From assembly GCA_002269645.1 (NCBI GenBank), contig NIVC01002128.1, positions 62,001 to 126,000 of the forward strand: a stretch of 64,000 nucleotides of DNA. The letters are read 5' to 3'. This document shows positions 1-64,000 of the stretch, piece after piece. Made by a program: the position numbers and the translations under genes. The notes beneath the pieces were generated by a model. That model made no database searches. It was not told the origin of the DNA and saw only the letters and a program-made list of their open reading frames with translations. Position 1 is the stretch's first letter. Every line of letters starts with the position of its first letter. Source of the stretch: Macrostomum lignano (Eukaryota).

Positions 1-131
1 AATTTGTCCAGTCAGGGCAACTGCGTTTACCCTGCGCCCTTTGAACTGTCGAATAAATAATAATGGGATATCCTATTTACTCTACTTATACTTATGTATC
101 CACGGGCCATATTAATGGATCCCAGCCTGCA

Positions 132-602
132 CCCTGCTGCTCCCCCGCCCTGCTGCTCCCCGCCCTGCTGCTCCTCCGCCCTGCTGCTCCTCCGCCCTGC
201 TGCTCCCCCGCCCTGCTGCTCCTCCGCATTGCTGCTCCTCCGCCCTGCTGCTCCTCCGCCCTGCTGCTCCTCCGCATTGCTGCTCCTCCGCCCTGCTGCT
301 CCTCCGCCATGCTGCTCCCCGCCCTGCTGCTCCTCCGCCCTGCTGCTCCTCCGCCCTGCTGCTCCTCCGCCATGCTGCTCCCCGCCCTGCTGCTCCTCCG
401 CCATGCTGCTCCTCCGCCCTGCTGCTCCTCCGCCATGCTGCTCCCCGCCCTGCTGCTCCTCCGCCCTGCTGCTCCTCCGCCATGCTGCTCCTCCGCCATG
501 CTGCTCCTCCGCCCTGCTGCTCCTCCGCCCTGCTGCTCCTCCGCCCTGCTGCTCCTCCGCCCTGCTGCTCCTCCGCATTGCTGCTCCTCCGCCCTGCTGC
601 TT
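132..602. repeat. GC-rich minisatellite, about 16-bp unit (CCGCCCTGCTGCTCCT) with variants
   Basis: Directly visible tandem array; it explains the overlapping low-complexity ORFs at 27-697. Confidence 0.95.
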
Positions 603-2141
603 CAATAATTTTTTTTAATTCTAACTGCAACCAACAATTCCCTAAGATTCAAAGACAGTCAATATTAGAAAATCAAGTACAAAATCAGAAATGTTAAAGG
701 GACAATCGCTTTATTTTCCATCTTGGAAACACTGCCACGACTCATAGTTGAGTAATATGTAATTTGTAAACGGAATTGTAGTTTTGCCATTTAAAACTAA
801 TAGAATTTTTACATCTTACAGTTACAGCTACATTTTCTAGTTACGGTGAAAAGGGCTATGCTCCGTCAAGAACATCTGGGAGCTACGCTAAGAAGGCTAG
901 TGCATTTTACAATGATTATTAAGATAAGCATCAGGTTAAGCCGTGGTTTCGGCTTCAGCAGCCGCAGCAGCATTTCCAGGGAGCGCCGCCGCTGAACTAC
1001 TGGAGCTTCCACCGGCCTTCCCGTCTGGTTGCCTTGGGACCCCAGTCGCTTTAGCATCCATGGTGGACGCCGCCGCTTTGGCCTCCGCAGCTCCCTTCTT
1101 GGCCTGCCTTGTGGAGCGTTGCTTAGCGCGTTTGCGCTCAATCAAGAAACGACGGTCAGTTCCTAGCCGGTGGAGCACAGGAAACACGGGGGAAGCAGCC
1201 GAGTGAACCAAGCGGTCTGGAGCCCGAGCGGGCCAAAAACACCGGTTTAAATAGCCGCCAACTGGACCACAGTTTGTTATAACGGAACACGTCGATTCTG
1301 ATTGGCTGAGCCGTTTTGTTAAAATGAGCGCCGAATTTTCTGATTGGCTAAGCTTGTTGCTACCCAGAATCACGTGACCGAGAGATCCTATCAGTTCCCA
1401 CAGGGTCATAAAAAGATGACAGGTGCGGCCATAAATCAATCAAAATCGCAACAAAATGATTTATGACTTTTCGCGTAGGATTGACAGAAATTAATGAGAA
1501 AATATTCATTAGAAAGCTCTTATTAAATAGAAGTTGAAGATAATGAAGAGAAATCGCTAATCGCTAATCCCAAAGTACTTTTAGGGGTAAAACGCATAGC
1601 TGTCAAAGCTGTCACACTCATGAGTGAATCCGAACAATAGGCTCTGACCTCATAAATCTGATGGCCTGTCAAAATGATGAGAATAAAGCTGCTATTCGCA
1701 TCCCCTCAGAGCACCTGGCGCCAGTCTCAACACTGAGTGAGGCGCAGGCGGCTGTCAGACCGGCTTCGAAAGCGATGATTTATGACCCAAAAAGCTGCGC
1801 CTATGTTATTATGACTACTAGTATGACCAAACTATATATCTAGTAAAGATTCTAAGTTGATTCGCAGAAAACGGAAAAAAATGCCCCTAGCCTACTTTTA
1901 GTAAGCAAGTGAGTTTAGAGCCCATGTGCTAGCGCGAGATTTGGAAAAAAGGGCGTCCTCATCAATAGGAGCGAATTGCAACTTTCCGGGTTGTAAGTTC
2001 CGGCTTTTGCCAGCCACGTTTATAGTCAAGCCAACCAAGTTGATAATTCCCATTTGGCAGCAGTAGATTTAGTCTTGCCCATAGACTTTGACATAGACGG
2101 AAAAACGGTGATCAAGTTGATAAAAAAGGCACCCAAGTTAA

Positions 2142-2543
2142 TATAGTATTTGTCATGCTATCTCAGCCTAGAGACATCCAAACTCAGCCAGCCCATCTCG
2201 ACAGTGCGATTTTTACGTAAGCCAGTCAAGTTTTACCATAGACATGCTTCTTAAGGCCATGCTATCTCAGCCTGGGACATGCAATCTCAGCGTTGTTGCG
2301 TACCCTTACTGACTTTTCTTGCTGCGTTCATTCATTGCTATTTGTTTGAAATGATAGCATTGAGATCTGTTTGCAATTGAAATCTATATTGGCTGAGATT
2401 GCATGTCCCAGGCTGAGATAGCATGGCCTTAAGAAGCATGTCTATGGTAAAAGTCGACTAGCTCGAGCCAAAAAAACGCATTGCGGAATGGGACTGGCTG
2501 AGTTTGGATGTCTCTAGGCTGAGATAGCATGACAAATACTATA
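2142..2543. mobile_element. Foldback MITE with about 150-bp inverted arms and TA at both ends (Tc1/mariner-like)
   Basis: 2142-2291 (TATAGTATTTGTCATGCTATCTCAGCC...GCAATCTCAGC) is the imperfect reverse complement of 2392-2543 (...GCTGAGATAGCATGACAAATACTATA), with a 100-bp spacer. The outermost TA fits a TA target duplication. Confidence 0.75.
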
Positions 2544-2780
2544 ATTTGGCCATTGCCATCCGAAAAAACGAATAAAAACAATTAATGAGCTAATCTACTT
2601 TAAAATTACAAATAGTACGAGAAAATAGCAGCTTTTACGGACTGTTGCGCAACAATGCCAAGAGGATAAAATCAGCATAGCAATGGCACTCACAATAGGT
2701 CATATTGGACTGAAGCAGAAGACCACTTACTAACTAACAACATATGCGTACTTAAAACGATTATTACTGTCTGCTTTCAG

Positions 2781-5700
2781 CTGTAAATACTACATGCGGA
2801 ACGATCAGCTATGGAAATTCATCGAACTTATCTGGAGTCATCGAGAGTCACGTGGGCTACAACCTCTATTCGTTTTTCACATACGCGCCCAATTTAACCT
2901 GCCTGTGGACACTGCCCAAACGCCCTGGATTCTACATCAATCTCTTTTTCAGAAACTACTATCTTAGCAGAAGTGACTGTCTAAAAATTGTAACAAAGCG
3001 CTCTTCAAATGGCAGTGATGGAGATTTGCAATATTGCAGTATCTATAGCGACTATCGTGCAAACGTACACTGGTTAACAACAGGTGATGCGCATATTTCG
3101 TTTACAACGGACGATCTTTATGAATCAAGCGGATTTTCTATTCAGTTTTACTACGAGCAGTTAGGTTTGGTGACTTTCTCTAATTCACTACAAACAGTTA
3201 ATACATATTGGAAAGTGTTATTTTTAAAACATATCTTCAATTTTAGCTTGCCCAAGCGTTCAGAAATGGGACTCGGACAACGGTGAAGTGGTTAGTCACA
3301 CAAACGCTGGAACAACGCACTATTTGAACTCTATGACATGCAATTGGCAAATTTCTGTGTCGCCAGACAAGCAAGTAATCGCCTGGTTTACTATTGGCAA
3401 GCTGTATTCAAACGACTTTGTCGAATTATATGATGGCCTCGACTTGTCAACGTCACCATCTTTGTTCACCGGCGCTTACATTCCGACAGAGGTCGGAATC
3501 CGGTCCACTGAAAGCAGCATGACGGTCAGGTTCACAACAGATGCCACTAGACATAACTATGGGTTTCGAATGCGATACAGCATTGCTGAGAACTGTAAGT
3601 TAGAATTTATTCAATAAATTACGAGCTAAGGAGCATAGAGCGCAGGATAGAATAAAAAAATTAATAGTTTCATTTGTTTTCCAGTCTGCGATGGTCTGAA
3701 GATTCTTAACGCCAGCCAAGGCGAGTTTTTCGACCATATCAACTCATCATCCCCTAACTATCTGAAAGGTATGATGTGCTACTGGAGTATTATCGCGCCT
3801 TTAGGATACAGCGTAGTGGCTCAGTTTAAATCATTCAGCCTCTACTACAAGGACTATGTCGCAATATATGATGGACTCACTGACAATTGGAAGTTACGAC
3901 GGAAGCTTTAAATTTCAGTCTGTCAGTTCAAGAATTTTTGTTTCAAAGTCAAATGCGATGCTTGTATATTTTGTGACGGATACCGGCTACTATAGTCGAA
4001 CAGGCTCTGGCTTCGGAATGAAGTACAACACAACGGAAAAATGTGAGCAAGGCTTTCATGTGCGACTTAATTATTTTGAAAATCCAGCGCAGCATAGTCC
4101 CATTAAGGAAATGCGTTTGAAGCTTTTAGTTAAACAACTTCACCGTAAAACTATACGCTCGTAAAAAAATTTGCATTGCCAAACGATAGATGCATATGTA
4201 CGCTTATACAGTTTACACTATTGACGAATGCATGTTACAGTATTACAAGCTAAAATAAATTCGATTCTTATGTTCATCAGTAGCACTTTTTCATTTGTTG
4301 TTGACCTATACTTAACAACAGTTTGTCAAGGCACGGAGCTCCTGACCAACGACACTGGAGAGCTGGTCAGCCATTCGTCTGCAGGCATTATGGGCTTCTT
4401 GATCAGCTCGGACTGCTATTGGGTGATCAGAGTCTCTCCCTCAAAGCGAGTGGTGGCTCGCTTTACCTTTTTTAACATTACTTCCCGCTATGAAAGCGTC
4501 ACTCTGTTTGATGGAGCCAATGGGTCAACAGTTCTGGCCACCCTATCGAGCAGCTTCTCGGACACAACGCAGGATTTCATAACGACAGAAAACGTCTTAA
4601 CCGTGCGTCTATACATTCCGCACAGTAGTAGTCGATCACTCGGAATCAAGATGAAATACGAAGCTGCAGATACCTGTGAGTATTTTTACTATATTGGGTC
4701 TGCTAAAATATGTATATTTAATCTTACATTAATACTTAGCTACATGCTGAATAATTTTTACTAATTTATTCATGTTTATTTTCTTTGTAATATTAAGGAC
4801 GTGTTACGACGCATTATTCCTAAATGACGTTCTAAAAAAATCCGCAGTGCCAGCAGCAACCAGTTCAGAGCAGGCGTCTCCTACCACAGCACGCGCTGTT
4901 GTCAGCAGTCCAAATTCGCCATCAACTGCAAAAGTTATACCAGAAACAAGCTCTGCTCCTGAGTCGGCTACAACTGGTGGAAAACTATCCCAAACAGGTA
5001 GGGAATTCATTTCACACAATGTTTTATTGATGTTCTCTGTAATATTGTAAGTGTTACGACGTTACATGTATGCTCTTGTTGAATAAAACTTACTTAAAAT
5101 TAATGTTCTTGAATTTTCGTAGAGCCGGCAACAACCAGTTCAAAGCAGACGACACCTACTATAACACGGGCTGTTGTCAGCAGCCCAAGTTCGCAAACAA
5201 CTTCAAAAATTATACCAGAAACAAGCTCTGCTCCGCAGTCCGCAACAACTAGTGTAAAATTGTCACAAACGGGTAGGAGATTCTTTTCAAGCAAACTTGA
5301 TGATATGAAAGCTTAAAAAGTTTGCGTGCATACATGCGCTCGTACATAGTGTTTTTAATTGATGCGTGCTAATTGCTAGTAGCGCAGTTAGTAAATGTCT
5401 TTACAAAATGACGCAAATCGATTCATTTATGAATTTTTTCAGAACCCAAAGAATCTTTTCCGACTTATGTTCTCGTCCTAGCAATTGCTGTTCCATCGGC
5501 TGCAGTTGCAGTTAATGCTGCAATTGTTGGAATTGTCATTCACAAGGTTTTATTCGCGAATTTTAAAGTGATGTTCTATAAGTTCATTACATGTAGTATA
5601 TTTAATTTTTACACCATTTGACATTGTATCAATCATTTTAGTATCTCCAGAATGTGAAGCGACTCAAAACTCACACTCCTTCTAATACTGAGGTTAGAAA

Positions 5701-6050
5701 TTTACAATGGTTTTGCTGTCATGCACTCTCGCAATTACAATGATGCTAATTACGTTTCTAACAAAAATTGCAGGCCAGAGACGGTTCATATGCACCTGAG
5801 ACAACGTCAACGAGAGATGTGCGTGTAACTATCAAAATTCCCCGCAATTTTTACCTATAAATAGTTTTGATTAAGTCGACAACGGCGCGCTAAAAAGCTG
5901 AAATTATTATTCCCTCAGAATGAAGACAACCCCTATTCAGTAGCCGACAAATTCGAAAATACTACACAGAGGAATGTCGGCGAGGACGACTACTACGACT
6001 CTATTGGTACGTTGCCGCAAGGAGACCCACAGCTCAGCACATTTAAATAA
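2781..6050 (+). CDS. Multi-CUB type-I membrane receptor, copy A (5' part upstream of window or missing; frameshift in third visible CUB exon)
   Basis: AG/GT-bounded exons: CUB 2781-3164, 3247-3594, 3685-4042, 4322-4675; Ser/Thr stalk 4848-4997, 5123-5272; TM 5443-5546 (YVLVLAIAVPSAAVAVNAAIVGIVIHK); tail 5642-5692, 5774-5818, 5919-6050 (NEDNPYSV...EDDYYDSI...TFK*). CUB motifs C..W, YDG and F.TD....GF are present. Exon 3685-4042 is 358 nt (not 3n) and reaches TAA at 3909. Confidence 0.85.
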
Positions 6051-7340
6051 TATGAGTTAGACAAAAACACAGGGCACGTTTTCATCTTGTTACTTAAAAT
6101 AGCCAGTAAATATTAAATAGGCCCGTGCTAAGTACATGAAAATACACAAGCTACTCCAACCCAGGTTTGAAACGAAGCAATTTTGTGCTTGAAAAATGAA
6201 AGTGTTTTACTTTTATATTAAGTATACTAAGTTATAATTAGCTCGTATATATAAGTATATTTTTATCTGTTTGCTCAATGGAAATAAGGATTCTGCCACC
6301 GGAGCTACAGTTTAAAGTTCAGCTCTGGTCTCAGACGTCACTTCTATCATCATCGTTTTTATTCCTTCTTGTGTGTTCTTACATCCTCCACCAGTCATCC
6401 CCCTTTTTTATAACAGTTCGTAAAAATTTCATAAAAATTATGAGGTCATCCTGTGGCTATGTCGTCAGGTTTACAAAAAAAATTGTATTCACTATATTAT
6501 CAATTCTGTATAACTTTCTAACCCATTTTTTCATCTTCAGACTTTTTAACTTGAGTAGAAATACTGTTCTAATCAATTTTCTGTTCTCGAATCTTCCTCC
6601 CACACTTTCATAAAAGTTCGTAACATAGTGCATTAAAAATTTGAAGTCATCGCCCAGACACAAATAAATTGTCAGGTTTGAAAATATAATTTTTGTACTC
6701 ACTGTATAATCAATTCAGTGTAAATTCCTGCGTGAAATTAACTCGTACTCACCAAGTTTTCGATATTCAATTTTTATCTTTGTCGCAGCTTTCAAGACTT
6801 TCTCAATGCTTAAAATGTTTTGAGACTTTGATGTTCCCTTTATTAAAACTATCCCGCGAAATTTCACAACCACTGACTACAGTAATAGGTATAGAGAAAT
6901 AATTGTTTCCTGCTAATTTTATTCTCGTTTGCTGTGCTTTTTAATAGTTATTTCTTCCTATTTATTTCGTTATTCGTTTGAGTGTTCTAATTAAAGTGGA
7001 ATTTACAAGAAAATTATCATTATTTACTCCAAAGATACTGAAATTTTCTGTTTAACATAACAAAGAAAGAAAGCATGAAAAGGAGAAGTGTCTTTTTGGA
7101 AACAGTAGCTAAACAATGTCTTCTGTAGTATGGTTTGCCATACTATATGGTTTGCCATACTTTGCCATACTATGGATGCTTTCATACGACCTAAATTTCA
7201 TAACACCTAAAATCACCATACTTCTCAACGCCTAATTTTCATCCAAAATGTGAAGGAGCTTCCAGAGATTTTAAATGTTGTAAAATTTTGTGCGATATGA
7301 AATTTAGGCGATGTGAAGTCATGTGCTTTGGCGTTGTGAA
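6051..7340. repeat. 3' flank duplicated with 33776-35180 (part of the CUB gene tandem duplication)
   Basis: Shared blocks, e.g. GAAATAA..ATTCTGCCA.CGGAGCTACAG.TTAAAG (about 6282 and 33910) and GAAATTTAGG.C.TGTGAAG (about 7340 and 35160). Confidence 0.8.
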
Positions 7341-7544
7341 ATTTAGGTCTTGTGAAGCGCCTCCGTTTAAAAGAACAATCCATAGAAAGGAGACTTGATA
7401 TACCGGAGGGTTGGAGAGTAATTGTGAGGGATTAATTGTTCATCTTGTTTGCGCGGTCTAACACCCCATACGGCATCGCAGGCTGTATGGACTTTTAGAG
7501 GTATACCGGTAGAAGATTAGTCAATAAAATAGTACTTTACTATT

Positions 7545-9925
7545 AATATTGTTATTATTATTACTAAACAGCTGAGTCCAGCCTAGCTGCAGATTGAGGG
7601 GTAAGACCATGAGCCTGTACGAGCCTGTCGTACATCTGATAGAAAAGTGTCAGTCAGAGCTTGGCCCCGGCGGAGCCTTCCACAGGCCAGGCTGAGCAGC
7701 AGGTCGGCGAGCGGGGGCCTGGTGTCCCGTGCGTGAGCGCAGGCGCTGTGGCCGATAAACAACTGATTTCGCCTCTGCAGGGTGCGGCCCAAAAGCGGCT
7801 TGCGGGTCCAGGTCACCAGCTCTGCGTTGCTCAGGCGCTTAGGGAACCGGATTCAATGGGCATTGCGCAGGAGGTGGTGATGACAGGCCTTCAAGCTCGC
7901 ATCACGATTGGCAGTTATGGGAGCAGCTTCCAGCCCGTATGTCAGCACCGTCTCAACTACCGAGCGGAATAGTGCAACCTTCAAACTGTCGGTGGCAAGC
8001 CGGTAGTTGAAATTGGAGCGAAAAAGGTAGGAGGTTCACCACTCCAGCTGCGGTTCTTAACAATGGCATCCGGGTCAGTGACCGGGACGCTCAGATGCTT
8101 AAACTGGTTGCTCGGGGCGTTGGTGTGGCCGTCAGGTAGAAAAAACAGTGAAAAGGGGTTGGAAAATGCCAACATGCAGCATTCCTGTCTAGCCGTAGTT
8201 GATGTAGAGAACCACGCGCTTCCCCTCGTTAGCCAGGCGACTCAACGCCCTCTGCGCAGCTTCGGGCTGCAGCAGGTCAGCGCCAAGTCGGCGGCGTAGG
8301 CGAGGCAGGTCAGCTTGACACAGGGAAAGCGGGAGCTGCGGCAAGGCACCACTTCATAGCCGTCTTTGTCGTGCAGAGCCAGCCGCATGACATACATGTA
8401 GTCGATCCGGATGACCAATACAAATGAGAATAAGACGTCGTCTTGCAAGACCCTGGAGGTGGTGGAAAATTCAGCGCTGTAGGGCTGTGGTCAGTCTAGA
8501 CAAAAGCCTTGGGCGAGTTGTTAAGGTCCATGATTGCTTTGACCAGCAGCTGAGGAACTCCGTGTTGCTGGAGTAGCCAGAAAATGGCTGCCCGGCTGGC
8601 TGACGGAGTCAAAAGTTTTGCAGAAATCTACAAAAACAACTGGCACCCCTTTAGGCTCGCTTCGCAGGTGTCAATGACGCAGAGTATCGCAGCGACTTAT
8701 TTTGCTGTTGACCGTTCAGGTCTGAAGCCACTCTAGATGCTGAGAAGCCTCTGGTTGAAGATGGGTTGAATGCGGTTGCGAAGAATGCTGTGAAGGAATT
8801 TGGCCAGAGTGCACTCCAGGGCGATGCCACGCAAGTTTTTCAGGCCGCTGGAGTTGCTCTTCTTGGGAATGGCCACTATCTTAGAAGTTCTCCATCGCTC
8901 TGGGGCACTCTGGGGCACTAGCAGTTGAGCCCCACCCAGGCGACAGGAGTGGTTGAGGATTCCGTTGATGACCGGTACAATAGCAGCTCGGGCATCTTCA
9001 GGACACGCGGTGAGATGTCATCGATTCCCGCTGCTGCATCAGTCCGCATGGTTCTTTGGGCTTTGGAGACTTTATCCATGGAGATCGGAGCGAAATCGAA
9101 GTCGGATGGACAGGCAGCTGGGGCATTGCAAACAGCATCGCTGGGAGGGGGCATTCCATATTCCACTGGATAGAAGTGGCCCGCAATCGGCTGTAGGTGG
9201 TTCTGGATGGAATCAGCTTTGATGATAGCATTATGTGGGGCTCGCCGTCCAGTGAAGCAGTCGATGGTGCACCAGGCCGCAGCATGACGGCAGTTGTCAG
9301 TATCAGCATCATGGATCTTCGTCACAGCTTCTTTGGTAGACGGCTCAGAAGCTTGTATGTGGCAGTTTGCAGCGCTTTAGCCGCGGTGGAAGGGAGCACT
9401 GCTAGCAGTGCCATGCCGCGAAACTGCAGCTGGCATTTCTTGCCGGGCTCTGATGTTGTCCGGATGAGAGTTTTAGAGTGCACCCGATTGCCATACAGTT
9501 GCCTCCTGGGAGCGCAGCTGCAGAGGAAGCGACTGCTGCAGAGAAGCTGTCGTAGCTGCTGTCAAGGCGGAGAACGGAGTACTTGAGTTGTTGCAGGAAT
9601 TTGATTTGATTTTAGAGCTGTTAATTGCACTCTAGCAGGGCAGGGGACTGGCCGGCTTCCCGAAGCGATGCCAGCGTAGCTCCAGCCTGCGGCAGGAGAG
9701 TGTGGCTGGATGGGATGTATTTCAGAGTGATGTTACGAAAACTGCACCCTTTGGCTCGTTCCAGCATGTGGAACACATGGCGATCGTTTGCAACAAGGCA
9801 AAGCTTTGAAGCCGACTCAAACTCAGATTTGCCAGCCCATCAACTTTCTCATGCAGCATCGTCTGTCGCGACAGTCGAGTCTGCAGGCATTCATCAGCTC
9901 CGGTGACGGCAGACTGGGGACTCGT
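7545..9925 (-). mobile_element. Decayed non-LTR retrotransposon (APE-RT, RTE-like), 5'-truncated
   Basis: Minus-strand fragments: WRTSKIVAIPKKSNSSGLKNLRGIAL (8733-8918), VFVDFCKTFDSV (about 8610-8650), SRVLQDDVLF...LAYAADLAL (degenerate QG and YADD motifs, 8242-8460), FKHL (about 8090). An (AAT)n-like tail lies at about 7545-7563. Many stops and frameshifts. Confidence 0.85.
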
Positions 9926-9964
9926 GTGTAATATTTTATTCCTTGCCTTAGAGGCAGTCTGAAC

Positions 9965-10138
9965 TGTTAGCAATCGTGACAAATAATTAGCTGAATCATC
10001 GTATTGATTTAATGTACGTTCGCTCTCTATGTACATCGCAGGCTTAACTTCAACTTGCATAAATTAAGCGATCACTGCCTCACGGGCCTTCGTTTTTTTG
10101 GTGCTGCTAAATACCGCATGTTACAAGTGGTAGCAGAG
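9965..10138 (+). mobile_element. Putative 5' LTR (TGT...ACA, 9965-10125) followed by a tRNA-iMet primer-binding site (10128-10138)
   Basis: TGGTAGCAGAG matches the complement of the 3' end of animal initiator tRNA-Met (TGGTAGCAGAGG...). It sits 2 nt after ...GTTACA and 6 nt before the gag ATG. No second LTR was found. Confidence 0.65.
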
Positions 10139-10144
10139 TGTACT

Positions 10145-10940
10145 ATGGCAGAGGGCGGCAGTTACCGTGCGATTCCTAGGGCGTTCAGCTCAGCTCAGGC
10201 AACTTTAAGGAGTGGCTCCAGCGGTTTGAGCTGTGCGCGGCAGCCAACAAGTAGGTAAATGACAAGCATTTGCACCTGCCAACGTTTTTGGATGGTGAGG
10301 CTCTGGCTGTTTTTCTTGAGCTCGACGAGAATAGCAAGAGCGACTACAGCAAAGTGACCAAAGCTCTGAGCCAGGCATTTCACCCGGACAGCCAGCAATT
10401 CTCAGCGCTGGATGCATTCGAGAGCCGGAAGCTGCTGCCGGGCGAATCTCCTCGGCTCTTTCTCTATTACCTGAAGCAGCTGCTAAAGGACGCTGGCATC
10501 AGCGAGGCAGGCGCAACGGCCACCATGCTGACTCACCAGTTCATTCGCGGACTGCTGGAGGACATCAGCAAGCAGATCAGAGCGGACGCGTCAGCCAAGA
10601 CCGTGAGTGACGCTCTCGCACGGGCACAACTGCTACTGGAGCTGCCTTCTGCCACCACGGACGGATTCAAGCAGCCTCTTGCAGCGGCAGCCGGAGCTGC
10701 AGGCAGCGCGGAGACGGCAGAACTGAGGGCTGCGGTCAGCTCGCTGCAGGCGACGGTCCAAGACCTGGCGGCGAAGCTGGCTCAGAGGTTTCGGACTCCT
10801 GCGCGATTCGCAGTGCGAGGAGACAGCGCGAGGTGACCTGCTGGAACTGCCACCGCCGCGGCCACATCGCCAGGAACTGCAATCAGCCGTCGGGAAACGG
10901 CACAGGCCGGGGCAGAGTCCGCACCCCTGGCCAGTTCTGA
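10145..10940 (+). mobile_element. Decayed Gag of a Ty3/gypsy-like element with CCHC zinc knuckle
   Basis: MAEGGSY...NFKEWLQRFELCAAANK*...LPTFLDGEALAVF...RKLLPGESP...HQFIRGL. After a frameshift near 10785 comes CWNCHRRGHIARNC (10839-10880; CX2CX4HX4C). Confidence 0.8.
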
Positions 10941-11029
10941 GCGCAGGCCCCAGCGTGAGTGGGTTGTTCCTGGGCGCAGAGGGAAGCGGTGCAGTCAGCA
11001 GCAGCGCAGCGGCAGTCGTCATCAGGCCG

Positions 11030-12070
11030 AACTCGGCACTACGGTTGCTGCGTTACACCACTTGGCTATTCGACGTGCACAGCGGTTGCTGCGTGGCTGC
11101 AGCGTCTACTTTTTGCAAGGCTGAGCTGGGCCCGAGTCAACTGCTGCGACTTTCTGCTGCTGCTGTGAGACCTGCCTTAGAGCTTCCCTGTGGAGCTCAT
11201 CTTTTAGCCGGATGCTGGGAGATGCTACGGCGGCCAATCTTTGCGCTGTCAGCCGGGCGAACCTTGGCAGGGCGATGCTGTCAACTATCGTCGCCTAGGT
11301 TCAAAGGTAGCCCGGATTTCCGTTCGACTGTCCAAGAAGAACCAATTCGGTGAGCGCCGTAATGTTGTTATTCTGTCCTGCATCCGCAAGAGTGCGGCTG
11401 CTCCGCTGTGTCCGCTTTGTGCGCTCCAACATCATTTCAGCCGGAACTGACTAGACCAGGGGTTGGAAACTTTTTTCTCCTAATGGCTAGATAGAGAATC
11501 TAGTGTATAACTGCATTCCAGAGGAGAAGACGAGAGAGGAGAGAAAGAGAAGGACATTATTAAAAGAATAAAGCTTTCAGATTTCAGACTAAACTTGAGC
11601 CGACTGGATTGCAATTAATTTATTTAAGTTTTAATTAAGTTTTAATTTAATTTAATTAAGTTTTCATGGACCCGAGGCCCGGATGCAGAGGTTTCTCGGG
11701 CCACATGCGGCCCGCGGGCCGGAGTTGGCCGACCCCTACGCCTGCACTAAAGACGTACCCCTCCTACATGGCCCCTGTTTTCCACCCTGCAGTCAGGGGA
11801 ATCTGATGAGCTCAACTGCAGCTTGTAGCCAGTGCGAATTGTCTTTGCTCTCCCCACCAGACTGGCCTTCCGAGAAACCACCTTTCAATACACAACCTGT
11901 GCTGAGGCGGTGCCAGCTACGCCAGGCGTGCGGGAATCGCGAGCGAGGACATCAAAGACATTGGCGTTTGGAAGAGCAATGCGATTCATTTCTACGAGGG
12001 CCAGCAGCCGCAGGTAACGCAGCTGTGCTGTTTTTCGCATCAGGGCAGCGGTGCAGGCAGCGGATTGACT
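11030..12070 (+). mobile_element. Decayed tyrosine recombinase (DIRS/Ngaro-like), split by a MITE
   Basis: LRCQPGE...VRLSKKNQFGERRNVVIL...LCPLCAL (11241-11450) and LSIHNLC*GGASYARRAGIASEDIKDIGVWKSNAIHFYE (about 11864-12000). These match the SKTDQFG...CPV and H-S-L-R-x-G-G-A...G-x-W-K-S-x-A-x3-Y motifs of retroelement tyrosine recombinases. Confidence 0.7.
11457..11738. mobile_element. hAT-like (Charlie-type) MITE inserted in the recombinase remnant
   Basis: Ends are CAGGGGTTGGAAACT and AGTTGGCCGACCCCTA, with a subterminal GCGGCCCGCGGGCC palindrome and an AT-rich core interrupting the YR reading frame. No clean TSD was seen. Confidence 0.6.
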
Positions 12071-12471
12071 GATTGCTTGTCTGCGATCTTTTACGAGTAG
12101 TTTTAGCTACTTGCTTTCTTTTAGTCCTGTATTTTACTGTCCTCTACTGATGCTCCTTGTTTTGTGTTTGGAATTTTTTTCGTTCCTCCTCTAGTCTTGC
12201 ATTCTAAATATTGCTTGCTTTCTTAGTGTCTCTCTTTCCACCATGTTGGTCGTGGAAAGGTGTATGTGCGTCTGAAGTTAATGCGTTGGGTGGAGGGGCT
12301 GGAAGAGCTGCCGTGCGTGTGTGCTATTTAGTTGTTTAGTCCTTTCTCCGCTTTTGCTCTGTTTTTTCCTTAATATTTCTTCGACCATTTAATTTTTGGA
12401 GCAATAAATTACTTTCAAGTTTTTGTTTCGCACAGACGTTTTGCTTCTTGCCACCGCTGGTCTTACACCGA

Positions 12472-15400
12472 ACTACTAAGGGATTCCGAATGGCGCGATT
12501 TTGGAGGTGAGGTGGGTGTCAACCCTCCTCGCCTCTCATTGGCTGGCGCCCCGATCACTAGGTGATCGATACCCGTATCGATATCGGCGACTCGAACCCG
12601 CGACCCTCCCCAGCCGCAGGCGCACCTACCGATATTAGATCCCAATAAATCAATCAGATCCCAAATCAATCAGATCCCAAATCAATCAGATCCCAAGCGC
12701 ACCCTCCCGAGCCGCAGGCGCCCATGCAGCAGGCGCCCATGCCGCAGGCACCCCGAGTGTACACTCTCCCGATATGTGTGTACACCGATATGTAGTCATC
12801 GATACGGGCCTCTTCCCCTCTCTCACCTACATCTCAACTAGCGAAATCGAACCCAGGTCGCGCCCATACTAGGACACTACACGGTTGTGGGGTATAGGGA
12901 GCGAGAAGTTTCAACCCTAACGCTGACGCAGCCCTGTACAGTGAGAGTGTACGGGCAGAGAGGGGTGGGGCGGACAGAGAACCAGCCACTAGGTTGTTAT
13001 ACTGTTGAAGCATAGGGAGCGAGAAGTTTTAACCCCGATGCTGACGCAGCCCTGTACACTGAGCGTGTACGGGCAGAGGGTGGGTGGAAAGAGATGTGAA
13101 TAACACAGCCTGCTGCAGGAGCCGGATAGAGAGGCGCATGCTAGGACAGAGAGGTAGTGTGAGTCACACACACCCCACAGAGAAAGCCATACAGAGGATA
13201 GAGAGCTCCCTCCCCAGTTGCAGGGGACAGAGAGGCAGGCAGGGTATGCAGGGGCATGCGAACCGTCAAGGGGCCACGCGAGGATAGAGTGGAGGAGCAG
13301 AGATGTGTTTGGACAGAGAGCCAGCCACGTGTGCGTAGTGTGAGGGAACAGAAACATATGGAGCAGGAGGGAGATAGGAAGCAAACGCGCAGGGTAAGGG
13401 AGCCATGCAGCAGGGAGCAGTGTACAGTGAGACACGGGCAGGGGTGGAGCCGTGCGTGGACAGAGCTGAACGGCACGGTCAGCTGCAGGAATAGGATGAT
13501 AGAGAGGCGCGGAGGGGGACAGAGAGCAGTGTGCAGGGTAGGCAGCCACGCAGGCTGGGGAACAGAGAGGCGCGTGTCAGCCAGTTACAGCCCGGGACAG
13601 AGAAGTATGAAGGGGGGCCTGGGACAGAGAAGTATGAAGGGGGGCCTGGGACAGAGTTGCGAGCAAGGCACAGAGAGAGGTAGGGTCCGGTAGCTATGTA
13701 TAGGCAGGGACCCACGCGAGGGCAGGACAGGGCATGCAAGGCATGCAAATTACATGCAAGGGCAGTGAGGTGTGCGCGGAGGGAGACAGAGAGCAGTGTG
13801 TAGGGGTAGGTAACAGCAAACTTTAGTAGAGGCGCGTGCGGGGACGGAGAAACCAGTCTGAGCGTACAGAGACGTTACAGAGAGGTACACAAACAGAGAC
13901 CAAAGCGGGCAGAGCACGTGTAGGGACAGAGACGTGAGGGAGAATAGACCAAAACACGCTATGTATTTTCAAAAGTTGGTTTTAGTGCAGCATATTTAAT
14001 AGCGGGTAGTATAATAGTATGTACATAGTAGGTATAATGGTAGTAATAATAGTAAGTATATTAGCCCAAAAGGTAGGCTAAAACAGGCTAAACTGTGTGT
14101 ACGCATCCTCATCACCCCACAAGCCCCCTCTCCCGCCAGACTCACTCTTCCATACCCTCCTGTATTGCTGTATGAAGGAAAATATAGTGTAAAAATACAG
14201 ATCTTAACCGTCAGACCGCTGAAATCAGGGCACACTAGAGGGGTTTCGGGGTCTGCATGCTCTATGTAAGCTGTTTCAATTATGTTTTGAAAAAACTAGG
14301 GGCTTAAATACAACGTTTTATTCAAAAAGTAGGTTATTTTAATGAAATAGCTGACACAATCATTGTCGAGAGTAGAAATTTTTATAAGAAACCAGGCATT
14401 TTAGCAAAAATAAACCTTCAAACCACATAAAATTGAATAAAAAGCAGACATTTTCAATTATAAACCGCAAGTATTTTAATAGAAAAGTAAGCAAACAAGG
14501 CACAAAACCAGCAAATTTTACCTTTTTATTTTAATGTTACTGATAAGGTAGAGAGTAGAAACTTGTGAGCTGTACGGAGTTAGAAAGTATTAACCATTAT
14601 GTATCGTATGAATTATTAGTTCAGTACCAGCCATTGGTCAAGCGAGCATTTATGAAGTTATTACGAGTGATGAAGGGATAGAGAGCTATATACAGGAAGA
14701 CAGTATCCTTCTAAACCACCACGAACAGATTGCTAATAGAGATAAGCTTTGTCTGTGTGCAGTATGAGTAAGCGAAGGCGGGGCAAATACTTTTCCACAT
14801 GCCGGACAGAACAGTATTGTGCTAGGATTTCTCTCGAAATCACGGTACGTTACTAGTTTTTATCACACCATCCAGATGCGTCAACTAGTCAGCAGTAGTC
14901 ATTTATATGTTATTAGAACTTACAAACCCAGGTCAAGTAAATATTACAAAGAGTATATTACGTACACACGCCAACTCCGAATACCAAGCCATACTAGTCT
15001 ACTTGCAGTGCTCCTGGAGGGAAGGGACGGCGGGGTGTACACCCGGCAGGGTGGGCGTCCAGCGAGTGTACATCTGACAGGATGGGTGTTCAGCAAGTGT
15101 ACATCTGACAGGGTGGGCGTTCAGCAAGTGTACCTTCAGCGTCGAGTAGGTGTACACCCGTCAGTGGGGAACTCCACCCCTCCCACCAATGTCGTGTGCA
15201 TGCGGTTAGTCAGTATAGTGGTGGGGTAGACGGTGCAGGAAGGAAACCCAGATGCTGACGCTGCCCTGTACAGCGAGCAACCAGCCCCCTGTAGCAGGAG
15301 GGGGACAGAGAGTGCGTGGAGGCAGTAGGAGATAGAGGACGCTACCCGGCATGTCGCAGCACGCGGCGCGGGACAGAGGCAGTGTGTAAGTCACCCCCGC

Positions 15401-18400
15401 GGAGAGAGCTCCCCTGGCAGGAGGCGCGGGACAGAGAGGCGGTGAATCACACCCCACGGAGAGAGCCGTACAACGAGCTTCCCCACCCGAGTCCGGTAAA
15501 TATTACAGAGTATTACGTGCACACACCAGCCCTGAATACCAAGCCATACTAGTCTATCTGCAGTGCTCCCAGAGGGAAGGGATGGTCAGGAGTTACACAC
15601 CAAGAATGCATTCATACAAAGAGTACACAACTCGAGCCCAGACACCAAGTCACAGTCTACTTACAGTAGAGATGGTAGATTAATAGCAAGATTATATTAC
15701 AATTAGACCTCTCTAGCACATGAGGAGTGAAATTCAATAATAATTGAATTCAATAATAATACAACATTTAGACGTAGTAATTTAATTACAAAATACCACT
15801 AACACTGAGCCAACGAATTGTAGGTTACAAAGGAGTTGCCACTCATATGGAAAGCCAGTATAATGCAGGTGTGTATTATTAAAACATAGACAAAAACGAT
15901 GCAGACGTATATACACACTATTGATTTTGTACATGTACATTTCGGCATATTACCACACATCGCGGGCACATATTATATATCGGGGGATAGGTTAAAATAC
16001 ACACATCGTAGATGTAGAAGCAGACACAATGCAGGAAAATTATGATACGAGTGTACATATTAGTGCGTAAAAGTATCATATTATGACACCCTGTAGCACA
16101 TATTGACATAATGCAGGGGAAAATATTGACAGAAATAGTACACAATTGTAGAGGTAACAACCAGCCAACTAGTAAGGGCATCCAGCACTTGTTCAGGTTT
16201 TTTTTATTTCGAGACGAGTGTCATGCCCCCGCAAGAGATCTTATCAGAAATTTGTTGAACTCCACTGCAACTCTCCCCAGAGCCTCCAAATGGGAGTTTT
16301 AACACTTGAGGGGATCCCGCTCAATGTACAGTGCGGACGGAGAGGGGTAACAGAAAGCGCTGCATCAGACCGCGGAGCTGCATTCCTCCCCCGAGGTAGG
16401 CGCGTCAGCTCCCACTCCTCATTTAACCATCAAGTAAACTAAAGAAGTCAAGCAGAAAGCCTTACAATCACCCGCAACCAGCACAAGTAAGAGTACTTTC
16501 CACTAGAGAGCCATAGTGCAAGATTCGCGAGCCAAGTTGAAGAAGCACACCAAATTACACTAAAGACATATGTATTAAAAAGCATACCGGCACCTCTACA
16601 AAAACACAGTATGTACCGATTAAAGTTGCTTTTGGTGCAGTGTATTTAATAAAAAGCAGGTACCTAACACAAAAGTAGGCATCAATGCAGTGCACGGGCT
16701 AAACTGTATTTACAAACGCAGGGCAACGAACTACACACAATGTAGCGCATAGACATAATTGTACACATAAATGTACGCAATTTCCGGTATATAGGACCAA
16801 ATGTACGCAAATGTACACAATGTACACAAACACACACACACTCAGGCGTATTCACAGCAAGAGCTTCCTGCCGATGGCGCCATCGCCTGCGGCGATCGGT
16901 GCTGCAGGATGCGCTGCAGGATGCGCCTGAGTGTGTGTGTGTTTGTGTGCATTGTGTACATTTGCGTACATTTGGTCCTATATACCGGAGATTGCGTACA
17001 TTTATGTGTACAATTATGTCTATGCGCTACATTGTGTGTAGTTCGTTGCCCTGCGTTTGTAAATACAGTTTAGCCCGTGCACTGCATTGATGCCTACTTT
17101 TGTGTTAGGTACCTGCTTTTTATTAAATACACTGCACCAAAAGCAACTTTAATCGGTACATACTGTGTTTTTGTAGAGGTGCCGGTATGCTTTTTAATAC
17201 ATATGTCTTTAGTGTAATTTGGTGTGCTTCTTCAACTTGGCTCGCGAATCTTGCACTATGGCTCTCTAGTGGAAAGTACTCTTACTTGTGCTGGTTGCGG
17301 GTGATTGTAAGGCTTTCTGCTTGACTTCTTTAGTTTACTTGATGGTTAAATGAGGAGTGGGAGCTGACGCGCCTACCTCGGGGGAGGAATGCAGCTCCGC
17401 GGTCTGATGCAGCGCTTTCTGTTACCCCTCTCCGTCCGCACTGTACATTGAGCGGGATCCCCTCAAGTGTTAAAACTCCCATTTGGAGGCTCTGGGGAGA
17501 GTTGCAGTGGAGTTCAACAAATTTCTGATAAGATCTCTTGCGGGGGCATGACACTCGTCTCGAAATAAAAAAAACCTGAACAAGTGCTGGATGCCCTTAC
17601 TAGTTGGCTGGTTGTTACCTCTACAATTGTGTACTATTTCTGTCAATATTTTCCCCTGCATTATGTCAATATGTGCTACAGGGTGTCATAATATGATACT
17701 TTTACGCACTAATATGTACACTCGTATCATAATTTTCCTGCATTGTGTCTGCTTCTACATCTACGATGTGTGTATTTTAACCTATCCCCCGATATATAAT
17801 ATGTGCCCGCGATGTGTGGTAATATGCCGAAATGTACATGTACAAAATCAATAGTGTGTATATACGTCTGCATCGTTTTTGTCTATGTTTTAATAATACA
17901 CACCTGCATTATACTGGCTTTCCATATGAGTGGCAACTCCTTTGTAACCTACAATTCGTTGGCTCAGTGTTAGTGGTATTTTGTAATTAAATTACTACGT
18001 CTAAATGTTGTATTATTATTGAATTCAATTATTATTGAATTTCACTCCTCATGTGCTAGAGAGGTCTAATTGTAATATAATCTTGCTATTAATCTACCAT
18101 CTCTACTGTAAGTAGACTGTGACTTGGTGTCTGGGCTCGAGTTGTGTACTCTTTGTATGAATGCATTCTTGGTGTGTAACTCCTGACCATCCCTTCCCTC
18201 TGGGAGCACTGCAGATAGACTAGTATGGCTTGGTATTCAGGGCTGGTGTGTGCACGTAATACTCTGTAATATTTACCGGACTCGGGTGGGGAAGCTCGTT
18301 GTACGGCTCTCTCCGTGGGGTGTGATTCACCGCCTCTCTGTCCCGCGCCTCCTGCCAGGGGAGCTCTCTCCGCGGGGGTGACTTACACACTGCCTCTGTC

Positions 18401-21299
18401 CCGCGCCGCGTGCTGCGACATGCCGGGTAGCGTCCTCTATCTCCTACTGCCTCCACGCACTCTCTGTCCCCCTCCTGCTACAGGGGGCTGGTTGCTCGCT
18501 GTACAGGGCAGCGTCAGCATCTGGGTTTCCTTCCTGCACCGTCTACCCCACCACTATACTGACTAACCGCATGCACACGACATTGGTGGGAGGGGTGGAG
18601 TTCCCCACTGACGGGTGTACACCTACTCGACGCTGAAGGTACACTTGCTGAACGCCCACCCTGTCAGATGTACACTTGCTGAACACCCATCCTGTCAGAT
18701 GTACACTCGCTGGACGCCCACCCTGCCGGGTGTACACCCCGCCGTCCCTTCCCTCCAGGAGCACTGCAAGTAGACTAGTATGGCTTGGTATTCGGAGTTG
18801 GCGTGTGTACGTAATATACTCTTTGTAATATTTACTTGACCTGGGTTTGTAAGTTCTAATAACATATAAATGACTACTGCTGACTAGTTGACGCATCTGG
18901 ATGGTGTGATAAAAACTAGTAACGTACCGTGATTTCGAGAGAAATCCTAGCACAATACTGTTCTGTCCGGCATGTGGAAAAGTATTTGCCCCGCCTTCGC
19001 TTACTCATACTGCACACAGACAAAGCTTATCTCTATTAGCAATCTGTTCGTGGTGGTTTAGAAGGATACTGTCTTCCTGTATATAGCTCTCTATCCCTTC
19101 ATCACTCGTAATAACTTCATAAATGCTCGCTTGACCAATGGCTGGTACTGAACTAATAATTCATACGATACATAATGGTTAATACTTTCTAACTCCGTAC
19201 AGCTCACAAGTTTCTACTCTCTACCTTATCAGTAACATTAAAATAAAAAGGTAAAATTTGCTGGTTTTGTGCCTTGTTTGCTTACTTTTCTATTAAAATA
19301 CTTGCGGTTTATAATTGAAAATGTCTGCTTTTTATTCAATTTTATGTGGTTTGAAGGTTTATTTTTGCTAAAATGCCTGGTTTCTTATAAAAATTTCTAC
19401 TCTCGACAATGATTGTGTCAGCTATTTCATTAAAATAACCTACTTTTTGAATAAAACGTTGTATTTAAGCCCCTAGTTTTTTCAAAACATAATTGAAACA
19501 GCTTACATAGAGCATGCAGACCCCGAAACCCCTCTAGTGTGCCCTGATTTCAGCGGTCTGACGGTTAAGATCTGTATTTTTACACTATATTTTCCTTCAT
19601 ACAGCAATACAGGAGGGTATGGAAGAGTGAGTCTGGCGGGAGAGGGGGCTTGTGGGGTGATGAGGATGCGTACACACAGTTTAGCCTGTTTTAGCCTACC
19701 TTTTGGGCTAATATACTTACTATTATTACTACCATTATACCTACTATGTACATACTATTATACTACCCGCTATTAAATATGCTGCACTAAAACCAACTTT
19801 TGAAAATACATAGCGTGTTTTGGTCTATTCTCCCTCACGTCTCTGTCCCTACACGTGCTCTGCCCGCTTTGGTCTCTGTTTGTGTACCTCTCTGTAACGT
19901 CTCTGTACGCTCAGACTGGTTTCTCCGTCCCCGCACGCGCCTCTACTAAAGTTTGCTGTTACCTACCCCTACACACTGCTCTCTGTCTCCCTCCGCGCAC
20001 ACCTCACTGCCCTTGCATGTAATTTGCATGCCTTGCATGCCCTGTCCTGCCCTCGCGTGGGTCCCTGCCTATACATAGCTACCGGACCCTACCTCTCTCT
20101 GTGCCTTGCTCGCAACTCTGTCCCAGGCCCCCTTCATACTTCTCTGTCCCAGGCCCCCCTTCATACTTCTCTGTCCCGGGCTGTAACTGGCTGACACGCG
20201 CCTCTCTGTTCCCCAGCCTGCGTGGCTGCCTACCCTGCACACTGCTCTCTGTCCCCCTCCGCGCCTCTCTATCATCCTATTCCTGCAGCTGACCGTGCCG
20301 TTCAGCTCTGTCCACGCACGGCTCCACCCCTGCCCGTGTCTCACTGTACACTGCTCCCTGCTGCATGGCTCCCTTACCCTGCGCGTTTGCTTCCTATCTC
20401 CCTCCTGCTCCATATGTTTCTGTTCCCTCACACTACGCACACGTGGCTGGCTCTCTGTCCAAACACATCTCTGCTCCTCCACTCTATCCTCGCGTGGCCC
20501 CTTGACGGTTCGCATGCCCCTGCATACCCTGCCTGCCTCTCTGTCCCCTGCAACTGGGGAGGGAGCTCTCTATCCTCTGTATGGCTTTCTCTGTGGGGTG
20601 TGTGTGACTCACACTACCTCTCTGTCCTAGCATGCGCCTCTCTATCCGGCTCCTGCAGCAGGCTGTGTTATTCACATCTCTTTCCACCCACCCTCTGCCC
20701 GTACACGCTCAGTGTACAGGGCTGCGTCAGCATCGGGGTTAAAACTTCTCGCTCCCTATGCTTCAACAGTATAACAACCTAGTGGCTGGTTCTCTGTCCG
20801 CCCCACCCCTCTCTGCCCGTACACTCTCACTGTACAGGGCTGCGTCAGCGTTAGGGTTGAAACTTCTCGCTCCCTATACCCCACAACCGTGTAGTGTCCT
20901 AGTATGGGCGCGACCTGGGTTCGATTTCGCTAGTTGAGATGTAGGTGAGAGAGGGGAAGAGGCCCGTATCGATGACTACATATCGGTGTACACACATATC
21001 GGGAGAGTGTACACTCGGGGTGCCTGCGGCATGGGCGCCTGCTGCATGGGCGCCTGCGGCTCGGGAGGGTGCGCTTGGGATCTGATTGATTTGGGATCTG
21101 ATTGATTTGGGATCTGATTGATTTATTGGGATCTAATATCGGTAGGTGCGCCTGCGGCTGGGGAGGGTCGCGGGTTCGAGTCGCCGATATCGATACGGGT
21201 ATCGATCACCTAGTGATCGGGGCGCCAGCCAATGAGAGGCGAGGAGGGTTGACAACCACCTCACCTCCAAAATCGCGCCATTCGGAATCCCTTAGTAGT
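12472..21299. mobile_element. 8,828-bp palindromic (foldback) insertion with 6-bp TSD CACCGA
   Basis: Left arm 12472-16848 is the reverse complement of right arm 16924-21299; mirrored ORF coordinates sum to 33771/33772. The spacer is 16849-16923. CACCGA occurs at 12466-12471 and 21300-21305. Termini are ACTACTAAGGG...CCCTTAGTAGT. Confidence 0.92.
12637..12696. repeat. 16-bp subterminal tandem repeat (AGATCCCAAATCAATC) in palindrome arm, mirrored at about 21075-21134
   Basis: About three to four consecutive units are directly visible. Confidence 0.85.
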
Positions 21300-22775
21300 C
21301 ACCGAGCTTTATTTAATATGTCGAGCATGCCTATCATGCTTGTTCTGTATTTAATGAGTTTGCTGCTGCATGCTACTTTTCTATGTTTATTTAAAAAGAT
21401 GCGAAATCGCAATCTTTCAGTCAATTAAGCAGCTTCCGGAGACGACTTTAAAGCCTCTCTGTTGGCGTCAGGTTGATAAACCTTTTAAATTCGTTGCTTA
21501 AGCTATCTACGAGCTAAAACGTTTATGAATATTATACAAGCTTTAGTCTGTGCCCTAAATTCTTAATTCAGCTATGAATCTGTTTAAAATGACAGATTCT
21601 GCTTAAACTGTTTTCCAAGTTCAAAAAGTTTAGCCTAGCAAAATGGCCTTATTTTCGTAGAGCTGAAGCGAATTATACCTTGTTTGCTTCTTGAGCACTC
21701 TTTCTGTGTGAGCTCAAAATCGGCTACAATACGAGACCCCACTATAGTGGGGCCCTAAAACCCCTTTAAAAAACAGCTCTTTCATCTCTTTTCTTTCGAC
21801 CTATTTGAAAATGCTTCGTTTAATTGTTTTTAAATTTCTGTGTAAGCCTTAGTGAGAGAAAAAGCATTAGTGCACGCTAAGAGAACGCCTCTAGAATCCG
21901 TGCTTCTAATACTTTTTAATATATTTGTTGAGTATAAAGCAAGTCTTCCTTGCAACTGCGTCGTAAGGGCATTCAAACTGGGGGGGGGGAGCTTCCGTGC
22001 GCGGGTGCTCTTATGTCTAGTCTCCGCTTGTGCTCAATTTTTTTCTGTCGTTTTTTCTTCAACCTTTCGATGCTTAGCAACAATAAATTCGTTCGCAAGT
22101 TTTGCTTCGCGCAGAGGTTTTGTTTCCGGCCACCTCTGGTCTTTGCGCTTTTCCTTTCCCCGCGGTTTAAGTAAAATTGCACCGAGCTTTGATTATTGAG
22201 TCGGTTATGGCCATCATGTTTGTACTGCATTTGATTAGTTTTCTGCTGCATGCCACATTTCGACCTTTATTTAAAAGGATGAGAAGCCGCCATGTTTCAT
22301 TCAATAAAATATCCAGCTTCCAGAGACGACTTTAAAGCCTGTGTGTTGGTGTCAAGTTGATTAACCGTTTAAATTCATTGCTTAAGCTATCCACAACTTT
22401 ATGATGGTTGCACGGCTGTACTTTTACGACTGTGCTTTTAATTTAGCTATGAACCTGTTTAGAATTACGGATTCTACTCAAAACTATATTGTCAAAGTTC
22501 AAAAAGTTTAGCCATGCAAAATGGCCTCAGCTTCGTAGAGTGAACACGAATCATAGCCTGTTTGCTTCGTAAGCACTACTTGCGTTTGAGCGCAAACGAA
22601 TGCCTTGAAACCCATTTGAAAAAGGCTCTTTTATCTTTTTTATTCTACCAATTTGAAGATGCTTTGTTTAATGCTTTGTTAATTTCTGTGTAAACCCCGG
22701 TCAAGACCCGCTATGCGAGGCCTAGTAATAGCATCCATGTTTCTAATACTTTTTTAGTATAAAGCAACCCTTGTT
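21300..22775. repeat. Head-to-tail tandem duplication of an about 830-bp upstream region (copy A = 12290-12471 plus 21300-21950; copy B = 21975-22775)
   Basis: CACCGAGCTTT starts at both 21300 and 22180. Shared blocks include CAGCTTCC.GAGACGACTTTAAAGCC, GTTCAAAAAGTTTAGCC and GTATAAAGCAA. 12421-12465 aligns with 22100-22145. Confidence 0.85.
22758..22763 (+). promoter_or_regulatory. Possible TATA box of CUB receptor copy B
   Basis: TATAAA about 100 bp upstream of the ATG at 22857, also conserved in the duplicated copy at 21933. Confidence 0.35.
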
Positions 22776-22856
22776 GTGAGAAAATCTCTCAGAAACAAGT
22801 GCAGCAGAGTTTTCTTCCGATTTAGAAAAATCCAGAGAGTTCTGAAATATTTTGAT

Positions 22857-25800
22857 ATGGCCTACCAGGAACGCAGTAAGTTAAATATTTGGTTTTCAAT
22901 AACAAAACTATTTAATACCATGCTTATTACTCATCTTCCACTTTTTCCTGCCGCAGAAAAACGACTTTGGCAGCTTGGCTTCGTTGCTTGTGCCTTGTTG
23001 ATCTTTCTGCCAAAGTGCGGCAGTCAAACTGTCTGTAAGTTGCTCATGTTTTCTGCTGATAACTTGCGCTTTTTATTACAAACATTTTTTTTCGGTTTGA
23101 CTTCTGCATTTTCATCACCGTAGTTAATCTACTTTAGCTCTTGAAATTTGTCAAAGTTACTCAAGTTAAGCATCACGACCAGCTACTATATGATACTCCA
23201 TCGATATCAGTAAGCCATTAGTCCTTCACTAACTAGACCAACCATTACCAATCAGACTGCAGCGGCGGGCTCCAGCGGCTGTCAGCTGAGGCCGGTGGCG
23301 AAATCGCCAGCCACAGCGGAGTCGGCACAACAAACTACAGCAGCAACTCGCAGTGCTACTGGCAGCTGGATGTGCCGCCTGGCAAAAGAGTCATAGTCTG
23401 GTTTACCTACATGGATCTCGAGTCGCCAAACGACAGAGTGACTCTGTACGACGGCCTGACAACGTCATCCGAAATTGCAGTCGTTAGCGCGACTGACTCA
23501 GTTGGCTACGAGTCGCCTAAGTTCGTTTCGTCCGCAAATATTCTGACAGTGAATTTTTATTCGAATAGCCAATACGTCAGAAAAGGATTTCGTTTAGAGT
23601 ATAAAGCTACCGTATCAGGTAAGTTTGCCTGTGTTTTAGGATTGTAAGTCATTGAATCATACCGTATTTGCACATAGATGCGAATAGAAGGGATGATCAT
23701 CTTTGCTTTATTTTGTTAAATTTGAATATTTCTCGCAAAAAGGTGCGTCGCCGAAGGTTACAACGGTACATGCCCCCCACCCTTGTAAAAGTTAGGTGGG
23801 GCATGTCAGCTCTTTCTTCTCCCGCCCAACTTTGTGAGCCTTTATGGAAATCAAATATTTAGCTAAAATGAGTGCTAAAAAGACTGATTCCCAACCTAAA
23901 GTAGGGTTTTATTGATGTAAAGTTCTTGGCTTTGCCCTCCATCAATAAATCGCCCTGATCGCAGACACCTGTAAATTGTTGTCAATCATCGGAGTATAGC
24001 TAGTACACGTAATAACATATGATGTTTCATCGGCGACGACAACGGTTTTAATTAGTTAAATTTGAAAAACTGGCAGACATCTTCTTGCTTAATCCAAATT
24101 TTTGCAGCTAACAGCAGCGCGTGCGGACCAGTCACGTTTGATGACGCTTCCAACTCTTCCGGAATGATTGTCAGCCACCCCGGCTACGACCAGCACAGTT
24201 TATACTCTGCAAGCATGTCCTGCAGCTGGACCTTGCCATCGGTGTCCGGAAAGTTTTACCAGCTCTACGTTGGCAACGTGTCTCTCGGAAATGGAGATTG
24301 CCTGTCTGTATATCAAGGCACAGCGTCAGTGACAGGTGGCAGTTCTAATGTGAATTTGTGCGGCTGGAAAGCTGTTACTGGCATGGCACTTCAGGTGGAT
24401 GGCAACTTCATCATCAGGTTTAGTTCCAATGGAGCTTATGAGTCCACGGGCTTTCAAATCAAGTTCGAATTAGTAAACTGTGAGTTCTATCATGAGATTC
24501 AATTATTACTCAAATATGTGTCAGGTTTTGTAAACTCGAGTTCGCTGTGAGATGTGAGTTTATAACCAGTAAAATAATAATTTGGGGTGATTCTTTTAAG
24601 TATTTCCAGCCATGCAGAATTCGGATACAGAACTCGAAATTTACATCATGCGCCCTCTGTAGCAACATATGATAAAAAGGAATATGCAGTACTTGCAACG
24701 TGCGCTGTGGAATGGTGTACTTTCTTGACGACCTTATTGAAGTACTTTTGAATATAAACTATATTTGTATTGCTTTTTTTCTGCTGACTTTATTAAATGG
24801 AAATATTTATGTAAATTTCAGACTGCCCAGACAACCGCAACTTGACTAATAGCACAGGTGAAGTAGTAAGTCACAGTGGCGTCGGAGAATACTATTATTG
24901 GAACAATGCACAGTGCGTCTGGTACATTACGGCACCGCCTGGTCAGCAGGTTTGGTTCTGGTTTTCCTATTTTAATTTAGGGTACAATGACTACGTCAGC
25001 GCTCGAAACATGGGAGAGTCTTCGAGCACAATTTCAACGCTCAGCAGGGGCTATTCGCCTTCGCCGTCGGGGTTTCAATCCGCAACACGTGCTGTCAGCG
25101 TAACATTTACTACAAATAGCCGAGACTCAGGTCTCGGCTTTCGACTTCATTATAACTTTACCCAGTTATGTAAGTTTAAAATTTTTCAAGAAAATGTTTT
25201 GAATATTTTAACACATTTTATACATTATGGACAACTAAAGCAGAGATGCTACGCCCTCAAACCTAGAAATAATTGAGACAGAAAATTTTTATTTCTATCA
25301 AAGGAAAGTCGCATCTCGTTTTCCCCGTTTTCTAGTTGTAGCCAGAGCAAGAATGCGTTCTTTGAATAAGATCCAATTCGAAGCTTTGAAACGATTAACC
25401 AGGGACTACACAATAATCCATGCAATTACCCCTGAAAAATTCAAAAAGTTGCTTAGTAAAGAGATTAAAAGCTTTTTTCTGACTTGCTAATAGATTTTAA
25501 GTTGAAAGTTGTCAAGTTTTTAGTGTATTTCTACAGATTCTTTATTTTATTACGAGCTAGTTAATTATTTACGCATATACGGAATAGAGTCTCTATTGAA
25601 AATTCTCATATATTTAAACATATTTTTTTCAGATTGTTACGGATTTGAAAACGTGACAGCAACAAAAACGGGAAGTCAAATAAGGAGTCACTACGGTGTT
25701 GGTTCAAGATATTATTTAAACAACATGAGCTGCTACTGGCACATAAGGGTTCCTGTCGGACAGAGAATCGCCTTTCGTTTTACCTACTTCAATACACGGA

Positions 25801-27975
25801 CAAATGATAGAGTGACAGTGTTTGATGGCTCCAACGGTTCAGCTGTTCTGCTCAGTACTTCCGGCAGTTTTAACGGCGCTATTATATCCTCAGCAAACAC
25901 AGCCACTGTGTGGTTTAACACAGACAGTGTCAATAGGGGATATGGGTTTGCTGTGTGGCTTCAAGAAATTGACAACAGTAAGCAAAACCTATAGTTAATT
26001 AATACGACGTTAAACAAAGTAAATATCTCTCTACATATAAAAATCAAAACTCTGTCTGTCTGTGTGTCTGTGTGTCTGTGTGTGGACAATTTTGATCGCT
26101 ATGGACTCCCAAACCGCTCAACCAAATGACACCAAACTTTACACCCACCCTAAACTTACTACGGAGAATGTCTTAGGCTACCTTTTAATTTCCTAGACTC
26201 AAGTCTTCCTACCTAAAAGTACAAAAAACTGCTCAAAATGCGCGATTTTTTCACTAAATCCTCCATAGCGCCGCTCCACTTCTACCGATTCTCTTCAAAT
26301 TTGACACAGGCAATTTTCAACTATTTTGACACAATCTTGTAAAGTTTCAAATCTCAAAGTTAATCCTGAAAGCCGCTGTGCACTTTTAAAGTTAGGCTGT
26401 TTTTTTCAGCATAGCAACCACCCCAACCTCTGCCCGCCTGCCTCTCTTTCCCGATCTGGGCCCAGATGTGTAAAAGGGTTTCAAAATTGACTAACTTTCA
26501 GCTGCCATAAGTTTGCTCCACGTAAAGCGATTGACTTCAAACTTGACACAATTCTTCATTGACTCATTCTCTATCTAAATGTAAAGTTTCAACTCTGTAA
26601 CTCAACCGAAAAAGAAACTGTAAGCATGTGAAGTTTGTCTGCTTTGTCTGTTGTTTGCCGCTCATCCAACTCATTCCCCCAGACGAATGATCAGGCGATA
26701 GGGCTCAATGTACATAGCGAATGTACAGTGTTTTGGAATAACTTTTTAATAGCCGTCTCTGTACCCCCGCGAGTGGAGAGGCATGGAGAGGAGAGAATTT
26801 AGCGAGAGATTCAAACTACTGTCCTCTGTATAGACAAGTCGCAGCAGTTAAACAAGGATGGCAAATCAAGGCGATGTGGGATGGTTTATAAAAATAGCGA
26901 AAAATTAATGAATAACTGATTACAATGCAATCCTACTAAATTAGTTACACCATGAAAATTTTAACAATCAGATTCGCATAAGGTAACTTTAAAATTTAAA
27001 TGGCCTCCTAAGAAATGCGTATTTCCTTGGTTGTTAGACTGCTGCAGACTGTGGTGGTGGAGCTGGAGAATGGAGATATAAAATTCCTCTCAGGGCTGCC
27101 AATTGGCCAGAAAGATGACGTGATTAAAGCATGAGAAATGATAACAACCATGATAGTACTTTCGAAGCAGGGATTGGCAGATTTTTATCTCAAAGGCCAG
27201 AAATCCAGCTCATGGCTGCGGGCCAGATGAGAGTGAAAAGGAAAAGTGGTGAGGAGAGAGCAGAGAAGAAGGGAGGAAGAAGCGAGAGGAGGGGAGAAAG
27301 GAAGGAGAGGAAAGAGTAAAGGTGAGAAGAGGGGAGAGATGAGACAGAGGATCGATGAGAGAAGAGAGTAGAGAAGATTGAGAAGAGAGTAGAGATGAGA
27401 GAGCAGAAAGAAGATGACAGAGGGTCAAGAGGAGAGGAGAGATTAGAGAGGAGAGAGTAGAAAGGATAGAGAAGAGAGGAGATAAGAGGGGGATAGAGGA
27501 GTGAGAAGAGAAGAGATAGAGATAAGAGAGTGGTGAAAGAAGAGGGGGGAAAGGAGAGATGAGAGAGTAAAGGGAAGAGGAGGAGAGAGGAAAGAGATGA
27601 GATTGTAGAGATGAGACAGATGAAAGAAGAGATGAGAGATGAAAAAGGTGAGAGGAGAGTGCAGAGAGACGAGAGAAGATAATAGAGGAGAGAGAGTATA
27701 GAAGAGGGAAGAGAAAAGAAGAAAGGAGTAAGGAAAGAGAGGAGTCAGAAGAGGTGAAAGAGAAGAGTACAGAGGTGATAAGTGAGAGAACGTATAAGAG
27801 AGTAAAGATGACAGATGAGAGAGCAGATGAACAGACGAGAGATGGGAGAGTAGAGAGAACAGAGGAGAGATAAGAGAGAAGAGATTACAGAGACTAGAGG
27901 AGAGAGGAGAGACAGGGAGAGAGAAGAGGAAATAGGAGAATGAAGAGGCGAGAGAGTAGAGAGAAGAGAGATGGG

Positions 27976-28034
<59 letters not shown>

Positions 28035-31000
28035 GAGCAGAGAGTAACGAGAAGAGATAAGAGAGAAAAGATAAAACAAGAGAAAGGAGAGATGAAAGAG
28101 CGGACGAGAGAGAAGAGAGGTGAGGGAAGAGACGAGCGACGAGGGGAGAGAGAAGAGATAAAACAAGAAAAGAGATGAGAGGAAAGAGAGAGAGGAAAGA
28201 GATGAGGGAAGAGACGAGAGAAGAGGGGAGAGAGAAGAGATAAAACAAGAAAAGAGATGAGAGGAAAGAGAGAGAGAGGAAAGAGGTGAGGAAAGAGACG
28301 AGAGAAGAGGGGAGAGAGGAGAGAGAGAGGAAAGAGTAGAGAGGAGAGATGAGAGAGTAGAGGAGAGAGTTAAGAGAAGAGAGAAAAGAATAGAGAGGAC
28401 AAGGAAGAGACGAGAGAAGAGGGGGAGAGAGGAGAGAGGAGAGGAGAGAGAAAACGAAAGAGTAGAGAGGAGAGAGGAGAGCAGAGAGAAAAGAATAGGG
28501 AAGAGATGAGATAAGAGAGATGAAAGAGAAGAGTGATGAGGGAAGATACAAGAGAAGAGAGGAGAGAAGAGAGAGGAGAGACGAGAGACAAGGAATGAGA
28601 GAGAAGAAAGGAAACAGAGAGACGATAGAAATTTTAAAGGATCCAAGGGACATAGGAGAGTCAGGGAGAGGCCAGAGTTTGCCAATACATGTTTTAGAGT
28701 CAGACAGACATTGCCTGGCATTCTGTGGAGTACCCCAGCAAACAATGTCAACGTTTGCCTCAAACTATAATTTTACACGAATGTGCTCCATTTTATGTCT
28801 ACCTCTATCCTACTAACATTAATTTGTTTGTGTATGGTCTTAGATTTCAGAATACATGCAAAAGTAGTTCTGGGGATTGGAATTCCCCGGGTTCAAAATC
28901 CGCGGGTTTCAACAGCTTGTAAAACATAAATTAGGCTTTATTTTTACTCAAATACCATTCTTAGTAAACGCCTTAAACAGCCGCGTGATATTATCCATTG
29001 GATACCGATGCTCATCTATAGGATAAGCATATTGCAAGTGGATCGGCCCCTATTACACTAAGTATTTTTATTGAAAAATATTTATGGTACTTCCTATTGT
29101 TAATATTTATTGTGAGAAAATAAGGACTACTTTAAAAAATCTTTACACAAGACAATGCATGACGACAAAAAAAAACGCAAATTCATCAGCCCATTGAGGC
29201 AGTCATTAACTTTAATAACCATTACCTAGAGTTGAGTCCACTAACTTTAGCGTTTAAAAATAGTAGCGGTTATCAACGATAAAATAGGCATAGCACCAGC
29301 AACATACAAAATAAGTCACTTTGGAGTGAAGCATATTTTTTTCTAATACGTATGCGTACTATAGTCCAACTATACCAAAATGAATATCTTATAAAAACAA
29401 AAATTACTGTCCTCTTTCAGCCGCTAACAACACATGCGGAACGATCAGTTATGCAAATTCATCGAACGTGTCGGGAGTCATCGAGAGCCACAAGGGCTAC
29501 AATGCCACCAGCATGTCCGCATACGCGCCCAATTTAGCCTGCCTGTGGACACTGCCCAAACGCCCTGGATTCTACATCTATCTCTTTATCGAAACCTACG
29601 GCATTGGCATGGGAGACTGCCTAAAAATGGTAACGAAGTTTTTCTCTACTGCCAGTGAGCCCGGAAGTGATGGAAATTTGCAGTATTGCAATACCCGTTT
29701 CGGCCGAAACGTACACTGGGTGACATCAGGAGACGCGCATATTTCGTTTACAACTGACAACCTTCATGAATCAATCGGATTCTCTATTCAGTTTTACTAC
29801 GAGCAAGGTTCGGTGACTTTCTCTAATGCACTACGATTAAAACCCATTAAGAAACTTTACTTTGTTTTCCAAATCATACATTTCATTTCAGCTTGTCCAA
29901 GCGTTCAGAAATGGGACTCCGACAACGGAGAAGTAGTTAGTCACACTAACGCTGGAACAACGCACTACTTGAACTCTATGACATGCAATTGGCAAATTTC
30001 TGTGTCGCCAGGCAAACAAGTAATCGCCTGGTTTACTAGCAGCAGAATAGAGAATGGATACGACAGAGTCACGTTATACGATGGTCTCAGCGGTTCAAAT
30101 ACTTTGGTTAGCAGCACTTCTATTCCCACAGATGTCGCATACCGATCCACCACAAGTAGCATGAGGGTCCGGTTTACAACAGATGGCAGTGTGCGTTACC
30201 ACGGCTTTCGAATGCGATACAGCATTGTGGAGAACTGTAAGTGAGAGTTTATTCAGAGGATTAGGCAAAATCCAGGATGGAATATAAAAAATGCAATCGT
30301 TGCTTCGGTTTCCAGTCTGTGATGGTCGGAAAATTCTTCAAGCCAGCCAAGGCAAGTTTTCCGCCCATGTGAACTCATCATCCCCTAACTATCTGAGACA
30401 TATGAGATGCTACTGGACCATTACTGCGCCATTGGGATACAGTGTAGTGGCTCACATTACATCATTCAGCCTCTACTATTATGACTATGTCAGCATATCT
30501 GAAGGAATTAAAGGCTCACAATTAATCGCAAGATACTATGGACACAGTAACTTTCAGTCTGTCATTTCAAGAATTTTCGTTTCAAAGTCAAATGCGATGC
30601 TTGTATATTTTGTGTCGGGTCGAACAGGCCCTGGATTCGAGATGAAGTACAACACAACCGAAAAATGTGAGCAAAGCTTTCAGTTGTTGATTTAATTATT
30701 TCAATAAACAAGCGCAGTCTTATCCAATACAACTAAGCTGGTATCACGTACCTCTTGCACAATTGATACAGACACGTCACAGTCTTTAAAAGGATTCTTT
30801 TTAAAAATTGAAGTAGCATTTTTTTATTTTTTTATTTACCTTTACTCACCACCAGTCTGTCAAGGCACGGAGCTCCTGACCAACGACACTGGAGAGCTGG
30901 CCAGCCATTCGTCTGCAGGCATTATGGGCTTCTTGATCAACTCGGACTGCTACTGGGTGATCAGAGTCTCTCCCTCAAAGCGAGTGGTGGCTCGCTTTAC

Positions 31001-33775
31001 CTTTTTTAACATTACTTCCCGCTATGAAAGCGTCACTCTGTATGACGGAGCCTATGGTTCAACAGTTCTGGCCACCTTATCGAGCAGCTTCTCGGACACA
31101 ACGCGGGATTTCATAACGACAGAAAACGTCTTAACCGTGCGTCTATACATTCCGCACAGTAGTAGTCGATCACTCGGAATCAAGATGAAATACGAAGCTT
31201 CAGATACCTGTGAGTTTTGTGTACATTGGGATCTGCTAAAATGTGTCTACGAGCATATTTAAACGTACGAGCGTACTTACACTCGTACATGAACGTGTGT
31301 TGTAAGCTGTGCCTGCCGCTTCTCTCACTGCCGCTTGGTCATTCTGGTCTGTCCATCATCTTAAAGCTGCAATTGTTGTTTTCATTTTAGTTCTCTCGTT
31401 GTATTTTCATTGGCTGTCCCCTTTCGGTTTTTCTCTCGTTTGGGCTCGTCCAATCAAATCACAAGCCGCGAAGGCACCTGATTCTTCCTTCTTTCTCTGC
31501 GTGCCCTAGCCCCACCCAGCCCATGCTCTCATTCCAACTGGGGCAGCATATATGTGCGCGCCCGGCCGTAGCCGTGCTCTCGCCATAACCGCTCTCTTTA
31601 CCACTCTAACCTTTTGCGTGCTTGTTTGTCCCTAAAGTTAAATATTTAACAGAAATATCGAAGCGAAACGAAATCAGCGAAATCATGAGCTCAGCGAATA
31701 ACCCCTACCGGTAATTCAAAGCGTTATACTCTACATTTATTTTTTCTATCTCCTAAATTATTTTCTCCCGTCGCAGTCTTCACTCGGGCATGCAAAGTGT
31801 CTGTACACGCCTTCACACCTGTGTCCACCTCTCTGATGCTACTGAGTGGCTACCTGCTCGCTATCTCATCATCCGCACCTCCCTTGTAGTCCTTGTGTTC
31901 TCGATTAATCAAGGCATTACAAGTGTATTTGAAATATTTAGCAGTAGTAAACATTTATCTGTTCTTTGCAGAAAGGAAGTTTACTCTTTGATAATAAAAA
32001 GTGTACAATTCCGTTAATGGTTTCTGTCGAACGGTCAAACAACGTGCAATTTTGCAGAGTACTATTAATTGACGCTAAATCTTCTTGTCGTAGGGCTGTA
32101 CGAGTGTCCGTGCCAGCCCACTCACTTCCGCGTCGGAATGTATTTACGCCTCCGGGGTCACGGCTCTCACACCTATCCCACTCGGCAAGCTCTGGGCAGT
32201 CCAGTACCCCGACCCCGATCACCCCGCATTTGCATAGTCAGTGTGCAGTTCGCATAGACGAAAGCGGGAAAATACTGTACAAACATGTACCATAGAGATT
32301 GTACTGTTCAGTTCAAAGATGACATGCTTTGTAAATTTACTTCAGTTTGCGAAAAATACAAGCTGATAACTGGTGGAAGCGGTGAGATCAGCAGCCACCA
32401 AGATGCAGGTGCATTGCCTTACATAAGCGGAGTGTCATGCAAATGGCAGTTTGTCGGTAAACCTGGAATTCAAATCTCAGCCAACTTGATCTACTTGAAC
32501 TTGACGTCCAACTATGACTCTATTGCTTTTTACAAAGGGTCAGACGACATCACATTAGTCACAATTCGAGGTGGCGCCTCCACATGGCCGAAAAAGTTTG
32601 TGACTTTGTCGAACATCTTGACAGTAGTTTTTATAACTGGAAATGCTGCAGGAAATAATACGAACGGACTTGGTTTTCGGTTGCAGTACAGCGTTGGTGA
32701 TAGTGTTGGTGCGTTAAAATGCTTTGCTTAATGTTCTTTCTCTGAGATATAGTAAGTGCTACGATGTACTACTCAATCGTCATGTAACTAATGCTATTGA
32801 AATATCCGCAGAACCGGCCACAACCAGTTCAAAACAGACTTCATCAAGCACAGCACGCGCTGTTGTCAGCAGCCCAAGTTCGCCAGCAACTACAAAAATC
32901 GTATCAGATACCAGCTTTGCTCCGGAGTCGACAACAACTGGCAAACTTTCACAAACAGGTAGGCGATCATTTCAGACAAACTTGATAGAAATGAAAATAT
33001 TTGAACGTTTGCCTAGATCCACGCTTTTAGCTCGTACATCGGGTATTAATTATTTGATACGTGCTACATATACGAGCTATTTGTTAACAGGGCAGTAAGT
33101 AAATTCTTTACAAAATCACACAAATTGATTCATTTATATTTTTTTTCAGAACCGAAAGAATCTCTTCCGATTTATATTCTCGCCTTAGCAATCGGTGTTC
33201 CCTCGGCTGTAATTGCAGTTTCTGTTGCAATAGTTGGAACTGTCATCTACAAGGTTTTATTTGCGCATTATAAATTGGTTTTTCGAGCTTGGTGGTAAAA
33301 TCATTTTTTTTACCTTTTTTCCATTACTGATAAATTGATCATTTCAGTATCGCCAGAATCTGAAGCAACCCACAACTCAAACAAACTACTATACTGAGGT
33401 AAAAAAATTACAGTGATTAGAGAGTTATGCACTTTCTCCCTTACAATTTTGTGAATAAAAGTTTCTTGATGTTAATTTACGAGTAATTATTTTGAATATG
33501 TTTTTTTTTAAATTGAAGGGCTGCGTTGGTCCATATGCACCGACAACGGCAGCAGGAGATGTAACTATCAAAAATATATTTCCTACTTGTTGTATCTCGA
33601 TTTGATTTAGTTGACAACGGCGCTCTGAAAATCGTAATTATCATTTTTCCAGAATGAAGATGACTGCTATCTAGAAGCCGACAGCGCTGCACAGAATAAT
33701 CCCAACGAGGACGACTACGACTATATTGGCATGAAGCCGCAAGGAGCACAGCGCAGTAGATTTGCTGCGTCTTAA
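22857..33775 (+). CDS. Complete 9-CUB type-I membrane receptor, copy B (signal peptide, 9 CUB, Ser/Thr stalk, TM, Tyr-motif tail)
   Basis: Exons: 22857-22875 and 22957-23034 (MAYQERKKRLWQLGFVACALLIFLPKCGSQTV); CUB 23256-23618, 24108-24479, 24822-25169, 25633-25977, 29421-29807, 29892-30236, 30316-30666, 30856-31209, 32346-32696 (all 3n, phase 1-1); stalk 32812-32958; TM 33150-33253; tail 33348-33398, 33519-33560, 33653-33775 (NEDDCYLE...NEDDYDYIG...AAS*). Confidence 0.88.
26026..26900 (+). mobile_element. Probable non-autonomous Helitron-like insertion in an intron
   Basis: A|TC start (TCTCTCTACATATAAAAATC) followed by (CTGT/GT)n and GATCGCTATGGACTCCCAAACCGCT, resembling 5' ends of invertebrate Helitron derivatives. 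The 3' hairpin-CTAG end was not identified, so the end coordinate is approximate. Confidence 0.45.
27230..28625. repeat. About 1.4-kb polypurine (GA-rich) low-complexity tract with a perfect (GA)n core near 27982-28030
   Basis: Directly visible; it is the source of the Leu/Ser-rich minus-strand ORFs. Confidence 0.95.
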
Positions 33776-35179
33776 GTAATATGCATCACTGGGGTTGTTT
33801 GGACTGTTTAAACTAAAGCACGGATACGTTTTTTTACTTTTAGTCTGCAAGGTTTGCAAGAATTACGGTGCTTCAAAACGGCAGTTTATTTTATCTGTTT
33901 GTTGGATAGAAATAAATATTCTGCCATCGGAGCTACAGCTTAAAGTTTTCGACCAAGTTAAGGGAACACTTAATTTAGCTAGTTTCTCAGTAGGATTCTA
34001 TAGCGCCTATAGCTACTCGTAATATTGAAACATTTGAATCTTACTCATCCTCTTGGAAACTTGAAAAGACTAGCTTCAACAGATGATTTGATCTGAGGCG
34101 TCCGCGTCACTAATAGCTACTCTAGAGTAAAAAATTGTTTTCATTTTTGTGTGTTCTTACATCCTCCAGACCTCCCACCCTTTTATAAAAATTATAAAGT
34201 CATCCTCCAGTTATAAGTCGTCAGGTTTACGTTTTGTATTCACTAGCTATATATGATCGATTCTGTGTAAAAACTCCTGCTTAAAATTCTCATCAAATTT
34301 TTGATAGTTATCCAGAATTTTTTACTATTGAGTAGAAAATATAGTTTTAACCAGTTTTTTTCTGCCCTTAAATCCTTCTCCCACTCTTTCATAGCAATTC
34401 GTAACAATATTATTATCCTTAATTTTAAGGTCATCGCCCGGTATAATATATATTGTCAGTTTTCAAACTGTATTTTTGTATTCTCTATATAATCAATTCT
34501 GTATAAATTCCTGCGTGAAATATTTTATAATTTATATTTTTTAGATATTCAGAATTTCATCTTTGTCACAGGTTTCTGGACTTTTTATTTAATTTGAAGT
34601 TGCTTTAAATGTTTTTAGGTTTTGGTGTTTTATTTATTAACTAATACGTGAAATTTCACTAAAAACAACTAATAGTATTATTAAGTACATGCAGATATAG
34701 AGAAACAAATTGTTTGTTGCAAATTTTATTCTTGTTTGCCGTGCTTTCTATTTATTATTGCATCCTATTTACTCCGTTATTCGTTTGATTGTTCCAACAA
34801 TTAAAGTGGAACTAGCTTCAAGAACATTTTAATGTTTACTCAAAAGATGCAGAAATTTCCTGTTCAACATAACAAATCAAGAAAAATGACAAAGAGAGGT
34901 GTTTTTTTGGAAACAGTAAATAATGCCTGTCGTCTTCTGTATTTTTTGCTTATTTGAAAGAGACACTTTCATATGACCTAAACTTCACAACGTATAAAAA
35001 ATCTGCACACTAGCTCCTTCATATTACCCACAATTTTCCATTTGCCCATAAATTTCACAACGCTTGAAAGTGTATGTGAAGGAGCGTGTAGAGATTTTTC
35101 GGTATTGTAAAATTTACACGTTATGAAATTCAGGTGATATGAAATTTAGGCGATACAAAATTTAGGTCATGTGAAGTAT

Positions 35180-36700
35180 GATGGTAGCGATGTTGCGATG
35201 GCAGGCCATTTAAGCTCGCCTCACCAGTGGCAGTCATTGGAACAGCTTAATTCCAGCCCGTAGGTCAGCATGAGAGGAATATGGCAACCTAGCTTCAGGT
35301 TGTCGAGCCGACAGCTGAAGATGGAGCGAAAAGGTAGGAGGCCCACCACCCCAGCTGCTTGCGGTTGTTGACAATGGCATCCGGGTCAGGGATCAGCACG
35401 CCCAGATACTTGAATTGGTTTCTCGGGGCGTTGGTGTTGCCGTCCGGTAGAATAAGCAGTGAACAACAACAAACAACAAAATACGCTCTCAGGATGGCAA
35501 AAGTCAGCGTCACAGGGCGCGCTTCATGGCTTGGACGCGAACAAAGGCCGCGCCACCGACAGTGTCCGGGGCGCCGGCGTCAGCCAGCAGACAGTCGCAG
35601 GCCATCTCATCTGCGCCGAGTCGTACTGCCCACAGCCGGTGGAGGAGGTGCTGCTGCTCACGCTGCACGCACCCTACCGGCGAGGTCAAGCGCGAACTCG
35701 GCGTTACGTCGACTGTCTAAACAGTGAAAAAGGGTTGAAAATGCCAATATGCAGCACCTCTGTCTCAACGTAGTTGATGTGGAGTCCCACGCGCTTCCCC
35801 TCGCCAGCCAGCCGACTCACCGCCCTCTGCGCAGCTTTGGGGTGCAATAGGTCAGCGCCAGGCTGTTGGCGTAGGCGCTCAGCAGCTTGGATGTGGGCAG
35901 TTTGCAGCGCTTCAGCCGCAGTGGAAGGAAGCACTGCTGGTAGTGCCATGCCGGGTAACTGCGGCTTGCATTCCTTGCCGGGCTTCTAAAGTGCACCAAA
36001 TTGCTACGGTTGCCTCCTGGGTAGGGCTGCTGCCGAGGAAGCGACTGCTACAGAGAAGCTTTCGTAGTTGGAGCTTCGAGTCCTTGAGTTGCTGCAGGAA
36101 AATGATTTTATTTCAGGGTTGTAAAGTGCACCCTAGTGGGACAGGGGACTGGCGCACCGGCTTTCCGAAGAGATGCCAGCGTACGCACAGTCTGCAGCAC
36201 AGGAAAGTGTGGTTGGGTGGGGTGCATTTCAGGGTGATGATACGAATGGCCCGGAGACGAGTTCTCTGCGACATTGGGCAGAGAATCCAGTTGAGTCGGG
36301 TGTTGCGACTAATTGGCCATGAAAAATCAGAACACTGAGACGTTGGCGAAGGCAGCCACTTGCCGTCATCAGGTCGCGAGAGAGTGAATGAATTCACAAA
36401 GAAAAACTGTGTTGGCATTTAGTCGCCGGTGACAATGATGAGCTCCAGGGAGGCCAGCTGGTCAATCAGAGCATCTAGTTGGTTGTAGAAGCACTCAGTT
36501 TCAGATGGGTCAGAGGAAATGTGTGGTGCGTTTAGCGCATACACACAGATGAAATTGATGCGCATGTCCTCCAGAGCTAAAGAGTCGCATGACCGATGCG
36601 CTCAGAGAAAACTTTGATCGAGAGGAGCGATCACGAATCTTCTGGGAAGAGCAGGAAGCCAATCCCCCCTTGAGCAGAGGCAGGTGAACATCCACCTGCA
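35180..36700 (-). mobile_element. Second decayed copy of the APE-RT non-LTR family, internally deleted
   Basis: Minus strand: GGIGFLL...SERIGHATL...INFICVYA and ETECFYNQLDALIDQL...IIVTGD (APE motifs, 36420-36700), AYANSLAL (degenerate YADD) and FKYLG. It is homologous at DNA level to 7870-8330 and 9340-9900. Confidence 0.8.
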
Positions 36701-37121
36701 GTTACCTTTTCAATTGGATTGAAAAATAATATGCTAACTAAAAAATAAAATGCTACTAGTTTTTGCTTTTGCTGCTCGTACGAAGTAATTCACATTTAAA
36801 AGAATTATATAATCTTCGAAAAAAATATACCTTCAGTTTAATTTATTAGATAAATTTATGATGTCCTCGCACTACCACTGCCCCGAAATCGCCCTCTTTT
36901 CAGCCGTTACTAGACATTCGCAATTTAACTAATTTTATCTTAAAAATCAGCTTAAAATGTACGACATCGTTAGCGTCTTAAATCTTAAATGATTCGGAAT
37001 TCCACGCCAATTTAAATTGTCACCTCGCTCTCGTTTTTGCATAATTATCCGCTCCTTGGCGTTTCGTCTCGTACTCTTTGTGTCAACAATAAACTAATAA
37101 TTGAATTAGATAACTAATAAA

Positions 37122-37660
37122 TCAGTCAGTCAGTCAGTCAGTCAGTCAGTCAGTCAGTCAGTCAGTCAGTCAGTCAGTCAGTCAGTCAGTCAGTCAGTCA
37201 GTCAGTCAGTCAGTCAGTCAGTCAGTCAGTCAGTCAGTCAGTCAGTCAGTCAGTCAGTCAGTCAGTCAGTCAGTCAGTCAGTCAGTCAGTCAGTCAGTCA
37301 GTCAGTCAGTCAGTCAGTCAGTCAGTCAGTCAGTCAGTCAGTCAGTCAGTCAGTCAGTCAGTCAGTCAGTCAGTCAGTCAGTCAGTCAGTCAGTCAGTCG
37401 ATCAGTCAGTCAGTCGATCAGTCAGTCAGTCAGTCAGTCAGTCAGTCGATCAGTCAGTCAGTCAGTCAGTCAGTCAGTCAGTCAGTCAGTCAGTCAGTCA
37501 GTCAGTCAGTCAGTCAGTCAGTCAGTCAGTCAGTCAGTCAGTCAGTCAGTCAGTCAGTCAGTCAGTCAGTCAGTCAGTCAGTCAGTCAGTCAGTCAGTCA
37601 GTCAGTCAGTCAGTCAGTCAGTCAGTCAGTCAGTCAGTCAGTCAGTCAGTCAGTCAGTCA
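37122..37660. repeat. (GTCA)n microsatellite, about 540 bp, with rare GTCGATCA variants
   Basis: Directly visible. Confidence 0.98.
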
Positions 37661-38661
37661 AATTTGAAGTATTGCTGCTGCATGCAGATAAAAGCAATGC
37701 ACTGAAGACTTACCAGACTTCCAGGGATTTGTAGGGATCTGGAAAATAGATACTTGTTTTATGACCGTTTGGGTATTAAAATACTTTGACTATTAGGTCT
37801 CAGATCAAAGAAGTCAATCACTTACAGTAATACTCTGACCTCCCACTCCTGTCAGATGGTCAGTCCCAAGGTAGTATTGTGCCCGGGTACACCGGTGTTA
37901 CACTTTAGACTATCCGGGGTTTTTTTGTCTTGCCCGGATATCCGAACGCACTTACGATATCCGCCCGGATACTGCCAAGCAAAAAACCTGCTTTGTTTTC
38001 TCCTTCCCATATATCTTGAGCTGCTTTGCATTGTCCGGGCACTTTGAGATGTCTCTCCCGGACATCCTACGGCACTGACTCTGCTATCCGGCACGAAGAT
38101 CACAAGAAGGGGAAGTTGTCTCAGGATATCCGACTGTAGGTTGAAAGAGAGGGGTCAGCCTGCGGAGACAGAGGTTTGCTTTATGACATCCGGCTACTGA
38201 TATCCGAGGTTAGGAATAGCAAAATTTCGAAATCAATTTTCACAAAGAAGAAAAAACTTTTTGCTACTTTTTCAATTGGCAAACATCTGCGTCATGCTTC
38301 TTTAACCGAGTATATTTTCAATCACTATTTTGCATTTCACACACTCCAAACAGAAGTAAAATTAAAGCTATTGATACTATACATTGTCAACCGAAAAACT
38401 GTTACTTGATTCACCAATCTACACGTAATTCGATCAGTCAAAAACAGCTGCGATCCTGGATTATCCAGGGTAGGTTATCGCAAAGCGACAATAATTTTGT
38501 TTTGCGATGTCCCCCGGAGAACAGAAAGCCTAACACCGGGCATTGCACTCCAACTCCTACCCATCGCGTTTGCTTAACTCCCGTTGTGTCTGCTGTGGCC
38601 CTTGGCATGTCCCCATGACCCATCATGCATTCTCTACCATACATTTGCCCCGATTGACGAT

Positions 38662-39617
38662 CAGGGGCGTCGCCATAGATTTTATGATGGGGATACCAAG
38701 CCAATACACTACTTTTTTACGAGTAAATCGGTGTTGTTATCACTCACTTTGATGCGGCAGGCACTCATTTTAACGCCACAGGCACTCATTTTAGCACCGC
38801 AGACACTCATTTTAGCGCTACAGGCACTCATTTTAGCGCTACAGGCACTCATTTTAGCACCGCAGGCACTCATTTTGGCGCCAACAGGCACTCAGTTTAG
38901 CGCTACAGGCACTCATTTTAGCACCGCAGGCACTCATTTTGGCGCCAACAGGCACTCAGTTTAGCGCTACAGACACTCATTTTAGCACCGCAGGCACTCA
39001 TTTTAGCGCTACAGACACTCATTTTAGCACCGCAGGCACTCATTTTAGCGCTACAGGCACTCATTTTAGCGCTACAGGCACTCATTTTAGCACCGCAGGC
39101 ACTCATTTTGGCGCCAACAGGCACTCAGTTTAGCGCTACAGACACTCATTTTAGCACCGCAGGCACTCATTTTAGCGCTACAGACACTCATTTTAGCACC
39201 GCAGGCACTCATTTTAGCGCTACAGACACTCATTTTAGCACCGCAGGCACTCATTTTAGCACCGCAGGCACTCATTTTAGCACCGCAGGCACTCATTTTA
39301 GCACCGCAGGCACTCATTTTAGCACCGCAGACACTCATTTTAGCGCCACAGGCACTTATTTTAGCACCGCAGGCACTCATTTTAGCACCGCAGGCACTCA
39401 TTTTAGCACCACAGGCACTCATTTTAGCACCGCAGGCACTCATTTTAGCACCGCAGGCACTCATTTTAGCGCCACAGGCACTCATTTTAGTGCCCTGAAG
39501 CAAAATTACTAAAATTTCCATAGCGGGTCATAAAGGTGGGGTGGGGACAAAGCTTTGGCATGTCCCCCCCTCACAGCTTATACTAGGCTGCCCCCCCCCC
39601 CAGTGGCGGCGCCCCTG
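38662..39617. mobile_element. hAT-type MITE containing a 21-bp minisatellite
   Basis: TIRs are CAGGGGCGTCGCCA and TGGCGGCGCCCCTG (13/14). The flanks TTGACGAT and TTGGCGAT form an 8-bp TSD (7/8). An internal array of CAGGCACTCATTTTAGCACCG-type units spans about 38757-39490. Confidence 0.82.
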
Positions 39618-40485
39618 TTGGCGATCAATGAGACGATTGAGAGACGTTGAGACGATAATTTAATTGATCATTCTCGATTACCAAAACTAATTTTGAGTAC
39701 ATGTACAGATTCGTACTTTATACCAAGCTAGATGTCTCTAGATAGTCTGGCCGAAGTTCGAAGCAACTCATGCTGATAGAACTTTAATCGTAACAACTTT
39801 TTATTAGCTTTAATTTTATAAAACTACAGGTTTCATCCAAATGTTATAATTGCTATTTACGTACCGTTAATCCATGAATAACGCATTTATACATATCTAT
39901 GCATTTCAAAGCATAATTTCCGCTTTCAAAAGCATTTACACGATTCGTGAGGGTATCCTTAACGTGAGTTTCCAGTGCTCCTTACCCTGAATCTCTTCTG
40001 GATTCCAAAAAAATTTAAATATACTCTGAATGGACACTACTGTACATTGACTCAGTGCGCAATGCCTACTACATGTAAGTACCAGCATAAACTATATCCA
40101 CTTTCCTTACAGTCACATCCAGCATAATGCTTGCAATCGTCAACGCGCATAAATAATTAAGAAACTGTTTGCGAGACCGTATGCAATTTTAGTAGCTCAT
40201 AACTCATGCAAGACTATTTTGATCAACTAGGTTAAAGCTAAGCCAACTCTGGGTGCGCAAGCGCAGAGTAAATGTAAGGGTTGAAGTTCAAGTCTACATG
40301 ATAGGAAATCAGACCAAGGGCCAATCAAATTTATCATGAAGTTAGATGTGATACTCGTACGCTCGTAATAACATGCTTTATACATTAACGAACGCCTGTT
40401 TCCTGTGCTCTTCAGGACTGAATTCCTGCTAATCAGTTAGTCGACTGACTACTCGTAATTGAACTAACTTTAAATTTACTCACCA

Positions 40486-42127
40486 ATGTACTCATATCAG
40501 CTTCTAATTCTATCCTTATTTATTATCGGTAAGTATTTTATATTTACTGACATATAAACACAGAGCTCAGTGACTTGGGTTGTTCTGAAAGGATTTCAGA
40601 GGCCTCGTTAGAAATTCTATGTTAAAGTAAAGTCGGAAAAAACACACTTTTAAAGGGAAATGTACGTCGTAGAAGGGTACTACATGTATTTTGGCTAAGA
40701 TGCATGCAATAATTGTATACATGCCAATTGCTGCGCGCAAAACATCTATCTAACCCCTAGTCCTACTCTAAACTCTGTATTTCAGCTTCCTCAGTAGCTG
40801 CAGACGAGTTCAGCACACTTTCAAGACAGAAACGGGCGACATGCAGCTCCGCAGTTTGTTACAACGGTGGCACCTGCAACAACTTCACAGACAGCCCGCC
40901 CTGCCTCTGTCCGCTGCCCTACATTGCACCTTATTGCCGTGTCGCCGCAGACTACTGCTTCACCCTGCAGCCTGACAAGGGCATCACTGAGCTGCCTGTG
41001 TGCCAGAATGACGGCAACTGCACGCTGACTTACGCTGACCCATATTTTAACTGCTCTTGCTTACCTGGCTTTTATGGTAATCAATTAATTAGCATGATTT
41101 CAGCCAAATTGTTTAGGTTAATGTAAGAAATCTCCGAAATTCAGGGCTACGTTGCGAGCATGCGGAACCAATACCGGAAGCTACTACGCTACCATCTGAC
41201 GGCGGAACAAGCCCGAACTTTTCAACCGAAACAAAATCTACCGAAGTAGTCAGCACTGGCGTTGCAAGTGAGTTGATAATGATCATTACTTGTTCATGAA
41301 AAAATATTAGGCAGATTTAACTGCACTTTTAACTGACATTCAATTAAATATTCTGCAGACCTGACTACATCCGGTTGGCATGAAAGGATGGGAGTAGTGC
41401 TACTCATATCCGTCAGTGTTGGAGTCCCAATCGCCGTGGTGATAATTGCTGCCATGGCGGCTGCCATCGTTTTTGCTGCTCGTTATCGCAATCGCCAAAA
41501 GGTAAAAAAATCTATTGTACTGCTTGTACTTGCTGTTATAAGCCTGAAAGAGCCTAGAATGAGTTCCAGAATGTTATTTCCTGTGTGGTAATTCCCGCAT
41601 TGCTTACATGCTGCAATGCAGTCATTTTGCCCGACTTTTAGGCTAAAAAGAGACAAATGGAGAACAAAATTGCGCAGCTTCATCCGATTTTTAACACTTC
41701 TACCGCATCGCTTTGCAAAATTTCAAAAAAATGGTAGTTTTCTGACCATTTTGAAGCTTGTATTGAGAAATATTTATGCGAAATAGAAACTAGCGCATTC
41801 TGAAATATCAACATATTTCAGTTTAAACTTTTGTTGTGATGTCTTGACAATGTCTGCGCATATTCATCAGGCCAAAAGAAATAGAGAGTTTGTTATAATA
41901 TTCACATCATATAGTATACGTGACGATATGCGTTTTAAATGATTTTTTAAAAATACTGATTTGATCACAAAAAGTCTCCAAGAGAATATTTGAGAGGTTA
42001 TATTTATACAATATTTGCTGAGTAAAATACAATTCTCAAATGATTTCAGACCTCTCGAAGCGGCGACAGGACCAGATACGTCTGGGAAGAGGGCTGCGAA
42101 TCAGACTTCAATTCTCATGCAATCTGA
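40486..42127 (+). CDS. EGF-EGF type-I membrane protein, array gene 1 (furin-like RQKR before the EGF pair)
   Basis: Exons 40486-40528 (MYSYQLLILSLFII), 40786-41076 (EGF pair), 41145-41267 (GLRC plus Thr/Ser stalk), 41359-41501 (TM VVLLISVSVGVPIAVVIIAAMAAAIVFAA), 42050-42127 (TSRSGDRTRYVWEEGCESDFNSHAI*). Phases are consistent. Confidence 0.85.
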
Positions 42128-42850
42128 ACTTTGTAAACTAATGGAACGCTATGCTGAGTTGCTTAATTTTGATAATTAGGAAACGCCTCAATCTGTCATA
42201 GCATTTGTAAAAATCCATTGACAACTTTTTGCAGCAGCATATTTCTTTTGTTCACTAAATTTGCAAATGAAAGTGTTAAATAGTAACGTCAAAAAGCTGG
42301 GTAGCGGCACTTATTGAATGCAAGTGTAGCTTTTGACGATTCCAGGTTCGATTTAGCTTATACATTATATTGAATAGATAGCTAGCTTTGGTTTGCAGGA
42401 ACTCTGCGAGCTCGTGCAACAAAAAGCTAAATTAATTAGCTCGTATGCACCGAGCTTCACGGTTGGCTGCAGAAAGTTGTATTAATTTACTGCCATGTTT
42501 TGTGCTGGAAAATAATTGAAAATGTGGTGTCTTGATTTGCTGTATTCATTCTACTCGGAATGTAGGAAAACACACTAAGAGTTAATACTTCAGTGATTTG
42601 ATCAATGTAATAGTATGAAAACCTGTTATGGCAATTTCCGAGGATCATTTAAGGCCAGCATGCCGTTTGGTCTTTCACAAGCTTATCGAATTTGGCTTTA
42701 TAAAAGTACTACTCAAAACTGGCAAGCAAACAAATTCAAACAAACTTACAGCTTCTAAAAAAGAATTCTTTTTAGAATTTTCTGGGGCAAAATCCTACTT
42801 GATGCAATGCTTTTAGCAAAAAATTAGTCTAATCCACCTGTACTGTATTT

Positions 42851-44422
42851 TAAGGGTTGCCACTCTTCTTGTGGCGTATGCAAAGGGCCAGGGGGGGGCC
42901 ACTGGTCCCGCGATCATCCGACAAAAATACCGCTCCCAGAAAACGTTGCGCTCCTCCAAAAATTAACAAAAGAGGCAGCCAAACCCGACGAAAGCCCTTA
43001 AGAGACAGGAGCGCCCACCTAAGAGACAGCAGGGGCGCCCACCTAAGAGACAGCAGGGGCGCCCACCTAAGAGACAGGGGCGCCCACCAAAGAGACAGCA
43101 GGGGCGCCCACCTAAGAGACAGGGGCGCCAACCTAAGAGACAGGGGCGCCCACCTAAGAGACAGGGGCGCCAACCTAAGAGACAGGGGCGCCCACCTAAG
43201 AGACAGGGGCGCCCACCTAAGAGACAGGGGCGCCCACCTAAGAGACAGGGGCGCCCACCTAAGAGACAGGGGCGCCCACCTAAGAGACAGCAGGGGCGCC
43301 CACCTAAGAGACAGGGGCGCCCACCAAAGAGACAGCAGGGGCGCCCACCTAAGAGACAGGGGCGCCAACCTAAGAGACAGGGGCGCCCACCTAAGAGACA
43401 GGGGCGCCAACCTAAGAGACAGGGGCGCCCACCTAAGAGACAGGGGCGCCCACCTAAGAGACAGGGGCGCCCACCTAAGAGACAGGGGCGCCCACCTAAG
43501 AGACAGGGGCGCCCACCTAAGAGACAGGGGCGCCCACCTAAGAGACAGGGGCGCCCACCTAAGAGACAGCAGGGGCGCCCACCCAAGAGACAGGGGCGCC
43601 CACCTAAGGGACAGGGGCGCCCACCTAAGAGACAGGGGCGCCCACCTAAGAGACAGGGGCGCCCACCTAAGAGACAGGGGCGCCCACCTAAGAAACAGGG
43701 GCGCCCACCTAAGAGACAGGGGCGCCCACCTAAGAGACAGCAGGGGCGCCCACCCAAGAGACAGGGGCGCCCACCTAAGAGACAGGGGCGCCCACCTAAG
43801 AGACAGGGGCGCCCACCTAAGAAACAGGGGCGCCCACCTAAGAGACAGGGGCGCCCACCTAAGAGACAGGGGCGCCCACCTATGAGACAGGGGCGCCCAC
43901 CTAAGAGACAGCAGGGGCGCCCACCTAAGAGACAGGGGCGCCCACCTAAGAGACAGCAGGGGCGGGCGGGGCGCCCACCTAAGGGACAGGGGCGCCAACC
44001 TAAGAGACAGCAGGGGCGCCCACCTAAGAGACAGGGGCGCCCACCTAAGAGACAGCAGGGGCGCCCACCTAAGAGACAGGGGCGCCCACCTAAGAGACAG
44101 GGGCGCCCACCTAAGAGACAGCAGGGGCACCCACCTAAGAGACAGGGGCGCCCACCTAAGAGACAGCAGGGGCGCCCACCTAAGAGACAGGGGCGCCCAC
44201 CTAAGAGACAGGGGCGCCCACCTAAGAGACAGCAGGGGCACCCACCTAAGAATCAGGGGCGCCCACTGAGAGATACGAGCTAATGAAAGGGCAACCCCTC
44301 AAATGAAATGACAACCCCTCAAATTAAATCACAACCCCTTAAATGAAATGACAACTCATCAAATGAGATGACAACCCTCATCAAATGAAATGACAACTCA
44401 TCAAAGGAAATGGCAACCCCTA
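42851..44422. repeat. 21/24-bp minisatellite (CAGGGGCGCCCACCTAAGAGA +/- CAG, about 43005-44270) inside a possible TIR element
   Basis: The array is directly visible. It is bounded by TAAGGGTTGCCA (42851) and TGGCAACCCCTA (44411-44422), with 20-bp AAATGAAATGACAACCCCTC subrepeats at 44310-44422. No TSD was found. Confidence 0.75.
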
Positions 44423-44879
44423 ACGCCCTACTGAATGGAACAAATCTTGCACTTCATTACTAATGGTGCATGCTAACCAATTTAAACAAAAAAACATTTG
44501 TTGTAATGCAACGTAAAGTCTTGAATTGTATCGTGTTTTGTCATAAAAATCTTTTCTTTTTTAGCAATTTATTCGATTTTAGCCTCCATTTTGATTTGGC
44601 TAAATCAATAAATCAATAAATCAATAAATTTGATTGCAGTTTTGGCAAACTAGATGGCAAAAAGGTATGTTATTTGCAGTAGTTTTTTAGGTCTACCCTG
44701 CCCTCCTTTAGACGGCAGCACACACGATCTTCTACCTTAGCGTACCAAAGATTCCAAAGATACCAAAGATACCAAAGATAGAAAATCAATGGCTGTTTTC
44801 TCGCGTACAATTAAGTTGTTTTATGAGAGTGGAAATCTTTGGATTTATTCCTTACATATGGGTATGCAGTGACAATAAA

Positions 44880-45140
44880 AAAACAAAGCGGTCCAACCCG
44901 GTGGGGTGGCACTATGACCGGCTTCAACCACGCCATGCATTGGTGGAGGACATCAAACCGGGAGCGCTGCCAACTCAGCAAGCCGACATGCCGTCGACTG
45001 CGGTGCACCCGAAACCCCAGCCGGCAGCTCCAAGCCGGTATACGGGGGAGAATTTCCACAGCCACCGCCCTACGGGTCGGACAACCCACGACGCCCTGAG
45101 AGGCAACGGAAGCCTCCCTCGCTTGCGGATGGACCCATAG
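44880..45140 (+). mobile_element. Possible 3' fragment of a non-LTR retrotransposon (C-terminal Cys region)
   Basis: A GC-rich island whose frames give TGFNHAMHWW and VDCGAPETP, resembling the RLRTG..RF...MHxW...CDCG..QT C-terminal motif of some non-LTR clades. Degenerate. Confidence 0.4.
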
Positions 45141-45819
45141 TTTCGTCAGCTGTGCTCACAGCTTGGTGGTGAAGCCATCAAATCTGTTATAAATTTCAGA
45201 AAAACGTAGTACACACAGTAGTAGCCATAATAATGTATTCTGATATTGTTATACTGAAACTTCTACGCTCTTCCCGTATGCTAAATAGTAACATTCTAGA
45301 AACATCCCTCGCGCATCGCGAGTCTATCAATAATAACATCCCGAGTCATAACCAAGACTCGCTCGCTCTACTGCTACAGCGCTGATAAACTTTGTCACTT
45401 CTACAATGAATTTGCCGCCGAGTTACTTTTCAGGTTGGTTATAACAATACAAGACTCTTTTCATTTACTCGAAGATACAACATACGAGCTACACTGCATC
45501 ATACACGATCTTCTCTAGAAACAGGGATTTAGCCTAGAAACTCGAGAGTACTACTTAAAATTCAAAAGCAGTTTGCCTCCGTAAGTTAAAAAAATTCAAA
45601 CCTGTACAATTCAAGTTGTTTTGTTAGAAAGTATAAAAGTTTCTTGCATTTATTCCAAGTAATGTACATACGGGTAAACTCGTACCTAGCGGCAATAACA
45701 ACACACAAAGCGTATTAAAAAGCAGACAGATGCGCATTGGGTCACATGAGTCACGGTTAAAAAGAAGCCAGTAGAAAAAGAGAAGTTTGTGCGGAGAAAA
45801 ACATCTGCGGCCAAATTCC

Positions 45820-47641
45820 ATGCTTTACTCTACAAAACTGTCGCAGGATATGTTGATATTAATTTTCTTCACTCTCCTAACTGCATTCGGTAAGAATCCT
45901 GCAAAAAAACTAACGACTTTCAATGAGTTTTAACAGGTTTTAGTATATTCGATAATATTAGTCATTTGAGCTATTCTGACTAATCTTATAATAAATATGA
46001 GATCAAAATTAATGCATCTCAGGCAATGTCGAAGCAGCGAACTGCTCAACAGTCACCTGCTACAACGGCGGCACCTGCAACAACTTCACAGACAGCCCGC
46101 CCTGCCTCTGCCCGCTGCCCTACATCGCACCTTACTGCTCAGCTGCTGCAGACTACTGCTTCACACTGCAGCCTGACAAGGGCATCACTGAGCTGCCTGT
46201 GTGCCTGAATAACGGCACCTGCACTCTGGCCTACACCGATCCGTACTTTACCTGCAACTGTTCCGATGGCTACGAAGGTAAAATCAAGCCGATACTGTTT
46301 GATCAAAAAAAGTTAGGCTTCTACTTGCTTCTTCGACGTTTACTAGAATATATGGATAGTTAGTATATGGGGCTGAGTGAATGGAGCTTACAGATCTGTA
46401 CTTTAACAGTACATGACCAAATGTTTGCATAGTTTTGTCATAAGTTAGGAGGCAGAGTGGAGTGTGCACCCTGACGCACTTTAGGCGACATTGTCACACA
46501 ACCAACGAGAGGCATTACTGCTGATATCACCGACTCCCCTGAGCAGGCATACAAGCGCGCGGATACGTACGCAGTCATAAACAAGCACACACTCACACAA
46601 GAGTGCACAGCGGCCCTAATTTTATTTATCGTTAGGCATGTACACTTCATTGTGCTTTGGGGGTTGGGCCTCAAGAGCGATTCCCGATCCCACTGGAACA
46701 ATTTGTGTCCTTGAGCAAGACACTTAACTCTACATTGCTTCAGTTCCCCAGCTGTAAAATGGGTACCAGCATTTATTAACTGGTTTAATTGAGGGTGTGT
46801 GTGGCGACCCCCAAGTCCTTGGGCTGAACAGCCGTACGCAGCCTTCAGATGCGCCGCGCAATAGCTGCGGCTGAGCTGTCGGTTGCGCATCTGCCTATCG
46901 GGGCAGGTGTAATTAATTATTAGTATTATTATTATTACTAAGGTATAACATGCATTGCGCTTTAATATGTTTAGATACTCTCAAACTTCACAATCAGTTT
47001 TACAAGCCGTATTCACTAATATTCTAGGCTTTCGATGCAACGAGAGACACAAAGAAGACGACAGTAAGTGTCCCGATGAAAGTCAAATTAAAAAAATCTT
47101 CTATTGTGGCAAAAATAATAGCTACCGTTTTATTGTAATTTCAGCACTTGAATTTTCCGAGGCTTCCGTCACTGTAGGCGTCGCAGCTGCTGGCGGCACG
47201 GTCGGAGGCGTATGTATAATAGTAATCATTGTAGTAGTTTGCAAACGCAAAACAATTTGCAAGAAGCAGTCGGAAGCTCCAAGTAGCACAACAGTTACGG
47301 ATGAAACTGCCGATTCGACAACAAAATCTCACTGTCCGAGTACAGGAGCCGAAATTATTGATGAAACTGAAAATAAATATCAGCCGAATGACAACTCAAA
47401 AGCTGTCGAACTTAACAGCCAAGCAACCAATGGCACATCTCTCGGTGACACGGAAGTTGGTGGCAGCCCAGGTGGCAGAATTCCTGTGTCCGAGGAAAAC
47501 AATCCGCCAGATGCGGAAGCTGTCTACGCAGTGGTCCAGAAGAAAGCGAAAATACCTGAGTCCGAGAAAAACAATCAGCCAGATGCGGAAGCTGTCTACG
47601 CAATGCCCCAGAAGAGAGCGAAAACACCCTATGTCTTCTAA
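45820..47641 (+). CDS. EGF-EGF type-I membrane protein, array gene 2 (short stalk, long tail with duplicated EAVYA motif)
   Basis: Exons 45820-45889 (signal), 46023-46277 (EGF pair), 47028-47063 (GFRCNE), 47145-47641 (TM VGVAAAGGTVGGVCIIVIIVVVC-KRK; tail ...DAEAVYAVVQK...DAEAVYAMPQK...YVF*). Confidence 0.87.
46460..46655. repeat. Dispersed about 200-bp repeat (other copies about 55330-55530 +, about 62200-62320 -)
   Basis: Shared blocks CAAGCGCGC..ATAC.GTACGCAG.CA and TT.TAATCGT.AGGCATGTACAC. Confidence 0.55.
46655..46939 (+). mobile_element. tRNA-derived SINE, 5'-truncated, in an intron of array gene 2
   Basis: Core GTGTCCTTGAGCAAGACACTTAAC...CCCAGCTGTAAAATGGGTACC, an (ATT)n tail, and homology to the 63132-63465 copy. 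Confidence 0.7.
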
Positions 47642-49519
47642 CTTATTCAACTACTTACATATTGTCTTACGGATTACATCCTGCATACGTTGTTATTCTT
47701 GCTTGTAACGGTACACTTTCTTCTTCTCTCCGGTCTGAACTAAAAGAAGTAAAAATTTAGTAAAATTATTATTTACTATCGGTTTTTAAGGTTTTATTTT
47801 TGACCGAACGTCACATATGAAGTTTTTTAGTTGAAAATCGCTTCACATTGAACTCTTTGTAAATAATTGACTCATTTTTTATTCCAATTAATGAAAAAGT
47901 TTTTCATTTTTTGAATAATTTTCCATATTATAACAAATGTCCTGTGATATATTCAATTTATTTTAATCGCTACCCTACATGTATACAAGGACCACTAGGA
48001 ACACTTCGTTCTAGATAGTCTAGTAGTCCTTGCATTTGACTATAATTAGTAGAAGAACAATAAATGTTACCCGTAACTTATCTAACACCGTAACTTTTTG
48101 TTTCATAATTAATCTAGTATGTACCGATGACATCATGACTCTGTATATGTTCCATGATATATGATTCGACACCAATATACTGATCGAATCAAAGCTGTTG
48201 TTGGTATGACGTCTTGAACTCACTAAAGAGACAGCGCACCTGCTCAAAAGTGTGGCTACAGATCCTTCGTGCCGGGTCTGTTATAGGAGGTTGTTGCACG
48301 GCGCTTGGCTTTTAAACCCCCAAGTTGTGCTTTATTAGCGATTTCGCTTAACTGCTCAAGTTGTATTCTCGTATTTCTTGTATTTCTCACAACTTTTAAC
48401 TCCTGATGCAAAATATACTACTCGTCGTGCCAGGTGGCTTATTCCTTGTAGTCGCTGTCCTTCACGTTCTGTTGTTTCTGTCTTCGTCACCTCATCTAAC
48501 CTCTAAATGAAGCATTTTTCGTGACAGAGTCCTGGACAGACTAATCATGGCGTTAAATTCGAGTCTCAGCTCGAAGGAAGTCTCGAGAAACAATGAAAAA
48601 CGATTCAAAGATTACAAAGAAGATGAAAGGGTCATGTTGCAATAATATGCCTGCCAGATTGCTTGAAATTATTTGCTTCTTCTTTCAAGAACTTCTTTGT
48701 TTTGAGTGCTTTGGAAAGGATTTTACATCATGATTAAAAATTAATTCATAAACTTGACTTAATTCTCAGTATATCAGCACTGGACCTCCGAATTCTAAAC
48801 AAAACAGGCATGTTTCCCGCTCGAAGTGCACAAGTTCCCGCGAAATTCAACTGCTGCTGTCTCTTCAGTGTACTTTTAGTTGCTTTGCAAAACATCAAAT
48901 CCTTGCGAACTCCTTTTAGAAAACACGAATGTTTAATAATAATATTTCAAACATTTTCTCGACAAAATTGTAACAACACGCATGCTTTATTCATTTAGTC
49001 GAAAGTCCAGACAGTGAGACAGTGAAAGTTAGCTCGTAGCTTCGTAGTACGAAAATTTGAAAACTTCCTATCTCGCTAATGTATTTTGCAGGAGTTTAAC
49101 GAACTTCAGGTTTGTTATCCATGCTCTGCCACTAAGAGCTGAGTTCTACTTATTATTCACGAGTTCGGCATCTTTTTAGTAGCTGAGTTGGCAAAACTAT
49201 GCTTGCGTACAAAGTACTGCATTCTGTTCGACTGAAAACCCAGACCGAGCCCTAGCCTTGCGGATTTGTGTCTCGAGTAAAAGCGAGAATGTGTGCACCC
49301 AGCCCTACTTATGAGATTCTTATCCTGGTATTTCAACTCTGCACCTGCCATTGTGCCAGCCAACTAGGCTATGCGCTCGTTAAAGAATACAAAAATGGTA
49401 GCCATTTTCTGCAGTTCGTGCAATGCAATTTTCCTACTCAAAAAGAGAATGTAAGCAAGACCTGGCTATTTGCCAGCTACTTATATTTTTGCTGCGCGAA
49501 GGCTCATACTAGATTAACA

Positions 49520-52178
49520 ATGGCTGCGGCAAAACTCTGCATAGCACTGACCGTCATGTTGACTTTCTGCTCAAGTGAGGCCTTTTGAAAAAACTTTCTG
49601 ATCACTCTTTTGGCATTCCACTTTAATAGACAAGTAAAACCCTATTCAACTGATTGCAGCAGCATCACAAGCTGCCAACTGCTCAGCAATCACCTGCTTC
49701 AACGGCGGCACCTGCAACAACTTCACAGACAGCCCGCCCTGCCTCTGCCCGCTGCCCTACATCGCACCGTACTGCGAATCAGCAGCAGACTACTGCTTCA
49801 CCCTGCAGCCTGACAAGGGCATCACTGAGCTGCCTGTGTGCCTGAATGGCGGCAACTGCACTCTGACCTATACTGATCCCTATTTCAATTGCACCTGCCC
49901 ACCTGAGTCCACAGGTTCGGTTGAAATATTTTGTATCGAGAAACATTACATATGCTTTTCTATCTTACTTGTACACTGGATTACACCTTTAGCTGCTCAT
50001 GTAGTTTTGAGTATGACCAAAACGAGTTTCGGTCATACTCTGTACGTGAACTCGAAATCAAAGCATTAAAATATATACGGCTCGTAATTTCATATTTACG
50101 GTTTTCAGATCCGCGCTGTGAAATTGATAATTCAACAATTGAAACAACAATTGACACAGAAACAGCGACTAACCCATACACGGGCACAGTAGCTGCTGGA
50201 GACTCAGCTAATGAGACATCATCATCTTTATCAGCAACAACAGAAGCCTCAACGAGCGATATTTTAACACCTGCTGAAACAACATCTGATTATCAAACAC
50301 CTGGTGCAGCAACACCTGATGCAACAACAGCTTTTCTAGGAACATCTGATGCCTCAACATCTGATGATTCAACACCTGGTGAAATAGCAACTGCTCCATC
50401 AACACCTGATGCACTAACACCTGTTTCACCAACACTTGATCTCGCGACAACTTTTGCTTTGACGCCTGGTACAACAAAACCTGATGATTCAACACCTAGT
50501 GCAACAACACTTGATGATTCAGCATCTGGTCCAACAACACTTGCTGATTCAACACCTGGTGCAACAACACCTGATGTTTTAACACCTGGTGCAACAGCAG
50601 CTGATGTTTCAACACCTGGTGCAACAGCACCTGATGTTTCAACACCTGGTCCAACAGCAGCTGATGCAACAACTGATGCAACAGCAGCTTCAACAACACC
50701 TGATGCAACAACTGATGCAACAGCAGCTTCAACAACACCTGATGCAACAACTGATCCAACAGCTGCTTCAACAACACCTGATGCAACAACTGATGCAACA
50801 GCAGCTTCAACAACACCTGATGCAACAACTGATCCAACAGCTGCTTTAACAACACCTGATGCAACAACTGATGCAACAGCTGCTTTAACAACACCTGATG
50901 CAACAACTGATGCAACAGCAGCTTCAACAACACCTGATGCAACAACTGATCCAACAGCTGCTTCAACAACACCTGATGCAACTACATCTGCTCTAGCAAC
51001 TCCTGCTCAGTCTGCATCTACTGCCCTGCCAACTGTTTCAGCAACGACAGAATCAGCCACAGATTTTTCATCGATACCGACTCAATTAAAATCAACCACC
51101 GTAGAGTCACCTGTGTATAGCACCGCTTCAACGGTTCAAGCAGTTTCGACGTCTCCAGTGATTTCTTCAACACTTGCATCTACAAGCGAGAGTTCTGAAA
51201 TGCCGACTCTTTCCCCAGCGACTGCGGCATCGACAGCATCAATCGCGAATTCTTATACAACACCGGTTCCACTGACAGACCTTACATCACATTCAACGAC
51301 AGTAGTGAAAGATTCAACAACAGCCCCTCCGACTTCAACAGCAACCACGGTGCCGTCAGTTAGCACCGAGTCAATGCCTCCAGTAGTTGAGTTAACATCG
51401 TCGTGGTCAGAAGCGACGACTAAATCAACAATTACTAGTTCTACAAGTGATTCGCCTACTTCAAAAGTTGTCATGTCAACTGCCAGGCCAAGAAGTAAGT
51501 CGTTCAACAGATGTATGATGCTGATACTGGCATAAAGTTAGGGGAAATAGTGCCTAAATCAAACCCAGTTTATTTCGTGACATTTCTTGCCTGCAGCCGA
51601 TTCGTTTGGTAATGAAAGGATTTTTATATGCTACTACAGTTTTTCCTCCCTGTTGAAATCGGTTAGATAGAACTGGGGGTTCTGTATCAAACTATCTAGC
51701 TGGCATTTATGCTTATTATTAAAAGACATTTAGGATTTTTAACGGGTTAAATGATGGAGTATAACGTATTATTATGGTACACTGTACTTGTCACGTTGTC
51801 AAACTGTCATGAGAGACAATCGTCCCCCCTAGTAGTTCAGATGACGCTCAGCGCTGAATAATAATTCCAAACTCACACTTCTCTAGGCATCAAAGCATCA
51901 ACCATGAGGGAGGACGTCGGGCTGATGATTGTCAGCGTTTTTCTTCCGTTAGTGTTGGTGACGGTCACCCTGTTTATCGCTGCGATATACAATTTTGTGT
52001 CAATGAATAGTTCCACGGCTCCACGGCAGCCCAGGGTAATTTATATTATGGTAAATATATATTTCTCTTTTTGGTTCAAGAACTAACTTTTTTCTAATTT
52101 TGCTTTCAGATTCAAGAGAACATGCCATGGTCACACTACGTATATGGAAGTCCGAGCAGCTCATCGCAACTTTATTAG
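49520..52178 (+). CDS. EGF-EGF mucin-stalk type-I membrane protein, array gene 3
   Basis: Exons 49520-49574 (MAAAKLCIALTVMLTFCS), 49660-49914 (EGF pair), 50109-51494 (462-codon Thr/Ser/Pro/Ala-rich exon with 10-aa and 13-aa repeats), 51887-52035 (TM VGLMIVSVFLPLVLVTVTLFIAAIY), 52110-52178 (...SSQLY*). Confidence 0.88.
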
Positions 52179-52769
52179 TAATCCACTTTTGATGACAACG
52201 TGGTGAAGACTGCTACAATACGCTAGCAACACATGTTTCCTATTCAAAATTTGTCTAGATTGTTTTTCTATAATTTACTATGCATAGATTCGCCTTCATA
52301 AAATAAAATAAAATAAATACACAGTTTGGTATTTTATCCATGATATTCTCTGCTTTATCTGTAAACCCTGGTGTATTACAAGCAACCCCCCTAACTCAGC
52401 TCTAGCGACTAGCGCATATATGTACACTTGCAACTCACTACAATAGTAATCTTAATAGAAACCAATTAGCTCATTAAACTACCCATTCGTATGTTCGCGA
52501 CATCAAGGACTTTTTCAAGACTCCCCAGGAAACCCTGCGTCACCTGTAGTACCGAAATTTGTGCCATGGTGGCTCCAAGCATAGAAACGCTGAATGATAA
52601 AGATGGTATCCAGCTAAACGATTACTTTAATCTCATAAAGATGCTAAGGTAAACGTTTTTCGGAACTTCTAGTAAATGCCGAAGGCAAACAGCAACAAAA
52701 ATACGCAGATAGTTTAGGTATTAAGAAATACTGAAGCAGAATTGTCACGACTTTTAGGCTAGGCTACGA

Positions 52770-53080
52770 CCGAATTCAAGACGCCGGCGCCAGTCTGTCG
52801 GCGTCGGTAGGGTGCCTGCATAATCAGCAGCAGCACCTTACGCACCGGATGTGGGCAGTACAATTCAGCGCGGATGATGTGCCCTGCCAGCTTGAATTAC
52901 TGGAAAGCACAAAATGTCACTTTGAACGGACCAGGCCGGCGGGGTGATGGAATGGCGCAAAAGTATCTCGCTCATCGCCGATCATGTAAGCAGATCCAGG
53001 TCCGTCAGTGTCAACATCTTGGCTTTGTAGAGCAGTAGGGTATCGACCACCGACCTCTGGCGGTTGGGTAGGAGCTCCAC
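52770..53080 (-). mobile_element. Third fragment of the same non-LTR family (C-terminal region)
   Basis: The minus strand reads KLAGHIIRAELYCPHPVRKVLLLIMQAPYRRRQ, matching AGHLICAESYCPQPVEEVLLLTLHAPYRRGQ at about 35600-35690. Confidence 0.65.
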
Positions 53081-53779
53081 AACTACCATAGAGAAGAGAA
53101 GCAATTTTTAGAGTTGCCACCGAGGTAAAGTTTCGAACCGATGTAGATTTCAAAGAAAAAGCTCTGGTACGCATTGCAACAGACAAAAAATGATAGTTCC
53201 ACCCCAGCACGCTGCATTATACTCATACTTGCAAATACCAGATATACATTTGCTAAGGTGAGTCCATTTATGGCCAAAATCAATTTTCTAGACTGTATCA
53301 TAACAGTAAAATTCATGCCAGTGACTTTCGAGCTGAAAAGGTTTTAAGTTTTTGTTGGGGGGGGGGTCTCGCGGTCAGAGAAATTTAGTGAGCATCAAAG
53401 AGAAAGAAGTTTCCGAAGCAAAATCGTGGAGACGCAGATGAATTCGCAAGAGCACAATGATGTTCTCGAGAAAAAATGTAACTCGCGTACATTTTAATAC
53501 GGCAAGCATCGCTATACATTCCTGCTGCATATTCGTCCATTTTTTTCGTCTTTTTGCAATTGTATTCATAGAAAAAACAGTCTGCAGCTCAGATATACGG
53601 TATGCTCATAAAGAGCTTGCTCACACAGAAAAACTGTTTCATTTTGGGTTGAGCGAAAGTGCGACAGTCTACAAGCTCGCAGGTACTGCATACTCGTAGT
53701 TCAAGAAGAATAAAATTACATTACAGGGATTCGCACCATTTTTATCTGAGCTTAAGCCGTCTTTTCCAAAGAATTGAAA

Positions 53780-54789
53780 ATGACAGCACTGCAGTTAATT
53801 CGCATTGCCGGCAGTCTGCATGTTTTATCATCTTTTGCAATTGGTAAGTTAAGCCAAGCAGCTTCTTCATAATACTTCTTTGCAGAATAAAACAATCGAA
53901 TTCTTGAATTTCACTTCTTTCACATTCGTAGAAAAGCATTGCTGCAACTAACTGAATTTTCACAGTTACTGTGTGATAAAAGCTTGCCAAAAAATGAAGA
54001 TGATAAAATTTGCAGCACCAACTCAGGCTGCGAACTGCTCAACTGTCACCTGCGACAACGGCGGCACCTGCAACAACTTTACAGTCAGCCCGCCCTGCCT
54101 CTGCCCGCTGCCCTACATCGCACCATACTGCCGATCTGCTGCAGACTACTGCTTCACCCTGCAGCCTGACAAGGGCATCACAGAGCTGCCTGTGTGCCTG
54201 AATGACGGCAACTGCACTCTGACTTACACCGATCCGTACTTTAACTGCAGCTGCCCTACCGGTTATACTGGTAAAACTTTTTTTAAATATTTTCATATTG
54301 CAAAATTCGGTTAATGCACAAAATCTCCATTAAAAATTTCTTTAAACTTTTTCACCTCTTACTAAGGCACTAGATGTAGTGATAAAGTTTGGAATGCAGA
54401 ATCCAACGATCCAACGAATCCAACCTACTGCCTCTACGATTGCGGTAATCAATTGTGCCATAAAATAAAAAATTTTTGCCATTTTCAATTTTTTAAAGTT
54501 GAAAAGCTCATGTCATGCTCCTTATTCTTAATCTCCTCAAGACAGCGGCCTGACTACAACCAGTAAGGTAGTGATTGGTGTGTGCGCACCTGTTCTGTTC
54601 ATCATCATCGGCAGCTTTTTTCTCTATATGTACCCAGCCGGAAGAACTGAGGTGAGTTTTGAGAATGAAAATTTGCGATTGTCTTTTTCTTCCATTTATT
54701 AGCTAGCATCGTCTCACCTCTTACTGTTACAGAAGGTTACAGACCCTAAAGGGGAACAGAACGCAAAGTCACGCGGCTGCGGGTGCTGA
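53780..54789 (+). CDS. EGF-EGF type-I membrane protein, array gene 4 (compact; tail ends in GCGC*)
   Basis: Exons 53780-53843 (signal), 54016-54270 (EGF pair), 54367-54444 (GTRC...YCLYDC), 54542-54651 (TM VVIGVCAPVLFIIIGSFFLYMY), 54733-54789 (KVTDPKGEQNAKSRGCGC*). Phases are consistent. Confidence 0.8.
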
Positions 54790-56093
54790 TGCTGCTGGCG
54801 CTGCTTCAGCTGAAAAATCAGTAAAACTCTGTCGCGATTGACTTTATGAGGATTTTGAGTTTTTTAAAAATAATGTAATGCAATCGAAGTACTGCACAGA
54901 GTACTCAGTCTGGCTTGGCGAACCCGTGAGGCAGGGTCGACCGTGGACAAAATCAATAAACGGTCTCCTCTTTCTGACTTTGATTTTACTGTCGCTAAAA
55001 AGCCCTTCGGACTGATTTCTTACCTGAATTTTCTTTAGAATTAACGTCTCAGAAACAACGCGACTGCTTTTCTTTAAAGCAAATGCAAGCATTGAGTAGT
55101 TGGTAAAGAACAGACCATTTTGGCAAGAGTTTCTAAGGCAGTTAAAATCACGAGCCTATCCATTTTAAATGTGCATACGGTATATAAATGAAAACTTAAA
55201 AAATCTGAGGTATTGTACTTGAATCACTCTTGTAAGTTTCTACAGCAGTTATTTTAATCCAGTCTTAACCAGACTACAATATCGATGGAAATTAATCGAA
55301 ACCAAGAGACCCAATGACGCGTGCATGTTCTAGGTCTGCATTGCTTAAAATTCTGATTGAGGACACCCTTGCCACAAGCAGCATTGAGCCAATTCTGCCC
55401 ACTCCGCTGACTCCTGAGCACATGCAAGCGCGCCAATACTGTACGCAGGCACGCACTCATGCACACATAGGGTGTACACCGGTCCTGACTTTCTAATCGT
55501 CAGGCATGTACACTCTCTGTTTCGTAGTTGGGGGGTCGTCAGACCTGTTTTCCAGTGAGCTGATCAGTCCCCTCCTATACGGCTTGACGATTTCTTAAAA
55601 ATTATTTTTTCCGTAATCCTGTTGGTTACTACTGTCGGTCCGATGCTACCAAGTGTGTCTTTTTTACTAGAGCGTACATGCTATGCCTTTAATTCTGTTT
55701 CTTATTCTGTCTCTCTCTCTCTCCAAGCATCAACGATGCTAAAGTACAGCAGCGCAGCAAAGTAAAGATAAAATAGCCTGTTAGTTTATTGCTCATCCAA
55801 TGCGGAGCCAGCAGATTGTCCATGGAGCAGTATGGAATAACGCTCGGGTTAGGGTAATTTTAAACATAACGCACAATTTTAGAACTGCACGTACAGTGTG
55901 ACTCAGGATGAAGTGTCTATTGACAAAATGTCTATTTTTACAGAAGGATGCCACAATGTAAGAAATAGAGAAAAATAGTAAACGAGATTAGGAAAGAAAG
56001 TAAGGTAGAGTTGGTTGCGAACTTAACGAGCTTCATTTTATAAACAAATTTATAAAAATTATCTACTGTAAAAACTGGTAGTATATGTAAAGC

Positions 56094-57548
<1,455 letters not shown>

Positions 57549-58061
57549 GTTGTTTCAAGCTACACCTGGGCGTATTGGCGTAGAAATTCACGCCAGCAAC
57601 TCTAATAGCAACTTGTTTGATCGACTCTCGGCGATTTACAATAATCTAGTATCAGTACATGATCTACGTTCGTATTACCACTTTGCTACTGAGCACACGC
57701 GCTAGATGCTTTGATATTTTTTACCATTTTCTGAAAATCCAAAATATCTCTACAATTCGGCAAGGCATTCTATTTTCATTGCGTCTGATCTCTATTGTTT
57801 TATGTATTGATTCACTACTCAAGCCAGTAAGACATGCGCATTGAATGTTTTCCGTTTTTTCAGAGGATTAACGCCCTAAACTAGATTGTAGCCAATGACC
57901 AAGAGAGATGAACAATCGTGTAGCTACCAGTACACTAAAACAGTACATATAGATATCCGGATTTCATTTTAAGCGATTCCAAATAGCTTGTGTTTCCTGG
58001 TTATAACAATCTTCCTGCGTTTTCAATTGCTATTCTCTGGGCAATACGGGCCAAGTCAGAT

Positions 58062-59412
58062 ATGTCTACTGTTTCCAATGGGACTAAAATATGTCTACTG
58101 TTTCTGTACTTAGCTGGTAAGCATGTTTCTCTGCTGCGATTTTATTCATAAGTACATTTATTCATGCAACCATTCAGCCTTATTTGTAGGACTCTATTTT
58201 CTTACTAATTCATTCGCAGCGCCATCACAAGCTGCGAACTGCTCAACAGTCACCTGCCACAACGGCGGCACCTGCAACAACTACACAGCCAGCCCGCCCT
58301 GCCTCTGCCCGCTGCCCTACATCGCACCGTACTGCGAATCAGCAGCAGACTACTGCTTCACCCTGCAGCCTGACAAGGGCATCAATGAGCTGCCTGTGTG
58401 CCTGAATGACGGCAACTGCACTCTGACCTATACTGATCCCTATTTCAATTGCACCTGCCCACCTGAGTACACAGGTTTGTATTAGTTAGGTTTAAATATC
58501 AGCAAACGTTTCATTCTAACGCAAGTACTTTTTTATGAACGAATTGTTCAGGAAATCGTTGCAACGAAACCGTGACAACCCCTGATGACACTACTTCGAG
58601 TCAATCGACATCAACACCAGAATCGTCTGCTACAACCGGGACAACGGCACCAACGTCGACTGCTACAGCTGGGACATCATCACAGACATCGACTGCTACA
58701 GCTGGGACATCAGCACCGACATCGACTGCTACAGCTGGGACATCATCACAGACATCGACTGCTACAGCTGGGACATCATCACAGACATCGACTGCTACAG
58801 CTGGGACATCATCACCGACATCGACTGCTACAGCTGGGACATCATCACCGACATCGACTGCTACAGCTGGGACATCAGCACAGACATCGACTGCTACAGC
58901 TGGGACATCAGCACAGACATCGACTGCTACAGCTGGGACATCATCACCGACATCGACTGCTACAGCTGGGACATCATCACCGACATCGACTGCTACAGCT
59001 GGGACAACGGCACCAACATCGACTGCTACAACTGAGACTGCACTACCAACAACGACAGAACTAGACTTAGAAAATGCTGCCGACACTGCAACCGGTGGGA
59101 TTACTATTTATGATTTCGAAAAAAATCTTTTCAGTCTTTACGTAGGCCGTAAAGAAAATGTTTTAAAATGCCTTGATCTAACCGTGTTAATGCTGCAGGG
59201 TGTAGGTGGGCTTAAAACGAATAGAGTTGAAAAAATTTATTGGTGCAAATTAAAACTGGTTAGCTCGATTAAGAAATTCCGAACACACCTGAACTTCCTT
59301 AGATTTGTGTCGGCAAACAGTGGCTATCGGTGCGACATTCGTTCTGCTGCTCAGGTTGTACTAGCATTTACTATTTGGAAATGGCAGTTTTGAAATCAGC
59401 TGTTGCTATAAG
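58062..59412 (+). CDS. EGF-EGF mucin-stalk protein, array gene 6 (TM-like exon disrupted)
   Basis: Exons 58062-58116 (MSTVSNGTKICLLFLYLA), 58220-58474 (EGF pair), 58552-59094 (GNRC plus 36-bp TSTATAGTSSPT repeats). A candidate TM exon at 59303-59412 (TVAIGATFVLLL...) has an in-frame TAG at 59362. Confidence 0.75.
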
Positions 59413-60617
59413 GTGAGAAGCGATTTCGCATTTTCTGCGTTTTGTAATCAAGATCTGTTTAATTGGTTGTATCCTCATAAAGTGCAGGTGTTCTGCTTTT
59501 GGGATTTAAAAAATACCACAGATTTAAGAAAACTGATCGAACCATAGATAACATCGATTCTCTTAACATTGAAACAGTTTTGAATTCAAACCCTCTATTT
59601 CAGAGTATCGACATCGGCTGTGATAATTGCCACAAGTTTGATGGGCTGATTGTCAAAGTGGACGGCATCGCTTGGTGTACCAAAGCCTTTAAAGTATCTT
59701 GAGAATGTTTCAGAAAGATGTACCTAAATTAATAAACTTTCAAGTTCTTATCTACTGCATATTTGGGTCTGGATTCGAAATCCAGCATTTTATAGTGCAA
59801 AATTTGTGCGGTAAATTTGATTATGATCTTCTGACCTTTTTAGCCAACTTGTCAGATAAAGTTATGAGTAAGCCTCTAAAATGCTTTTGTCTGTTTACAC
59901 TGTAGACCTAAACTAATTTTGTTGTTTTTCTGCGCTTGTATTCAACTGAATAAACGGATCGCGTTTCTCATTTTAAGTCGAGCACTTTTTTGCATTCGTT
60001 GCTACTTGTTTTGGACAGAAAGTGCAGGATACAAGGCATAGTCACAGAACTGAAATATTTACATGCATTAAACATTATTTCAAATGTTGCATAATTCTAT
60101 GTAGATCTAGAATAGCTCTACTCAGGTATCAATGTTCATTCTCTGGTGTTGTTTCCCGGGATAGATTGGGGCGAATGTGAGCATGAAAAGAAGGAAGTTT
60201 TGGATCAAAGAAGCACTGAGTGCGAAGTGTGCACTGTGGGGAGAGGAGAGAAGAGACGAAGTGAAATGAAGTGTTGGCTGAATGACCAAATGAACGCACC
60301 ATTGAAGTGCAGTGAGAGAGTTGATAAGGGTAAGAAGAAGTCAAGGTAAGAAAGTACACTAGAGAGAAGGAGACAGCTAAGCTGGGAAATAAATCAGTGC
60401 TTCTCAATCAGAATCCTAAAGAAGGATCTTGAAATATTCAATAGCAGTAATTAAAAGAACGCTTGCTTAGCTACCTACTTTTACGTGAAGGATGCTGCTA
60501 ATATCGCAGAATTCCAAATACAAAAGGTTCAGTGTGCGAGTATTCACTGAGAAGGACAACAAGTACGGTTTACACAGTAAAGGATACGTGAGTCACTCTT
60601 TGCGCGGAGAAGCATCA

Positions 60618-61138
60618 ATGATGGCAATGGCTTGCATTCTACTGTCACTAATAGGTGAGTGACAGAGTCCCAGAAATCGTCAACAATAAAGGTTTGCAGG
60701 AAATCTTGTAAGAACTTTAGTTTTTAAACAACCTCGTTTCAGCTCAAACTGAGGCTGTGAACTGCTCAACAGTCACCTGCTACAACGGCGGCACCTGCAA
60801 CAACTTTACAGCCAGCCCGCCCTGCCTCTGCCCGCTGCCCTACATCGCACCGTACTGCGAATCAGCTGCAGACTACTGCTTCACCCTGCAGCCTGACAAG
60901 GGCATCACTGAGCTGCCTGTGTGCCAGAATGGCGGCACCTGCACTCTGGCGTACACCGATCCGTACTTTACCTGTAGCTGTACAGGCCGTTATACAGGTA
61001 ATATATCTGAAACAGTAGCACTTCCTCTGTTTAGTAGAAAATTGGTCTTAAAAATCGATTGAATAAATTCAGGAACCCGTTGCCATTTGGAAACTGCTCG
61101 TCTATCGAACCAAAACTCGACAGCGGTTCCCGGATTAA
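60618..61138 (+). CDS. EGF-EGF protein, array gene 7 (3' exons not identified)
   Basis: Exons 60618-60654 (MMAMACILLSLI), 60743-60997 (EGF pair), 61073-61138 (GTRCHLETARLSNQNSTAVPGL). No convincing downstream TM exon was found. Confidence 0.75.
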
Positions 61139-62399
61139 GTAAGTAGAATTGGTTACTCAGCGACTTGAGCGCTGAGTTCTGTAACTAAAGCGCTGCTTGC
61201 AAATTGCAGGTGTGATGTCACCAACCCTGCTAACTGGAATCTCTTTTTCCGGCATGTGGCTTTTGAGATAAATCGCAAATCGCAATACGAGCTCATGTTG
61301 CTTGCCGGATAAACTTCTACTTAACGAATCGAAGACAAAAAGCAGATACTGTACATCATTTCGCACGCTGATACATGTATTTTCTCGTCTCATCTCCTAC
61401 AGAGAAGTATATTGATGTCATAAAGTTTATTTGATTTGACATATTCTACTTTCATATTTTCATACATGAATGTGCTGTGCTCTTTTTCAATGTTTTTCTC
61501 GCTTAGGTATTTACTGTGGGCTGAATCAAACAGTACAAATTCACACAACAATAAAGCTATTTTTGTCCAGCTCAGCTAAATAACGCATGGTAGAAAAAAG
61601 CATCAAGTAACTCAAAGCTATTTGAGAGCGTCCCACTGTCCCATTGCTCTCGGTGAGTTTCCTTTACTGAAACTTGGCTTGTAAATTATCACCACAATAA
61701 ACGCGTCAAATACTTTCCCAGAGAGGCAACTTTCTGTGAGAGCGTTCGGTTTTATAACGCTTTTCGCTTTGCAAACTTGTTCAGATGAAGTCTGCAGTCT
61801 GCGGTAAACTTCTATTGAGACAAATTAACGGCTGTTTTATTCATTTTTATGTCAGAAAACTGGAACAAAACAACTTCTAATAAAATTAAAGATAAAGTTT
61901 GCTGCAACGGAAATCTTCAGTATTCCAGAAAGAAAGAGATTTGAATGAGAAATATTAGCCGACAGGCAACTCCAATCCAGAAGACATAGTGGACAAGTTA
62001 GCTAACAAAAATGCAAATGCGTTGCCTTCAATCAAATTGCTTGTACAATTATAGGAACCCAAATATAGAAACAGCCTAATTTTTTGCTAAGCCAGCTGAC
62101 AGCAGATTTTATGCAGATATAGCAGCAATGGGCTACACGATTTAATGGCGAGAAATGCTTCCGTAGAACAAAATTTACAATTTTACAATTTTACGTAGAA
62201 CAATTTTTCAAGGACAACACCCAGGGTACACAGAATGTGCATGTCTGACCTATTAGAAAATCAGGGTCGCTGTACACCCTGTGTAAGCCTGTGTATGAGT
62301 GCATGACTGCGTTCAGTATTGGTGCTCTTATATGTTCTCAGAAGTCAGCGAAATGGCCTCAGCGCTAGTTATAAGACGATGTCACCGAAGTATTTGCGC

Positions 62400-63124
62400 C
62401 AGGGTGCCCGTAAATCCTCCTGCGAATATGATTATTAGTACATTATTACGAGCCAATGCCTTGTCCCACCCACCTCACCTTGTGACTCATTGTGGTAATC
62501 AATCATTTTTCTTTAGAGCGCCAAAATATAGCACATTTGGCGCCCAAAGGAGTGCCTGTGGCGCCCAAATGAGTGCCTGTGGCGCCCAAATGAGTGCCTG
62601 TGGCGCCAAAAGGCGTGACTGCGGCTCTAAAAGGAATGCTTGCGGTGCCAAAATGAGTGCCTGCAGCGCCAAAATGAGTGCCTGCGGCGCCAAAAGGAGT
62701 GCCTGCGGCGCTAAAAGGAATGCCTGCGGCGCCAACAAGAGTGCCTGCGCCGCCCTAAAGGAGTGTTTGCGGCGCCCAAATGAGTGCCTGTGGCGCCCAA
62801 ATGAGTGCCTGTGGCGCCAAAAGGCGTGACTGCGGCTCTAAAAGGAATGCTTGCGGTGCCAAAATGAGTGCCTGCAGCGCCAAAATGAGTGCCTGCGCGC
62901 CAAAAGGAGTGCCTGCGGCGCTAAAAGGAATGCCTGCGGCGCCAACAAGAGTGCCTGCGCCGCCCTAAAGGAGTGTTTGCGGCGCCAAAATGAGTGCCTG
63001 TGGCACCAAAATGAGCGCTGACAATACGATTCTCAAAACAGTGGAAATGTAGGAATTTAGTCATGTACATGTTGAATTCTTGGCTTTGTCGGCCCCAACC
63101 ATAAAATCAATGGGGACGCCAGTG
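62400..63124 (-). mobile_element. Second, older member of the minisatellite-bearing hAT MITE family, in reverse orientation
   Basis: Array of GGCGCCCAAATGAGTGCCTGT-type units at about 62530-63017 (reverse complement of the 38.8-kb unit). The end CCATAAAATCAATGGGGACGCCAGTG (to 63124) matches the reverse complement of 38662-38690. The left end is degenerate. Confidence 0.65.
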
Positions 63125-63131
63125 AGCCAAG

Positions 63132-63465
63132 AACAACAATAATAATATAATAATTGATTACACCTGCCTTAATGCAGGGCAGATGTGCAACCGACAGCTC
63201 AGCCAGAGCTATTGCACAGCGCATCTGAAAGCTGCATAAGGCTGTTCAGTCCAAGGACTGGGAGGTCGCCACACACACCCTCAATTACACCACAGCTAAT
63301 GCTGGCATCCATTTTACAGCTGTGGGTGAACTGAAGCAATGCAGAGTTAAGTGTCCTGCTCAAGGACACAAATCGTTCCAGTTAAGATCGGGAGTTGAAC
63401 CCCCGACCAGTGGTGAGAGCGGGAGTCCCAGCCAGACAAGTAGGTTTACAGCTACGGAAACCGGC
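63132..63465 (-). mobile_element. tRNA-derived SINE, near full length
   Basis: Minus strand: tRNA-like head with B-box GGTTCAACTCCC, core GTGTCCTTGAGCAGGACACTTAAC...CAGCTGTAAAATGG, and an (ATT)n tail. Homologous to 46655-46939. Confidence 0.72.
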
Positions 63466-64000
63466 AGTGCGGGTAAAAAGCTACATGTATTGTTGGATTA
63501 GTCAGTCTTCAAACTCATATGGCTCGCACGAACAATAAATTTTTGCCAAAAACATCGTTAAAAATAACCTCACTCTCAGAAACCATCCGGGTTTGACGGG
63601 GTAAAAAGTGAGTTTACTGCTTTGCTTTTTGCCTACCCATTTAGAAGAGAAAAGCTGCTCACGGGAGGAGGCTGAATGAATGACTGAGCATAGTGAGCAC
63701 GATTGTACGCCTAGGGAGAGAAAAGGGAACTTCGGTGTACAGGGATCGTTTGAGAGTACAATTGTACAGCCAGGTACGCTGTGGAGTAGACTGTTTATTC
63801 CTTGTCGGGCAGGATTTTCACGTGATTTTTAAAGTCGTCTAGCAACTGAGGGAAGATAATTAATTACCAGTGCGGGACCGCTCAACTGCAGCTGGATGCT
63901 CGCTTTTTTATTGTCGCAACTGTTTCCGTTGCTAAGGGAGACCTAAAAGTACCAGGCAGAGTGAGCGGAGTATAGCTTACATCGGATCTAGAACGCACCA

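Follow-up and report, generated by a model that had tools for sequence, protein, structure and literature searches.

A tandem array of seven neighbouring plus-strand genes (g1 to g7) of the flatworm Macrostomum lignano most probably represents, with a probability that we put at roughly 0.8, a set of paralogous surface-glycoprotein genes in which a head core of about 180 nt has been homogenised by gene conversion combined with protein constraint. The array lies on contig NIVC01002128.1 of assembly Mlig_3_7, in a window of 64,000 nucleotides, which is the whole stretch of DNA that was analysed, and constitutes an example, not described before, of a known evolutionary process. Each gene would encode a small glycoprotein of the secretory pathway, exposed at the cell surface and composed of a signal peptide, an N-terminal pair of EGF modules, a Ser/Thr-rich stalk and either a transmembrane segment with a tail or a GPI-like end. 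Every detail of the initial annotation of this DNA that was checked proved to be correct, with two refinements that concern the limits of the homogenised core and the deletions found in g5.

Seven complete genes in tandem

The array is characterized by a unit of about 262 nt present in seven direct copies, starting at 40818, 46019, 49656, 54012, 56416, 58216 and 60739 and sharing 76-100% identity with the g3 copy taken as reference. Each unit contains a head exon that encodes the EGF pair in phase 1-1. The exon starts assigned initially (40786, 46023, 49660, 54016, 56417, 58220 and 60743) each follow directly after AG, and each exon end directly precedes GT; the length of exactly 255 nt reported for five of the exons was also found (g2, g3, g4, g6 and g7). 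The gene models, all on the plus strand and with GT..AG at every intron, are the following.

g1, 40486..42127, +: 225 aa, open frame; exons 40486-40528, 40786-41076 (head), 41145-41267, 41359-41501, 42050-42127; head exon of 291 nt, the most diverged copy of the array, holding a pro-region that ends in RQKR; downstream a short Ser/Thr stalk, a transmembrane segment and a 33-aa tail; agrees with UniProt models P0011/P0156, the GenBank record having no g1 annotation
g2, 45820..47641, +: 285 aa, translation identical to GenBank PAA60643.1 (P0009); exons 45820-45889, 46023-46277 (head, 255 nt, phase 1-1), 47028-47063, 47145-47641; downstream an almost absent stalk, a transmembrane segment and a tail of about 130 aa with a duplicated PDAEAVYAxxQK motif
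g3, 49520..52178, +: 637 aa in this model, sharing its stop with a 670-aa GenBank gene; exons 49520-49574, 49660-49914 (head, 255 nt), 50109-51494 (stalk), 51887-52035 (transmembrane), 52110-52178; mucin-like stalk of 462 aa rich in Thr/Ser/Pro/Ala/Asp, with 13- and 10-aa repeats
g4, 53780..54789, +: 187 aa, coinciding in span and length with the gene annotated in GenBank for this contig; exons 53780-53843, 54016-54270 (head, 255 nt), 54367-54444, 54542-54651 (transmembrane), 54733-54789
g5, 56094..57548, +: two 1-nt deletions in the window copy; exons 56094-56166, 56417-56673 (head, 257 nt, frameshifted near its 3' end by a 1-nt deletion in a T run), 56784-56825, 57118-57241 (transmembrane, with the second deletion), 57402-57548; (CTGT)56 in intron 3
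g6, 58062..59364, +: 304 aa, splicing confirmed by the counterpart P0007 (PAA91826.1); exons 58062-58116, 58220-58474 (head, 255 nt, a mosaic whose 5' part equals g5 of the window and whose 3' part equals g3), 58552-59094 (stalk, 11-aa TSxxTSTATAG repeats), 59303-59364; C-terminus VAIGATFVLLLRLY*, with zero cytoplasmic residues, GPI-signal-like
g7, 60618..61271, +: 139 aa, last exon matching P0003, no g7 annotation in GenBank; exons 60618-60654, 60743-60997 (head, 255 nt), 61073-61138, 61210-61271; downstream a short linker and LLTGISFSGMWLLR*, a GPI-signal-like end

On this subgenome g5 is either a pseudogene or the product of an assembly error; its counterparts on two further array copies (L002 and L003) are intact, including P0010 of 221 aa. 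The same window also holds a perfect 4.4-kb palindrome, which looks like a fold-back artefact.

The seven units are separate genes and not serial exons of one mRNA, because each has its own signal exon, as claimed initially, which is hydrophobic and closes in phase 1, as well as its own ATG and stop codon, and because separate models are present in GenBank, whose annotation of M. lignano is RNA-seq-guided (PMC5730564). Specifically, g2, g3 and g4 are annotated as separate mRNAs on this contig, and the counterparts of g5 and g6 carry such models on sister contigs; for g1 and g7, a search for RNA-based annotation on the window and on the sister contigs viewed returned none.

A near-identical core within the head exon

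The initial annotation described the head exon as conserved, including its synonymous sites. Near-identity at this level does hold, but for a core of about 180 nt (approximately exon nucleotides 24-203, corresponding in g3 to about 49683-49862), both exon edges being diverged. The roughly 4 differences in about 190 nt counted between g5 and g6 likewise apply to the core, with 4 differences in alignment positions 31-195. At conserved residues the fraction of identical codons amounts to 0.954 in the core versus 0.554 in the last 51 nt or so of the same exon, and third-position identity to 0.87-1.0 versus 0.43-0.60 at the 3' end; the identical-codon fraction against a diverged paralogue, F_a, is 0.68. 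The core also differs in composition, with a GC3 of 0.75-0.80 versus 0.21-0.52 elsewhere in each coding sequence, and introns of the array genes have a GC content of 0.30-0.41. The core of F_a has a similarly high GC3 of 0.71, and therefore a high GC3 alone is no proof of GC-biased conversion. In family members located on other contigs, identical-codon fractions of the core reach 0.81-0.95. To account for this synonymous conservation across contigs, one has to invoke ectopic conversion from array to array or else some further constraint at the level of DNA or RNA sequence.

At the protein level, the head exon displays the pattern given initially, C-x4-C-x5-C-x8-C-x-C-x8-C followed by C-x14-C-x5-C-x10-C-x-C, and the peptide singled out initially, CFTLQPDKGITELPVC, is found in the heads. 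In all seven genes the sixth cysteine of EGF2 is encoded by the next exon, within a G-x-R-C motif. The core motifs LPYIAPYC and LQPDK.IT.LPVC are retained in diverged relatives and pN/pS of the core is about 0.30; the EGF scaffold is under strong purifying selection. AlphaFold models of the head have a pLDDT of 45 and 58, too low for use. The proposed constant head proved to be constant in its scaffold but not strictly so, because about 11 variable positions are shuffled on it, and 17 distinct cores occur among 20 head copies.

Outside the head, a blastn comparison of the seven units with the head exon masked (word size 9) revealed nothing similar except a dispersed repeat of about 120 nt, and BLASTP among the post-head proteins no similarity (best E = 0.08). 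The lack of recognisable similarity noted between introns, signal, stalk, transmembrane and tail exons is confirmed; introns and tails are not as alike as the heads, an outcome that favours the initial reading. To call these parts unrelated is accurate as far as alignment goes, but not with regard to origin: what lies downstream of the head probably descends from a common ancestor, because the genes agree in the position and phase of the intron and their third exon opens with the conserved G-x-R-C. Similarly, the transmembrane segments and tails ascribed to all genes are present in five (g1-g5), with g6 and g7 having instead a short C-terminal hydrophobic stretch that resembles a GPI signal. 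The length of the Ser/Thr-rich stalk spans about 20 to 470 residues. The tails, when searched, contained no Pfam domain, no ITIM, ITAM or ITSM motif and no charged transmembrane residue, and no expression or ligand records for the array genes were found.

The core is also mosaic. A Sawyer-type permutation test of condensed fragments was significant for the heads (P = 0.0002-0.004). Moreover, L002 and L003 are two collinear copies of the array, with 88-99% identity to the window, introns included, which fits the three subgenomes reported for the M. lignano assembly (PMC10733133). Heads of positional counterparts differ at 53 sites, and at 36 of these every state also occurs in other paralogues, versus a null expectation of 7.5 +/- 2.5 (maximum 18 in 5000 simulations). 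Conversion patches are observed between subgenome copies: in g7 the head differs at 6/255 positions and the flanks at 3/800 (P = 0.008), and in g4 the head at 9/255 and the upstream flank at 0/394 (P = 0.0002). In other words, differences between counterpart heads exceed those of near-identical flanks and come in blocks known from other paralogues. The proposal that the heads are kept alike by gene conversion was thus borne out by the contrast between core and edges, the mosaics, the subgenome patches and the unalignable remainder of the genes.

The array would have originated from old whole-gene duplications, a whole-gene paralogy supported by the position of the last EGF2 cysteine in all seven genes and by an identical phase 1-1 exon arrangement in Mlig002106 (P0018). 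Both ends of the head exon, along with introns, stalks, anchors and tails, would since have become saturated or unalignable, and the near-identity of the core at the DNA level would result from concerted evolution, driven by recurrent short-tract interlocus gene conversion, probably GC-biased, together with purifying selection. Conversion would start and spread solely where homology survives, and therefore its tracts would be trapped inside the exon, making the system self-sustaining. It would also shuffle the tolerated variable positions among paralogues and subgenomes, so that nearly every copy would display a combination of its own, set in a shared scaffold. Judging from their sequences, the proteins would present one binding module at different heights on the cell surface, with different anchors or tails. 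In the functional reading proposed initially, one recognition surface may be coupled to several signalling outputs, possibly in immunity or allorecognition.

Alternative explanations

Selection on the nucleotide sequence without conversion, acting through RNA structure, a small-RNA target, a splicing enhancer or extreme codon preference, is an unlikely source of the frozen core. It would agree with the synonymous conservation of cores on other contigs and with the high GC3 of F_a, but it leaves unexplained both why variants are exchanged in blocks between paralogues of different subgenomes and why the heads differ more than their near-identical flanks. In addition, an Rfam search gave zero matches, and an overlapping antisense gene is absent, none of the three antisense frames being open. 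Finally, F_a retains the protein motifs with merely 0.68 identical codons, and therefore the protein can be conserved without freezing the DNA.

Conversion is deduced here from the assembled sequence of a neopolyploid, and the subgenome mosaics might be artefacts of assembly or polishing; the array would then be real and ongoing conversion not demonstrated. This long-read assembly is rich in chimeric scaffolds, reported to make up 36% of scaffold length (PMC10733133), and reads from different near-identical cores might in principle be mixed up during consensus polishing. The palindrome of the window and the location of the g5 frameshifts in T runs point in the same direction. Such an origin is nevertheless very unlikely. 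L002 and L003 agree with each other for g3, g5 and g6, both differing from the window, and several mosaic heads are exactly reproduced in UniProt gene models (P0002 equals C_g4, and P0006 equals B/C g5 and g6), which presumably stem from an independent earlier assembly. Furthermore, the core-edge contrast, the Sawyer-type test and GC3 are within-window results with no dependence on other contigs.

Recent insertion of a mobile or shuffled EGF-pair exon into seven unrelated genes would account for everything but the head being unalignable, yet it is highly improbable. All seven genes share the succession of phase-1 signal exon, head and G-x-R-C exon, and the last cysteine of EGF2 falls outside the shared exon. 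Conservation decays within the exon and not at terminal repeats or splice sites, hallmarks of repeats or transposons were not found at the exon flanks, and a multi-EGF gene, Mlig002106, has the same exon structure.

Equally hard to credit is a single long gene or alternatively spliced locus, with EGF exons serial, mutually exclusive, or serving as variable first exons on shared constant exons. The UniProt ab initio model P0006 does join g5 and g6, and polycistronic precursors resolved by trans-splicing are reported to make up about 7% of the transcription units of M. lignano (PMC5730564), so that co-transcription of neighbours is possible. P0006, however, includes translated intron sequence, each unit is delimited by an ATG with signal peptide upstream and an in-frame stop with anchor downstream, and the separate RNA-seq-guided products for g2, g3, g4 and the g5 and g6 counterparts favour the initial reading over one long mRNA.

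Recent tandem duplication, with copies alike since they are young, can be practically dismissed despite the tandem order, common strand and equal exon phases: it is already refuted by the absence of similarity in the introns adjoining the exon, and further by that in signal and downstream exons, by the near-saturation, at the synonymous level, of the head exon's own final 51 nt (identical-codon fraction 0.55) and by the seven-gene layout common to three subgenome copies, which makes the array older than the subgenome split.

Relatives and known systems

Outside the family, the nearest relatives of the head are M. lignano multi-EGF/laminin-G proteins (E = 1e-22, about 50-57% identity), namely Mlig002106, P0042, P0093 and P0138, with an architecture like that of Crumbs/EYS. 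Like g1, they carry the EGF pair at the N-terminus, where a signal peptide and an RxRR site precede it, and the corresponding exon of Mlig002106 closes just before x-R-C. It is from genes of this kind that the head exon is likely to have evolved. They differ in being large, with many more EGF repeats and laminin-G domains, and neither tandem array nor concerted evolution is seen among them.

Among solved structures, the nearest are EGF fragments of human NOTCH1 (E about 1e-5), a weak similarity; the generic hEGF cysteine spacing is shared. EGF1 of the head has C-x4-T-C between Cys2 and Cys3, which fits the O-fucose consensus. EGF2, in contrast to Notch repeats, has a family-specific 14-residue Cys1-Cys2 loop, FTLQPDKGITELPV, and starts without the calcium-binding consensus residues.

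EGF modules on mucin-like stalks are known from EGF-TM7 receptors (CD97/EMR), the CD93/thrombomodulin group and membrane-tethered mucins. Like these, the array proteins carry their EGF modules at the end farthest from the membrane, on a stalk that is rich in Ser/Thr and presumably O-glycosylated; in g3 and g6 this stalk is long and contains tandem repeats. Most array stalks are very short, however, sequence kinship is limited to the generic EGF fold, and a search for 7TM/GAIN, C-type lectin and SEA domains found none.

Clustered protocadherins and UGT1A combine variable first exons with shared constant exons. The array resembles them as a tandem series of similar extracellular-domain exons but follows the opposite logic, each unit being a full gene that brings terminal exons of its own, and sharing takes place by conversion of DNA and not by splicing of RNA.

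A close parallel in layout is provided by paired receptors whose ligand-binding domain is subject to gene conversion, such as CEACAM1/CEACAM3 and relatives, Siglec-11/16 and Siglec-5/14 (PMC2832619, PMC5112662, PMC7042247, PMC11646289, PMC5701461, PMC4042635). In both cases neighbouring paralogues have a near-identical outermost extracellular domain, attributed to interlocus gene conversion, on differing transmembrane and cytoplasmic parts, and the CEA family includes GPI-anchored members. The array differs in its EGF-pair head in place of an Ig V-set domain, its free-living flatworm host, its at least seven genes per array with at least three further arrays, and the lack of ITIM/ITAM motifs and charged transmembrane residues. 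To our knowledge, no ligand or pathogen link exists for it. Moreover, its homogenised tracts are confined to one 255-nt exon and do not cover introns. The resemblance is, by analogy, one of layout and evolutionary mechanism.

The seven genes and their shared exon

A repeat search over 38-64 kb of the window recovers a single dispersed family of seven copies of about 262 nt, all on the + strand and 76-100% identical to the copy in g3, which bears out the seven units of the initial annotation. A complete gene model was built for each unit, with GT..AG at every intron, and tblastn of the window finds no head copy (that is, copy of the shared EGF-pair exon) beyond these seven.

Genes of the array: start of the head copy, strand, length of the head exon and product
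g1: 40818, + strand; 291 nt; 225 aa, with a pro-region ending RQKR, a short stalk, a transmembrane segment and a 33-aa tail
g2: 46019, + strand; 255 nt; 285 aa, with a stalk nearly absent, a transmembrane segment and a tail of ~130 aa with a duplicated PDAEAVYAxxQK motif
g3: 49656, + strand; 255 nt; 637 aa, with a 462-aa mucin-like repeat stalk, a transmembrane segment and a tail of about 40 aa
g4: 54012, + strand; 255 nt; 187 aa
g5: 56416, + strand; 257 nt; one 1-nt deletion each in the head exon (56417-56673) and the transmembrane exon (57118-57241), both in T runs
g6: 58216, + strand; 255 nt; 304 aa, with a stalk of about 180 aa of 11-aa repeats and a C-terminal 14-residue hydrophobic stretch, without cytoplasmic residues
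g7: 60739, + strand; 255 nt; 139 aa, with a C-terminal ending of the g6 type

The boundaries first proposed for the head exon proved exact, its length of 255 nt holds in five copies, and the cysteine pattern read there is found in its translation. In particular, the exon is in phase 1-1 in seven of seven genes and encodes a first EGF module (EGF1) spaced C-x4-C-x5-C-x8-C-x-C-x8-C, followed by C-x14-C-x5-C-x10-C-x-C of a second (EGF2). EGF2 receives its sixth cysteine from the following exon, which starts G-x-R-C in each of the seven genes; its full spacing is C-x14-C-x5-C-x10-C-x-C-x8-C, so that both modules carry the six cysteines at EGF spacing that define an EGF-like domain. Pfam matches (PF00008 / PF12661 / PF07974) are weak, the g1 model scoring 22.3-22.6 bits against cut-offs of 21.5 and 22.1 and the head alone falling just under them. 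The closest solved structures in the PDB are Notch EGF fragments (E about 1e-5). AlphaFold2 models of the head reached a pLDDT of 45 with nine sequences and of 58 with eleven sequences and the last cysteine included, both too poor for a fold search. No antisense gene overlaps the head exon, all three antisense frames being closed, and neither Rfam (gathering threshold) nor ARAGORN finds an RNA gene in the window.

When the 500-nt stretches around the seven copies are aligned, similarity begins a few bases inside the AG and ends a few bases before the GT, and the flanking sequence has no alignable similarity. The lack of likeness outside the head likewise holds with the head masked: the seven units share no nucleotide similarity except a dispersed repeat of ~120 nt, and their post-head parts share no protein similarity (best E = 0.08) and contain no Pfam domain above threshold. 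Regular-expression scans of the tails find no ITIM, ITSM or ITAM, the sole matches being two YxxPhi motifs, and no Asp, Glu, Lys or Arg lies within any transmembrane segment. The hydrophobic stretch that ends g6 and g7 spans 13-14 residues with a Kyte-Doolittle mean of 1.2-1.3, whereas the transmembrane segments of g1-g5 average 2.6-2.9, and by sequence these two products look GPI-anchored, not transmembrane. The layout of transmembrane segment plus tail that had been proposed for every gene therefore stands for g1-g5 and probably not for g6 and g7. Between subgenomes, the dN/dS of stalks and tails is 0.2-1.0 on very few changes, which suggests that these parts are under weak constraint only.

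The GenBank annotation of the Mlig_3_7 assembly is RNA-seq-guided (PMC5730564). It treats g2, g3 and g4 as separate genes on NIVC01002128.1 and the counterparts of g5 and g6 as separate genes on two other contigs; g1 and g7 have ab initio models only. Our g2 model is identical to P0009 (GenBank PAA60643.1), the locus of which (L001) agrees with window 35820-57641 at 100%. Since the RNA-guided models are called separately, the alternative that the seven exons are serial exons of one long mRNA is excluded, as far as existing data allow.

Homogenisation within the exon

Conservation is uneven along the head exon. Among g2-g7, identity at third codon positions is 0.87-1.0 over alignment positions 16-195 (about exon nt 24-203), a core of ~180 nt, and drops to 0.43-0.60 over the last 51 nt. 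When the count is limited to codons for a shared degenerate amino acid, the proportion that is identical reaches 0.954 in the core and 0.554 at the exon's 3' end, and it is 0.68 between the core and F_a, a diverged family member in which the protein motifs are nonetheless kept. Because exon edges and introns are saturated, the seven genes are old, and by these counts the DNA-level homogenisation of the core exceeds the effect of protein constraint and codon bias. Moreover, shared variants are clustered along the exon (P = 0.0002-0.004, Sawyer-type permutation of polymorphic sites), and the g6 head of the window is a mosaic, its 5' part being that of g5 and its 3' part that of g3. The GC3 of the core is 0.75-0.80, compared with 0.21-0.52 in the remaining coding sequence and a GC content of 0.30-0.41 in introns, a contrast that would be the expected product of GC-biased conversion.

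The head is not constant, as it had been called: about 11 core positions are variable and reshuffled, yielding 17 distinct cores among 20 copies. The core pN/pS of about 0.30 overall gives no global signal of positive selection and, together with the motifs kept in diverged relatives, indicates that the EGF scaffold is under purifying selection.

Mlig_3_7 contains three homeologous subgenomes about 2% apart (PMC10733133), and two other subgenome copies of the array run collinear with the window, at an identity of 88-99% that takes in the introns.

Subgenome copies of the array
L002: contig NIVC01000070.1; covers g3-g7 (genes prefixed B_)
L003: contig NIVC01001196.1; covers g2-g6 (genes prefixed C_)

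With positional counterparts assigned from the flanks and from the diverged 3' end of the exon, their heads differ by blocks found in other paralogues. Specifically, W_g6 (W_ denoting the window copy) carries the g5 version at positions 31-62, B_g7 equals B_g6 at positions 57-69, two synonymous variants among them, W_g5 differs from B_g5 and C_g5 by a block at positions 84-117, and the core of C_g4 resembles g3 and g7. At 36 of the 53 sites that differ between positional counterparts, every state also occurs in non-positional paralogues, against 7.5 +/- 2.5 (maximum 18) under a random-mutation null in 5000 simulations. The head is, in addition, a hotspot of differences where the flanks are almost identical: g7 counterparts differ at 6/255 head positions and 3/800 flanking positions (P = 0.008), and g4 counterparts at 9/255 head positions and 0/394 upstream (P = 0.0002). 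The contrast between core and edges, the mosaic blocks and the subgenome counterparts together support the gene conversion invoked from the outset.

All conversion inferences rest on assembled sequence of a neopolyploid, and a perfect 4.4-kb palindrome inside the window speaks for the possibility of assembly artefact. Mosaic heads created by polishing, in particular, are opposed by UniProt models that reproduce several of them exactly, P0002 being identical to C_g4 and P0006 to g5 and g6 of L002 and L003; these models presumably derive from an earlier, independent assembly. The frame breaks of W_g5 pose a similar choice on a smaller scale. As the g5 counterparts on L002 and L003 are intact, the breaks are either private to the window's subgenome or errors; homopolymer error is possible, both deletions sitting in T runs, yet two breaks in this small gene and none in its six neighbours suggest a real pseudogene on that subgenome.

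On L003, collinearity is lost after 14819, just before g7, and the following 7 kb hold no head exon; either g7 lies further along that contig or the region is rearranged. Yet the UniProt models P0003 and P0004 contain a third head of the g7 type, in which the 5' block is g5-like.

Relatives, origin and surroundings of the array

Close protein matches are all from Macrostomum lignano; a word-indexed search gave five fragmentary matches, and an exhaustive profile search recovered the full-length family. Further members lie at three other loci.

Further family loci: positions of the heads
L004: heads at 3640 and 10303
L005: heads at 10172, 15177 and 19108, the third truncated at its 3' end (…CTRAYTDPMATQVANRFG*) and probably a pseudogene
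L006: head at 6400, the most diverged, with 74% protein identity

The cores of members on other contigs are partly homogenised with those of the window (identical codons 0.81-0.95), so that either exchange extends beyond one array or there is some additional constraint. The orthogroup table of Brand et al. 2020 assigns every family identifier searched to OG0000007, one of the largest Macrostomum orthogroups. It comprises about 32 M. lignano entries, one M. pusillum entry and, for M. hystrix and M. spirale, many 'isoforms' that trace to a few Trinity genes. A stretch identical between paralogues makes an assembler report numerous isoforms for a single Trinity gene, and the pattern is thus no more than a hint that such sharing also occurs in the latter two species.

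Beyond the family itself, the head is most closely related to the EGF pair at the N-terminus of M. lignano multi-EGF/laminin-G proteins (P0018, which is Mlig002106, P0042 and P0093), the remaining EGF proteins matching the first module only. In the P0018 gene, the EGF pair is a single phase 1-1 exon, preceded by RVRR and ending just before V-R-C, which is also the structure of g1. On this ground the head probably descends from the second exon of a P0018-type gene and the seven genes are probably whole-gene duplicates; a mobile exon is ruled out by the same exon structure and mode of origin.

Other features of the window
3249-5300, 23276-25949, 29873-31214 and 32324-32987: copies of a CUB-domain gene, upstream of the array
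10270-10836: gag-like ORF, just upstream of the palindrome
12472-21299: inverted repeat without mismatch (100%), its arms at 12472-16851 and 16921-21299, with a 69-nt spacer, detected as two abutting pairs
38758-39490 (before g1), 42999-44273 (g1/g2 interval) and 62539-63015 (after g7): 21-nt minisatellites, the first and third being reverse-complement relatives
46538-46646, 55399-55520 and 62228-62356 (minus strand): dispersed repeat of ~120 nt, 75-78% identity
37122-37660: (TCAG)135
56861-57086: (CTGT)56, inside g5 intron 3
27251-28588: 1.3-kb GA-rich tract
132-601: 16-nt array, 30 copies

Given the absence of a single mismatch, the palindrome looks more like a fold-back artefact of long-read assembly than a biological feature, and the gag-like ORF makes the region probably a retroelement. 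The ~120-nt dispersed repeat, for which neither a tRNA nor an Rfam match turned up, probably represents a short interspersed element. The minisatellites are open in several frames, for example as a CGAK(R/M)SA heptad repeat at 62299-62829, and are not annotated as genes on the contig. Regarding the CUB genes, the CUB domain of the protein P0015 matches 32324-32707 at 82% identity and the remaining copies at 25-34%; P0015 probably represents a fusion, in one model, joining a CUB/mucin gene to a diverged EGF-head gene. On the strength of P0015 and the CUB gene copies, the array may belong to a larger cluster of surface-protein genes.

Putative function and comparison with known systems

By sequence, the products of g1-g7 belong to the secretory pathway and combine an N-terminal EGF pair with different anchors and with Ser/Thr-rich spacers that differ widely in length. 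We infer that the head is a binding module needed in several membrane contexts, that is, at different distances from the membrane, on transmembrane or lipid anchors and with different short tails, and conversion and selection would keep it common to all copies. Some variable positions (alignment codons 51, 63 and 12-17, e.g. window 49683-49862 in g3) toggle glycosylation motifs: DKGIT to DKNIT gains an N-glycan sequon, and GNCT to GTCT removes one and places a Thr ahead of Cys3. The C-x-N-G-G-T-C of EGF1 agrees with the O-fucose consensus C2-x4-(S/T)-C3. Judged from these motifs, sequon switching could tune binding. It is a long shot that the head acts as a recognition code, in which conversion shuffles the ~11 positions among at least 13 loci and three subgenomes and serves this hermaphroditic flatworm as a combinatorial system of surface identity or of mate, gamete or self recognition, with transmembrane, GPI-like and long-stalk forms as receptor, decoy and spacer. 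Were the head variants functional, the array could represent a recognition system of an invertebrate; otherwise it would stand as a clean textbook case. The literature, searched by family and gene identifiers, holds no description of the family that we could find, nor expression, ligand or phenotype data for it, and the genome-paper supplements do not contain the family gene identifiers.

Concerted evolution confined to the exon of the outermost domain is familiar above all from the paired receptors of vertebrate immunity, in which it points to a binding surface that several differently wired proteins have to share. The same signature occurs here in an EGF-pair module of a many-member family, in a regenerating flatworm model, and the three subgenomes catch conversion events in the act. 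Consequently, the array offers a compact natural system in which interlocus conversion can be measured for its tract length, its GC bias and its limits of homology, and it flags an unstudied, lineage-expanded family of surface proteins.

Among known systems, the paired receptors (CEACAM1/3 and relatives, Siglec-11/16, Siglec-5/14; PMC2832619, PMC5112662, PMC7042247, PMC11646289, PMC5701461, PMC4042635) have the same layout and evolutionary mechanism, the near-identical ectodomain of neighbouring paralogues being kept by gene conversion in the array as well. The array is nonetheless not a member of this class, because its fold differs, the head being an EGF pair and not of the immunoglobulin superfamily, because it lacks the opposition of ITIM/ITSM to ITAM or to a charged transmembrane residue by which an ITAM adaptor is recruited, and because it has no known ligand. 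Clustered protocadherins and UGT1A follow the opposite design and rely on splicing, whereas the downstream exons and the stop codon here are separate for each unit. EGFR ligands (EGF / neuregulin / Spitz) carry a single juxtamembrane module spaced C-x7-C-x4-5-C-x10-13-C-x-C-x8-C; the present head, in contrast, has two modules of other spacing, is membrane-distal in g3 and g6, and matches neuregulin and EGF weakly (E = 0.003-0.4). Membrane-tethered mucins combine a long Pro/Thr/Ser tandem-repeat domain with a juxtamembrane SEA or NIDO/AMOP/vWD module; the family does not fit this class, as repeat stalks are found in g3 and g6 only and Pfam finds no SEA or other module in the post-head proteins. 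What is unusual here is the EGF-pair head, the number of genes, the three subgenomes that expose individual events, and the confinement of conversion tracts within a single 255-nt exon, both ends of which lie outside the homogenised block. The array is, in other words, a variant, so far undescribed, of a familiar kind of system.

Follow-up and report, generated by a model that had tools for sequence, protein, structure and literature searches.

A shared EGF exon in seven tandem genes of Macrostomum lignano carries mosaic patches that probably arose by recurrent short-tract gene conversion

The window analysed here is a stretch of 64,000 nucleotides of the Macrostomum lignano assembly Mlig_3_7 (contig NIVC01002128.1:62001-126000), and inside it lie seven tandem genes, each coding for a signal peptide followed by a double EGF-like module, then a Ser/Thr-rich stalk, a membrane anchor and a tail. 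The products are small type-I membrane glycoproteins, anchored by a TM or by a hydrophobic C-terminal segment, with unrelated tails, the stalk differing in length and repeat type from gene to gene, and their biological role is one that we infer. The genes have in common a unit of ~262 nt, present in seven plus-strand copies that start at 40818, 46019, 49656, 54012, 56416, 58216 and 60739, and within it an exon of ~255 nt and phase 1-1, which is the sole detectable DNA similarity among them, the introns being unalignable. These exons lie 1.8-5.2 kb apart on one strand, in the same phase and of the same size, and every one has its own signal-peptide exon upstream and its own stalk/TM exons downstream, in agreement with the deposited annotation, which makes separate gene calls (PAA60643.1 on the window contig, PAA91826.1 for gene 6 and PAA70917.1 for gene 5 in sister copies of the cluster, and further unnamed calls). 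The second EGF module runs on, with an xRC motif, into the next exon, the DNA of which is not common to the genes, and therefore the EGF exon is not a self-contained module. In the searches done, close relatives of this family were found in M. lignano only, and they include dispersed members besides the tandem cluster, in which the same few codons vary. The window contig also bears a perfect 4.4-kb palindrome.

All of the features that follow are on the plus strand. The EGF exon of gene 1 (40795..41076), located by tblastn with UniRef model P0012 at 98% identity and showing phase 1-1 and AG...GT borders, is the most divergent copy, and its extended 5' end encodes AADEFSTLSRQKR; it falls outside the interval 46023-60997 given by the initial annotation, which runs exactly from the first base of the gene 2 exon to the last base of the gene 7 exon. 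Gene 2 (PAA60643.1 / BOX15_Mlig017144g1, window 45820-47641) has its EGF exon at 46023..46277, matched 100% by P0013, and a TM and cytoplasmic exon at 47147..47641, in whose tail a 72-nt motif is duplicated (..DAEAVYAVVQKK.. / ..DAEAVYAMPQKR..) and which is unlike the other genes' tails in its DNA. Gene 3, annotated at 49421-52178, encodes 670 aa with a signal peptide, the EGF exon (49660..49914), a long mucin-like stalk and a TM, the stalk exon (approximately 50100..51535) being built of 15-, 30- and 39-nt repeats. Gene 4 is annotated at 53780-54789 (187 aa; EGF exon 54016..54270), and gene 6 has its EGF exon at 58220..58474, followed by a mucin-like stalk exon (58560..59093, 5' boundary approximate) with 33-nt repeats (TSTATAGTS..); the EGF exon of gene 7 is at 60743..60997. 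Gene 5 comprises a signal-peptide exon at 56094..56166 (MTINLHLNTFISLLVCLLIAGWFV-G; P0009, 88% identity), a mosaic EGF exon at 56416..56673, thrown out of frame by a 1-bp deletion near 56650, and a stalk/TM exon at 57111..57241. Because the frame of the latter changes once more when compared with the intact sister PAA70917.1, gene 5 of the window contig is either a pseudogene or a carrier of assembly indels; its sister copies are intact.

Similarity between units ceases within ~12 nt of the exon ends, with nothing else alike in a blastn self-comparison, and the 200-nt flanks of almost all pairs, genes 3 and 6 included, score like shuffled sequence. Genes 3 and 6 have zero synonymous differences across the whole exon, and yet their flanking introns are unalignable. 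The initial annotation had conversion limited to the exon; similarity does end near the exon ends, but the alike zone is a core of ~180 nt within the exon and not the whole of it. This homogenised core, where exchange would be active, covers alignment columns ~22-200 of each exon (49677..49855 in gene 3), that is, start+21 to start+199 in the units at 46019, 54012, 58216 and 60739, and ~3 nt less in those at 40818 and 56416. It is kept at ~90-98% identity, whereas the last ~67 nt of the exon are paralog-specific and saturated at synonymous sites between gene groups, and the family is therefore old. Mean pS, with gene 1 excluded, is 0.080 in core codons 1-50, which fall inside the homogenised interval, vs 0.506 in codons 51-73 directly 3' to it. 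Variable third positions number 7/50 in the first 50 codons vs 14/23 in the last 23 (p 1.4e-4). GC3 amounts to 0.79 in the core and 0.57 in the 3' part of the exon, the remaining exons of these genes having 0.46; GC of the flanks is 0.39. The informative 5' sites are mostly non-synonymous (Y/H/D/F, F/Y, D/V/A, ES/RS/SA, L/Q, G/D/N, N/T), and several of these changes make or remove N-glycosylation sequons (DKGIT/DKNIT, GNCT/GTCT).

The mosaic pattern itself, proposed in the initial annotation from five motif sharings, was confirmed, all five being present and none of the motifs matching in shuffled sequence. AACTTCACAGACAGC occurs exactly in genes 1-3 only, TGCAGCTGCCCTACCGGTTATACTG in genes 4 and 5 only, and GGCACCTGCACTCTGGCNTACACCGATCCGTACTTTACCTG in genes 2 and 7 only, the last sharing being by itself no evidence of recombination, while gene 6 has TGCCAC and AACTACACAGCC in common with gene 5 and shares the 70 nt at its 3' end with gene 3. 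That these groupings do not fit a single tree, as had been claimed, is borne out by the 221-nt core alignment of the seven copies, in which 175 of 528 pairs of informative sites are incompatible and the PHI permutation test is significant (p = 1e-4 to 3e-4; weaker, 0.03-0.13, without genes 1 and 5). The two half trees are not congruent: the 5' tree joins (g5,g6) at 78%, and the 3' tree joins (g3,g6) at 100% and (g4,g5) at 98%. Taken by itself, the window gives a signal that draws mainly on sites where the amino acid changes, and PHI confined to third codon positions does not reach significance there (p 0.2-0.47). Gene 6, whose first ~40 core nucleotides match gene 5 of the same contig and the remainder gene 3, had been presented as a mosaic; its motifs are there, but it rests on three amino-acid-changing sites and, taken alone, is not significant once corrected for 210 triplets (exact p 6.8e-4). 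The strongest mosaic of the window is gene 5, the exon of which is like genes 3/6/7 in its 5' and central part and like gene 4 in its 3' part (triplet test, g6-like then g4-like, exact p 1.2e-5, Bonferroni 0.0026), and the longest identical run between g5 and g6 has a global p of 0.031.

The strongest evidence for conversion comes from two sister clusters that the assembly also contains, on NIVC01000070.1 and NIVC01001196.1, whose genes we compared by position (suffix A for the window contig, B and C for the sisters). Positional counterparts differ in clustered patches that are identical to other paralogs, and at 36 of the 53 sites where counterparts differ all of the states recur in other paralogs, vs 9.1 expected under uniform mutability (P 4e-16). 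Copies g4A and g4B differ at 9/190 core positions vs 0/497 upstream (p 8e-6), g7A and g7B at 6/190 vs 3/1003 in the flanks (p 8e-4), and in the pooled A-B pairs of genes 3, 4 and 7, which have the most similar flanks, core differences exceed those of introns and flanks (p 6e-6). The last 67 nt of the exon are unchanged across cluster copies except for five differences in gene 5 and one in g4C, so that outside gene 5 all inter-copy differences, bar that one in gene 4, lie in the first 190 nt. Some patches are multi-base: g5A has GAATCAGCT where g5B/C have TCAGCTGCT, identical to g2A, which makes five differences within 13 nt, synonymous positions included, and g7B has AGTCCACCC, identical to g6B/C. 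The gene-5-like 5' patch of gene 6 is missing from g6B and g6C, as predicted by a recent exchange between genes 5 and 6.

In the core tree the counterparts of genes 4-7 no longer cluster, monophyly by position being recovered at 0% for g4, 5% for g5 and 1% for g6, and the groups are instead (g5A,g6A), (g2A,g5B,g5C) and (g6B,g6C,g7B), whereas the 3' tree retains g7 (100%), g3+g6 (99.8%) and g4+g5 (92%). Privately shared states favour paralogs on the same contig over other combinations (10 vs 2 sites, or about 4 vs 1 independent events), and synonymous divergence between counterparts is 7%, vs 1.1% for the average CDS of the genome. Proteins derived from the ML2 assembly agree, P0003 being the mosaic g4C exactly and P0007 being g5B/C plus g6B/C, although ML2, built independently, comes from the same PacBio data and is not a fully independent check. 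Larger-scale recombination also took place among the three cluster copies, with identity ranging from 87% to 99% along the cluster, and this makes events harder to polarise; furthermore, some paralog-matching differences could be recurrent, selected substitutions, because the same few codons vary in the dispersed family members. The claim that short tracts both shuffle and homogenise the exon is supported, best by the two further copies, and the word "ongoing" holds in the sense of activity since the three genome copies diverged.

The observed anatomy, incompatibilities, within-exon synonymous contrast and paralog-matching inter-copy patches are probably best explained by recurrent short-tract conversion between genes, which homology would confine to the exon core. 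An old tandem family, its introns, stalks and tails diverged past alignment, would be subject to recurrent non-reciprocal recombination between paralogs (interlocus gene conversion) that keeps a core of ~180 nt alike. In each event a patch of one gene would be copied into another, in tracts no shorter than 13 nt and no longer than about 170 nt, and since exchange would start and end only where copies remain alike, the process would sustain itself in the core and halt at the diverged exon edges. Such copying would homogenise the core in the long term, and in the short term produce mosaic exons and new differences among the three cluster copies of the triplicated genome. GC-biased repair would fit the raised GC3 of the core; repair mechanism, tract lengths and GC bias are all parts of the proposal that we infer.

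Several other readings have to be weighed. The likeness of the exons could be real and the fine mosaics, meaning gene 5, gene 6 and the patches differing among the three cluster copies, the work of misplaced reads in Pilon polishing or of chimeric long-read consensus. Mlig_3_7 is a Canu assembly of PacBio reads to which Pilon polishing was applied, with Bowtie2-mapped Illumina and STAR-mapped RNA-seq reads (PMC5730564), of which the latter touch exons only. In this genome 93% of the genomic read pairs map to more than one place (PMC10733133), and polishing might conceivably have left errors in similar exons only; a perfect palindrome such as that of the contig is typical of a long-read artefact, and the two gene 5 frame changes might be indel errors. 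We nevertheless regard this as unlikely. Donor reads fit their own locus perfectly and have 4-6 mismatches at the recipient (g6B vs g7B, columns 69-81), which makes misplacement improbable, the patches hold private states of two or three copies and not the majority state that polishing imposes, g4C, g5B/C and g6B/C are reproduced by the ML2-derived proteins, and both the six-fold within-exon synonymous contrast and the unalignable introns would be left unexplained. Distinctly unlikely, in turn, is a history with no exchange, in which strong constraint on the protein and on codon or nucleotide choice preserved the core and the mosaics are parallel substitutions at a few hypervariable selected codons. 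Constraint predicts fewer differences in the core than in introns, and the pooled A-B pairs of genes 3, 4 and 7 showed more; multi-nucleotide patches equal another paralog exactly at synonymous positions too (g5B/C = g2A), counterparts exceed the genomic synonymous average, and the same amino acids show no such codon bias in the 3' part of the exon. In its favour are the mostly non-synonymous informative 5' sites of the window, the variation of dispersed members at the same positions, the non-significant third-position PHI, and the gain and loss of sequons, on which selection could plausibly act.

Recent duplication, exon shuffling or unequal crossing-over without repeated non-reciprocal exchange, by which unrelated genes would have acquired the exon of late or crossovers inside it would have made chimeric genes, would suit the synonymous identity of genes 3 and 6 over the whole exon, the shuffling-compatible phase 1-1 and the location of gene 5 between its "parents", genes 4 and 6. 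A crossover, however, predicts the upstream flank of one parent together with the downstream flank of the other, and a copied exon predicts intron flanks, whereas the likeness breaks off no more than about 12 nt from the splice sites and the flank of neither parent can be recognised; the EGF exon, with its second module extending into an unshared exon, is not self-contained, and the saturated 3' end marks an old family, all of which renders this history very improbable. The seven exons might finally be mutually exclusive alternative cassettes of one gene, conserved as interchangeable parts, as their common phase, size, strand and spacing of 1.8-5.2 kb would allow and as the ML2-derived model P0007, joining the gene 5 and gene 6 exons, might suggest; with separate signal-peptide and stalk/TM exons for each, and an annotation of separate genes, we find this scarcely credible.

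At the protein level, the modules resemble Notch/Delta-type EGF repeats (Pfam hEGF PF12661, EGF PF00008) in cysteine spacing and in the C-x4-T-C of the first module, and among solved structures Notch1 EGF repeats match best (E 1e-5), the Pfam scores being under the curated thresholds. Unlike in those repeats, ~10 residues are inserted in the second M. lignano module (LQPDKGITELPV), whose last Cys is encoded by the next exon. Domain-limited conversion is familiar from vertebrate paired receptors, in the ligand-binding exons of SIGLEC11/16, CEACAM and KIR, where, as here, one extracellular domain exon is near-identical among neighbours with unrelated TM and cytoplasmic parts; in contrast, the flatworm genes carry an EGF pair and not an Ig domain, and no dichotomy of activating and inhibitory tails was found in them. 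Pseudogenes serve as conversion templates in the chicken Ig pseudo-V genes and in CYP21A1P to CYP21A2, and in M. lignano a disabled copy may likewise take part in exchange, because gene 5, with its two frame changes, shares with the intact gene 6 both the 5' patch and, at column 43, a His codon that is a private derived state; unlike in those systems, the frame changes are possibly assembly errors, and in the sister clusters gene 5 is intact.

Globin and opsin genes are the classic cases of interlocus (non-allelic) gene conversion and concerted evolution. The present locus is like such systems in its linked paralogs, putative short non-reciprocal tracts and mosaic site patterns, in low synonymous divergence in the converted segment beside saturation outside it, in the limit that remaining homology sets to exchange, and in raised silent-site GC. 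Interlocus conversion has been surveyed in mammalian gene pairs (PMC2720389) and Caenorhabditis paralogs (PMC3966223), and a "mosaic divergence" model deals with tandem paralogues (bioRxiv 10.1101/2025.10.29.685298). The seven-gene exon is a clear but ordinary example of this well-known process, differing from others in that its island is unusually small, ~180 nt in a single exon, and is the only DNA similarity left among the seven genes, and in that the triplicated genome provides three cluster copies, so that post-triplication events can be read directly.

A unit of about 262 nt recurs in seven copies on the forward strand within a 20-kb stretch of the window, with starts at 40818, 46019, 49656, 54012, 56416, 58216, and 60739 and a pairwise identity of 76–95% among these linked paralogs, and a tblastn search of the window gave no eighth or further copy. 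Each unit is flanked by AG and GT and contains a single open frame, being a phase 1-1 exon that codes for about 85 residues in which an EGF-like cysteine pattern occurs twice. The interval 46023–60997 of the initial annotation extends exactly from the first base of the gene 2 exon to the last base of the gene 7 exon, with gene 1 lying upstream of it. When annotated and UniRef models were mapped back by tblastn, the seven exons proved to be parts of separate genes that share one layout, in which a signal-peptide exon is followed by the EGF exon, by an exon whose opening x-R-C supplies the second EGF module with its last cysteine and which continues into a Ser/Thr-rich stalk, by a transmembrane (TM) or C-terminal hydrophobic exon, and by a tail. 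The stalk ranges from about 10 residues in gene 2 up to about 450 residues of mucin-like repeats in gene 3, and the tails are mutually unrelated, that of gene 2 having a duplicated motif (..AVYAVV.. / ..AVYAMP..); inspection of the tails by eye revealed no canonical ITIM or ITAM. A mutually exclusive, Dscam-like array of alternative exons in one gene was considered and discarded, given that each EGF exon has its own signal-peptide and TM/tail exons; the deposited annotation also has separate genes and not one transcription unit with shared constitutive exons.

The product of gene 6 lacks a cytoplasmic domain, its last exon (59293–59361) closing it with a short hydrophobic tail (..TVAIGATFVLLLRLY), and it may be GPI-anchored instead of transmembrane, in contrast to genes 1, 2, 4, and 5. 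Gene 5 of the window (56416–57545) shows two frame changes when compared with the intact sister gene PAA70917.1, one from the loss of 1 bp near 56650 in the EGF exon and the other at about 57174 in the TM exon, and it is therefore either a pseudogene or the bearer of local assembly indels; its intron contains a (CTGT)n microsatellite of about 226 nt (56861–57086).

The EGF modules score below threshold in Pfam, with 23.4 bits against a cut-off of 29.3 for hEGF (PF12661) and 18.6 bits against 21.5 for EGF (PF00008); their best PDB matches are Notch1 EGF repeats (E 1e-5), UniRef names the proteins “EGF-like domain-containing”, and close relatives were found in Macrostomum lignano only. In all copies (e.g., 58237–58476), the spacing from the second to the third cysteine of the first module is C-x4-T-C, the consensus for O-fucosylation, and N-glycosylation sequons are toggled by variable residues (NNFT/NNYT, DKGIT/DKNIT, GNCT/GTCT). 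Gene 1 encodes a furin-like site, RQKR, directly ahead of its EGF module. Upstream of the cluster, a 258-aa ORF on the forward strand (29468–30244) is CUB-domain-like (..CNWQISVSPGKQVIAWF..YDRVTLYDG..VRFTTDGSVRYHGFRMRY..). The same EGF module, placed close to a C-terminal hydrophobic segment, also occurs in the protein P0016, a more distant family member that bears the name CUB domain-containing protein, and the gene of the CUB-like ORF may therefore be related to the cluster.

The surrounding sequence is rich in repeats. A perfect inverted repeat, reported as two abutting pairs, joins 12472–16851 to 16921–21299, with arms of about 4.4 kb that are 100% complementary and lie 69 nt apart; exact palindromes in PacBio/Canu assemblies often come from missed-adapter chimeric reads, so this one may be an assembly artefact. 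A 21-nt satellite array with adjacent sequence (38758–39490 with 62539–63015, and also 46682–46936 with 63135–63393 and 55399–55520 with 62228–62356) is present twice, in opposite orientations and at about 77–85% identity, flanking the gene cluster; it is probably a repeat-bearing transposable element that does not belong to the EGF genes. The space separating genes 1 and 2 contains a GC-rich array (42999–44273; 0.67 GC) of 21-nt units with a 171-nt higher-order period and a strong AT skew, which the annotated gene 2 model does not include. Mucin domains were considered for the arrays at 38758–39490, 42999–44273, and 62539–63015 and rejected, given that they lie outside the annotated models and that the first and third are the same satellite in opposite orientations. 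We also noted an ORF on the forward strand that, judged by eye, is possibly retrotransposon gag-like (10270–10836), a 16-nt repeat array (CCCTGCTGCTCCTCCG; 132–601), a 1.3-kb GA-rich tract (27251–28588), and a 540-nt (TCAG)n microsatellite (37122–37660), all of which agrees with the description of the M. lignano genome as rich in repeats; an Rfam scan of the window returned no matches.

The similarity between the seven genes ends at the EGF exon. A blastn self-comparison of 36–64 kb (word size 9) detected none between the gene units beyond this exon, with unit alignments stopping no more than about 12 nt from the splice sites, and in Smith-Waterman comparisons against shuffles, the 200-nt flanks of nearly all pairs, genes 3 and 6 included, scored like shuffled sequence, the exceptions being marginal short matches (genes 1 and 4 downstream, genes 5 and 6 downstream, and genes 1 and 3 upstream). 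The exon itself is divided. The mean synonymous p-distance, with gene 1 left out, is 0.080 in the first 50 codons versus 0.506 in the last 23, where several pairs are saturated (0.70–0.78), and variable third positions number 7 of 50 versus 14 of 23 (p 1.4e-4); between the exons of genes 3 and 6, there are seven non-synonymous and no synonymous differences. The high to saturated synonymous divergence at the 3′ end of the exon indicates that the family is old, in agreement with the unalignable introns, and only a core of about 180 nt has stayed alike. The proposal that this exon alone is homogenised thus holds as to the limit of the exon and not as to its whole length, the exchanged zone being the exon core. 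GC at third codon positions (GC3) falls from 0.79 in the core to 0.57 in the 3′ part of the exon, and the remaining exons of these genes have 0.46, with a flanking GC of 0.39.

Recombination tests were applied to the seven window exons in an unambiguous core alignment of 221 nt, with 57 variable and 33 informative sites. The five motif sharings listed in the initial annotation are each present exactly as described, with none in shuffled sequence, and its statement that these groupings do not fit a single tree was borne out by 175 incompatible pairs among 528 pairs of informative sites. The PHI test was significant for all seven copies and also when gene 1 was dropped (p 1e-4 to 3e-4), its signal coming from adjacent sites being less incompatible than under permuted site order, and a GENECONV-style longest-run test singled out genes 5 and 6 over columns 3–87 (global p 0.031). 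Neighbour-joining trees of the two halves disagree, the 5′ half grouping genes 5 and 6 (78%) and the 3′ half grouping genes 3 and 6 (100%), 4 and 5 (98%), and 2 and 7 (70%). The mosaic previously stressed, gene 6 with a gene 5-like 5′ half and a gene 3-like 3′ end, is present (exact p 6.8e-4), depends on three non-synonymous sites, and loses significance after correction. In the single-breakpoint triplet test, gene 5, with a gene 6-like 5′ part and a gene 4-like 3′ part, gave an exact p of 1.2e-5, or 0.0026 when corrected for 210 triplets, so that the strongest mosaic is gene 5 and not gene 6. PHI on third codon positions alone was not significant (p 0.2–0.47; 17 sites) and PHI without genes 1 and 5 was weakened (p 0.03–0.13), for which reason the window alone makes gene conversion suggestive and not proven.

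Stronger evidence comes from sister copies of the cluster. The genome of the DV1 line is described as having about three diverged copies, with SNP rates between copies of 2.2% overall and 1.1% in coding sequence (PMC10733133). The locus L002, reached through the gene 2 protein PAA60643.1, matches 35820–57641 of the window at 100% and so places the window at 62001–126000 of contig NIVC01002128.1 in Mlig_3_7 (GCA_002269645.1). Besides the window contig (copy A), we found L001 on NIVC01000070.1 (copy B), colinear with 48747–63992 of the window, and L003 on NIVC01001196.1 (copy C), colinear with 46678–60719, and 16 exons were aligned in this comparison of three copies inside one assembly and not between species. 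The match of copy C ends at 60719, directly ahead of gene 7, and a fifth EGF exon was not found in it. Identity among the cluster copies is 86–99% and varies along the locus: A and B are 99% identical around gene 7 and 87–91% around genes 5 and 6, and B and C are 98.8% identical around genes 5 and 6 and 87–92% around gene 4. These abrupt shifts indicate that the genome copies also recombine mutually at the kilobase scale.

Over the last 67 nt or so of the exon, copies A, B, and C do not differ in genes 3, 4, 6, and 7, except at one site in gene 4C, and gene 5A differs from both sister copies at five sites. In the core, counterparts differ by clustered patches, and every version of a patch matches another paralog. 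Gene 5A, whose assembled patch reads GAATCAGCT, carries CCGTACTGCGAATCAGCT, like genes 3, 6, and 7, and genes 5B and 5C carry CCTTACTGCTCAGCTGCT, like gene 2; gene 4C combines the gene 7-specific CCAGAATGGCGGCAC with the AAC of genes 3B and 3C; and AGTCCACCC, otherwise private, is common to gene 7B and genes 6B and 6C. Gene 6A has TGCCAC..AACTACACAGCC, like gene 5A, and genes 6B and 6C have TAC..AACTTCACAGACAGTCCACCC; the gene 6 patch pointed out in the initial annotation is thus missing in both sister copies of gene 6, as expected if genes 5 and 6 of the window contig exchanged sequence recently. For 36 of the 53 sites that vary between counterparts, all states also occur in other paralogs, compared with 9.1 expected under a uniform point-mutation null (P 4e-16), and states private to two paralogs lie mostly on the same contig (10 versus 2 when sites are counted, and about four versus one when independent events are).

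The core also differs more than its flanks in the A–B pairs of genes 3, 4, and 7 (pooled p 6e-6), as in gene 4, with 9 of 190 core sites against 0 of 497 upstream (p 8e-6), and gene 7, with 6 of 190 against 3 of 1003 in the flanks (p 8e-4); genes 5 and 6, whose flanks are themselves 4–15% divergent, gave no such contrast. Synonymous divergence between counterparts is 7%, several-fold above the coding SNP rate of 1.1%. The core tree does not unite the counterparts of gene 4, gene 5, or gene 6 as a clade (0–5% bootstrap), and the groups are instead 5A with 6A (66%), 6B and 6C with 7B (60%), and 2A with 5B and 5C, whereas the 3′ tree recovers gene 7 (100%), genes 3 and 6 (99.8%), and genes 4 and 5 (92%). 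This contrast is the classical signature of concerted evolution, restricted here to the core. The short-term variation clusters in a few loops, C[YHDF]NGG, NN[FY]T[DVAN]S, YC[ES/RS/SA/RV], DK[GN]I[TNS][ED], and C[LQ]N[GDN]G[NT]C, and several of the changes gain or lose N-glycosylation sequons.

Recurrent short-tract interlocus gene conversion is the best-supported explanation of these data, and the conversion reading of the initial annotation is supported, its “ongoing” applying only in the sense of having occurred since the genome copies diverged. From patch sizes and the nearest discriminating sites, tracts would measure from at least 13 nt to about 170 nt. Exchange requires homology on both sides and would thus be confined to the still-similar core, without crossing the diverged exon edges and introns, so that the island of similarity could be self-maintaining, aided by purifying selection on the EGF fold, and the same process could yield the short-term variation among the three genome copies. 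The raised GC3 of the core seems compatible with GC-biased repair; in the one clear case by inspection, the conversion of gene 7B from gene 6B, there is one AT-to-GC change and there are three GC-to-AT changes. The repair pathway, tract lengths, GC bias, and any adaptive value are all matters that we infer.

The main caveat is that the fine-scale mosaics could be assembly artefacts. Mlig_3_7 is a Canu assembly of PacBio reads polished by Pilon with Illumina and RNA-seq data (PMC5730564), short reads mostly multi-map in this genome (PMC10733133), and the window contig holds the perfect 4.4-kb palindrome, which resembles a long-read artefact. However, donor reads would show four to six mismatches at the supposed recipient, the patches hold rare private states and not majority states, and proteins derived from ML2, another M. 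lignano assembly that shares the PacBio data, match gene 4C exactly (P0003) as well as genes 5B/C and 6B/C (P0007); an artefact would also leave the within-exon contrast in synonymous divergence unexplained.

Constraint with parallel substitution at variable codons, without any exchange, has some support, in that the same variable codons recur in dispersed family members, but it explains neither the multi-base patches with silent sites nor the excess of core over nearby intron divergence in the A–B pairs of genes 3, 4, and 7. Unequal crossover or exon shuffling was rejected because parental flanks are absent and the second EGF module continues into an exon that is not shared.

A further possibility, which we consider quite unlikely, is that gene conversion serves a recognition-receptor system, in which a shared EGF head is joined to different stalks and tails, five or six loops and their sequons are re-assorted by micro-conversion, and disabled copies such as gene 5 act as donors. 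If true, this flatworm system would parallel the paired receptors of vertebrates or diversification templated by pseudogenes, and it could serve immunity or the recognition of gametes or partners by M. lignano, a promiscuous hermaphrodite.

In practical terms, similarity of the exon core is no guide to orthology in this EGF family, and cross-reaction of the core is to be expected in short-read mapping, RNA-seq quantification, RNAi, and CRISPR targeting, so gene-specific reagents are best directed at the final 67 nt of the exon, which are paralog-specific, or at the tails. Since most loci of M. lignano are present in three copies, post-triplication events can be counted directly, which makes this species a convenient lophotrochozoan in which to measure how often interlocus conversion occurs, how long its tracts are, and how far it is GC-biased. 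Domain-limited homogenisation occurs in vertebrate paired-receptor families. Interlocus conversion leading to mosaic divergence in tandem paralogs is well documented (PMC2720389, PMC3966223, bioRxiv 10.1101/2025.10.29.685298), and our literature search found no report of gene conversion in M. lignano. The cluster would add a compact and well-resolved case in which homology-limited conversion keeps an island of about 180 nt alike over the long term in otherwise unrecognisable genes. Compared with the known examples of interlocus conversion, it differs in that the island is small and the rest of the genes is without any similarity, and in that the three genome copies of M. lignano date some of the events to after the triplication.
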